From an uncultured Muribaculaceae bacterium (GTDB lineage: Bacteria; Bacillota_I; Bacilli_A; RF39; UBA660), in the NCBI GenBank assembly GCA_964439985.1, contig CAYTQE010000001.1:1-32899 (forward strand): a stretch of 32,899 bases of DNA, in the 5' to 3' direction. Numbering within the stretch: the first letter of the stretch is position 1; the number at the start of each line of letters is the position of its first letter. Positions 1 through 32,899 of this stretch are shown here, piece by piece. The translations under genes were made by a program, and so were the position numbers. The notes below the pieces were generated by a model. It did not search any database and was not told the DNA's origin. It was given only the letters and a program-made list of their open reading frames with translations.

Positions 1-539
1 AGCTTGCTAATTTAGCAGGTATTATGGCTGCGGAACTTGGTGAAAATGTTACTCTTGCAAAAAGAGCAGGATTGCTTCATGATATTGGTAAAGCAATAGA
101 TAATGAAATCGAAGGAAGTCATATTGAAATAGGACTTGACATCGCTAAAAAATATAATGAACATGAAGTAGTACAAAATGCTATAGCATCACATCATGGA
201 GATGTAGAAGCAACAAGTATAATTTCAGTACTAGTAAGTATTGCGGATACCTTATCTGCGGCAAGACCAGGTGCTAGAAATGACACTATGGAAAACTACA
301 TTAAACGTCTAGAAGAACTTGAAAATCTAGGTAATAGTTTTGAAGGTGTAGAAAAAACATTTGCAATGCAAGCTGGTAGAGAAGTAAGGGTTATTGTAAA
401 ACCTGAAGAAATAGATGATTTAACATCATTTAAGATTGCTCGAGAAATGAAAGAAAAAATAGAGGCAGAAATGCAATATCCAGGTACTATTAAAATAACA
501 GTTATTAGAGAAACTAGAGCTTTAGAAGAAGCAAAATAA
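1..539 (+). CDS. rny: Ribonuclease Y, C-terminal part (5' end lies outside the window)
   Basis: The frame is open from the window edge ([14 protein letters not shown]...). HD-domain motifs [15 protein letters not shown] and ASHHGD, and the C-terminal [12 protein letters not shown]...[11 protein letters not shown], are typical of RNase Y. Confidence 0.9.
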
Positions 540-566
540 AAACATCAATCAAATTTGATGTTTTTT
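538..566. terminator. Bidirectional intrinsic terminator hairpin between convergent rny and the HD-hydrolase gene
   Basis: An 11-bp stem (538-548 aaaaacatcaa pairs with 555-565 ttgatgttttt) has a 6-nt loop and is flanked by A and T runs. It overlaps the stop region of the minus-strand ORF. Confidence 0.55.
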
Positions 567-1660
567 AATTCTTGAAATTCATTTTGAAAATAATCATCGG
601 TCATACCCGCAATGTAATCTATAACTTTTCTTACATCATTTGTTTCTTTTAAATATTTATCCGTTTGTTTATTTAAAAAATCTCTATATATTTTATATTT
701 AATTAAATTATGATTAACGATATATAAATTTTGTTTAAAAACTGTATTAAACATATTTTCATAATGTTTTAAATCTTGTTTAGTATTAGCTTTATAATAA
801 ATATTTCGGTAGTTAAATTTCTTTAAATCAACTATTGTTTTAAACATTTCATCACTTAACTTGATATAATTTTTATCAAAGCTATTTTCTATTATGTCTA
901 ATATAATATTATTAACTATCTGTCTATTAGAGTTACCAATTATTTTGGTTATTTCATTAGGTAGGTTATTTATATCAAAAACACCTATTTTAACAGCATC
1001 TTCAATGTCTCTACCTAGATATGCTATCATATCACTAATTCTTACAACACAACCTTCTAATGTCATAGGAACAAGTTTAGAAGCATGTTCTTCATTGTGA
1101 TAACATTGATTATAATCATCTAAAAATTCTTCTTTTGTTTTCTTTTTAGGAAAGTACTTTTTCATAGCAAATTCTCCATTATGACAAAGAATTCCATCAA
1201 GAACCTGAATACTTATATTTTTATTTTCGATGTCCATTAAAGTTCTAAGGCTTTGAACATTATGCATAAAGAATCCTTCATTATTTTCTAGACTTAATTT
1301 ATTTAAAAATTCTTCTCCAGTATGACCAAAAGGAATATGACCTAAATCATGACCAAGAGCTATAGCTTCAATTAAATCTTCGTTTAAAGATAAAGCTCTT
1401 CCAATTGTTCTAGCTATTTTACTAACTAATTGAACATGAACCATTCTTTTAGTAATATGATCATTTTCATTATTGGAAAATACTTGAGTTTTATCCATAT
1501 ATCTTGTATATGAATCACTATGAATTATTCGATCTATATCTCTAAAAAAATTTGGTCTTATATCTGGTGTAAAATCATCTAATCTAATAGACTCATTATC
1601 ATAAGTAGCATATTTGCTATACAAAGTTTCTCTTTTTAACATTATTTCTTTTATATCCAT
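545..1660 (-). CDS. dGTP triphosphohydrolase-like HD-domain phosphohydrolase
   Basis: 371-aa ORF with the HD motif HVQLVSKIARTIG...ALGHDLGHIPFGHTGEEFL, characteristic of the Dgt/dNTPase-like family. Its start overlaps the upstream gene's stop (TAATG). Confidence 0.8.
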   Translation of the reverse strand: MDIKEIMLKRETLYSKYATYDNESIRLDDFTPDIRPNFFRDIDRIIHSDSYTRYMDKTQVFSNNENDHITKRMVHVQLVSKIARTIGRALSLNEDLIEAIALGHDLGHIPFGHTGEEFLNKLSLENNEGFFMHNVQSLRTLMDIENKNISIQVLDGILCHNGEFAMKKYFPKKKTKEEFLDDYNQCYHNEEHASKLVPMTLEGCVVRISDMIAYLGRDIEDAVKIGVFDINNLPNEITKIIGNSNRQIVNNIILDIIENSFDKNYIKLSDEMFKTIVDLKKFNYRNIYYKANTKQDLKHYENMFNTVFKQNLYIVNHNLIKYKIYRDFLNKQTDKYLKETNDVRKVIDYIAGMTDDYFQNEFQELKNIKFD

Positions 1661-3567
1661 TATTCACCTAATACATAACTATAATAGTTAGTTTCTAATA
1701 TGTTTTTAGAAATAACAAATTTGTTGTAAACTAAGTTATTTATTATTTCTATATAATTATCGGGAATATCATTTTTAAATGAAGTAAAAGTATTTTTAGT
1801 AGCGTTATATTTTCCAAAATTAGTTATCCAGCTACGATCATTAAATATAATAACCCCTTCATTATCAGATAAAATATCAGTTCCCATTAAAAGTCTTGAA
1901 TCAAATTTTATTCCAAATAAATTAAGAACAGTAGGTAATATATCTAAACTACTTGAATATTTATTTATTTCTATTACATCACTCATTTGATTGTTCCAGA
2001 TTATTAAATGATTTTTATGGATATCTAATTTTTCATCTTCGATTTCCATAACTTCTTTTATTTCACTATTTTTTAATCCATATGGATAATGATCTGTACT
2101 AATAACTATGACCGTATCATCAAGTATTCCTTTTTCAGTTAGTTTCTCTATTAATGATTCAAGGGCTTTATCTAATTCAACTTGAGAAGCAATATAAGCC
2201 TTTATTGGGGTACTAAATGGTAGATCATTAACAATCTCTTTGTTTTTATAAGCCATATTATTACCACCAAAGTTATATTCAAGATGACCACTTATACTCA
2301 TATAATAAGTCATAAATTGATTATTATCACTATATAAATCAAAAGTAGCATTAATCATTTCTAAATCACTTTGTGGCCATGGTTTACAGTTCATTATTTT
2401 TTCTAATCCATTACCACATCCCATAAAATTGTAACCCATATTAGGTAATGATTTATGACGATCATAATATTTATAAGATCCATTATGATAAGCATTAGTG
2501 GTATAACCTAGTTTAGAAAATATATTACCATATGTATAAGGTAAATAATTATTGCTAGATCTAGACATACTCCAAACACTTTCTTTGGGAAGTAGACCAG
2601 TTAAATTAACATATTCTCCATCACTAGTACTAACATAATAAACAGGACTATAAAAATTATTGAATTTAAAACCATTATTAACAAGTTTATATAATGTTGG
2701 TGTTACATCAATATTAACCGCGATGGGACTAAATGCTTCTGCAGTAATATAGATTAAGTTTTTACCTTCAAAGTATCCAGTATAGTCATTTTTATTAGAA
2801 GGAGCTGTGTTATTTATATATTGATGAATATTTTTAATTGTATTATTATTTTCGTTTTCTATTAAATAATTAAAGCCAATATCTAGTTTATTATATTCAA
2901 TCTCTTTAATAATTTCTTCTACCTGATTATCGATTAAAACACTTTCTTCAAAATTAGATAGGATTCTAAAAATATCAAGTCGCATCGTAGTCATTAAACC
3001 TAAACTCTTGGCAGTTTGATTTGGAACATGTTTATTAAAATAAATATTTTTAACTGAATAAAGATGATCTTTTGCTAGAAATAAAGAAATAATACCAATT
3101 GTATAAAAAATAAACATAAAAATAGTTTTAGATGAAAGTAGTCGGTAATTAGTATCTAAAGTAATTATTTTCTTTCTAAATATAATTGTTAATAAACTTG
3201 GTATTATTAACAATATAATTGGAATTATATTATTAATAATTACTGAAAATATTTGACTAAAATATTCAAAAACTTGTCCACCATTAAATAAAGAATAAAT
3301 AGATATTATATTTCCATAAAATAAATAATTAACAAATTGCGCTATAAAAAGAATTGTTAAAAATACTATTATTCCTATAAAAAATATTTTATTATATTTA
3401 TGTTTTAAAAAGCTCGTTATTAAATCTATAAAAACACTTACAAATAAAGTAAATATTATTAAATATATAAAGTCTTTAATTAAAAAAGATTTAAAAGTAA
3501 ATAGATGATATATAGTTTCTAAATATAATAAAATTATAAAAGATAATTTAAATTTTTGCTGTTTCAT
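1660..3567 (-). CDS. LTA synthase (LtaS)-family membrane sulfatase/phosphoglycerol transferase
   Basis: Multi-TM hydrophobic N-terminus followed by an extracellular sulfatase-like domain (YITAEAFSP..., VIVISTDHYPYG). I prefer the second ATG at 3567 (MKQQKF...) because GAGGT lies 6 nt upstream; the track ORF starts at 3582. Confidence 0.78.
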   Translation of the reverse strand: MKQQKFKLSFIILLYLETIYHLFTFKSFLIKDFIYLIIFTLFVSVFIDLITSFLKHKYNKIFFIGIIVFLTILFIAQFVNYLFYGNIISIYSLFNGGQVFEYFSQIFSVIINNIIPIILLIIPSLLTIIFRKKIITLDTNYRLLSSKTIFMFIFYTIGIISLFLAKDHLYSVKNIYFNKHVPNQTAKSLGLMTTMRLDIFRILSNFEESVLIDNQVEEIIKEIEYNKLDIGFNYLIENENNNTIKNIHQYINNTAPSNKNDYTGYFEGKNLIYITAEAFSPIAVNIDVTPTLYKLVNNGFKFNNFYSPVYYVSTSDGEYVNLTGLLPKESVWSMSRSSNNYLPYTYGNIFSKLGYTTNAYHNGSYKYYDRHKSLPNMGYNFMGCGNGLEKIMNCKPWPQSDLEMINATFDLYSDNNQFMTYYMSISGHLEYNFGGNNMAYKNKEIVNDLPFSTPIKAYIASQVELDKALESLIEKLTEKGILDDTVIVISTDHYPYGLKNSEIKEVMEIEDEKLDIHKNHLIIWNNQMSDVIEINKYSSSLDILPTVLNLFGIKFDSRLLMGTDILSDNEGVIIFNDRSWITNFGKYNATKNTFTSFKNDIPDNYIEIINNLVYNKFVISKNILETNYYSYVLGE

Positions 3568-3700
3568 ACTAATACCTCGCATTAAAATTATATCATATAA
3601 TTTTATAAAAAAGGAGTAATTATTAGACCTAAATAATGGTAATAAATAAACTAATCAATATAAATTTTAAATCATACTTTACTATAGGAGCTGAAGTTAA

Positions 3701-5602
3701 GTGATAAAATGGAGTTTATCAATGATAGTTAAAAATGAAGCAGAAAATATAAGTAAATGCTTAGATTCAGTTAAAGATTTATTTGATGAAATAATAATAG
3801 TTGATACTGGGTCAACAGATAATACAAAAAGCACATTAATAAAATATACTAATAATATTTATGATTTTAATTGGATAGATGATTTTAGTGCAGCTAGAAA
3901 CTATGCATTTTCATTATGCACTAAAGATTATATTATGTGGCTTGATGCAGATGATATAATAAAAAAAGAAGATTTAATAAAGTTAAAAAGACTTAAAAAA
4001 AACATGAATTATGAGTATGATATTATAATGATGAAATATAATATCGCTTTTGATGAAATGGGTAATTCTTCTTTTTCTTATTATCGAGAAAGATTATTAA
4101 AAAATGAAAACAAATATATATGGAAAGATAGAGTCCATGAATACATTGAACTAAAAGGTAATATAAAGAAGGAAGATATTTCAATTACTCATGATAAAAA
4201 AGAGCAAAATATCAGTACCCGTAATTTAAATATTTATCAAAAAATGGAAGATAATAAAGAAATATTTACTCCCAGAAATTTATATTATTATGGGCGAGAA
4301 TTATATGACCATCAACAATATGATTTAACAATTTTAAAATTAACTGAATTTTTGAATAGTAAAAAAGGTTGGGTTGAGGATAACATCAATGCTTGTTATT
4401 TATTATCAAATTCTTATTATAATATATTATTAGAAGAAATGGCGTTAAATTTATTGTTTAAAACTTTTGAATACGATATACCTAGAAAGAAAAGCTGTTG
4501 TTTAATTGGTAATTATTTTTTAAAAAAAGAAAAATATTTAATTGCCATTTATTGGTATAAATTATCTTTGAATTTATCTAAAAATCAAAATATTAGTTTT
4601 TATGAACCTGATTATGATTATTTTATACCATATATAAATTTATGCGTTTGCTATGATAAGCTAGATAATAAACAAGAATCATTAAAATATCATCTTTTAT
4701 CTAAAAAAATAAAACCTGAAAATGAATTAGTTAAATATAATATAAAATATCGTAAATCATTAGGAATGATTTTTCAGCAATCTTCAACTCGTACTAGAGT
4801 TTCATTTGAAACAGCAATGGAACAATTAGGAGGACATGCTCAATATTTAGCTCCTGGTCAAATCCAATTAGGAGATCATGAATCAGTAACAGATACAGCT
4901 AAAGTATTAGGGCGGATGCTGGATATTATCATGGCTCGAGTAGAAAGACATAAATCAGTTATTGAACTTGCGGAAGAAGCTGGAATACCTGTTATTAACG
5001 CGATGAGTGATTATAATCATCCAACGCAAGAAGTTGGAGATATGACAACTATAATTGAACATTTACCTGCAGGTAAAAAATTAGAGGATTTAAAGATTGT
5101 TTTTGTTGGGGATGCAACTCAAGTATGTACATCTCTTGCAATGATAACAACTAAACTTGGTGCTAATTTTGTTCAATTTGGTCCAGAAGGATATCAAATA
5201 AAACCAGATGTAGCTAAACTTTGTTTAGACAATTGTGAAAAATCTGGCGGGAGCTTTTTAGTAACAGATGATTTTGATGTAGCAATTAAAAATGCAGACT
5301 TTATATATACAGATGTTTGGTACGGATTATATGAAGCAGAATTATCTTATGACGAAAGAATGGCTATATTCTATCCAAAATATCAAGTTGATATGGATAT
5401 GATGAAAGCGGCAAACCCAACTGTAAAATTTATGCATTGTTTACCTGCAAATAGAGGCGAAGAAGTTTCTGCTGAAGTAATTGATTCTGACTATTCAATA
5501 GTATTTGATGAAGCAGAAAATCGTTTAACTTCAATAAGAGCACTTTTAGTTTATTTGATGGGTAAAAAAGACGAAACTATAGAAATAATAGAAAGAAGTT
5601 AA
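3701..5602 (+). CDS. In-frame fusion ORF: family-2 glycosyltransferase with TPR-like C-terminal region, joined to N-terminally truncated putrescine carbamoyltransferase
   Basis: Residues 1 to about 350 carry GT2 motifs ([37 protein letters not shown]) and then helical TPR-like repeats. From nt ~4754 ([54 protein letters not shown]) the sequence matches putrescine carbamoyltransferase as I recall the Enterococcus enzyme. It lacks the ~40-45 residues that normally precede the STRTR motif. GTG start at 3701 with AGGAG upstream; an in-frame ATG at 3722 is an alternative. Confidence 0.75.
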
Positions 5603-5610
5603 GGAATTCT

Positions 5611-6993
5611 ATGAAAAAGAAAAAATTTAGATTAATTGATGCGATTTTAGCAACAGTATGTATTACATTAGTTGCTGAATCGGTTACACCAACAGCAGCA
5701 ATTGGTAATTCACAATATTTTTGGTGGATATTCTTACTAGCAGCTTTTTGTTTACCTTATGGCATGATTTCTGCTGAATTAGGGTCAACATTTCAAAGTG
5801 AAGGTGGAATGTATGATTGGATAAAAAGAGCATTTGGTGCTAAATGGGCATCGCGTGTTGCTTGGAACTACTGGATTAATTTCCCATTATGGATTGCATC
5901 ACTTGCAGTTGCTATTACTGATGTTATAGCTGGAATATTTAGTATTGAATTAAGTATATTTATGTTACTTATTATCCAATTAGGGTATACTTGGTTAGTT
6001 AGTTTTCTAGGTACTCAAAGAATCGGAGAAAGTAAATATATTGTTAATATTGGTACATTCTTCAAAATGGCATTTATGCTTAGTTTAGGACTATTAGGTA
6101 TTTATGTTTATATTAAAACTGGACATAGTGCTAACCCTGTTGAATCAGTAGTGGATTTACTACCAAGTTTTGACTTAGCAGGATTATCATTCTTATCAGT
6201 AATAATATTTAACTTCCTAGGTTTTGAAGTTGTAGCAACATTTACTGATGATATGGAAAATCCTAAAAAAGAAATACCAAAAGCATTAATAATTGGTGGA
6301 ACTTTAATGGCATTGTTTTATATTTTACCAGCAACTGGTGTAAATATAGCAATTGCATCATCAGAAGCTGAAGCTGCTGGAATTACGGAAAGTTTTGCAA
6401 TTCTATTAGGTAATATTGGCGTAAGCCCAGACTTTATTAGAACAATTGTAATTATAGTAGGTTTAATGTTTATTTATACAATGGTTGCAAATATTGTATC
6501 ATGGTCATTTGGAGTAAACTCTGTTGCTAAATTTAGTGCAGATGATGGAGGATTACCAAAATTATTCTCACAAACTAATAAAGCTGGAGTACCACATATG
6601 GCATCAATCTTAAATGGGGTTGTAGCAACTATTATAATAATTATTGGAGTAATTTTAGGAGAAGTAAGTGCTAGTGCTAGTAATTTATTCTGGACATTCT
6701 TCTCACTTAGTTTAGTTACTTTACTAATAAGTTACATACCATTATTTCTAGCATTTAAAAAATTAAGAAAAATTGACAATACTCCTAGAGTATATAAAAT
6801 ATCAGGCGGAAACTTTATAATTAATTTATTAACTTATATTCCAATGATATTACTAATTTTAGGAATAATATTTACAATGTTTGGTGACTTTACATCTGAA
6901 TATATAAATGCGAATTTACCATTAATTATTGGGGTAATATTATCATTTATAATTCAGGAAGTATTAGCATCAAGAGTTAAGGAGAAAAAATGA
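5611..6993 (+). CDS. aguD: APC-family amino acid permease, agmatine:putrescine antiporter
   Basis: 460-aa polytopic membrane protein with about 12 hydrophobic segments. It sits between the carbamoyltransferase and agmatine deiminase genes, as in known AgDI operons. Confidence 0.8.
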
Positions 6994-8090
6994 AGAAACT
7001 AGATACAACACCTAAAGCTGATGGCTTTAGAATGCCAGGTGAATTTGAAAAACATCGTGGCACTTATATTATTTGGCCAGAAAGACCAGATAACTGGAGA
7101 AATGGTGGAAAACCAGCTCAAAAAGCATTTGTTGATGTAGCATCTGTTATTGGAAAATATGAACCATGTACGATGTTAGTAAGTGCAGCTCAATATGATA
7201 ATGCTAGAGGAATGCTTCCTGAATATGTACGCGTTATTGAAATGAGTAATGATGATTCATGGATGCGCGATGTTGGAGCATCATTCCTTATTAATGATAA
7301 GGGAGTACTTAGAGCTTGTGACTGGTCATTTAATGCTTGGGGAGGATTAGTAGATGGATTATACTTCCCATGGGCAGAAGATGATAAAATTGCAGGGAAA
7401 ATGTGTGAACTTGAAGGCGCAGATAGATATCGTTTAGATGATTTTGTTGCTGAAGGTGGAAACATCCATGTTGATGGTGATGGAACTGCAATGGTTACTG
7501 AAGAATGTATGATGTCAGAAGGAAGAAATCCACATTTAACTAAAGAAGAACAAGAACAAATACTAAAAGATTATCTAAATGTAGAAAAAGTCTTTTGGAT
7601 ACCAAAAGGTATTTATAATGATGAAACTAATGGACATGTTGATAATATCGTAAACTTTGTTAAACCAGGAGAAGTAGTTCTTGCTTGGACAGATAATGAA
7701 AAAGATCCACAATATGCAATTAGTAAAGAAGTTCTAGAATATTTAGAAAATCAAACTGATGCTAAAGGTCGTAAATTAACTATTCATAAGTTACATGTAC
7801 CTAATCCGGTACTTATTACTAAAGAAGAAAGTGAAGGAGTAGATGCAATAGATGGTACTCTTCCTCGTGAAGAAGGAGACAGACTATCAGCATCATACGC
7901 TAACTACTATGTTGGTAATGGTTTTGTTGCACTACCAGTTTTCAATGATCCACATGATAAAGACGCTATTGAACTTATGAAAAAACTTTATCCAGATCGC
8001 ACTGTAGAACCAATCTTCGCACGTGAAATTTTACTTGGTGGTGGTAATATCCATTGTATTACTCAACAAGTACCAGATCCAAGAGGATAA
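6990..8090 (+). CDS. aguA: Agmatine deiminase
   Basis: 366 aa with [42 protein letters not shown] and C-terminal [11 protein letters not shown] (catalytic Cys motif). ATGA overlap with aguD. Confidence 0.93.
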
Positions 8091-8995
8091 TGAAAAGAAT
8101 TGTTATAGCACTTGGTGGCAATGCTTTAGGTAATACTTATTTAGAACAATTAGAATTAATAAAAAAAGCAGCAAAGGATTTATCAGAAATATTAAAAGAT
8201 AATGAAGTTATTATTACCCACGGCAATGGACCACAAGTTGGTATGATAACAAAAGCATTTACAAATAATAATATAGAAATGCCACTAGATATTTGTACCG
8301 CTATGAGTCAAGGTTATATTGGTTTTCATCTTCAAAAAAAGATTAAAGAAGTTTTAGAAGAACTTAATATAAAAAGAGATGTAATTTCAGTAGTAAGTGA
8401 AGTAATAGTAGATGAAGAAGATCCTTCATTTAAAAACCCAACTAAACCTATTGGCAAATTTTACACTGAAGAAGAAGCAAATATCTTAAGTAAACAGAAT
8501 AATGAAATATATAAAGAAGATGCTGGTAGAGGATATAGGAAAGTAGTAGCTTCTCCCAAACCTTTATCAATTAAAAATATTTGTTCTATCGAAGCTCTAC
8601 TTAAAAATAATAGTATTGTTATAGCTGGTGGTGGTGGCGGTATACCTGTACTTACTAATCCAGACTCAACAAAAGTAGAAGCTGTTATTGATAAAGATGC
8701 AACTTCAGCATTAATTGCTAAAGAATTAAATGCGGACTTATTAATAATATTAACTGCAGTAGATCAAGTAATGTTAAATTTCAATACTGAAAATGAAATT
8801 AAACTTAATGAAATTACAGTAGAAGAAATTAAAACCCATATCAAAAATGATGAATTTAAAAGTGGTAGTATGCTTCCTAAAATTGAAGCAGCACTTAACT
8901 TTACTGAAAAAACTGGTAATGAAACTATCATTACAAGTTTAGAGAACATTAACAATATTCATCTTCGTAAAGATATAACCATTATTTGTAAATAA
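8090..8995 (+). CDS. arcC: Carbamate kinase
   Basis: [14 protein letters not shown]-terminus, THGNGPQVG and DKDATSALIA motifs. The start overlaps the aguA stop (TAATG). The track ORF starting at 8054 is a 5' over-extension. Confidence 0.9.
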   Translation: MKRIVIALGGNALGNTYLEQLELIKKAAKDLSEILKDNEVIITHGNGPQVGMITKAFTNNNIEMPLDICTAMSQGYIGFHLQKKIKEVLEELNIKRDVISVVSEVIVDEEDPSFKNPTKPIGKFYTEEEANILSKQNNEIYKEDAGRGYRKVVASPKPLSIKNICSIEALLKNNSIVIAGGGGGIPVLTNPDSTKVEAVIDKDATSALIAKELNADLLIILTAVDQVMLNFNTENEIKLNEITVEEIKTHIKNDEFKSGSMLPKIEAALNFTEKTGNETIITSLENINNIHLRKDITIICK

Positions 8996-9005
8996 GTATT
9001 AAAAA

Positions 9006-9070
9006 AAATGATAACAAAATTATCATTTAGATTACAGACAAACCCAAAGTTTTTCAAACTTGGGTTTTTA
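9006..9070. terminator. Two face-to-face intrinsic terminator hairpins between the agu operon (+) and the kinase-like gene (-)
   Basis: Hairpin 1: 9006-9014 aaatgataa pairs with 9020-9028 ttatcattt and is preceded by A8, which is a T-run on the minus strand. Hairpin 2: 9041-9052 pairs with 9056-9066 (aacccaaagtt / aacttgggtt, one bulge) and is followed by tttttatttt. Confidence 0.6.
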
Positions 9071-9072
9071 TT

Positions 9073-9966
9073 TTAAAATTTTCGATTAACTTTTTTCTTT
9101 TGAATATAGTCAAATACTGAATATTGTGCTTTAATTATATTTTTATTAGAACACAATTCATCTAACGCTTCTAGAGGTAATTCATTTGGAGCACATGAAT
9201 ATAAGTTATTAAAGTAATCTAGTAACTCATTACTAACACCTAAATCTCTTAAATACTGTAAGTATGAATAAAATTGACATAGTGATAAATTATTAATTTG
9301 ATGGTGTGAAATAGTATTTAGAATCATCATTATAAAACAAAAATATTCACTATCTAAATTTGGTATATAGAAACCATCATCATTTCTTTGATATTTATAT
9401 TCAAAATTAGATATATTTTTATTAGTAGATAAATATTTAATAGGTGATGCTACATTATTAGCAATCTTACATCCATCTAAATCAACAACCCGTATTTTTT
9501 TACTATCTTTATCATATATAAAATTACCTTCATGAATATCTGATAAATAAAAATCATTATTAAAAGGTTTTGTATTATGAACTACATTTAATATTTCGCC
9601 GACTTCTTTTAAAAATCTAATCTTTTCAGATAAAGGCACTTCAAAACTGTTTAGTATAATTTGCAAGTTTTCACTATTAATATATGGCATTGAAAATCCA
9701 GCAACTTTTTTACCAACTATAACTAATTTTTCTGGCATTACTAACTCATCGATATTCATGTTATCTTTTTCATTAATCAAAGAATTTATTGTTAAGAGTT
9801 TATTACCAAAGTATACTCCTTCATCAATATAAAATATTTTTAGTAGTTTTCTCGTTATTTTGTTATCAAGTATAAATAACTTACATTCAGTATTAAAAAT
9901 ATCTTTATTTAATTCATAACTTTCAAGAGTCTTAAATTTAATTTTACTAATATTTAATACTTCCAC
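9073..9966 (-). CDS. Protein-kinase-like/APH-fold protein of unknown specificity
   Basis: 297 aa. LSDIHEGNFIYDKDSKKIRVVDLDG resembles a kinase catalytic loop (HxxN) followed by a DxD/DFG-like metal site. GTG start with GGGGA upstream. I recognised no other domain. Confidence 0.55.
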   Translation of the reverse strand: MEVLNISKIKFKTLESYELNKDIFNTECKLFILDNKITRKLLKIFYIDEGVYFGNKLLTINSLINEKDNMNIDELVMPEKLVIVGKKVAGFSMPYINSENLQIILNSFEVPLSEKIRFLKEVGEILNVVHNTKPFNNDFYLSDIHEGNFIYDKDSKKIRVVDLDGCKIANNVASPIKYLSTNKNISNFEYKYQRNDDGFYIPNLDSEYFCFIMMILNTISHHQINNLSLCQFYSYLQYLRDLGVSNELLDYFNNLYSCAPNELPLEALDELCSNKNIIKAQYSVFDYIQKKKVNRKF

Positions 9967-9990
9967 TTTTATCCCCTTTTTCTTGCGTAT

Positions 9991-10018
9991 ATAATAGCAT
10001 ATTTTTAATTTTTTGCAA
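9991..10018 (-). promoter_or_regulatory. Sigma-A-type promoter for the kinase-like gene
   Basis: On the minus strand: TTGCAA (10018-10013), 17-nt spacer with TGc, then TATTAT (9996-9991). This is an extended -10 type. Confidence 0.45.
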
Positions 10019-10080
10019 TAGCTAAAGATATTTTCCTAAATAAAAGATAATTAAGAAAATCAGTTAATATTTAATAAAAT

Positions 10081-10269
10081 AAAAAGAATTACTTTGAATA
10101 ATTCTTTTCAAATAGAGTAATTAATTGATAAATAATAAATGAAATAATTAATATAAGCATTATTCCAGTCATTACTAAAGTTAAGTTAAATACTTGAGTT
10201 CCATAAAGTATTAGATAACCAATACCAGCTTTACTAACTAAGAATTATCCCATAATAACCCCGATTAAT
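10081..10269. repeat. Direct repeat, left copy (DR-L): duplicated terminator hairpin plus 3' end of the ABC permease gene
   Basis: Aligns without gaps to 12352-12540 (offset 2271 nt) with 183 of 189 identities. Mismatches are at 10097, 10098, 10151, 10206, 10239 and 10247. Confidence 0.95.
10089..10269 (-). pseudogene. Remnant of the last ~59 codons of a NitT/TauT ABC permease gene, with an in-frame stop
   Basis: In the permease frame the copy encodes the same C-terminus as 12360-12540, except that Glu becomes TAA at 10245-10247 and Ala becomes Ser at 10095-10097. No upstream part of the gene is present. Confidence 0.85.
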
Positions 10270-10360
10270 AGCATATAGGGAAAAAAGAGTGTTCAAAAGA
10301 TTAGTTTGCAAAGTTAGATAATCGTTAAATTGAAAGTTATAAGCAAGTATGAAAGTTTGT

Positions 10361-10389
10361 TTGACAAAAGTACGCATTTTTGATATTTT
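10361..10389 (+). promoter_or_regulatory. Strong sigma-A-type promoter of the peptide/radical-SAM cassette
   Basis: TTGACA (10361-10366), 17-nt spacer ending in TGa, then TATTTT (10384-10389). AAGAGGA ribosome-binding site lies before the ATG at 10411. Confidence 0.6.
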
Positions 10390-10410
10390 AAATGAAAGAA
10401 AAGAGGATAT

Positions 10411-10626
10411 ATGGAAAATATAGAAAAAATGGATTTACAGTCTTTAAAATTATTAAAAGTATATTTATCACAATCTTCAACTAAAAATGAGTTTCTTGGT
10501 TTTGGGCATGATAATGGGCATGATAATAGTGGAGGTCACCCAGATTATCATAATGATTCTCATGATAATACTCCAGGAATGAAATTTAATGTAAGAAATG
10601 AAAATAGCATTTCAATCAAAAGATGA
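10411..10626 (+). CDS. Putative RiPP precursor peptide, Cys-free, His/Asp/Asn repeat core
   Basis: 71 aa: helical leader-like N-terminus (MENIEKMDLQSLKLLKVYLSQSSTKNEFLGFG), core GHDNGHDNSGGHPDYHNDSHDN (nt 10507-10569), then a 18-aa tail. Its stop overlaps the radical SAM start (ATGA at 10623). Confidence 0.7.
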   Translation: MENIEKMDLQSLKLLKVYLSQSSTKNEFLGFGHDNGHDNSGGHPDYHNDSHDNTPGMKFNVRNENSISIKR

Positions 10627-11714
10627 GACAGATTAACACACTTATTAAGCCGACTCATGAATGTAATATGAGATGTAAATATTGTTTTCATGAACAATAT
10701 GGTTATAAAAATTCTATATTAGATATTGATAAATTAAAAAAATATTTAAATTTGCTATCTATTGAATATGATTTTATAAATATAATTTGGCATGGTGGAG
10801 AACCGCTGATGGTTCCGTTAGATTATTATGAGGAAATATATGACCATTGTGAGAAATTAAATTCAAGATTTTTATTTACTATTCAGACCAATGGCTCACT
10901 AATTACGCAAAAGAATATAGATTTTTTTAAAGAAAGACAAACAAATTTTGGGCTTTCTTTTGATGGATTAAAAAATGAATATACTCGTTCTCATACTGAA
11001 GAGATAAAGTTTAATATAAAATTATTACAAAAAAACAATTTTAATCCAGGAGCAATACTTGTTGTGAATAATAGTAATGTGTCTGATTTAATTGATGAAT
11101 ACAAATATTTTGATTCATTAGGATTGAGTATGAAACTTAATCCTATGTTTAGTGATGGGGCTGCAAAATTGCACCCAGAGTTAGCCTTAGACCCTGATGA
11201 ATATATCGAAAAATTCGTAATTTTTTTTAAATACTGGTCAACTGATTCAAATGGTAAGATAAATGTTGCAACTTGTAATGAACTAACTAATTTAATAATA
11301 AATGAACACTCAGGAGTATGTACATTTAATTCTTGTTTAACTAAATGGTTATGTTTAGATTCTTCTGCAAACATATACCCTTGTGATAGATTGTGTTCTT
11401 CTGAATATCTCTTAGGAAATGTTGAGAACGTTTCTTCAATTAAAAATCTTTTTATTAGTGAAAATTTTATAGAATTATTAAAATCTAGTATAAATCGTAG
11501 GGAAAATTGTATTAAGATATGTGATTTTTATAAAAATTGTTACTCTGGTTGTAATGCTAATGCTTTTTTAGGTGTTAGTGATGATTACGAAAACGGAGTT
11601 TCTTGTTATATTCAAAAAGGCATTCTTGAAGGTATTAAAGATTATGTACTTAATAGTTTAGAAAACCATAAAACTTTAAATCCTACTTATGAAAAAATAT
11701 TGAAAAAGAAATAA
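10623..11714 (+). CDS. Radical SAM enzyme with C-terminal SPASM-type auxiliary cluster domain (peptide maturase-like)
   Basis: CNMRCKYC (CX3CX2C) at residues 14-21, GGEPLM SAM-binding motif, and a Cys-rich C-terminus (CTFNSC...C...YPCDRLC ... CIKICDFYKNCYSGC) matching the SPASM/anSME-like pattern. Confidence 0.9.
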   Translation: MRQINTLIKPTHECNMRCKYCFHEQYGYKNSILDIDKLKKYLNLLSIEYDFINIIWHGGEPLMVPLDYYEEIYDHCEKLNSRFLFTIQTNGSLITQKNIDFFKERQTNFGLSFDGLKNEYTRSHTEEIKFNIKLLQKNNFNPGAILVVNNSNVSDLIDEYKYFDSLGLSMKLNPMFSDGAAKLHPELALDPDEYIEKFVIFFKYWSTDSNGKINVATCNELTNLIINEHSGVCTFNSCLTKWLCLDSSANIYPCDRLCSSEYLLGNVENVSSIKNLFISENFIELLKSSINRRENCIKICDFYKNCYSGCNANAFLGVSDDYENGVSCYIQKGILEGIKDYVLNSLENHKTLNPTYEKILKKK

Positions 11715-11757
11715 TATCTTACGTTGAGGATACTTGATTTTATTTAGGAGATAGAAT

Positions 11758-12318
11758 ATGAAATATGTTTATCATGGAAGTCAAAAACAAAATTTAAAAA
11801 AAATTACTAAAAGAAAAAGCACTCATGGACAAGAGTGGGTTTATGCTACTAGTTCCAAAGTAATAGCTACGATTTTTATTAGCAATAAAGCAAGTGATTT
11901 AAATTATTATCTTGGTGGTAAAGGTACAAATGAATCACCAATTATTTTAGTTGAAAGAAAAATAGACATGTTTAAAAATATATTCAATCTTTCAGGATCT
12001 TTATATAGTTTAAGCAGTAAAAATTTCTTATCAAATAAAACAGGTTGGTCTGCTGAAGTAATTAGTGAATATGATGAAGATGTTATTGAAGAAGAGCATA
12101 TAGGCAATGTTTACGATAAACTTGTAGATTTAAATAATAAAAAAGAGTTAAAATTATATTTATATCCAAATAGACCTAATTTTCTTCCATTAGATAATAG
12201 TGATCTTATTCCTAAGGTTAAAAAATGGGAAAAAGCAGGTTTTGATATAGAAATTTTTTTAGAAATTTATCCTGAATTAAAAGAAAAATATAATTCATAT
12301 ACAAATGACGAGATATAA
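11758..12318 (+). CDS. Hypothetical 186-aa protein, third gene of the cassette
   Basis: AGGAGA ribosome-binding site 7 nt upstream, same strand, 43 nt after the radical SAM gene. No signal peptide or TM segment. N-terminal YHGS...EWVYATSS; I do not recognise a family. Confidence 0.6.
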   Translation: MKYVYHGSQKQNLKKITKRKSTHGQEWVYATSSKVIATIFISNKASDLNYYLGGKGTNESPIILVERKIDMFKNIFNLSGSLYSLSSKNFLSNKTGWSAEVISEYDEDVIEEEHIGNVYDKLVDLNNKKELKLYLYPNRPNFLPLDNSDLIPKVKKWEKAGFDIEIFLEIYPELKEKYNSYTNDEI

Positions 12319-12351
12319 AGCGTGATTATGTATTTAATATTGTGATAAACC

Positions 12352-12380
12352 AAAAAGAATTACTTTGCGTAATTCTTTTC
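12352..12380. terminator. Bidirectional intrinsic terminator shared by the cassette (+) and the ABC operon (-)
   Basis: An 11-bp stem (12353-12363 aaaagaattac pairs with 12369-12379 gtaattctttt) with loop tttgc and A and T tracts on both sides. A 10-bp version is kept in DR-L at 10082-10108. Confidence 0.6.
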
Positions 12381-12540
12381 AAATAGAGTAATTAATTGAT
12401 AAATAATAAATGAAATAATTAGTATAAGCATTATTCCAGTCATTACTAAAGTTAAGTTAAATACTTGAGTTCCATATAGTATTAGATAACCAATACCAGC
12501 TTTACTAACCAAGAATTCTCCCATAATAACCCCGATTAAT
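12352..12540. repeat. Direct repeat, right copy (DR-R): terminator hairpin plus the intact 3' end of the ABC permease gene
   Basis: Partner of 10081-10269 (183 of 189 identities). It is contiguous with the full-length permease ORF. Confidence 0.95.
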
Positions 12541-13118
12541 GACATTGAAATATTTAATTTTAAACTTGATATAATAGTCTCTTTGTTGTGTGGTAATACA
12601 AGTTTAGTTAATATTTGATAATTGGTAGCTTTAAAAGATTTAAATAATTTTATTTTATAAGGATCGGTATTAATTAATCCATTATATATTGAAACTAATG
12701 TTACTATTGTATTGATAAGTAGGCTCATAACTATAATTGACTTCACATTAGCGCCTAACCAAATTATTAATAAAGGACCTAATGAAACTTTTGGTAAACT
12801 ATTGATTAATGTTAGAAAAGGATCACAAATTTTTTTTAAAGTAGGAAATACATAAAACAGTAGTGCTATTGTAAAACCGATTAAAGTACCAAGTCCAAAA
12901 GATATGAAGATTTCTTTTAAAGTTACCCATATATGAATCCATAAATTATTATTAATATATAAATCATATAAACACTTAATTATTTTAGATGGACTTGAAA
13001 AGATAAAAGAATTTATAATTCCATATTTACTTAATAATTCCCAGGTCAATATAAATTGACAAGTAATGAATATTTGGGTTATTATTATAAATATTTTTTT
13101 TCTCTTAATATTCTTCAA
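12360..13118 (-). CDS. ABC transporter permease, NitT/TauT (SsuC-like) family
   Basis: 252 aa with about 6 TM segments and an EAA-like loop region (LINSLPKVSLGPLLIIWLG). TTG start. Lies in an operon with the ATPase and binding protein. Confidence 0.82.
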   Translation of the reverse strand: MKNIKRKKIFIIITQIFITCQFILTWELLSKYGIINSFIFSSPSKIIKCLYDLYINNNLWIHIWVTLKEIFISFGLGTLIGFTIALLFYVFPTLKKICDPFLTLINSLPKVSLGPLLIIWLGANVKSIIVMSLLINTIVTLVSIYNGLINTDPYKIKLFKSFKATNYQILTKLVLPHNKETIISSLKLNISMSLIGVIMGEFLVSKAGIGYLILYGTQVFNLTLVMTGIMLILIISFIIYQLITLFEKNYAK

Positions 13119-13131
13119 ATATTTGATTTGT

Positions 13132-13878
13132 TCAATTGAAGTTTTTATCTAAATCACTCCAAACTAAATCATAATAATTATTAAATAAAGTATTTTTTCT
13201 GTTTTCAGAAGGAATACCTCTATTTTTAAAATTGATTTTAATTTCTTTTTTTACTTTAGCTGGTCTTTTTGATAATATAATAACTCGGTCACACATTGAA
13301 ACACATTCGGCTATATCGTGAGAAATTAATATAGTAGTAACATTAGTGTTTTTAAGAAGTTTATAAATATCGTCTCCTATTGTTAATCTTGTAACATAAT
13401 CAAGAGCAGATAATGGTTCATCAAGTAAAATAATATCTGGTTTGGTAGCAAGTGTTCTTACCAGCGCTACTCTTTGTCTCATACCACCTGATAAATTATC
13501 AGGATAAGTTTCTAAAAAGTTTTCTAAGCCAAAACTAATTAAAAGAGTTTTTACATATTCGATATTTTCTTTAGTTTTAATTTCATTTATTTCAAGCCCT
13601 AAGCATGCATTATCTAAAACATTAAGCCAGGGAAGAAGGGCATCACTTTGTAACATATAACTAAAAGTATGCCCGTTATTTTTAATTTCACCATTGGTTT
13701 TTTCTTCTAAACCAGATAATATATTTAACAAAGTACTTTTACCACAGCCTGAAGATCCAACAATTCCAATAATTTCATTCTTGTATACATCAAATGATAT
13801 ATCTTTAATAGCTACTACTTCACCAGAAGTAGTATGGAATGTCTTGGCTAAATTTTTAATCGTCAAAATTTTATTCAT
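13132..13878 (-). CDS. ABC transporter ATP-binding protein, NitT/TauT family
   Basis: Walker A GSSGCGKST, signature LSGGMRQRVALVRTL, Walker B ILLDEP. I prefer the ATG at 13878; the track start at 13884 is TTG. Confidence 0.9.
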   Translation of the reverse strand: MNKILTIKNLAKTFHTTSGEVVAIKDISFDVYKNEIIGIVGSSGCGKSTLLNILSGLEEKTNGEIKNNGHTFSYMLQSDALLPWLNVLDNACLGLEINEIKTKENIEYVKTLLISFGLENFLETYPDNLSGGMRQRVALVRTLATKPDIILLDEPLSALDYVTRLTIGDDIYKLLKNTNVTTILISHDIAECVSMCDRVIILSKRPAKVKKEIKINFKNRGIPSENRKNTLFNNYYDLVWSDLDKNFN

Positions 13879-14848
13879 TAACAATTAAATCTTGATAGGG
13901 AACATATCTTTTAATAAATCCACCATCAATCATTATATCTTCAAGATTTTCAAACATTTTTTCTGTAATAACAGTATTTTCTAGCCAAGAATCAACTTCC
14001 TTATAACGATTTACAATTTTAGTTAAATCATTAAGTGATGTATCTGGAAATTGTTTAAGTATTGTTTTAGCTATTTCTTCGGCATTATTATTTTTAACGA
14101 AATCTAGTGCTTCATTAAGTGCTGATCTAAAGCTATTGATTACTTCATTATTATTTTCAATAAAACTCTTTTTAGCATTAAAAGCAGTATATGGTACTTC
14201 TCCAGAATATAAACCGATGCTTGCTACAACATAGCCAAGACCTTCTTTTTCTAATTTGGTAGCATTAGGTTCAAAAAGATTTACAAAATCACCTTGTCCA
14301 GATAAAAATGCGCTTGTTAGATTTGCAAAATCTACAGAATCGTTTATTTTAACTCCATTAATATCAGCTTTTTTTAAAGCGTTAGTAAAGTTTAAAATAG
14401 GCATTCCACCAACTCTACCAGCGATAACTTCTTTATTAATTAAATCATTTAAATTAAAATTTTCTATTTTTTCTCTTGAAACAATAAATTGCCCATCTCT
14501 TTTTGTTAAACCAGCAAATGTTTGAACAAAATCTTTTACTTTTTCTTCATAAACATAAATAGTTGCTTCTGGACCACAAAAACCAATTTCAACATCTCCA
14601 GATAAAACTGCAGCAACAACATTATTAGCGCCACTTGTTAATATTAAATCAATGTTTATTCCATTTTCTTCAAAATAACCTTTTTCAATTGCTACATAAA
14701 ATGGTGCATAAAATGGACTGTGTGTCACCTCAGCTACTTTAACAGTTCTAATGTTAGTATCATCTGTTTTTGCAGTATATTTTACAGCAAAGATACCAGT
14801 TGCAATTATAATTAAACCTAATATTACATATAATAATATTTTTTTCAT
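13871..14848 (-). CDS. ABC transporter substrate-binding protein, NMT1/THI5-like (SsuA-like)
   Basis: N-terminal membrane anchor or signal, then a periplasmic-binding-protein-like sequence (FYVAIEKGYFEENGI...). GGAGGAGG ribosome-binding site. First gene of the three-gene operon. Confidence 0.78.
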   Translation of the reverse strand: MKKILLYVILGLIIIATGIFAVKYTAKTDDTNIRTVKVAEVTHSPFYAPFYVAIEKGYFEENGINIDLILTSGANNVVAAVLSGDVEIGFCGPEATIYVYEEKVKDFVQTFAGLTKRDGQFIVSREKIENFNLNDLINKEVIAGRVGGMPILNFTNALKKADINGVKINDSVDFANLTSAFLSGQGDFVNLFEPNATKLEKEGLGYVVASIGLYSGEVPYTAFNAKKSFIENNNEVINSFRSALNEALDFVKNNNAEEIAKTILKQFPDTSLNDLTKIVNRYKEVDSWLENTVITEKMFENLEDIMIDGGFIKRYVPYQDLIVNE

Positions 14849-14908
14849 TTTTCCTCCTCCTCAATCATTTTTATTATATGAATTTATTAATATTGGTGTG
14901 AATTTCAG

Positions 14909-14937
14909 TTTACATTTATCTTGAATTTTGTTATAAT
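14909..14937 (+). promoter_or_regulatory. Sigma-A-type promoter with extended -10
   Basis: TTTACA (14909-14914), 17-nt spacer, then TGtTATAAT (14929-14937), upstream of the AGGAGGG ribosome-binding site and the ATG at 14964. Confidence 0.55.
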
Positions 14938-14963
14938 TCTATTTAGAATAAGGAGGGCTAGTA

Positions 14964-16628
14964 ATGGATACTGTTATCAGAGAAATTAATGAAAGTCTAC
15001 TAAAAATATTAAATGAGCTGGATAGTCGCAAACTAGCTAGCCATAAAGATTTAGAAAATGTAAATAATCAAATAAATGCTAAAGTAGATGAAGCTAAAGA
15101 ATATAAAACAGAAGTGGATACTGCAAAAAGCAAAATTAAAACACTAGAACAAGAGATTGAATCTTTAGAAATTGATCTAGTAGATTTAAATGAACGTTTT
15201 GGTAAAAAAGATTTAAACGCTATCTTAGAAGCTGGTCATAAAGAAATAAACTCTAAAATAATGGAAAAACAAAATCAAATTACTAAATATCGTCAAAAAA
15301 TTGGTGAATTAGCTGATAGAGCGCGTAGTATTAAAGATTTATTAATTAATTTAAAAAAAGATAAAACTTCAAAAGAAGATAAACTTGATGTTTTAACCAA
15401 AACACATGAATACTATAATGATTCATTAAATAAAATAATTGATTATGCTAAAAATAATCCCCAGACTTTAAATAGTTATGATTTGAATTATAATAATTTA
15501 AATTATGATTATGAAGATGAACCATTATCCGAGGTTTTTGATGAAATAGAATCACTTGATAAAGAAGATGAAGAAGATATTAAAATAAAGGTAGAAGAAA
15601 ATGAAGAATTAAGTGAGGAAGAAGAAACTAACTTAAATAATATATTTGATAAATTACGTAATAAAGACTTAAATTTTGATGAAATAAATAAATCAATTGA
15701 CCAAGAGTATGACAATATATTTGGTGCAAATAATCAAGAGGAAAAAAGTGAAGAATTAAAATTTGAAGAAGATACTTCTACTAATATGATAGATATTTCT
15801 GAAAATGAATTAAATGCTCCTATTGAAAAAAAAGAAGAAACAAATATATTTGATCAACCAGAAGAAACTATAAATAAAGAAGATATTGTATTACCAGATA
15901 TATTTGGTAATGAGACTAAACAAACAGAAAATATATCAAATGTTGAAATAGAGAATCTTTTTAAAGAATATGATTTAGATTTTAATAAATTTAATAAGGA
16001 AGACCAAAAAATAATTAAGAATATATTTAATTTAGAGCATTTTCAAAAAATATTAGCAATTTTAAAAGATAATCAAATTAATTTAGAATACATTTATCAA
16101 TCAATTAATGTTTTTGAAAAAGGTAATCCAGAGGAACTAGATCTAATTTTAACTAAACTGCTTTTAGCTGGACAGTCAAAAGCTAATATAGATTTAGTTT
16201 TAGATAATTTAGGTGAAATTAATAGTTCTACTTTAACTGAAGTTATTAATAGTTATGGTTCAGATATTAAAGATGTAAATATTACTGATATTTTAATAAA
16301 AACTATGAAGTTAGCTAATGTGGAATTATTAAATAATAAGCCAGATTATTTACTTGATTCAGATTTCACTGATGAAGAAATAAAAGTTATGGAATCTTCA
16401 ATTAATCAAGACATATGGGAAAAAGTAATTAATTTTCCTCAAATAATATTAGTGAATTATTATTATTTAAAAGAATTAGGAATTAGTAATATTAAAGAAG
16501 TTTTTATGAGTCATCCACAAATGTTTGTGTTAAATCCAGATAAATTTAAAGCTATTTTTGTTAAATATGATAAGGCTGATTTGGTAAGATGTATTGAAAA
16601 AAATGCTGCAGTAATAGAAAAACTATAA
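14964..16628 (+). CDS. Hypothetical acidic coiled-coil protein with helical-repeat C-terminus
   Basis: 554 aa. The N-terminal ~170 aa have heptad-like K/E-rich sequence and the middle is an acidic low-complexity stretch (DEEDIKIKVEENEELSEEEE). The C-terminus has repeated L..LG.s...i motifs. No enzymatic motif recognised. Confidence 0.6.
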   Translation: MDTVIREINESLLKILNELDSRKLASHKDLENVNNQINAKVDEAKEYKTEVDTAKSKIKTLEQEIESLEIDLVDLNERFGKKDLNAILEAGHKEINSKIMEKQNQITKYRQKIGELADRARSIKDLLINLKKDKTSKEDKLDVLTKTHEYYNDSLNKIIDYAKNNPQTLNSYDLNYNNLNYDYEDEPLSEVFDEIESLDKEDEEDIKIKVEENEELSEEEETNLNNIFDKLRNKDLNFDEINKSIDQEYDNIFGANNQEEKSEELKFEEDTSTNMIDISENELNAPIEKKEETNIFDQPEETINKEDIVLPDIFGNETKQTENISNVEIENLFKEYDLDFNKFNKEDQKIIKNIFNLEHFQKILAILKDNQINLEYIYQSINVFEKGNPEELDLILTKLLLAGQSKANIDLVLDNLGEINSSTLTEVINSYGSDIKDVNITDILIKTMKLANVELLNNKPDYLLDSDFTDEEIKVMESSINQDIWEKVINFPQIILVNYYYLKELGISNIKEVFMSHPQMFVLNPDKFKAIFVKYDKADLVRCIEKNAAVIEKL

Positions 16629-16710
16629 GAGTCATTTGACTTTTTTTTTGTCAAGAGAATGACTACTATATACAATCATATATCAAAAAAATGAAAAAAT
16701 TTACATATTT

Positions 16711-16719
16711 TGATATAAT
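16711..16719 (+). promoter_or_regulatory. Extended -10 promoter element upstream of the autolysin gene
   Basis: TGaTATAAT lies 24 nt upstream of the ATG at 16743. AGGTGG ribosome-binding site at 16733. I found no good -35. Confidence 0.4.
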
Positions 16720-16742
16720 TAGTTTGTATAGTAGGTGGTAAA

Positions 16743-18734
16743 ATGAAGAAAATATTTTTGTTAATTATAGTATTATTATCTTTTTTTACTATCAAAGAAG
16801 TTAATGCAGATACTCCTTATATTAAAGGAACTATTATGCCAAGTAAAAACACTAATGTATATTCTCAACCAAATAGTAATTCTAGTTTATTGAGAAATGA
16901 TGAAGGATATATAATAAATTTAAATTATCCAGAAACTTTTGAGATTTTAAATGTTGAAAATGGCTATTACCAAATTTATTTTCAATACAGTAGTTTTTAT
17001 CATACTGGATATATAAAAGTAGATAATAACTTAGTAAAAAGAGAAGATTATATTATTAAAGATTCTATAATTGATCAGTTAAAAGCTAAAGGTTTTGATG
17101 ATACTTACGCATATCCTTTAGCGGTTTTAAAAACTATAAATCCAAGTTGGAAATTTAATTTATATAATACTGATTTAGATTGGAATTATGTTATAGAACA
17201 AGAGGCCTATCCAGTTGAAAAAAATTTGATTAGTGGCTCAAATACATCTTTACGAAGTACGGAAGATGAAGCTTATTATGGTAATGGAGTTTGGAAAACA
17301 TTTGATAGTGGTTCTTCTTGGTTTGCAGCATCAAAACAAACAATTAAATATTATATGGATCCTAGAAACTTTTTTAACGAAGGTCATATTTTTATGTTTG
17401 AAAAACTTTCTTATGATACTAATCTAGATTATGTTCCAGCTATAAATAGTGTTTTAAATGGTACTTTTATGGCTACAAACCAAGCTTTTAATTGCTTAGA
17501 AGGATTTCCTGTTTGTTATAATAATCCTGATGGTAAAAGATATATGTCATATACAGATGTCTTTAAAGAAGCTGGTTTAACAAATGGAGTAAGTCCAGTC
17601 CATCTAGCAAGTAGAGTTAGAATAGAACAAGGGACTAATGGTTCAGTTTTAAGTAGTGGAGAAGGATGGAACAATCAAAAACTAGGATATTATAATTTCT
17701 TTAATTTTGGAGCTAGTGGTAATGGTGATGATGCCATTATTACTAATGGATTAAATTATGCTTATAATAAAGGTTGGGATAGTCCATACTCATCAATTGT
17801 AGGTGGAGCATCATCCCTAACTAATGGTTATATTGCTGGTGGTCAAGACACTTTATATTTTCAGAAATTTGATGTAATTAAGCCAGCGTCTTTTTATTAT
17901 CAGTACCAGCAAAATATAAGAGCACCTTATTATGAGGGTTATACTACATATTCATCATATTATAAAAATAATATAGTTGGTTCTAATTTCACATTTAATA
18001 TTCCAATATATTCTAATATGCCTACATTTACAAACTTATCAGTAAGTGGTAATGAAGATGCAACACTTAGTTCATTAAATATATCAGGATGTCATCTAAT
18101 GCCTTCATTTACTCCTAGTGCTTTAAATTATAATTGCTCTGTTACAAAAGATACTGCTAGTGTAAATATAAATGCTAAAGCTACCAATCCTAATTCAATA
18201 GTTACAGGTTACGGTACTCAAAATTTACCAAATGATGAAAATATAATTAACATTATAGTAACTGCAGCAGCAGGTAATACCAAAACTTATAAAGTAGTAA
18301 TAAATAAAATAGATTCTTCGCAGTTTACCCCAGATGAGATTTTATCCAGAGTCGGAATAAATAATAATTCTGGAGTATTAAGTGGTAGTAATATTATAAC
18401 AACAGGAGATAATATTATATCACTGATAAAAAACAATGTTCCATCAGCAAATGTAACAATAAGTAATACAAATAATATTGGTACTGGAACGACACTTACA
18501 ATCAATAACAATGGTTCTAAAGCATATAATCTACTAATGTATGGTGATACAGATGGAGATGGTGATATTACAATCTTAGATCTTCTTAGAACTCAAAAAC
18601 ATATATTAGGTGTTAATAAATTAACGAATGTATTTGAAAAATCAATCGATGTTAATAAAGATGGAGAAGTTAATATTTTAGATTTATTACTAATCCAGAA
18701 ACATATTTTAGAAGTTAGTCAAATAACTCAATAG
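16743..18734 (+). CDS. Secreted peptidoglycan hydrolase: SH3b-like, GH73 N-acetylglucosaminidase-like and cadherin-like beta-sandwich domains, with a C-terminal type-I dockerin
   Basis: Signal peptide (MKKIFLLIIVLLSFFTIKEVNA). YMDPRNFFNEGHIFMFEKLSY, HLASRVRIEQG and YYNFFNFGASG are glucosaminidase-family motifs. LSSLNISG..LMPSFTPSALNYNCSV is cadherin-like. The duplicated Ca-binding dockerin segments are YGDTDGDGDITILDLLRTQKHILG and DVNKDGEVNILDLLLIQKHIL. Confidence 0.8.
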   Translation: MKKIFLLIIVLLSFFTIKEVNADTPYIKGTIMPSKNTNVYSQPNSNSSLLRNDEGYIINLNYPETFEILNVENGYYQIYFQYSSFYHTGYIKVDNNLVKREDYIIKDSIIDQLKAKGFDDTYAYPLAVLKTINPSWKFNLYNTDLDWNYVIEQEAYPVEKNLISGSNTSLRSTEDEAYYGNGVWKTFDSGSSWFAASKQTIKYYMDPRNFFNEGHIFMFEKLSYDTNLDYVPAINSVLNGTFMATNQAFNCLEGFPVCYNNPDGKRYMSYTDVFKEAGLTNGVSPVHLASRVRIEQGTNGSVLSSGEGWNNQKLGYYNFFNFGASGNGDDAIITNGLNYAYNKGWDSPYSSIVGGASSLTNGYIAGGQDTLYFQKFDVIKPASFYYQYQQNIRAPYYEGYTTYSSYYKNNIVGSNFTFNIPIYSNMPTFTNLSVSGNEDATLSSLNISGCHLMPSFTPSALNYNCSVTKDTASVNINAKATNPNSIVTGYGTQNLPNDENIINIIVTAAAGNTKTYKVVINKIDSSQFTPDEILSRVGINNNSGVLSGSNIITTGDNIISLIKNNVPSANVTISNTNNIGTGTTLTINNNGSKAYNLLMYGDTDGDGDITILDLLRTQKHILGVNKLTNVFEKSIDVNKDGEVNILDLLLIQKHILEVSQITQ

Positions 18735-18744
18735 GAGGAAAATT

Positions 18745-20061
18745 ATGAAAAAAAGATTATTACTAATAATTAGTATATTAATGTTATTTATCCCGGTTAT
18801 AGCAGATGCAGCATCTGGGAGTATAAAAGCAACTAGTAGTTCTTCAAAAATAACTCTTAATAATACTTTTACTGTTACTGTTAATGTAAATAGTACAGAC
18901 CCACTTGGATCATGGGATTATACATTAACTTATGATTCATCAAAATTAAGCTTACAAAAAGGGGATACACGAGTAGTAGGATATGGTGATGGCTCTTACT
19001 CAAGTAAATCATACTCATATACTTTTAAAGCCATTGGTTTAGGTTCAGCAACGATCGGAATATCATCAGCTAAAATAGCAGACTGGAACACTGATAGTTT
19101 TATTTCAACTACACCAGCTGGTACTACTGTAAATATTAGCAACCCTGTCAATATTGTTTATAGCTCAGATAATCATCTTACAGATTTATCAGTAGATGAT
19201 TATAAGTTAGAACCTCAATTTGATAAAAATGTTTTAGAGTATACATTAACTACTAAACCAGGAATAACATCTGTAAATATATCTGCTAAAACTTCTCATT
19301 CAAAAGCTAAAATAGAAAAAACAGGATCATTTGATGTGGTAGAAGGGGAAAATATTATACCAATAGTAGTTAAAGCAGAAAATGGCTCTACTAAAACATA
19401 TACAATAAAATTAACAGTCCCAGAAAAAGATCCAATTGAGGTAAATATTAATAATAAAAAAATAAATATCTTAAGAAAATTACCAGAGGATTTACCAATT
19501 GATTTTATTGAGAAAACTATAATTATAAATGAAGAAGAAGTTCCCGCATTATATAGTGAAAAATTAAAAATAACTCTCGTTTATGTTCGAGATGAAAAAG
19601 GAAAAAATGGATATTACACATTTGAAAATACAAAAGTTTCAGAAAAATTTACTATAATAAATAGTAAGGATATATCTATTTATCTAAATAAAACAGAAAA
19701 TATTTTAAAAGGCTTTAAAAAATCTATATTAGAAATTGACAATCAAAAAATTGATTCTTATCAAATAACTAAAAATAGTAAGTATTATATTATTTATGGT
19801 ACTGATCTTCTTACAAATAAATCTAATTATTATAGTTATGATAGTATAAATAAAACATTACAAATTTACGATCAAGAAACTCATGATTATTTTCAAAATC
19901 AACTTAATGAAAAAATGATAATAATTTATGCATTAGGTGGATCTTTAATTATTTTTATCTTAATAACAATATTATTAAGTAGAAACAAATCTAAAATTAA
20001 AAAAATAGAAGCTAAATTAGAACCTAAGAAAACAAAATTAGAGGAAAAAAAGAAAAAGTAA
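18745..20061 (+). CDS. Membrane-anchored cohesin-domain protein (mini-scaffoldin-like) with cadherin-like domain
   Basis: Signal peptide, then a cohesin-like module (GSIKATSSSSKITLNNTFTVTVNVNSTDPLGSWDYTLTYDSSKLSL). A cadherin-like module follows (LTDLSVDDYKLEPQFDKNVLEYTLT). There is a C-terminal TM helix (IIIYALGGSLIIFILITILLS) and a Lys-rich tail. It starts 10 nt after the dockerin gene with a GGAGG ribosome-binding site. Confidence 0.68.
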   Translation: MKKRLLLIISILMLFIPVIADAASGSIKATSSSSKITLNNTFTVTVNVNSTDPLGSWDYTLTYDSSKLSLQKGDTRVVGYGDGSYSSKSYSYTFKAIGLGSATIGISSAKIADWNTDSFISTTPAGTTVNISNPVNIVYSSDNHLTDLSVDDYKLEPQFDKNVLEYTLTTKPGITSVNISAKTSHSKAKIEKTGSFDVVEGENIIPIVVKAENGSTKTYTIKLTVPEKDPIEVNINNKKINILRKLPEDLPIDFIEKTIIINEEEVPALYSEKLKITLVYVRDEKGKNGYYTFENTKVSEKFTIINSKDISIYLNKTENILKGFKKSILEIDNQKIDSYQITKNSKYYIIYGTDLLTNKSNYYSYDSINKTLQIYDQETHDYFQNQLNEKMIIIYALGGSLIIFILITILLSRNKSKIKKIEAKLEPKKTKLEEKKKK

Positions 20062-20104
20062 TGAAGAAATCATTACTTTTTGTTATAATATTTTTGAGGT
20101 TCCA

Positions 20105-20848
20105 ATGATTATAAAAGAATTTAAAAAAAAGAAAAATAATGAATATGAATTAATATTTAATAATAATCAAACAATTTATTTGTATGATGATATTATTCTT
20201 AAATATCAGTTATTAATAAATAAAGAAATAACTTCTAATGAGTTAAAAAAAATTATCAAAGAAAATGATAGGCTAGAAGCATATTATAAAGCGGTGAAAT
20301 ATTTAAATATAAAAATGCGTTCTATTTTAGAAGTCAAAAAATATTTATCAAAATTAAAATATGATCTAAAAATTATAGATTCAACAATTAAAAAATTAAT
20401 AGAAGAAAACTATTTAAATGATTTAAAATTTACTGAAAGTTATATAAATGATCAATATAATTTAACTAATAATGGACCTGGAAAAATTAAATACAATTTA
20501 ATAAAGCTAGGCATAGAAGAAAAAAACATTATAATAGATAAAGATTTTAACGAAAAAATAAATCATTTAATTAGTAAAAAAATAAATACTAACCGTAAAC
20601 TTAGTACAAATGCATTAAGAAACAACATAATAAATTATTTGATAAGTTTAGGTTATCCTAAAGAAGACTTTATAGATAAATTAGAAAATATAAATAATAA
20701 CGATGCCTCTTTTATAAAAAAAGATTATGATCGATTATTAACAAAATATAAAAATAAATATGATAATGTTAAATTAAAATTAGTTTTAAAAGATAAATTA
20801 TACCAAAAAGGATATCAAATAGAAGATATTAATGATATTATTAATTAG
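20105..20848 (+). CDS. recX: RecX-family regulatory protein
   Basis: 247 aa of repeated three-helix RecX-like units (YYKAVKYLNIKMRSILEVKKYL..., YLNDLKFTESYINDQ...). Confidence 0.7.
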   Translation: MIIKEFKKKKNNEYELIFNNNQTIYLYDDIILKYQLLINKEITSNELKKIIKENDRLEAYYKAVKYLNIKMRSILEVKKYLSKLKYDLKIIDSTIKKLIEENYLNDLKFTESYINDQYNLTNNGPGKIKYNLIKLGIEEKNIIIDKDFNEKINHLISKKINTNRKLSTNALRNNIINYLISLGYPKEDFIDKLENINNNDASFIKKDYDRLLTKYKNKYDNVKLKLVLKDKLYQKGYQIEDINDIIN

Positions 20849-20856
20849 GAGAAATT

Positions 20857-21150
20857 ATGAAATTAAAATATAATACTTTAAATAGTGAAGAGAAAGAAAA
20901 ATTAAAAAAATCATTTTTAGAAACTGAAATGAGTCAAATATATAAAAAAGCTAATCGACTTTTAGTTATATCAATATTAGGTTTAATTTTTTCGATAATT
21001 AGTTTAATATTTGATATTTTTTATAAAACAGGAATACTTAATTATTTTATCGATGGATTTTTATTTATATTTTGCTTAATATTTATTTTAATTATGAAAA
21101 ATGTAAAATTAAAAGAGATTAATAAATATTTGATTAACAAAAAAAAATAA
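20857..21150 (+). CDS. Small membrane protein, unknown function
   Basis: 97 aa with two hydrophobic helices. Tightly spaced after recX, with GGAGA upstream. Confidence 0.5.
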   Translation: MKLKYNTLNSEEKEKLKKSFLETEMSQIYKKANRLLVISILGLIFSIISLIFDIFYKTGILNYFIDGFLFIFCLIFILIMKNVKLKEINKYLINKKK

Positions 21151-21181
21151 CTTTAGTTATTTTTTTTAATATATTCTTTAA

Positions 21182-22201
21182 TTATTCTTGATTAGCTTGA
21201 TTTCTTAATGAAAGTAATTGATTACTTGTATAGCTTGAATATTGTTTACTTATTACTGAATCTTCTATATTAAAACCATATGATTTTCTTAATTCAATCA
21301 TTGCATTAACAGGTAGTGTATTATCAGTATTTAGTAAATTTTTAGATAATGTTTCAACTATAGTATCTTTTATATTTTTTAATTCTTCTTTATCTTTTTC
21401 ACCTGTTTTTAAAATTATATGATATCCATAAATTGTTTTAATAGGTTTTTTAGTATAAGTATTTAATTTTAAATCATATGCAGCTTTTTCAAACTCTGCT
21501 AGCATTTTACCTTTATTGAAGAATCCTAAATCTCCACCTTTTTCAGCAGAACCATCATCATCAGAATGTTCTTTAGCAAGTGTATCAAAATCGGTATCTT
21601 TATCAAGTTCTTTTATTATATTATTAGCTTTTTTTAATGCATCTGCTTCTAATTTTGATATTTCTTCTTCTGTCATATCATCTGTTGCATCTACTGCTAT
21701 TAAAATATGTTTAGCTGAAATATCCCCAACTATATCATTTTTGTAATATGTCTCGATTTCCTTATCAGTTATTTGAGTTTTAGCATAATCTTCTATAGCT
21801 TTGTTTCGATAGTAACTTAATACTAAAAGTTCTTCAAATTTTTCAATTTCACTTATACCATAATATTCATTTAATGCGTCTAATAATGCGGACTCATTGT
21901 ATTTTCCATTTTCATCAACATAATTTTCTTTTACATAATCAAGTTGTTTTTTGGCATCTGCTTTAGCATCATCTTCATCTTCGGGATATTCTTTTACTAA
22001 TATAGTATTATCAATCATATCTATTAAAATATTTAATGCGTATTTATCTTTTAGTTCATTATATAAATCATCGGCACTAATATTTAATTCTTCATTATCA
22101 AATGATACAATAGCTTCCTTTCCATCAGCTAGTTTTGGTGCTTTCCCACATCCAGTTAATAAGAATATAATAACTAGTGAGATAATAATTTTCTTTTTCA
22201 T
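21182..22201 (-). CDS. prsA: Foldase lipoprotein PrsA (parvulin-type peptidyl-prolyl isomerase)
   Basis: Lipobox LLTGC. Parvulin motifs SAKHILI, HSDDDGSAEKGGDLGFFNKGKMLAEFEKAAY and YGYHII. I prefer the second ATG at 22201 because GGAGG lies 5 nt upstream. Confidence 0.85.
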   Translation of the reverse strand: MKKKIIISLVIIFLLTGCGKAPKLADGKEAIVSFDNEELNISADDLYNELKDKYALNILIDMIDNTILVKEYPEDEDDAKADAKKQLDYVKENYVDENGKYNESALLDALNEYYGISEIEKFEELLVLSYYRNKAIEDYAKTQITDKEIETYYKNDIVGDISAKHILIAVDATDDMTEEEISKLEADALKKANNIIKELDKDTDFDTLAKEHSDDDGSAEKGGDLGFFNKGKMLAEFEKAAYDLKLNTYTKKPIKTIYGYHIILKTGEKDKEELKNIKDTIVETLSKNLLNTDNTLPVNAMIELRKSYGFNIEDSVISKQYSSYTSNQLLSLRNQANQE

Positions 22202-22273
22202 TTTTTCCTCCATGACAATAGTTATTATATCAACATATTATTTAAAAAACAAGAACACAATGTAGATATTTTC

Positions 22274-22282
22274 CATACAATA
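22274..22282 (+). promoter_or_regulatory. Possible mother-cell sigma (sigE/sigK-type) -10 element
   Basis: CATACAATA fits the CATAnnnTA / CATACAnT patterns. An AC dinucleotide lies 17 nt upstream, and the element is 28 nt before the first tiny ORF. Weak evidence only. Confidence 0.3.
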
Positions 22283-22309
22283 AAGTGAGTAATGAAAAGG
22301 AGGGAGAAT

Positions 22310-22408
22310 ATGAACACTTGCTGCAATGCACATAATGGAATTAGCGGTGCTGCTTTCATTCTTGTATTATTTATACTATTAGTGATTATCGTAGGAGCTA
22401 TAATATAG
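22310..22408 (+). CDS. Tiny hydrophobic Cys-containing peptide (32 aa), YjcZ/tiny-TM-like
   Basis: AAAGGAGGG ribosome-binding site, then ATG: MNTCCNAHNGISGAAFILVLFILLVIIVGAII. Not in the ORF track. Confidence 0.6.
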   Translation: MNTCCNAHNGISGAAFILVLFILLVIIVGAII

Positions 22409-22426
22409 TAAAGGAGGTATAAAGAA

Positions 22427-22546
22427 ATGTGTAATACGTGTAATAAAGAAAAACACTCTAAAGGATTTTGCGGAATAAACAATTCATTTATTGTATTAGT
22501 TTTATTTATTCTCTTAGCAATTATTCTTGGAGCGGCTTGTATATAA
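22427..22546 (+). CDS. Tiny hydrophobic Cys-containing peptide (39 aa), paralog of the preceding one
   Basis: AAAGGAGGT ribosome-binding site, then ATG: MCNTCNKEKHSKGFCGINNSFIVLVLFILLAIILGAACI. It shares the VLVLFILL-II-GA core with the upstream peptide. Not in the ORF track. Confidence 0.6.
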   Translation: MCNTCNKEKHSKGFCGINNSFIVLVLFILLAIILGAACI

Positions 22547-22617
22547 AAAGAAAGAGCGATGTCTCTTTTTTTATTTATAGCTGTGTGGTAAAATGGAAGA
22601 AGAATAGGGTGAATCTA

Positions 22618-24378
22618 ATGTTTGGAAAAATTATTAGTATGGAAGATAATATTGTAACAATTGAAAATATTGCAACAAAGCTTGAGGCTAATTATATTAA
22701 TTATCATGTTGTTTTTAGTGAAGGAAATAGAAAAATCATAGGAGAAATAACTAATATAAAGGAAAAAGAGATAACCATTTTATTAGTAGGTGAAGTAAAA
22801 GATGATATTTTTTATTCAGGAGTATTAAAAAAACCTAATTTTATAACAATTCCTAGATTAGTATATAAAAGTGAAGTGGAACTATTTTTAGGTAATCAAG
22901 ATATTTCTAATCAAAACAATTTATATATTGGTAAATCTAATACTTATGAAGGCTTTAATGTCTGTGCAGATTTAAATGAGTTTTTTGCTAACCATTTCGC
23001 AATAATAGGAAATACTGGTTCTGGTAAATCTTGTGGAGTTGCTAGAATTTTACAAAATCTTTTATATCATAATGATGCTGCATTGCCAACTAATGCTCAT
23101 ATAGTTTTATTTGATGTTTATGGCGAATATAATTCAGCATTAAGTGATATAAATAAACTACCAAATATGGGATATAAAAACTTTACCACCAAATTAGATT
23201 TTTCTGAAGGAGAAGTATTAAATATTCCAGCATATTTTTTAGAAGTTGATGATTTAGCTCTTTTACTTAATGCTACAACTCCTACTCAATTACCAATTAT
23301 TGAAAAAGCAATAAAATTAGTTTATATATTTAATAGTAAAGACGAAGTAATGCAAACATATAAAAATGATATTATTGCATCATCTTTACTAGATATTTTA
23401 TCTTCAGGAAGATCATCAGTCCAAATTAGAGATCAAATTGTTGCAGTCTTAACATATTATAATACTCCAACTCTTAACTTAGATACCTTAATAGTTCAAC
23501 CAGGATATTCAAGAACAATCAAACAATGTTTAAATATTGATCAACAAGGAAAAATGAATTCAGTTCAATTTGTAGTAGATTTCTTAAGTGGTTTTAAAAA
23601 GCTGGATTTAAGTACAGTAAAAACTGATGCTACTTTAGTTTATACACTTGATGATTTATATTACGCTTTTGAATTTGCTTTAATTAGTGAAGGGGTATTA
23701 AAAAGTGAAAAAGTATATGATGAATTTAATCAACTGAAGGTAAGATTACAACAAATAATTAATAGTCCGAATAAACAATTTTTTAGAACTAGTGAAGAAA
23801 GAATTAGTAAAGAAAGATATATTAAAGAATTATTTTTATCAGAAACTGGAAAAAGACAAATTATCAATATGAATCTTAACTATATAGATGAAAGATTTGC
23901 TAAAATTTTAACTAAAATTTATACTAAAATGTTTTTTGATTTCGCAACAGAGCTAGAACACAGAGCTAGTTATCCAATTCATATTATATTAGAAGAAGCT
24001 CACAGATATGTTCAAAATGATAATGATATAGAGATTTTGGGATATAATATATTTGATCGAATAACCAAAGAAGGTAGAAAATATGGTGTCCTATTAGGTC
24101 TTATAACTCAAAGACCAAGTGAATTATCTAATACAGCTTTATCACAATGTTCTAATTTTATTTCATTTAGAATGTTTCATCCTGATGATTTAAAAATAAT
24201 AAGTAGTATATCTAGTAATGTTAGTTTAGAAACAATTGAAAAATTAAAAAGTTTAACACCAGGAATAGCTATGGTTTTTGGAGTTTCATTTAAATTACCG
24301 CTTTTGACTAAATTAGAATTACCTAATCCAATGCCACAAAGTACTAGTGTTAATATAAAAGAGTTATGGTACCAATAA
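22618..24378 (+). CDS. HerA/FtsK-like P-loop ATPase (DUF87-type) with N-terminal HAS-barrel-like domain
   Basis: Walker A GNTGSGKSC, Walker B-like HIILEEAHRY, and GRKYGVLLGLITQRPSEL. The N-terminus (MFGKIISMEDNIVTIEN...IIGEITNI) looks like a small barrel. I prefer the ATG at 22618 with GGGTG upstream; the track's TTG start at 22468 overlaps the tiny peptide gene. Confidence 0.78.
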   Translation: MFGKIISMEDNIVTIENIATKLEANYINYHVVFSEGNRKIIGEITNIKEKEITILLVGEVKDDIFYSGVLKKPNFITIPRLVYKSEVELFLGNQDISNQNNLYIGKSNTYEGFNVCADLNEFFANHFAIIGNTGSGKSCGVARILQNLLYHNDAALPTNAHIVLFDVYGEYNSALSDINKLPNMGYKNFTTKLDFSEGEVLNIPAYFLEVDDLALLLNATTPTQLPIIEKAIKLVYIFNSKDEVMQTYKNDIIASSLLDILSSGRSSVQIRDQIVAVLTYYNTPTLNLDTLIVQPGYSRTIKQCLNIDQQGKMNSVQFVVDFLSGFKKLDLSTVKTDATLVYTLDDLYYAFEFALISEGVLKSEKVYDEFNQLKVRLQQIINSPNKQFFRTSEERISKERYIKELFLSETGKRQIINMNLNYIDERFAKILTKIYTKMFFDFATELEHRASYPIHIILEEAHRYVQNDNDIEILGYNIFDRITKEGRKYGVLLGLITQRPSELSNTALSQCSNFISFRMFHPDDLKIISSISSNVSLETIEKLKSLTPGIAMVFGVSFKLPLLTKLELPNPMPQSTSVNIKELWYQ

Positions 24379-24380
24379 AA

Positions 24381-24402
24381 AAAGAGATTTCAAAATCTCT
24401 TT
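24381..24402. terminator. Bidirectional terminator between the HerA-like gene and rpmB
   Basis: A 9-bp stem (aaagagatt 24381-24389 pairs with aatctcttt 24394-24402) with loop tcaa, and A and T runs on both sides. Confidence 0.55.
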
Positions 24403-24572
24403 TAATTTGTCATTTTTTTTAAAGCTTTAGCTTCTCTAGCAGTTAATTTAACTTTAATTCCATTAATAGTAACGGTTTGAAAATTAGGTTTTTGTTTAGT
24501 TCTGGTAGCGTTTAAAGCATGAGAACGCTTATTACCAGATAAAGGTTTAACGGTTGATATTTTTTTCGCCAT
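24402..24572 (-). CDS. rpmB: 50S ribosomal protein L28
   Basis: Hand translation of the minus strand gives MAKKISTVKPLSGNKRSHALNATRTKQKPNFQTVTINGIKVKLTAREAKALKKMTN (56 aa). It carries the L28 signature GN-RSHA-N-T and a GGAGGAG ribosome-binding site. Absent from the ORF track. Confidence 0.85.
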   Translation of the reverse strand: MAKKISTVKPLSGNKRSHALNATRTKQKPNFQTVTINGIKVKLTAREAKALKKMTN

Positions 24573-24598
24573 GGTATCTCCTCCTTAAATTCCATCTG

Positions 24599-24627
24599 AT
24601 TTTACCATAAAAATAATTGAAGGTCAA
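24599..24627 (-). promoter_or_regulatory. Sigma-A-type promoter of rpmB
   Basis: On the minus strand: TTGACC (24627-24622), 17-nt spacer ending in TGg, then TAAAAT (24604-24599). Confidence 0.45.
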
Positions 24628-24665
24628 TTGTTATCAGCTTAGTTGGTAATTAATTATATTATTAT

Positions 24666-24694
24666 TTGTCAAACTAGTCTTAGTATTATATAAT
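24666..24694 (+). promoter_or_regulatory. Sigma-A-type promoter upstream of dnaE
   Basis: TTGTCA (24666-24671), 17-nt spacer, then TATAAT (24689-24694). It lies only 8-17 nt before the candidate start codons. Confidence 0.45.
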
Positions 24695-24702
24695 AAATTT
24701 AG

Positions 24703-27564
24703 GTGGTTATCTTGAAAGAATGTATAAGTATTAAAACTGATTATTCACTTTTAAAAAGTCTTATTCAAATTAAAACTTTACTTTCTTTTGGAGTGGAAAA
24801 TGGTTTTAACACCTTAGGAATTATCGATGATAATCTATCTGGTTCAATGGAGTTTTTAAAAAATTGTTATAAAAACTCGATCAAACCAGTAATTGGATAT
24901 GATGTTAAGTATAATGATAAAAATATTATATTATACGCTAAAAATTATTCTGGTTTGAAAAAATTATTTAAATTAAATACTTTTTTATTAGATAATCCTT
25001 TAAATATTATAGAATTAACAAAATACATTAATGATTTAATAATTTTAATACCATATAATTCAATAGATTTATATTATGAATTAAGTAAAGTTAGTAAAAA
25101 TGTATTCATAGGATATAATAATGATGATGAAAAAATTACATCTTTACTATTAACTGATAAAGTTGTTTACTTTAATATTGCTTTAACACTTACTAAGGAA
25201 GATACTAAATATTTAAAAATAATTGAAGCTATTAATAATAATTTAACTATTGATGAAATAAAAACTGATTATAATCATTTATATTTAAAAGCTACTGATT
25301 CATCTATATTAACTAATTTAATTAATATAGAGTTACCTAATTATCCAGTATTAATCCCTCATTATGATTCTAATATAAAAAACAGTTATAAATATTTAGA
25401 AAACTTAGCTATCAAAGGTTTATATAAAAGACTTGGAAAAGATGTTTCTAAAGAATATAAAGACAGATTATCATATGAACTTAAAGTAATAAAAGATATG
25501 GGATATGTTGATTACTTTTTAATCGTATATGATTATGTTAAATATGCGGTTCATAATGATATTATGGTTGGTCCTGGTAGAGGTTCAGCAGCTGGATCAT
25601 TAGTTACATATTCAATAGGTATAACTTCAGTAGACCCTTTAAAATATGGACTGCTCTTTGAAAGATTTTTAAATCCAGAAAGAATTAGTATGCCTGATAT
25701 TGATATAGACTTTGATGCCAAACGGAGAGATGAAGTAGTTAATTATGTTAAAAATAGATATGGTGATTTTAATACATTATCAATTAGTGTCTATGGGACA
25801 TTTGCCGCAAGACAAGTCTTAATCTCTTTAGCTAAAGTATATAATTTAGATATTACTTCATTATTAAAATTTATTGATTCTAAAAAAACCTTAAAACAAA
25901 ATTTAACCAAAGAAGTTTTAAAAATATTAAATACTAACTATGAAATCAAAAAATTATATTATTTAGGATTTCAACTTGAGGGATTAAAAAAACATATAGG
26001 TACTCATGCAGCAGGTGTAGTAGTTTCAAGTGTTGTTTTAGATGAAGTAATCCCAATAACTAAAAGTGGTGATGTATATTTAACTGGATATACTATGAAT
26101 TACTTAGAAGAAGTAGGTCTTTTAAAAATGGATTTTTTAGCAATTAAAGATCTAACTACGATATCTAATATTTTAAAAATGATTCCAGAAACAATAAATA
26201 TAAATAAGATTGAATTAAATGATAAAAAAGTTTTAGAAAGATTTAAATATGCTAGTACAACAGGAGTTTTTCAATTTGAAAGCCAAGGAATGAAAAACTT
26301 CTTAAGAAAATTAAAACCGAGTTCATTTTTAGATTTAGTTGTTGCTCTAGCACTTTTTAGACCAGGACCAATGGAAAATATAGACTCTTTTATTAAAAGA
26401 AAAGAAGGTAAAGAAAAAATAAACACAATTGTTCCTGAGCTTGAAAAAGTTTTAGAAGAAACTTATGGAATAATTGTTTATCAAGAACAAATAATGCAAA
26501 TCTTCAATATTGTTGGTAGCTATTCAGTAGCTGAGGCTGATTTAATAAGAAGAGCAATATCTAAAAAAGATGAGAAAGTAATTTATGAAGAAAGAGAAAG
26601 TTTTATAAAAAAAGCCATAGACAATAAATTTAGTAAAGAAAAAGCAGAAGAAATCTATAATTTGATAATTAAGTTTGCTAATTATGGTTTTAATAAATCT
26701 CATTCAGTAGCGTATGCTCTAGTTGGATATCAAATGATGTTTTTAAAAGTATATTATCCTGAGTATTTTTATATATCACTACTTAATATTAACTTAGGCT
26801 CTACTTCAAAAACCAAAGAATATTTAGATGAAGCAAAATGTTTAGATATTAAATTTCATAAACCAGATATTAATTTAAGTACTGAGATTTATATAAAAGA
26901 AAATGGAATTAGAATGCCACTTAATTTAGTTAAAAATATTGGTGTAGTAGCAGCTTTTGATATAATCAAAGAACGCGAAAAAGGATTATATATAGACTTT
27001 TTTGATTTTGTAGCTCGAACTTATGGTAAGAGCGTAAATACCAAAACTCTCGAAAATTTAATATATGGGGGAGTATTAGATTCATTTAATGAAACGAGAA
27101 AAACATTAATAGAAAATATAAATAATGCGATTATATATGCTGAATTAATGACTGGTCTAGATTCATCACTTGTAGCAAAGCCATCACTAGTACAGCATCA
27201 AGAATATTCTCCTGAAGAACTAATGAATAAAGAATTAGAACTATATGGATTTTATGTTTCTAATCATCCAGCTAGTAAATATAATGTAATTAAAATAAAC
27301 ACTATTGAAACTCACTTTGATAAAGTAATTACGACAATTGGACTTTTAGAAAATATAAAATCTATCAAAACAAAAAAGAATGATTCGATGGCTTTTTTAC
27401 AAGTTAGTGATGAAACTGGAAAGTTAGATTATACTATTTTTCCTAATAGAATAGGTTATATAAATCAAATTAAAAAAGGGGATTTATTAAAAATAGTTGG
27501 TAAAGTAGAAAAAAGATTAGATAAATATCAAATTGTAGTAAATACAATAACAATAATTAAATAG
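24703..27564 (+). CDS. dnaE: DNA polymerase III alpha subunit, DnaE type
   Basis: 953 aa with N-terminal PHP-like region, GPGRGSAAGSLVTYSIGIT, PDIDIDF, YGIIVYQEQIMQ, FNKSHSVAYA and a C-terminal OB-fold region. The start is ambiguous: GTG at 24703 or TTG at 24712, with AGGTGG at 24701. Confidence 0.9.
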   Translation: MVILKECISIKTDYSLLKSLIQIKTLLSFGVENGFNTLGIIDDNLSGSMEFLKNCYKNSIKPVIGYDVKYNDKNIILYAKNYSGLKKLFKLNTFLLDNPLNIIELTKYINDLIILIPYNSIDLYYELSKVSKNVFIGYNNDDEKITSLLLTDKVVYFNIALTLTKEDTKYLKIIEAINNNLTIDEIKTDYNHLYLKATDSSILTNLINIELPNYPVLIPHYDSNIKNSYKYLENLAIKGLYKRLGKDVSKEYKDRLSYELKVIKDMGYVDYFLIVYDYVKYAVHNDIMVGPGRGSAAGSLVTYSIGITSVDPLKYGLLFERFLNPERISMPDIDIDFDAKRRDEVVNYVKNRYGDFNTLSISVYGTFAARQVLISLAKVYNLDITSLLKFIDSKKTLKQNLTKEVLKILNTNYEIKKLYYLGFQLEGLKKHIGTHAAGVVVSSVVLDEVIPITKSGDVYLTGYTMNYLEEVGLLKMDFLAIKDLTTISNILKMIPETININKIELNDKKVLERFKYASTTGVFQFESQGMKNFLRKLKPSSFLDLVVALALFRPGPMENIDSFIKRKEGKEKINTIVPELEKVLEETYGIIVYQEQIMQIFNIVGSYSVAEADLIRRAISKKDEKVIYEERESFIKKAIDNKFSKEKAEEIYNLIIKFANYGFNKSHSVAYALVGYQMMFLKVYYPEYFYISLLNINLGSTSKTKEYLDEAKCLDIKFHKPDINLSTEIYIKENGIRMPLNLVKNIGVVAAFDIIKEREKGLYIDFFDFVARTYGKSVNTKTLENLIYGGVLDSFNETRKTLIENINNAIIYAELMTGLDSSLVAKPSLVQHQEYSPEELMNKELELYGFYVSNHPASKYNVIKINTIETHFDKVITTIGLLENIKSIKTKKNDSMAFLQVSDETGKLDYTIFPNRIGYINQIKKGDLLKIVGKVEKRLDKYQIVVNTITIIK

Positions 27565-27691
27565 GTTTTAAAACTTATGATAAGAGTGATACATTATAAG
27601 AAGCAGATATAACTTTATCTTTAACAAAGATAATGGTAATTCTTTTACCTTTTGCGGCTTTATTGTTGTATAATAAATAGAAGGTGATGAT

Positions 27692-28819
27692 ATGGTCTAC
27701 TTAGATTATAGCGCTACTACTCCAGTTTTACCTGAAGTTTTAGATAGTTATATAAAAGTTACAAATGAATATTTTGGTAATCCTAACAGCTTACATAGTT
27801 TAGGAACCAAATCTAAAGAATTATTAAAAAGTGCAATCACTCAAATCAGTGATCTTTTAAAAATAGAAACAAAAGAAATTGTTTTAACTAGTGGAGCAAC
27901 AGAATCAAATAATATTGCCTTAATAGGGACAGCTTTAGCTTATTCTAAAAAAGGTAAACATATTATTGTTTCAAAATTAGAACATGATTCTATTTATGGA
28001 ATATGTAAATATCTAGAAGATAATGGTTTTACAATTGATTATGTTAATAATAATCAAGAAGGTGTTATTGATTTTGATGATTTAAAAAAAATGATTAAAC
28101 CAGAAACTATATTAGTAAGTATTAATGCTGTTAATAGTGAATTAGGTATAAGACAACCACTTAAGACAATTAAACAAGTTATTACTAAGGAAAATCCAAA
28201 TACTATTTTTCATAGTGATATGACACAAGCAATAGGTAAAGTGCCAATAAATTTAAATGATGTTGATTTAGCTTCAATTAGTTCTCATAAAATATATGGT
28301 CCAAAAGGTATCGGACTTTTATATAAAAGAGACAGTTTAAATATTAAGCCATTAATGTATGGAAGTGATGAATCAATAAGACCAGGAACACCAGCTCTTC
28401 CGCTTATAATAACATTATCTAAAGCTTTAAGGATTGCAATTACAGACTTAAATCAAAAAGAAGAGAGAATAAATAAATATAATCAAAAAATTTGTGATCA
28501 TTTAAAAAAATATCCTAAAATTTTAATTAATAAAACTAAATATTCAATTCCTCATATTTTAAATATCAGTTTAATGAATATAAAACCAGAAACATTTATT
28601 CACGCCTTAGAAAAGCATGACATATATGTTGGTTCTAACACAGCTTGTTCCTCTGGTAAAGTAAGTGCAGCTGTACTTAATTTATATCAAGATAAAGCTA
28701 GAGCATTAACTACTATTCGTATTAGTTTGTCTCATTTGACTAAAAATGAAGAAATTAATATATTTCTGCACCAATTTGATTTAATATATACTCGTTTAAA
28801 TGAACTAACAAATGATTAA
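27692..28819 (+). CDS. Cysteine desulfurase (class V aminotransferase, NifS/IscS/NifZ-like)
   Basis: PLP-lysine motif SSHKIYGPKGIG, active-site Cys loop GSNTACSSG, and N-terminal YLDYSATTP. Confidence 0.9.
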   Translation: MVYLDYSATTPVLPEVLDSYIKVTNEYFGNPNSLHSLGTKSKELLKSAITQISDLLKIETKEIVLTSGATESNNIALIGTALAYSKKGKHIIVSKLEHDSIYGICKYLEDNGFTIDYVNNNQEGVIDFDDLKKMIKPETILVSINAVNSELGIRQPLKTIKQVITKENPNTIFHSDMTQAIGKVPINLNDVDLASISSHKIYGPKGIGLLYKRDSLNIKPLMYGSDESIRPGTPALPLIITLSKALRIAITDLNQKEERINKYNQKICDHLKKYPKILINKTKYSIPHILNISLMNIKPETFIHALEKHDIYVGSNTACSSGKVSAAVLNLYQDKARALTTIRISLSHLTKNEEINIFLHQFDLIYTRLNELTND

Positions 28820-28847
28820 AAATGCTTTTTCTTTAAAAAGCATTTTT
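28818..28847 (+). terminator. Intrinsic terminator after the cysteine desulfurase gene
   Basis: A 13-bp stem (aaaaatgcttttt 28818-28830 pairs with aaaaagcattttt 28835-28847) with loop cttt and a trailing T-rich arm. Confidence 0.65.
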
Positions 28848-28925
28848 GTGTTTAATACTGATTAATCTAGTTCTTTAGCATGATGTATGCTATTATAATG
28901 GATAATATTTATAAAGGAGTTATCT

Positions 28926-30293
28926 ATGGAAAGTAAATTAAAAGAAATTAATCCTATTTTGTATTTTTTATGTCAAAAAGATAATATTTCTAAAATTTAC
29001 GACATAGTTTTAAATTTGACAAATGCATACAAAATAAATGATGAATCATTAACTGAATTAATTATTGAATTAAGAAATAAAATAATCCAAAAAGATAATA
29101 AAGAGAATATATTTTATTTAAAAAAAATAATAAATCTAGCTAGTGAAAAATTAATTGATGCTACTCAATTAATAGAGGTATTTTCTAATAGCGAAAAAGA
29201 AATAGATTTTCACTTCCTACTTAATATTATCGAAAATCGATTTTCTAATAATAATTTTGAAGAAGACTTAGTTATGTTAATTAATCACATTCTAAATAAT
29301 CAATATTTTAAAAAAATAATCAATGATAATTTAACATTTAAGAAAAGTTCATATTCATTAAACTTAGAACGATTAACTAAAATTATTTTATTTAGTGATA
29401 ATTATGATTTATTAAAACAAATCCTTTATTCTAGATACATCAATGATTTAACTCCAAGTACTTTAATAAAATTAGTTATATATATTTCTAAAAAAGAAAA
29501 TAAAAATTTTACAGAAGTATTTGAAACCATAAATTATAAACAAGATATTAATCAAATAAATAATCTAGTTAAAGTAACTAATGATGTTCTAGATTTATAT
29601 GATAATTTCTATGTTAAATATAATAATTCTGATAGCTTAGTTGAAAAAGATATAGTATATAACTCAGAAGAAGTATTAAAAAGCTATGATGAAGAAACAT
29701 TAGAGATGTATATAGATAGTTTAAATCATAACTATATAAATCATCGCCACTTTATTAATAAAAGTTATGATATTATGAGTGCAATGTTACGATTAAATAA
29801 AAAAAACTTAGCATTAGAAGTTTTTAATAAACCAAGTTATCAACCAATTAATAAAACTTTAAGAAAAAAAGTTTTAGACTCTAAAGATAATAGGATCGAA
29901 GAATTTGCTCATAGATTAAATAATAATATTCAGATTTGTTTAAAATATAATTATTATGATTTATTATTTGAAATAATATCTGCTAAAAAAATAGATAGTC
30001 TTCATGTCGGAATATTATATCAAATCATTCAAGATATAGAGATTTATAAAAAAATATCTAATGAAAACAATGAGTTTGGGCAATTAATTATTGATACGAT
30101 TTTATATAGAATAAGTACTGATGAATTAATAATATATCGTACTTTAAAGCAGGTTCTAGATAAAAACTTCTCAAATGTTTTAACTAAAGAAGGAGCTTTA
30201 GCTTTAATAAATGAAATAATATATGATCCAGAAACTACGATAGAAGAATTACTTGATCATAAACCTGAAAGATGGGCACGATTAATAAAGTAA
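28926..30293 (+). CDS. Hypothetical 455-aa protein (Asn/Ile/Lys-rich, predicted helical)
   Basis: Long ORF with an AAGGAG ribosome-binding site. No TM segment or catalytic motif recognised. It ends 11 nt before thiI. Confidence 0.55.
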   Translation: MESKLKEINPILYFLCQKDNISKIYDIVLNLTNAYKINDESLTELIIELRNKIIQKDNKENIFYLKKIINLASEKLIDATQLIEVFSNSEKEIDFHFLLNIIENRFSNNNFEEDLVMLINHILNNQYFKKIINDNLTFKKSSYSLNLERLTKIILFSDNYDLLKQILYSRYINDLTPSTLIKLVIYISKKENKNFTEVFETINYKQDINQINNLVKVTNDVLDLYDNFYVKYNNSDSLVEKDIVYNSEEVLKSYDEETLEMYIDSLNHNYINHRHFINKSYDIMSAMLRLNKKNLALEVFNKPSYQPINKTLRKKVLDSKDNRIEEFAHRLNNNIQICLKYNYYDLLFEIISAKKIDSLHVGILYQIIQDIEIYKKISNENNEFGQLIIDTILYRISTDELIIYRTLKQVLDKNFSNVLTKEGALALINEIIYDPETTIEELLDHKPERWARLIK

Positions 30294-30304
30294 AGAAGGT
30301 TAAT

Positions 30305-31486
30305 ATGAAAAAAATAATAATTATAAAATATGGGGAATTAAATACCAAAAAAGATAATATATCTTTTTTCTTAAAAGCTTTAAAGAATAATATATCAGCT
30401 TCTTTAAAAGATACTGCTCATAATATTATTTATGATAAAGGAAGAATGTTTATAGAAACTGAAGAATTTGAAGAAGTTTTAAAAATTTTAACAAATACAT
30501 TTGGTATTCATGAAATTAATATAGCTTATGAATTATTAGATACTGAAATAACTACCATTGAAAATAGTTTATTAAGTTTATTAAAAGATTATAATTTCAA
30601 AACATTTAAAGTTATAACCAAAAGAAGTGATAAAAATTATCCCTTAACTAGTTTAGATATAAATAAAAAAATTGGTGGGAATATTTTAAAACAAATCGCT
30701 AATATAAAAGTAGATGTTCATGAACCTGAATTAGAAATAAATATTGAAGTAAGAACTAAAAAAGCTTATATATATTTTGAAAAAGTTAAAGGACTAGGTG
30801 GTTATCCAGTTGGAACCCAAGGTAAAGGAATACTAATGTTATCTGGTGGAATAGATTCACCTGTAGCTGGTTATTTAGCCATGAAAAGAGGTATTCATTT
30901 AGAAGCGGTCTATTTTGAAAGTCCACCTCACACAAGTGAAAATGCTAAAAATAAAGTTCTTGAATTAGCGACTATTTTAGCTAATTATAGTGGATATATT
31001 AAAGTTCATATTGTTAGGTTTACAGAAATTCAAGAAACAATATATAAAAATATTTCTCATGATTATATGATTACTATAATGAGAAGAATGATGTATAGAA
31101 TAAGTGAGTCACTAGCCCATAAAAATAATTGTAAAATTATCATAAATGGTGAATCAGTTGGCCAAGTAGCAAGTCAAACTCTAACAAGTATAAGTGTTAT
31201 CAATGAAGTAATTAAAATGCCAGTGTTAAGACCTGTAGCTTGTTTTGATAAAAGCGAAATAATTACTTTAGCTAAAAAAATAAAAACATATGAGACTTCT
31301 ATAAAACCATATGAAGATTGTTGTACTATTTTCGTGCCTGAACATCCAGTAATAAATCCTGAAAGTGAAAAAGCTGTTTCATTTGAACAATTAATACCTT
31401 ATGAAGATTTAATAAAAGAAGCATTAAAAAATACTTCAACAATAAAAATTTATGATAATAATCAAGATTTCAGCGATATTTTATAA
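30305..31486 (+). CDS. thiI: tRNA 4-thiouridine synthase / sulfur carrier ThiI
   Basis: MKKIIIIKYGELNTKKDN N-terminus, a THUMP-like middle region and the PP-loop SGGIDSPVA. No rhodanese domain, as in Bacillus-type ThiI. The track start at 30272 is an over-extension. Confidence 0.9.
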   Translation: MKKIIIIKYGELNTKKDNISFFLKALKNNISASLKDTAHNIIYDKGRMFIETEEFEEVLKILTNTFGIHEINIAYELLDTEITTIENSLLSLLKDYNFKTFKVITKRSDKNYPLTSLDINKKIGGNILKQIANIKVDVHEPELEINIEVRTKKAYIYFEKVKGLGGYPVGTQGKGILMLSGGIDSPVAGYLAMKRGIHLEAVYFESPPHTSENAKNKVLELATILANYSGYIKVHIVRFTEIQETIYKNISHDYMITIMRRMMYRISESLAHKNNCKIIINGESVGQVASQTLTSISVINEVIKMPVLRPVACFDKSEIITLAKKIKTYETSIKPYEDCCTIFVPEHPVINPESEKAVSFEQLIPYEDLIKEALKNTSTIKIYDNNQDFSDIL

Positions 31487-31509
31487 AATAACGCCCATAA
31501 TATAAATGG

Positions 31510-31689
31510 GTGAGGCATGTGATAGTAAAAGGCTACGATATAGAAACTAAACATCATAGTAGACTCTTACATGAATTTATATGTGAATATGGAATTAATT
31601 TAAGTCATAAAGAAAATATAGATATATTTAAAGCTAGTATAAAACCACGTAATTGTCTTAAAGAAAGCCAAAAATCCAAAAAAAGATAG
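31510..31689 (+). CDS. Possible small ORF (56-59 aa), unknown
   Basis: GTG starts at 31510 or 31519 after GGGTGAGG give ...IVKGYDIETKHHSRLLHEFICEYGINLSHKENIDIFKASIKPRNCLKESQKSKKR. No family recognised; it may not be coding. Confidence 0.25.
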   Translation: MRHVIVKGYDIETKHHSRLLHEFICEYGINLSHKENIDIFKASIKPRNCLKESQKSKKR

Positions 31690-31730
31690 CAAATGCTGCT
31701 TTTTTTTTGTATAATTGAAGAGGTGATGAA

Positions 31731-32899
31731 ATGAAAATATTAAGTGTAAATGCTGGATCATCATCTTTAAAGTTTACTTTATTTGAGATGCCAGAAGAAA
31801 AAGAATTAATTAGCGGGGTATTTGAAAGAATTGGAATTGATAATTCATTTTACTCTATTAAATTTGATGGAGAAAAGAAAAAAATAGAAATTGATTTAAA
31901 AAATCATAAAATAGCTTTTGAAATATTGATAAAAGAATTAATTGATAATAAAATTATTAACAATTTAGAAGAAATTAAAGGAATAGGTCATCGAGTTGCT
32001 CAAGGTGGAGCATATTTTGATTCTACAGTAATTGCTACAAATGAAAATATGAAAATAATAGAAGACTTAGCGCCTCTAGCGCCTTTACATAATCCACCAG
32101 CGATAACTGGAGTAAGAGCAGCCCAAGAAATGTTTAAAGATGCGACTCAAACATTAGTCTTTGATACTGCTTTTCATCAAAGTATAGAAAAAGAAAATTA
32201 TTTATATCCAGTACCATATGAATGGTTTACTAAATATAATGTAAGAAGATATGGTTTTCATGGAACTAGTCATAAATATGTATATTTAAAAGCTAATGAA
32301 ATATTAGATAAAAATGATACTAAAATAATAACTTGTCATATCGGAAATGGGGCTAGTATTTCAGCAATTAAAAATGGAAAATGTATTAATACTTCAATGG
32401 GTATGACTCCAAATGCAGGTTTAATGATGGGGACTAGATGTGGAGATATAGATGCAACTATTTTAACATATATGATGAGAACTACTAATATGACTGTCGA
32501 TGAAATAGAAAATATTCTAAATAAAGAAAGTGGACTTTTAGGTATTTCTGGTGTTTCATCTGATTCTAGAGATATAGAAGATGGAATATCATGTAATGAT
32601 GAAAGATGTATTCTTGCTCAAGATATGTATGTTCGTAGAATTGTTGATTATATCGCTAAATATTATGTTGAACTAGGAGGATGCGATGCTTTAGTATTTA
32701 CTGCTGGAATTGGTGAAAATTCAGTTGATACTAGAGTAGATGTTTTAAATAGATTAAGTGTTTTAGGTGTAAAAATTGATTTAGAAAAAAATAATATTAG
32801 AGGTAAAGAAGCTAAAATATCAGCTGATGATTCTAAAATACCAGTATTTGTAATTCCAACAAATGAAGAATTAATGATTGCATTAGATACTTATACAAT
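31731..32899 (+). CDS. ackA: Acetate kinase, N-terminal ~390 aa (3' end lies outside the window)
   Basis: MKILSVNAGSSSLKFTLFEM, GHRVAQGG, PLAPLHNPP, RRYGFHGTSH and FTAGIGENS. GAGGTGA ribosome-binding site. The frame is open to the window end, so it is absent from the ORF track. Confidence 0.93.
   Translation, partial: MKILSVNAGSSSLKFTLFEMPEEKELISGVFERIGIDNSFYSIKFDGEKKKIEIDLKNHKIAFEILIKELIDNKIINNLEEIKGIGHRVAQGGAYFDSTVIATNENMKIIEDLAPLAPLHNPPAITGVRAAQEMFKDATQTLVFDTAFHQSIEKENYLYPVPYEWFTKYNVRRYGFHGTSHKYVYLKANEILDKNDTKIITCHIGNGASISAIKNGKCINTSMGMTPNAGLMMGTRCGDIDATILTYMMRTTNMTVDEIENILNKESGLLGISGVSSDSRDIEDGISCNDERCILAQDMYVRRIVDYIAKYYVELGGCDALVFTAGIGENSVDTRVDVLNRLSVLGVKIDLEKNNIRGKEAKISADDSKIPVFVIPTNEELMIALDTYT

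Follow-up and report, generated by a model that had tools for sequence, protein, structure and literature searches.

The locus studied here raises the question of how a small gene cassette came to lie between two copies of the 3' end of a chromosomal transporter gene. In the window, the whole 32.9-kb stretch of DNA that was analysed, the gene concerned encodes the permease of a NitT/TauT-type ABC operon and the cassette encodes a putative radical SAM (rSAM) peptide maturase with its precursor. The following features are relevant, the variable region being strandless and the hairpins given by strand where they fold:

3701-12351, no strand: variable region with GT2, an agmatine-deiminase cluster, the kinase-like gene, the orphan and the cassette, bounded by the permease end and an LtaS-like sulfatase gene
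9073-9966, minus strand: kinase-like gene, 297 aa, weak ABC1 match, taken as the neighbour of the permease before insertion
10081-10269, minus strand: left repeat copy (the orphan), comprising permease terminator, stop codon and last 59 codons, displaced and joined to no gene; tblastn places it on permease residues 192-252
10082-10108: hairpin at the orphan start, an inverted repeat that was originally the terminator between the permease and the kinase-like gene; minus strand -10.1 kcal/mol, z -3.6
10245-10247, minus strand: nonsense codon TAA of the orphan, GAA (Glu201) in the intact copy
10270-10410, plus strand: cassette upstream region with a promoter-like TTGACA-17-TATTTT, TG-extended, at 10361-10389
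10411-10626, plus strand: putative precursor-peptide ORF, 71 aa, with the His/Asp/Asn-rich core GHDNGHDNSGGHPDYHNDSHDNTPG
10623-11714, plus strand: radical SAM/SPASM peptide maturase, 363 aa (PF04055, 2.3e-16)
11758-12318, plus strand: conserved cassette protein, 186 aa, no Pfam family, 277 homologues
12352-12540, minus strand: right repeat copy, the functional permease 3' end with its terminator, continuous with the ORF 12360-13118
12353-12379: hairpin of the right copy, a bidirectional terminator common to the convergent 186-aa gene and the permease; plus strand -9.5, minus strand -11.8 kcal/mol
12360-14848, minus strand: NitT/TauT-type ABC operon with permease (12360-13118), ATPase (13132-13884) and NMT1-type binding protein (13871-14848)

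The repeat pair and the cassette between its copies

The segments 10081-10269 and 12352-12540 align without gaps and with 183 of 189 identities, a result on which repeat search, MAFFT and base-by-base comparison agree and which matches the original prediction; beyond this core, faint similarity tails off over 10074-10274. Since the pair is the sole direct repeat of at least 60 nt in the window, a chance origin is excluded. The mismatches fall at 10097, 10098, 10151, 10206, 10239 and 10247 and amount, in the permease frame, to four synonymous changes (one Tyr and three Leu codons), one change from Ala to Ser and one from GAA to TAA, the same counts as had been proposed from the sequence. Codon comparison likewise upheld the assignment of the right copy to the intact gene and of the left copy to an orphan interrupted by a nonsense codon. 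The TAA change is derived in the orphan, because all outgroup permeases carry G at that site, and polarisation by outgroups assigns derived changes to each of the two copies.

Folding and codon analysis bore out that each copy opens at a terminator hairpin and spans the stop codon plus about 59 codons. Both hairpins are AT-rich and overlap the stop codons (10089-10091 and 12360-12362), and on both strands they fold at -9.5 to -11.8 kcal/mol with z between -2.6 and -4.1; the exception is the plus strand of the orphan, where another helix forms the minimum-energy fold (-6.9 kcal/mol, z -1.4). The permease itself is an intact 252-aa BPD_transp_1 protein whose 3' end is the insertion target, and the synteny of the ABC operon is kept in relatives.

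Between the copies lie 2082 nt (10270-12351), which according to ORF and domain annotation hold a promoter-like site, the precursor ORF, the radical SAM/SPASM gene and the gene of the 186-aa protein, and, as had been claimed, nothing else. The cargo has the makeup of a RiPP cluster, with a short precursor ORF directly 5' of a CxxxCxxC radical SAM maturase with SPASM-type matches in a conserved unit. A homologous precursor stands 5' of the rSAM gene in L005 and L007-L010, and in L178-L183 its place is taken by a 75-aa ORF that is matched by position only. The rSAM protein has 188 homologues; its profile matches (DynA-like, 3.9e-47; anaerobic sulfatase maturase, 6e-42) are all below the family cut-offs, and because this holds for every NCBIfam match the protein lies outside any named maturase family. 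The 186-aa protein was considered as a hidden recombinase and rejected as such, since its confident model (pLDDT 92.4) matches an ADP-ribosyltransferase-like fold only, and that weakly (Arr, E 0.015, prob 0.96).

Reproducibility, cassette mobility and recurrence of the duplication

The structure is reproduced in an NCBI metagenome contig, LFRM01086497.1 (L005), which matches window 9747-12535 at 99.4% without gaps and includes both copies. As this is an independent public assembly with the same order, the duplication is not an assembly artefact, the alternative that the original prediction had named. We consider it extremely improbable that the structure arose by mis-threading into the chromosome of mixed strains or of a 2271-bp episomal circle made of the cassette and a single permease fragment, even though the data are short-read metagenome assemblies and look-ups of the window's rSAM, 186-aa and permease proteins found no exact record elsewhere. 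Four Logan contigs from other runs also break within the repeat, all stopping at window 10128, 30 nt beyond the last copy-distinguishing base at 10098; their terminal 31 bases are thus the first stretch common to both copies, as a short-k-mer assembly graph that forks at the repeat would produce. The breaks are compatible with a circular intermediate but not diagnostic of one. Against an artefact, L005 has 11 differences between its own two copies, two of the five other structures described below are each present on two separately named contigs (L027/L107 and L113/L115, although the L027 MAG may have been binned out of the L107 assembly), and the six copy-specific bases of the window are spaced at most 55 nt apart and lie at most 22 nt from unique flanks (left 16, right 22), so closely spaced that reads of about 100 nt can phase each copy to both flanks.

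Sequence comparison further indicates that the cassette is accessory and horizontally mobile, as had been proposed. It occurs in four different genomic contexts (the window site and at least three others) and is absent from the permease site in all of the approximately 150 related loci examined. The suggested search for the cassette with or without such flanks returned both cases: in L181-183 a 119-nt duplication of another target, made up of the rplQ terminator and the start of an ORF6N gene, flanks the same cassette family, and around the cassette of L007 and L178 no flanking duplications were found. Elsewhere in the 2.39 Mb of loci, flanking repeats of the L181 kind are rare. The idea that the cassette is a defined mobile element with conserved ends was considered and rejected, since homology between contexts is confined to the coding part (window 10507-12290); the cassette upstream region is not homologous to the corresponding stretch in any of the other contexts.

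The far border of the variable region in which the cassette lies is formed by the conserved LtaS-like sulfatase gene (1660-3582). In relatives the interval between permease and sulfatase measures 0.07-10.9 kb and varies in content, L021 and L022 being empty, with Fic, RhuM/PDC-S05, Shedu, Schlafen-like, RloB/AAA_21 and similar genes as its cargo across genomes. The original prediction had expected an empty site with the kinase-like gene next to a single permease end. L018 comes close to this, having an APH-type kinase at the position of the kinase-like gene, directly adjoining a single permease end, together with a carbamate kinase and neither cassette nor orphan. An empty site from the same species was not retrievable, as a scan of the genome collection with the kinase-like protein gave no relative. 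L018 is the nearest syntenic relative of the window.

The duplication is not a one-off. Within the same clade (gut 'Bacilli'/RF39-like MAGs), an orphan of this permease 3' end, next to other cargo, is present in five further species groups, a recurrence at the same boundary that goes beyond the original prediction:

L017: orphan of the permease 3' end, cargo Fic
L027/L107: orphan of the permease 3' end, cargo RhuM and Shedu
L070: orphan of the permease 3' end, cargo RhuM
L113/L115: orphan of the permease 3' end, cargo Schlafen-AlbA2/HATPase
L121: orphan of the permease 3' end, cargo RhuM

In the six groups, the window included, the upstream boundaries of the orphans lie 165-180 nt before the stop codon, within about 15 nt of Gly196. 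The downstream boundary falls just after the terminator in the window, L027, L070 and L121, in all four of which the host-specific terminator is present in both copies; in L017 similarity is lost 21 nt ahead of the stop codon. The cargo runs antiparallel to the permease in all cases, measures 1.1-3.1 kb across relatives (2.08 kb in the window) and in relatives consists mostly of phage-defence genes. It moves horizontally as well, RhuM being much closer between L070 and L027 than their flanking operons are. An orphan without inserted genes, which would have pointed to a local duplication unrelated to the cassette, was looked for in relatives and not found. Since the accessory genes of the relatives sit between duplicates that begin at the same codon, the end of the permease gene is a landing pad that foreign genes use repeatedly and without a recombinase.

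Possible routes of insertion

The two 189-nt copies may be read as the footprint of a duplicative, Campbell-type insertion by homologous recombination and as one case of a recurrent process, an account in which we place about even confidence. The incoming DNA, either a circle or a linear molecule closed into one, would have carried the 2.08-kb cassette together with approximately 190 nt of a permease 3' end and undergone one ordinary, presumably RecA-dependent homologous crossover with the chromosomal permease 3' end. The permease would stay intact via the right copy, the hairpin of which would now end both the permease and the convergent cassette, and a displaced, decaying orphan would be left beside its old neighbour, the kinase-like gene. 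In the clade, the last approximately 59 codons of the permease and its terminator might in this way act as a portable homology arm, so that small accessory cassettes could be inserted or exchanged between the permease end and its duplicate without an element-encoded recombinase. The shared upstream boundary near Gly196 would be explained by homology, because the longest unbroken DNA-level conservation of the gene starts there, just 3' of a six-fold-degenerate Ser codon; among 127 alleles, the onset of the conserved block L194-M226 coincides with the repeat boundary.

The anatomy is that of a Campbell insertion, in which two copies of one chromosomal segment flank the insert, one continuous with the gene and one truncated, and neither transposase, integrase, terminal inverted repeats nor a short target duplication is present. 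In E. coli, DNA with one-sided homology was integrated mostly by a single crossover of the re-circularised molecule, giving end duplications of 109-950 bp (PMC3240628). The insertion proposed in the original prediction thus holds in that the duplication is real, is tied to inserted accessory DNA and has an experimental precedent; the mechanism itself we still infer, and the recurrence had not been captured. The further proposal that the synonymous bias reflects two different alleles fared less well, as both copies carry derived changes and the functional copy of the second strain is mosaic. In L005 the gene copy has six synonymous changes in 94 nt, the orphan one and the kinase flank none, which shows recombination mosaicism inside the repeat, and later allelic exchange therefore explains the bias at least as well. 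Mosaicism is likewise seen in L017, whose copies agree completely over 156 nt and then run into unlike tails.

Several observations sit uneasily with a Campbell-type insertion. For the window organism, neither a circle nor a scar nor an empty site from the same species was observed, and the origin of a first circle holding target and cassette is left unexplained by the model. The agreement of the boundary within about 15 nt in six groups is tighter than a simple homology limit predicts, and codons 187-192 upstream of it are also fairly conserved. As the two copies share the host-specific terminator in four genomes, same-species donors, later homogenisation or duplication of recipient DNA would be required. 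Finally, the gene-attached copy of the L113 group is native, matching empty strains at 173/175, and the orphan is only 84% identical with indels, a pattern more readily accounted for by an orphan that is old or imported than by a single crossover of recent date.

An upstream boundary shared so closely by independent insertions with different cargo, as it likewise is by the icd prophages, speaks for site-specific integration, with a recombinase acting in trans or a decayed CIME-like element. An attB core at about Ser193-Ile198 would have received an element-borne replacement 3' end and terminator, the integrase being located elsewhere or lost. The E. coli K-12 control shows the same anatomy, the CIME concept has been described (PMC5704250), and in L017 the tail of the gene-attached copy is atypical and that of the orphan family-typical, as expected if the attached copy were element-borne. 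We nevertheless regard this route as unlikely, since none of the seven instances includes a recombinase and no full-size integrase element lies by the permease end in approximately 150 loci. The cargo of 1.1-3.1 kb is small, in L113 it is the orphan that diverges and the attached copy that is native, and the 119-nt duplication of an unrelated target in L181 is something that a site-specific enzyme would not yield. There is also no significant common core or arm motif 5' of the boundary: a candidate conserved 'scar' or core motif (ATATA...GGTG) 5' of Gly196 was rejected by local alignment against 2000 random windows per locus (p 0.14-0.75).

The searches for a recombinase covered the window and its relatives. 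The window holds no integrase or transposase, in line with the original prediction, and the 186-aa protein is not a recombinase either. A phmmer search with IntE, a distant probe, found no tyrosine recombinase in 2484 ORFs of 182 related loci and the window (2.4 Mb, E. coli control locus left out), and no serine recombinase adjoins the site in related loci. Among the 25 most frequent of 118 Pfam families in 85 downstream neighbours there was no integrase; a lone weak match could be hidden among the others, which is less likely because the search with IntE found none. No ICE, IME or prophage bearing an integrase was found at the same att site in approximately 150 loci, up to 10 kb downstream, a survey that would catch an integrase adjoining the permease even with the distal att site more than 10 kb away. 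A scan of viral contigs with the permease profile gave one uninformative locus, and hence no phage-borne attP-like copy.

Two further kinds of element were considered. A transposon or insertion sequence finds no counterpart here in a transposase, defined ends or a short target-site duplication. A DGR TR/VR pair was rejected for lack of an RT and because the adenine bias lies on the strand opposite to the one required: the orphan has A at five of the six mismatches, but on the permease antisense strand, an excess that is consistent with AT-biased decay.

It appears distinctly unlikely that the permease 3' end was duplicated locally in the clade ancestor and kept alike by gene conversion, with genes swapped in later and the arrival of the rSAM cassette not its cause. 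A common boundary across species whose permeases are 60-92% identical would most simply be inherited, copies are more alike within than between genomes, and the near-identical repeat interiors with divergent edges in L017 and L070 fit conversion; the L113 orphan is old, as its indels and 84% identity indicate, and of the six left/right differences five are older than the separation of the two strains. Such a history would, however, imply that more than 100 lineages lost the duplicate and that only six scattered ones retained it. It is also at odds with the far greater similarity of RhuM between L070 and L027 (85.9% identical vs 68.6% for the flanking operon), with presence and absence varying at strain level in the L113 group, with the same cassette family lying beside an independent duplication of another target in L181, and with host-specific terminators that match in both copies down to the final base, where conversion, at the limits of homology, would be expected to break down.

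In the window and in L181, with unrelated targets, both duplications open exactly at a terminator hairpin in cassette orientation, which might suggest a long target-site duplication made from recipient DNA, for example by staggered breaks approximately 120-200 nt apart, one of them at the hairpin, that were filled in after hairpin-directed or end-joining attachment of the cassette. The host-specific terminator in both copies of the window, L070, L121 and L027, the 100% identity of the L121 copies over 172 nt and the Ku and LigD genes adjoining the L070 site are in keeping with this. Still, it is very unlikely: we know of no bacterial insertion mechanism that yields duplications this long, conserved cassette termini and a candidate enzyme are both missing, and the tails of the L017 copies differ. 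Single-crossover integration already accounts for such duplications experimentally (PMC3240628).

Relation to known systems and implications

The closest known counterpart is e14/phage 21 in E. coli icd, but integrase-less here. In both, the last approximately 165-190 nt of the gene are duplicated through stop codon and terminator. The gene is completed by one of the copies, and its twin remains as a displaced pseudogene (icdC in the case of icd) at the far end of the insert; the crossover position is shared between insertions, most differences are synonymous and the duplicate has a sharp upstream edge. In the K-12 control, the 165-nt duplicate is 153/165 identical with nine synonymous and two non-synonymous codon changes, has a sharp upstream edge and retains similarity through the terminator. 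Unlike e14, which spans 15.2 kb and encodes intE and xisE, the window insert has 2.08 kb and no integrase or excisionase gene inside it.

Core-gene-flanked defence hot spots are variable intervals between conserved genes, and the interval from the permease to the LtaS-like sulfatase resembles them in holding varying defence genes. To our knowledge, a duplicated 3' gene end that brackets single cassettes is not a described trait of such hot spots.

With Campbell insertion-duplication, as in insertion-duplication mutagenesis, the locus shares foreign DNA between direct repeats, an intact and a truncated copy, and independence from an element enzyme, and the repeat lengths here and in L181 and the relatives (119-200 nt) are within the experimental range (PMC3240628); unlike those experiments, the insertions are natural and recur at one boundary in six species groups. 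Streptococcal CIMEs and 3'-end accretion by ICEs and IMEs (PMC5704250) are similar in that small modules free of integration genes lie between att-like repeats that include the end of a conserved gene. Their repeats, however, are short att sites at which elements with the cognate integrase are present in other strains, whereas no related integrase-bearing element was found at this site in approximately 150 loci.

Taken together, tiny accessory modules, here the RiPP cassette of one genome and the single phage-defence genes of several more, can enter or leave a core locus of reduced-genome gut bacteria without a mobility gene and without damage to the target. The signature is easy to search for, a 3' gene end and terminator repeated 1-3 kb downstream, and could reveal cassettes and new cargo in uncultured lineages. 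As a quite unlikely extension, RF39-like gut Bacilli might possess a recombinase-less or trans-acting route that duplicates approximately 120-200 nt of target from the terminator hairpin, the stretch from Gly196 to the terminator serving as a dedicated inter-species landing pad for RiPP cassettes and defence genes, much like an integron site that is guided by homology or by a hairpin. If the fixed boundary were truly enzymatic and not homology-limited, it would represent a new integration system.

Structure and authenticity of the permease-end duplication

A repeat search found one repeat family in the window (10074–10274/12345–12545, spacing 2271), which is also its only pair of direct repeats of at least 60 nt. 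MAFFT alignment and base-by-base comparison of 10081–10269 with 12352–12540 gave 183/189 identities without gaps, the mismatches lying at 10097, 10098, 10151, 10206, 10239 and 10247. In the permease frame, the synonymous codon differences are TAC/TAT, CTA/TTA, CTA/CTT and TTG/TTA, and the others are GCA/TCA (Ala/Ser) and GAA/TAA at 10245–10247. Each copy starts at an AT-rich hairpin overlapping the stop codon, with a folding energy of −9.5 to −11.8 kcal/mol on both strands, save for the plus strand of the left, orphan copy, which at its energy minimum (−6.9 kcal/mol, z −1.4) folds into another helix. Base comparison and folding show that the original prediction had described the pair exactly, including the ungapped match, the hairpin start and the Glu to TAA change in the orphan. 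A DGR template/variable pair was rejected, since the window lacks a reverse transcriptase and the bias towards adenine falls on the permease antisense strand, which fits AT-biased decay.

Genes and signals around the repeat pair
9073–9966, minus strand: kinase-like gene
10361–10389: promoter-like site, TG-extended
10411–10626: precursor, 71 aa
10623–11714: radical SAM/SPASM maturase
11758–12318: 186-aa protein
12360–13118, minus strand: ABC permease (NitT/TauT-type operon)
13132–13884, minus strand: ABC ATPase (same operon)
13871–14848, minus strand: binding protein (same operon)

As predicted, the window as a whole codes for neither a recombinase nor a transposase. The precursor (10411–10626) has a core rich in His/Asp/Asn repeats, GHDNGHDNSGGHPDYHNDSHDNTPG, and in the homologous cassette of locus L007 the precursor (3864–4247) has 127 aa, an internal 110-nt duplication giving two core units. 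The best named match of the maturase is the dynobactin maturase DynA, far under the DynA cut-off; the radical SAM protein has 188 homologues, with about 60 clusters at 55–68% identity, all metagenomic. No Pfam domain was recognised in the 186-aa protein, of which 277 homologues are on record; identity is 57–79% among 26 aligned homologues, and His6, Tyr29/Tyr50 and Glu66/Glu100 are fully or almost fully conserved. It was rejected as a recombinase because its model is confident (pLDDT 92.4) and its sole structural resemblance is a weak one to the rifampin ADP-ribosyltransferase Arr (E 0.015, probability 0.96) and other ART-fold proteins. It may act in ADP-ribosylation or another modification of the peptide, or have an immunity role.

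That the duplication is an assembly artefact is highly improbable, since an independent NCBI metagenome contig of a second strain (LFRM01086497.1, L005) reproduces window 9747–12535 at 99.4%, ungapped and with both copies, and since copy-specific bases are spaced closely enough (gaps of at most 55 nt, and at most 22 nt from the unique flanks: left 16 nt, right 22 nt) for ordinary reads to phase each copy to both flanks. All four Logan contigs with an identical kinase-like gene end at window 10128, which is 30 nt beyond the last distinguishing base (10098), so that the 31 bases at their ends form the first segment common to both copies; branching of an assembly graph at a repeat would give such a pattern if its k-mers were short.

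Five of the six left/right differences are common to L005, so the duplication is older than the split of the two strains; the two copies of L005 itself differ at 11 positions. Between window and L005, six synonymous differences in the functional copy are packed in 94 nt (12369–12462), as against one site in the orphan, none in the 334-nt kinase flank and 9/2082 in the cassette, and this clustering marks the functional copy as a recombination mosaic. The strains are otherwise 99.6% identical, and within the patch the functional copy of the window carries the orphan base at 5/6 of the sites differing from L005, pointing to either gene conversion from the orphan or a foreign patch imported in L005. 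Outgroup polarisation of the six left/right differences is mixed: the orphan has the derived state at the nonsense site, the functional copy has it at two synonymous sites, and the remainder are ambiguous. Given this mixed polarisation and the mosaic, the two alleles originally proposed as the source of the copies are possible but not required.

A mobile cassette and a variable interval

The three cassette genes stay together, their order unchanged, in at least four contexts: between the kinase-like gene (via the orphan) and the ABC permease in the window, a sigma-70 factor and FemAB in L007–L010, a C39-like peptidase and UvrB in L178–L180, and rplQ and an ORF6N gene in L181–L183. This bears out the view of the cassette as accessory, horizontally moved DNA and shows that it travels as a unit. 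Homology between contexts is confined to the coding part (window 10507–12290), and no conserved cassette termini were found across the contexts compared. Direct repeats of 119 nt, differing at one base, flank the cassette in L181–L183 (L181 5612–5730/7670–7788); they comprise the rplQ terminator hairpin, a promoter, a ribosome-binding site and the first eight ORF6N codons, and the left copy contains an orphan ORF6N start. In cassette orientation this repeat begins at a terminator hairpin, as in the window, and the right copy provides the cassette's terminator. The L007 and L178 cassettes have no flanking repeats of this kind.

A permease profile search yielded 80 species-representative and 80 metagenome loci, all from RF39-like MAGs of gut 'Bacilli'/'Tenericutes'. 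Their conserved frame is a 554-aa gene, the binding protein-ATPase-permease operon, a variable interval and an LtaS-like sulfatase-HD hydrolase. The interval is a hot spot: it is empty in L021 and L022 (about 70–115 nt) and holds two small genes in L012, kinase-like (APH), carbamate kinase and GT2 genes in L018, Fic and a defence island in L017, and in the window 8.6 kb with GT2, an agmatine-deiminase cluster, the kinase-like gene, orphan and cassette. The empty site originally predicted has its nearest match, though only that, in L018 (permease 85% identical), where a lone permease end and an APH-type kinase gene are 24 nt apart, carbamate kinase comes next, and both cassette and orphan are missing.

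The window's agmatine-deiminase-type cluster (4631–8995; carbamoyltransferase, amino-acid permease, PAD_porph deiminase, carbamate kinase) is complete and was not found in the relatives examined, bar the one carbamate kinase in L018. At window 4747–4763 (ORF 3701–5602), 232 nt are missing relative to the otherwise 100% identical Logan contig L001 (5383–5614), namely the stop codon of GT2, a terminator, a promoter and the initial ~35 carbamoyltransferase codons; GT2 and OTCase are thereby fused in frame as one 633-aa ORF, GT2::OTCase. Either a deletion at ATAT/TAT microhomology or a collapse of the assembly accounts for the gap. Elsewhere, L119 has an rve-type transposase within the hot spot (15468–16430), and L151–L153, L156 and L159 have large serine recombinases in the upstream flank (ORFs at ~1.9–8.4 kb in locus coordinates, permease at ~10 kb, thus several kb from its 3′ end).

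The same duplication with other cargo

Searching the last 70 residues of each permease against its own locus revealed an orphan downstream of the permease, in the same orientation, in five further species groups, making six with the window among ~113 loci with at least 3 kb of downstream sequence.

Cargo between the copies, and upstream boundary in nt before the stop-codon end
Window: peptide cassette; 180
L011/L017: one Fic gene (SoFic, 1e-40); 176 (L017)
L027/L107: RhuM and Shedu SduA; ~165 (L027)
L070: RhuM/PDC-S05; 179
L113/L115: Schlafen-AlbA2/HATPase_c_4 protein; ~175 (L113)
L121: RhuM; 172

The upstream boundary falls at Leu194–Val197, within the invariant SLIGVIMGEF motif, and the downstream boundary lies just past the host's own terminator hairpin in the window, L070, L121 and L027; the L017 copies are identical over 156 nt, beyond which their C-terminal tails and terminators diverge. 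Every cargo gene runs antiparallel to the permease and thus has its 3′ end towards the intact gene's hairpin. Copies are 84–100% identical within and 75–88% between genomes, and the closest relative of each orphan is the allele of its own host or of a sister species. The 2.39 Mb of retrieved loci have such dispersed repeats only at the permease site, the L181-type cassette site and in two unrelated, closely spaced cases. Fic, RhuM and collagen/BclA are among the most frequent Pfam families of 85 representative downstream neighbours, and no integrase is among the 25 most frequent of the 118 families. Between L070 and L027 the RhuM DNA shows 85.9% identity, as opposed to 68.6% in the adjacent ABC operon, a sign of horizontal movement. 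Directly past the orphan in L070 lie ATP-dependent DNA ligase (LigD-like) and Ku genes (12280–13870), an end-joining system adjoining the insertion site.

Within the L113 species group, whose strains are 95–97% identical in the operon, the permease terminator directly abuts the downstream lipoprotein gene in L026 and L035; L113 and L115 possess cargo, an orphan, Fic and a gene for 90 aa, and L119 has other genes and a remnant of the orphan's terminator. The gene-attached copy of L113 is native (173/175 identical to the empty strains), and its orphan is 84% identical, with indels. Four strains of the group without orphan (L032, L108, L114, L117) have two adjacent ~195-nt repeat units at ~10876–11261, between permease and lipoprotein gene, which are 86–89% identical to L113 14091–14285 and 14384–14578.

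Mechanism of insertion

The anatomy is strikingly similar to that of prophage e14 in icd of E. coli K-12, where the control comparison of icd with icdC gave 153/165 shared nt, 9 synonymous and 2 non-synonymous codon differences and a sharp upstream edge. However, e14 carries intE/xisE inside its 15.2-kb element, whereas no integrase was found at the permease site. A phmmer search with E. coli IntE found no tyrosine recombinase in the 2484 ORFs (120 aa or longer) of the 182 related loci and the window, E. coli control locus excluded; serine recombinases occur in some loci, none adjoining the site. These results and the Pfam families of the neighbours speak against an e14-like or CIME-like system that encodes its own integrase. 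A viral-contig scan with the permease profile found no phage-borne copy of the permease end, and a scar or core conserved 5′ of Gly196 was rejected as not significant.

A Campbell-type single crossover would insert the cassette without an enzyme of the element. Experimental precedent comes from E. coli: introduced DNA that had homology at one end was partly degraded and then re-circularised, with single-crossover integration in 56/60 clones and duplication of the homologous end over 109–950 bp in those sequenced (PMC3240628). The shared boundary is plausibly explicable by homology: among 127 distinct alleles, the longest unbroken DNA-level conservation block runs from Leu194/Gly196 to ~Met226, starting just 3′ of Ser193, a six-fold-degenerate codon alternating between TCN and AGY, and exchange between diverged alleles would tend to end at this onset.

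Three difficulties lead to three alternatives being kept: the boundary is tight although codons 187–192 are also fairly conserved, which sits badly with homology, and a Campbell-type event must accommodate host-specific terminators identical in both copies in four genomes and leaves the origin of the first circle with a target fragment unexplained. A trans-acting site-specific recombinase is unlikely. An ancient duplication maintained by gene conversion, with cargo turnover, has a small probability, and it is very doubtful that a terminator hairpin gave rise to a genuine long target duplication.

The kind of event is a 3′-end-duplicating integration, or insertion-duplication, in variant form. 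Accessory DNA, the lack of a mobility gene and a Campbell-type footprint all survive from the original interpretation, its two alleles being dispensable. Its single event is part of something wider, as the permease 3′ end is a recurrent, recombinase-less landing pad where small cassettes are taken up by members of a clade of uncultured gut bacteria.

What the first reader, a model, noticed from the sequence alone, without database searches (positions are those of the whole stretch)
10361..12318. Candidate new RiPP system: Cys-free H-D-N repeat peptide, radical SAM/SPASM enzyme and an unknown partner
Seen directly:
- A near-consensus promoter (TTGACA-N17-TGaTATTTT) drives a 71-aa ORF whose stop overlaps the start of a radical SAM gene (ATGA), the classic precursor-maturase arrangement.
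- The enzyme has CX3CX2C at residues 14-21, so there is no room for an N-terminal RRE/PqqD-like domain. It has GGEPLM and a SPASM-like Cys-rich C-terminus.
- The peptide has a helical leader-like N-terminus and a 21-residue core, GHDNGHDNSGGHPDYHNDSHDN: H-D-N three times, plus H-P-D, Y-H-N and H-N-D.
- The peptide contains no Cys and no Trp. That excludes sactipeptide/ranthipeptide thioethers, NxxC-type links and streptide-type Lys-Trp links.

Inference: repeated aromatic-X-(Asn/Asp) triplets are the kind of motif cross-linked by three-residue cyclophane-forming radical SAM enzymes (triceptides). They also recall the His-Xaa-Ser repeat (Hxs) systems. An H-D-N repeat core with a single SPASM enzyme and this 186-aa partner is not an architecture I recognise. 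No protease or exporter is encoded, so the third gene may supply recognition or processing, or the product may stay intracellular, for example as a metal-binding His/Asp peptide.
Basis: partly seen in the sequence, partly recalled or inferred. Interest (0 to 1): 0.85.

Follow-up and report, generated by a model that had tools for sequence, protein, structure and literature searches.

The report
Histidine-repeat peptide cassette with ADP-ribosyltransferase
A compact, strain-variable three-gene cassette in gut Bacilli encodes a histidine-repeat peptide, a radical SAM enzyme predicted to staple it into small rings, and a relative of MicD, so far the only enzyme known to attach ADP-ribose to such a peptide, so it is probably a second, much larger family of ADP-ribosylated ribosomal peptides.

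Summary
The 71-aa ORF (10411-10626) is a conserved precursor with 126 sequence clusters. In 67 distinct cores, the residue two places after each His is Asn or Asp in 308 of 311 cases, while the residue between them varies. That is the aromatic-X-X3 pattern of three-residue cyclophane ("triceptide") peptides.

The enzyme (10623-11714) is a radical SAM/SPASM protein without an N-terminal recognition domain. It reaches no curated family cut-off. Its best match is the dynobactin maturase DynA (161 bits against a cut-off of 450).

The "unknown" 186-aa partner (11758-12318) is a homologue of MicD (36% identity, E 6e-30). MicD ADP-ribosylates a cyclophane histidine in minviopeptin (PNAS 2026). The catalytic His and Glu and the aromatic pair are conserved.

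The three genes travel together in 17 of 17 close loci, in unrelated chromosomal contexts. In five of the seven genomes examined (the window plus six loci) the cassette is flanked by direct repeats of local sequence. In a related species a contig whose flanks are 99.8% and 99.1% identical lacks the cassette.

Most likely the enzyme forms His-to-Asn/Asp cross-links and the partner then ADP-ribosylates histidine. The chemistry is inferred, not shown. I rate it a new variant of a known kind, of moderately high interest.

The parts
10074..10274 (.). Left copy of the 201-nt direct repeat. It is a pseudo-copy of the last ~186 nt of the ABC permease gene plus its AT-rich hairpin.
   Evidence: It is 95% identical to 12345-12545. 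The minus-strand translation of the right copy is the permease C-terminus.
10361..10389 (+). Promoter-like site: TTGACA, 17 nt, TG-n-TATTTT.
   Evidence: It is the best site in the region, 10 of 12 matches plus TG. A similar TTGACA / extended -10 lies upstream of orthologous peptides in L001-L004. Function is not shown.
10401..10407 (+). Shine-Dalgarno-like AAGAGGA just upstream of the peptide ATG.
   Evidence: Read from the sequence. AGAGGA or GGAGG lies upstream of the orthologous starts.
10411..10626 (+). Precursor peptide gene, 71 aa. Leader is residues 1-32 with a conserved Y18 / Q21 motif, core is residues 33-53, then TPG and a 15-aa follower.
   Evidence: ORF. There are 126 homologous clusters, including a 100% identical one, P0430. 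Alignment.
10507..10569 (+). Core HDNGHDNSGGHPDYHNDSHDN: five His-X-(Asn/Asp) motifs, the predicted ring sites.
   Evidence: His+2 is N or D in 308 of 311 cases across 67 unique cores, while His+1 varies. 11 of 21 codon columns show synonymous changes only.
10623..11714 (+). Radical SAM/SPASM peptide maturase, 363 aa, with no RRE domain. Its start overlaps the peptide stop (ATGA).
   Evidence: PF04055, E 2e-16. Best NCBIfam matches are DynA 161 bits and anSME 144 bits, all below cut-off. The closest solved structure is anSME 4K37, E 2e-20.
10662..10685 (+). CX3CX2C radical SAM cluster motif, residues 14-21.
   Evidence: C14, C18 and C21 are invariant in 42 homologues.
11319..11606 (+). SPASM-type auxiliary-cluster cysteines: C233, C238, C244, C254, C258, C296, C300, C306, C310, C328.
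   Evidence: These are invariant or at least 90% conserved. The Pfam SPASM model hits relatives.
11758..12318 (+). MicD-like ADP-ribosyltransferase, 186 aa. Predicted catalytic residues are H6 (11773-11775) and E100 (12055-12057); the aromatic pair is Y29 / F40.
   Evidence: 36% identical to MicD over 148 aa, E 6e-30. The family profile hits MicD at E 5.5e-28. AF2 model pLDDT 92. The top three PDB fold hits are Arr rifampin ADP-ribosyltransferases.
12345..12545 (.). Right copy of the 201-nt direct repeat. It is the true 3' end of the intact permease gene (12360-13118, minus strand) and includes the palindrome at 12353-12379.

Best explanation
This is a self-contained, strain-variable three-gene RiPP cassette with its own promoter. 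The proposed pathway has four steps.

1. The 71-aa precursor is translated. Its helical leader (conserved L-Y-x-x-Y-L-x-Q-S/A) presents the core to the radical SAM/SPASM enzyme.
2. Inferred: the enzyme abstracts a hydrogen from the beta-carbon of the Asn or Asp at position 3 of each His-X-(Asn/Asp) motif. It joins that carbon to the imidazole, most likely at C2, of the His at position 1. This gives four to five three-residue cyclophane rings, at -2 Da each.
3. Inferred from homology to MicD: the 186-aa ADP-ribosyltransferase uses NAD+ to attach ADP-ribose (+541 Da) to a ring nitrogen of one or more cross-linked histidines.
4. Unknown: removal of the leader and follower and any export must rely on host functions, because the cassette encodes neither a protease nor a transporter.

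Shown by computation: the gene structure, conservation and selection on the core, the motif rule, the superfamily placement of the enzyme, homology of the partner to MicD with its catalytic residues, and the cassette's autonomy and presence/absence polymorphism. Not shown: any of the chemistry, or the biological role.
For: **Precursor**
- 126 clusters.
- H-X-[N/D] rule: 308 of 311.
- Purifying selection on the core.
- Multi-core precursors exist in which each core usually has its own leader-like segment.

**Enzyme**
- It has the radical SAM and SPASM cysteines and no RRE domain.
- Its nearest curated families are cross-linking maturases and anSME: DynA, TIGR04083, AmcB, GrrM/OscB, YhhB.
- His-C2 to C-beta rings on H-X-X motifs are established chemistry for HaaB, YhhB, HtkB and MicB (PMC11499958, PMC12912966).
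- More distant relatives of the enzyme (30-37% identity) sit next to Tyr/His-Ser-Asp repeat peptides.

**Partner**
- P0351 is WP_166091376.1 of Mucilaginibacter inviolabilis.
- It lies in a locus whose 59-aa peptide ends in PYSKIHASGGFTKDL, the published MicA core. It is therefore MicD.
- The window protein aligns to it at 36% identity, E 6e-30. H6, Y29, F40 and E100 align with MicD H7, Y30, F41 and E101; H7A and E101A abolish MicD activity (PMC12912966).
- The top fold hits are Arr ADP-ribosyltransferases.

**Linkage**
- The partner lies directly downstream of the enzyme in 17 of 17 loci of the >=55% identity clade.
- The chromosomal contexts are unrelated.
Against: - No experiment exists for this family.
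- The enzyme is only 22% identical to MicB. It scores far below the cut-offs of every characterised cyclophane synthase model: YhhB 73 against 445, GrrM/OscB 84 against 310. MicB itself scores 359 on YhhB. The ring chemistry is therefore extrapolated from the substrate motif, not from orthology.
- No His-to-Asn/Asp cyclophane has been characterised.
- The best-scoring model, DynA, comes from an enzyme that (from my own knowledge of the dynobactin literature) also makes a His N-to-C link. A C-N link is therefore possible.
- The fold match to Arr is weak in TM-score (0.30-0.40), and there is no PDB sequence hit.
- MicD-family proteins also occur without any radical SAM neighbour.
- Closely related His-peptide/enzyme pairs in Clostridia lack the transferase. 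ADP-ribosylation is thus an add-on and not intrinsic to the peptide.
Confidence: 0.65

Rival explanations
1. Same RiPP logic with an ADP-ribosyl tailoring step, but the radical SAM enzyme installs a different modification on the H-X-N/D motifs. Candidates are a His-nitrogen to C-beta (C-N) link of the kind made by DynA, a C-O link, or beta-carbon oxidation or epimerisation of Asn/Asp without ring closure.
For: - DynA is the best-scoring curated model for the window enzyme and for its relatives.
- The clade is distinct from all characterised three-residue cyclophane synthases.
- Radical SAM cyclophane synthases as a group make C-C, C-N and C-O links (PMC11499958).
Against: - All four characterised His-first three-residue motifs (HAA, HNR, HTK, HAS) give His-C2 to C-beta C-C bonds (PMC11499958, PMC12912966).
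- MicD ADP-ribosylates a ring nitrogen, so a nitrogen must remain free.
- The strict conservation of both position 1 and position 3, with a free position 2, fits a 1-3 link.
Confidence: 0.2
2. The 186-aa transferase does not act on the peptide. It modifies another target, for example a small-molecule antibiotic as Arr does, a host or competitor protein, or it acts in producer self-protection. It would then be merely co-inherited with the peptide and enzyme pair.
For: - The family is broad: 707 representative clusters.
- Members occur away from radical SAM genes. One sits beside two aminoglycoside-phosphotransferase-like genes and an ADP-ribosylglycohydrolase; others are fused to P-loop kinase-like domains.
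- The top fold hits are the resistance enzyme Arr.
- The minviopeptin authors themselves raise a self-protection role (PMC12912966).
Against: - Linkage is 17 of 17, with gene spacing of 2-44 nt, inside a 2-kb unit that is gained or lost as a block.
- The only characterised member in such a context, MicD, acts on the cross-linked peptide and not on the unmodified one (PMC12912966).
- The core is unusually rich in the residue MicD targets.
Confidence: 0.08
3. This is not a RiPP pathway. The enzyme would be an anSME-like maturase of some protein, or part of an anti-phage defence cassette. The small ORF would be a regulatory or metal-binding peptide, or not a substrate at all.
For: - anSME is the second-best model and the closest solved structure.
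- The cassette behaves like accessory DNA.
- Generic viperin-core matches appear in PADLOC.
Against: - The enzyme scores 144 bits against the anSME cut-off of 349, and there is no sulfatase nearby.
- The PADLOC matches cover only the generic radical SAM core (residues 11-134), and the partner has no PADLOC hit.
- The peptide gene is translationally coupled to the enzyme gene in every locus. Its core follows a substrate-motif rule.
Confidence: 0.04

Closest known systems
Minviopeptin (mic) cluster of Mucilaginibacter inviolabilis: MicA, MicB, MicC, MicD, MicT (PMC12912966)
   Same: - Both have a small precursor with His-first three-residue motifs.
- Both have an adjacent radical SAM/SPASM enzyme.
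- Both have a small (~21 kDa) MicD-family ADP-ribosyltransferase: 36% identity, with the catalytic His and Glu and the aromatic pair conserved.
   Different: - The radical SAM enzymes are not orthologous: 22% identity, and MicB sits in the YhhB/FxsB neighbourhood while this enzyme sits in the DynA/anSME neighbourhood.
- There is no MicC alpha-ketoglutarate enzyme and no MicT peptidase-transporter.
- The core has five His motifs, all ending in Asn or Asp, where MicA has one His motif among Tyr and Phe motifs.
- This precursor has a C-terminal follower.
- The hosts are gut Bacilli/'Tenericutes' rather than a Bacteroidota isolate.
- This is a 2-kb cassette that varies between strains.
His-containing triceptide synthases HaaB (HAA), YhhB (HNR) and HtkB (HTK) (PMC11499958)
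   Same: - The motif logic is the same: an aromatic residue at position 1, a free position 2, and a cross-linked position 3.
- The enzymes are radical SAM/SPASM proteins without an RRE domain.
- Precursors carry several motifs.
   Different: - This enzyme is far below the YhhB cut-off: 73 bits against 445.
- Asn/Asp at position 3 of a His motif has not been characterised.
- Those systems have no ADP-ribosyltransferase.
Dynobactin maturase DynA (NF041298)
   Same: - It is the best-scoring curated family: 161 bits, aligned over residues 7-325.
- It is compact, about 360 aa, with no RRE domain.
   Different: - The score is well below the cut-off of 450.
- The precursor is unrelated: WNSNVHSYRF (PMC10125368) against the H-X-N/D repeats here.
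- The host and genomic context are different.
Rifampin ADP-ribosyltransferase Arr (PDB 2HW2, 9IAF, 9IBA)
   Same: It gives the top three fold matches to the partner model, with probability 0.96 for the top two and 0.51 for the third. It is also a small, single-domain transferase.
   Different: - Identity is only 11-12% and TM-score 0.27-0.40, with no detectable sequence match.
- Arr acts on a small-molecule antibiotic, not a peptide.
His-Xaa-Ser (Hxs) system
   Same: A His-repeat peptide sits next to radical SAM/SPASM enzymes.
   Different: - HxsB scores 52 bits against a cut-off of 370.
- There is only one radical SAM gene, and no HxsC or HxsD.
- The motif is H-x-N/D, not H-x-S.

Membership tests
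Triceptide (three-residue cyclophane) RiPP | The precursor carries aromatic1-X2-X3 motifs, with positions 1 and 3 constrained. | tested here: met
   His+2 is N or D in 308 of 311 cases across 67 unique cores, and His+1 takes 13 different residues.
Triceptide (three-residue cyclophane) RiPP | A radical SAM/SPASM maturase is encoded next to the precursor. | tested here: met
   There is an ATGA overlap, a CX3CX2C motif plus conserved SPASM cysteines, and the same gene order in every close locus.
Triceptide (three-residue cyclophane) RiPP | The maturase belongs to a characterised cyclophane-synthase family (XyeB, YhhB, FxsB, GrrM/OscB, AmcB) at that model's curated cut-off. | tested here: not met
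   AmcB 88 bits against 425, GrrM/OscB 84 against 310, YhhB 73 against 445. XyeB and FxsB are not among the best 25.
Triceptide (three-residue cyclophane) RiPP | There is an aromatic-carbon to C-beta cross-link, at -2 Da per motif. | not testable with these tools
   This needs co-expression followed by MS/MS and NMR.
MicD-family peptide ADP-ribosyltransferase | There is significant sequence similarity to MicD. | tested here: met
   BLASTP gives 36% identity over 148 aa, E 6e-30. The family profile hits MicD at E 5.5e-28. MicD's identity was verified through its locus and the MicA core.
MicD-family peptide ADP-ribosyltransferase | The catalytic His and Glu (MicD H7, E101) and the aromatic pair (Y30, F41) are conserved. 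| tested here: met
   H6, E100, Y29 and F40 align with them. Across 60 diverse family members, H6, Y29 and E100 are each at least 90% conserved; F40 is invariant only among the 43 close homologues.
MicD-family peptide ADP-ribosyltransferase | The protein has an ADP-ribosyltransferase fold. | tested here: inconclusive
   The AF2 model has pLDDT 92. The top three PDB matches are Arr, with probability 0.96 for the top two and 0.51 for the third, but TM-score is only 0.27-0.40. Pfam ART-PolyVal gives only E 0.058. There is no PDB sequence hit.
MicD-family peptide ADP-ribosyltransferase | NAD+-dependent ADP-ribosylation of a cross-linked His. | not testable with these tools
   This needs an in vitro assay.
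mic-type (minviopeptin) gene cluster | There is a MicB-orthologous radical SAM enzyme, a MicC alpha-ketoglutarate oxidative-cleavage enzyme and a MicT transporter. | tested here: not met
   The enzyme is 22% identical to MicB. The cassette holds only three genes in every locus, whereas the mic locus has five.
Dynobactin maturase DynA (NF041298) | Score at or above the curated cut-off of 450 bits. | tested here: not met
   161 bits.
Anaerobic sulfatase maturase (TIGR03942) | Score at or above 349 bits, with a sulfatase partner. | tested here: not met
   144 bits. No sulfatase is found among the neighbours.
His-Xaa-Ser system | An HxsB/HxsC radical SAM pair, HxsD and an H-x-S repeat peptide. | tested here: not met
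   HxsB scores 52 bits against 370. There is a single radical SAM gene, and the motif is H-x-N/D.

The most novel reading that the evidence does not exclude
The five-ring poly-histidine scaffold may carry several ADP-ribose units. That would make a nucleotide-decorated peptide with no dedicated exporter or protease, acting inside the cell or after lysis as an NAD-derived signal, a metal or nucleotide mimic, or an effector in the gut. The 2-kb cassette may also spread between genomes by an integrase-free mechanism that duplicates 43-201 nt of the target. Either point would go beyond anything described for minviopeptin or other triceptides.
Probability: 0.15. Interest if true: 0.85.

Novelty: new variant of a known kind. 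Interest (0 to 1): 0.62.

Why it matters
ADP-ribosylation of a ribosomal peptide was first reported in February 2026, from one soil Bacteroidota cluster. Only four orthologous clusters were found in RefSeq (PMC12912966).

- **Scale.** This locus suggests the same tailoring enzyme has been recruited by an unrelated radical SAM clade in uncultured gut Bacilli. The family has about 60 enzyme clusters, at least 277 transferase clusters and 126 precursor clusters. Some precursors occur on hundreds of metagenome contigs.
- **Testability.** The system is minimal, three genes in 2 kb, and could be tested directly. That test would ask whether His-to-Asn/Asp cyclophanes exist, whether several histidines can be ADP-ribosylated, and what such peptides do in the gut.
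- **Annotation.** The MicD family is currently invisible to Pfam and NCBIfam. This result gives an annotation for it.
- **Natural controls.** Strains with and without the cassette exist, as do relatives that lack the transferase.

Tried and rejected
- **Peptide and partner in curated libraries.** NCBIfam, Pfam and PADLOC gave nothing useful for the peptide or the partner, apart from a sub-threshold ART-PolyVal hit.
- **Partner against PDB sequences.** The family profile gave no hit even at E 10.
- **Partner fold against viral structures.** The matches were uncharacterised proteins and were uninformative.
- **Literature.** A search for 'HDN' with 'radical SAM' and 'precursor peptide' returned no papers. 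The 2022 JACS triceptide landscape paper is not held, so I could not check whether this precursor type was already listed there. The MicD paper has no supplementary files held; I recovered MicD indirectly through the residue numbering and its locus.
- **Exact look-up of the window enzyme.** It is not on record.
- **Genetic code.** I considered TGA-as-Trp and rejected it.
- **Empty site for the window's own locus.** None was found in the metagenome collection. The equivalent search for the L084 species succeeded.
- **Hidden transferase in L092.** The 213-aa gene downstream of the transferase-less cluster is not a MicD relative.
- **Anti-phage defence.** Rejected, because only generic radical SAM core matches appeared.
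- **Sulfatase maturase and Hxs readings.** Rejected on score and context.
- **RNA families.** Rfam found nothing in the window.
- **Base composition.** The cassette does not differ from its surroundings.
Full report
**1. What is in the window**

Positions 10361-12318 hold three plus-strand genes:
- a 71-aa ORF (10411-10626);
- a 363-aa radical SAM gene (10623-11714), whose ATG overlaps the peptide's TGA stop;
- a 186-aa ORF (11758-12318), 44 nt further on.

The site TTGACA-N17-TG-n-TATTTT at 10361-10389 is the best promoter-like match in the region, with 10 of 12 matches plus an extended -10. Promoter-like sites as a class are no commoner here than in shuffled sequence, because the DNA is 25% GC. 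A similar TTGACA / extended -10 pair precedes the orthologous peptide genes in L001-L004.

TGA is a real stop codon in this genome. The enzyme has C14-x3-C18-x2-C21, WHGGEPLM and a set of conserved C-terminal cysteines. The peptide has no Cys or Trp, and its core is HDNGHDNSGGHPDYHNDSHDN.

**2. The small ORF is a real, conserved precursor with a substrate-motif rule**

A scan of one genome per species found the enzyme's close relatives (58-68% identity) in uncultured gut Bacilli/'Tenericutes' genome bins from humans, reindeer and other animals.
- Every one of these loci has a small ORF immediately upstream with nearly the same core.
- A profile of ten such peptides retrieved 126 clusters, including one identical to the window peptide.
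- Across 67 distinct cores, the residue two places after a His is Asn or Asp in 308 of 311 cases. The residue between them takes 13 different identities.
- At the DNA level the core shows 548 synonymous against 307 non-synonymous pairwise codon differences, and 11 of 21 columns have no amino-acid change.
- Some precursors carry two cores. Usually each is preceded by its own leader-like LxLYxxQS segment.

The constrained positions 1 and 3 with a free position 2 form the defining pattern of three-residue cyclophane ('triceptide') substrates (PMC11499958).

**3. The enzyme**

Pfam sees only the radical SAM domain. NCBIfam gives the following, all far below their curated cut-offs:

| Model | Bits | Cut-off |
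|---|---|---|
| DynA | 161 | 450 |
| anaerobic sulfatase maturase | 144 | 349 |
| TIGR04083 | 127.5 | 300 |
| AmcB | 88 | 425 |
| GrrM/OscB | 84 | 310 |
| YhhB | 73 | 445 |
| HxsB | 52 | 370 |

- The closest solved structure is the sulfatase maturase 4K37.
- The validated triceptide synthase MicB scores 359 bits on YhhB and 341 on FxsB. It is only 22% identical to the window enzyme.
- The enzyme therefore belongs to the broad RRE-less SPASM group that contains the cyclophane synthases. Within it, it sits in an unnamed clade.
- More distant members of that clade (30-37% identity, in Clostridia and Christensenellaceae) sit beside Tyr/His-Ser-Asp repeat peptides. This again suggests aromatic-X-acidic motifs as substrates.

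**4. The 'unknown partner' is a MicD homologue**

The 186-aa protein has 277 close homologues with no name and no Pfam domain. It has only a sub-threshold ART-PolyVal match.

A full-text search turned up a PNAS 2026 paper (PMC12912966). In it, the small ADP-ribosyltransferase MicD modifies the N-tau of a histidine inside the His-Ala-Ser cyclophane of the triceptide minviopeptin. MicD acts only after the radical SAM enzyme MicB has made all the rings. H7A and E101A abolish activity, and Y30 and F41 form the stacking pair.

I then linked the window protein to MicD in these steps:
- An exhaustive profile search with the partner family found 707 representative clusters.
- One of them, P0351 (E 5.5e-28), has H7, D11, Y30, F41 and E101 at exactly the published positions.
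- P0351 is WP_166091376.1 of Mucilaginibacter inviolabilis.
- It lies in a locus with a 59-aa peptide ending PYSKIHASGGFTKDL (the published MicA core), a 426-aa radical SAM enzyme, a 275-aa protein and a C39-ABC transporter. P0351 is therefore MicD.
- The window protein aligns to it at 36% identity over 148 residues (E 6e-30). H6, Y29, F40 and E100 lie opposite the MicD residues.
- An AlphaFold2 model (pLDDT 92) has the rifampin ADP-ribosyltransferase Arr as its top three PDB matches. Probability is 0.96 for the top two and 0.51 for the third, but TM-scores are low.
- Neither Pfam nor NCBIfam has a model for this family. Eight of 60 diverse members hit DUF6886 and three hit ART-PolyVal.

**5. 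The three genes are one autonomous, strain-variable unit**

- The transferase lies directly downstream of the enzyme in all 17 loci of the >=55% identity clade. It is absent from all more distant loci.
- The cassette sits after the ribosomal-protein/rpoA/rplQ operon in one species and between a C39-like peptidase gene and uvrB in another. In the window it sits between an unannotated 297-aa gene and an NMT1-type ABC importer, next to agmatine-deiminase pathway genes.
- No protease or exporter travels with it.
- In the window it is bracketed by a 201-nt direct repeat (10074-10274 and 12345-12545, 95% identical). The repeat duplicates the 3' end of the permease gene.
- Repeats of quite different local sequence flank the cassette in four of the six related loci examined: 201, 65, 43 and 122 nt in L002, L009, L010 and L084. 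L006 and L081 have none.
- A gapped-pattern scan found a 702-kb human-gut contig (L095) that lacks the 1.9-kb cassette and has a single copy of the repeat. It is 99.8% identical to L084 over 5.7 kb upstream and 99.1% identical over 0.8 kb downstream.
- The cassette is thus gained or lost as a block between nearly identical strains. How the long duplications arise is unexplained.

**6. Most likely mechanism**

1. The leader, with invariant Y18 and Q21, delivers the core to the radical SAM/SPASM enzyme.
2. The enzyme generates a C-beta radical on each position-3 Asn or Asp and couples it to the position-1 imidazole. By analogy with HaaB, YhhB, HtkB and MicB this is at C2, giving four or five rings. 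The first, fourth and fifth motifs are essentially invariant. The second is deleted and the third replaced by Asp in some lineages.
3. The transferase then adds ADP-ribose from NAD+ to a ring nitrogen of one or more of these histidines.

Steps 2 and 3 are inference. How the peptide is trimmed or released, and what it does, is unknown.

One observation may bear on recognition. Transferase-containing cassettes encode a 10-15-residue follower after the conserved T-P-G. The transferase-less Clostridia relatives (L012, L092) end right after the core.

**7. Rivals**

- The main rival is different ring chemistry: a C-N link as made by DynA, a C-O link, or a non-cyclising modification. It is viable because the enzyme is not orthologous to any characterised cyclophane synthase.
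- A second rival is that the transferase has another target. This is suggested by family members that lie away from radical SAM genes, some beside aminoglycoside-kinase-like genes or fused to P-loop kinase-like domains. The tight block linkage argues against it.
- Sulfatase-maturase, Hxs and anti-phage-defence readings fail on scores and context.

**8. Verdict**

The novelty claim needs tempering, because the architecture of His-cyclophane peptide, radical SAM enzyme and small ADP-ribosyltransferase has one published precedent.

What is new is a large, gut-associated, uncharacterised family that combines:
- a different radical SAM clade;
- a poly-His H-X-N/D core;
- no oxidative-cleavage enzyme or transporter;
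- a compact cassette that varies between strains.

I rate it a new variant of a known kind, with interest 0.62.

Noticed in passing
window 10074-10274 and 12345-12545; L002 4364-4564 / 7119-7319 / 7369-7569; L009 4525-4589 / 6683-6747; L010 4562-4604 / 7464-7506; L084 5609-5730 / 7667-7788; L095 7371-7536: In five of the seven genomes examined (the window plus six related loci), the cassette is flanked by direct repeats of local host sequence, 43-201 nt long and 92-100% identical. The repeat sequence differs in each genome. Where the content was examined, it holds a hairpin or the end of a gene (window, L002, L009, L084). No integrase is present. A contig whose flanks are 99.8% (upstream) and 99.1% (downstream) identical to L084 has the empty site with one repeat copy. 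The mechanism that makes such long target duplications is unexplained.
   Followed up: partly
L001 4823-5014: The orthologous precursor has an in-frame TGA where the others have Leu (KEY*SQSS against KEYLSQSS). A database entry, P0452, reads it as Trp. It could be a nonsense mutation, a sequencing error, or a gene call made with genetic code 4. The neighbouring enzyme and transferase genes are intact under code 11.
   Followed up: no
L002 4631-5014, L004 1566-1949, L005 683-1030; P0392-P0399, P0426: Some precursors carry two complete cores in one ORF. In the 125-127-aa type each core follows its own leader-like segment. In the L005 type two cores share one leader.
   Followed up: partly
L014-L019 (for example L014 6101-6247, L017 4794-4973, L019 4835-4984): Radical SAM relatives at 30-37% identity in Christensenellaceae and Clostridia sit beside small ORFs rich in Tyr/His-Ser-Asp/Glu repeats, such as SHIDSHSDYSDSHTDYY and YSDYSQYSEYSEYSE. 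There is no transferase. They are probably a sister family of aromatic-X-acidic peptides.
   Followed up: partly
L092 (GCA_000686125.1, JMMA01000002.1, 3.55-Mb contig) 1535-8794; L012: A transferase-less version (48-aa precursor ending in NNPND, plus the enzyme) occurs on a 3.55-Mb contig of an NCBI genome assembly. It lies in a variable island with a microbial-type PARG, a metallophosphoesterase, an Apea-like HEPN protein and a phage-type integrase. If a cultured strain lies behind this assembly, it could serve for experiments. The PARG neighbour may be coincidental.
   Followed up: partly
P0277, P0297, P0346 (about 500 aa); L089 4001-4561; L091 2624-3202: The MicD-like family is broad, with 707 representative clusters. 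Some members are fused to a C-terminal P-loop kinase-like domain (AAA_18 / shikimate-kinase-like). One stands beside two aminoglycoside-phosphotransferase-like genes and an ADP-ribosylglycohydrolase. One lies in an archaeal context with ribosomal proteins L31e and S19e. The family has no Pfam or NCBIfam model; a few members hit DUF6886.
   Followed up: partly
L081-L083 4594-5379: In one lineage a Peptidase_C39_2-like protein is encoded about 400 nt upstream of the cassette. It is not conserved elsewhere, so it is probably not part of the system.
   Followed up: no
window 9073-9966 (-): The 297-aa ORF next to the left repeat has no Pfam or PADLOC match.
   Followed up: no
window 3701-8995 and 16743-18734: There is an agmatine deiminase gene set: a carbamoyltransferase fused to a glycosyltransferase domain, an amino-acid permease, agmatine deiminase and carbamate kinase. 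Further on, a 663-aa protein carries a type I dockerin domain, in a 25% GC genome.
   Followed up: no
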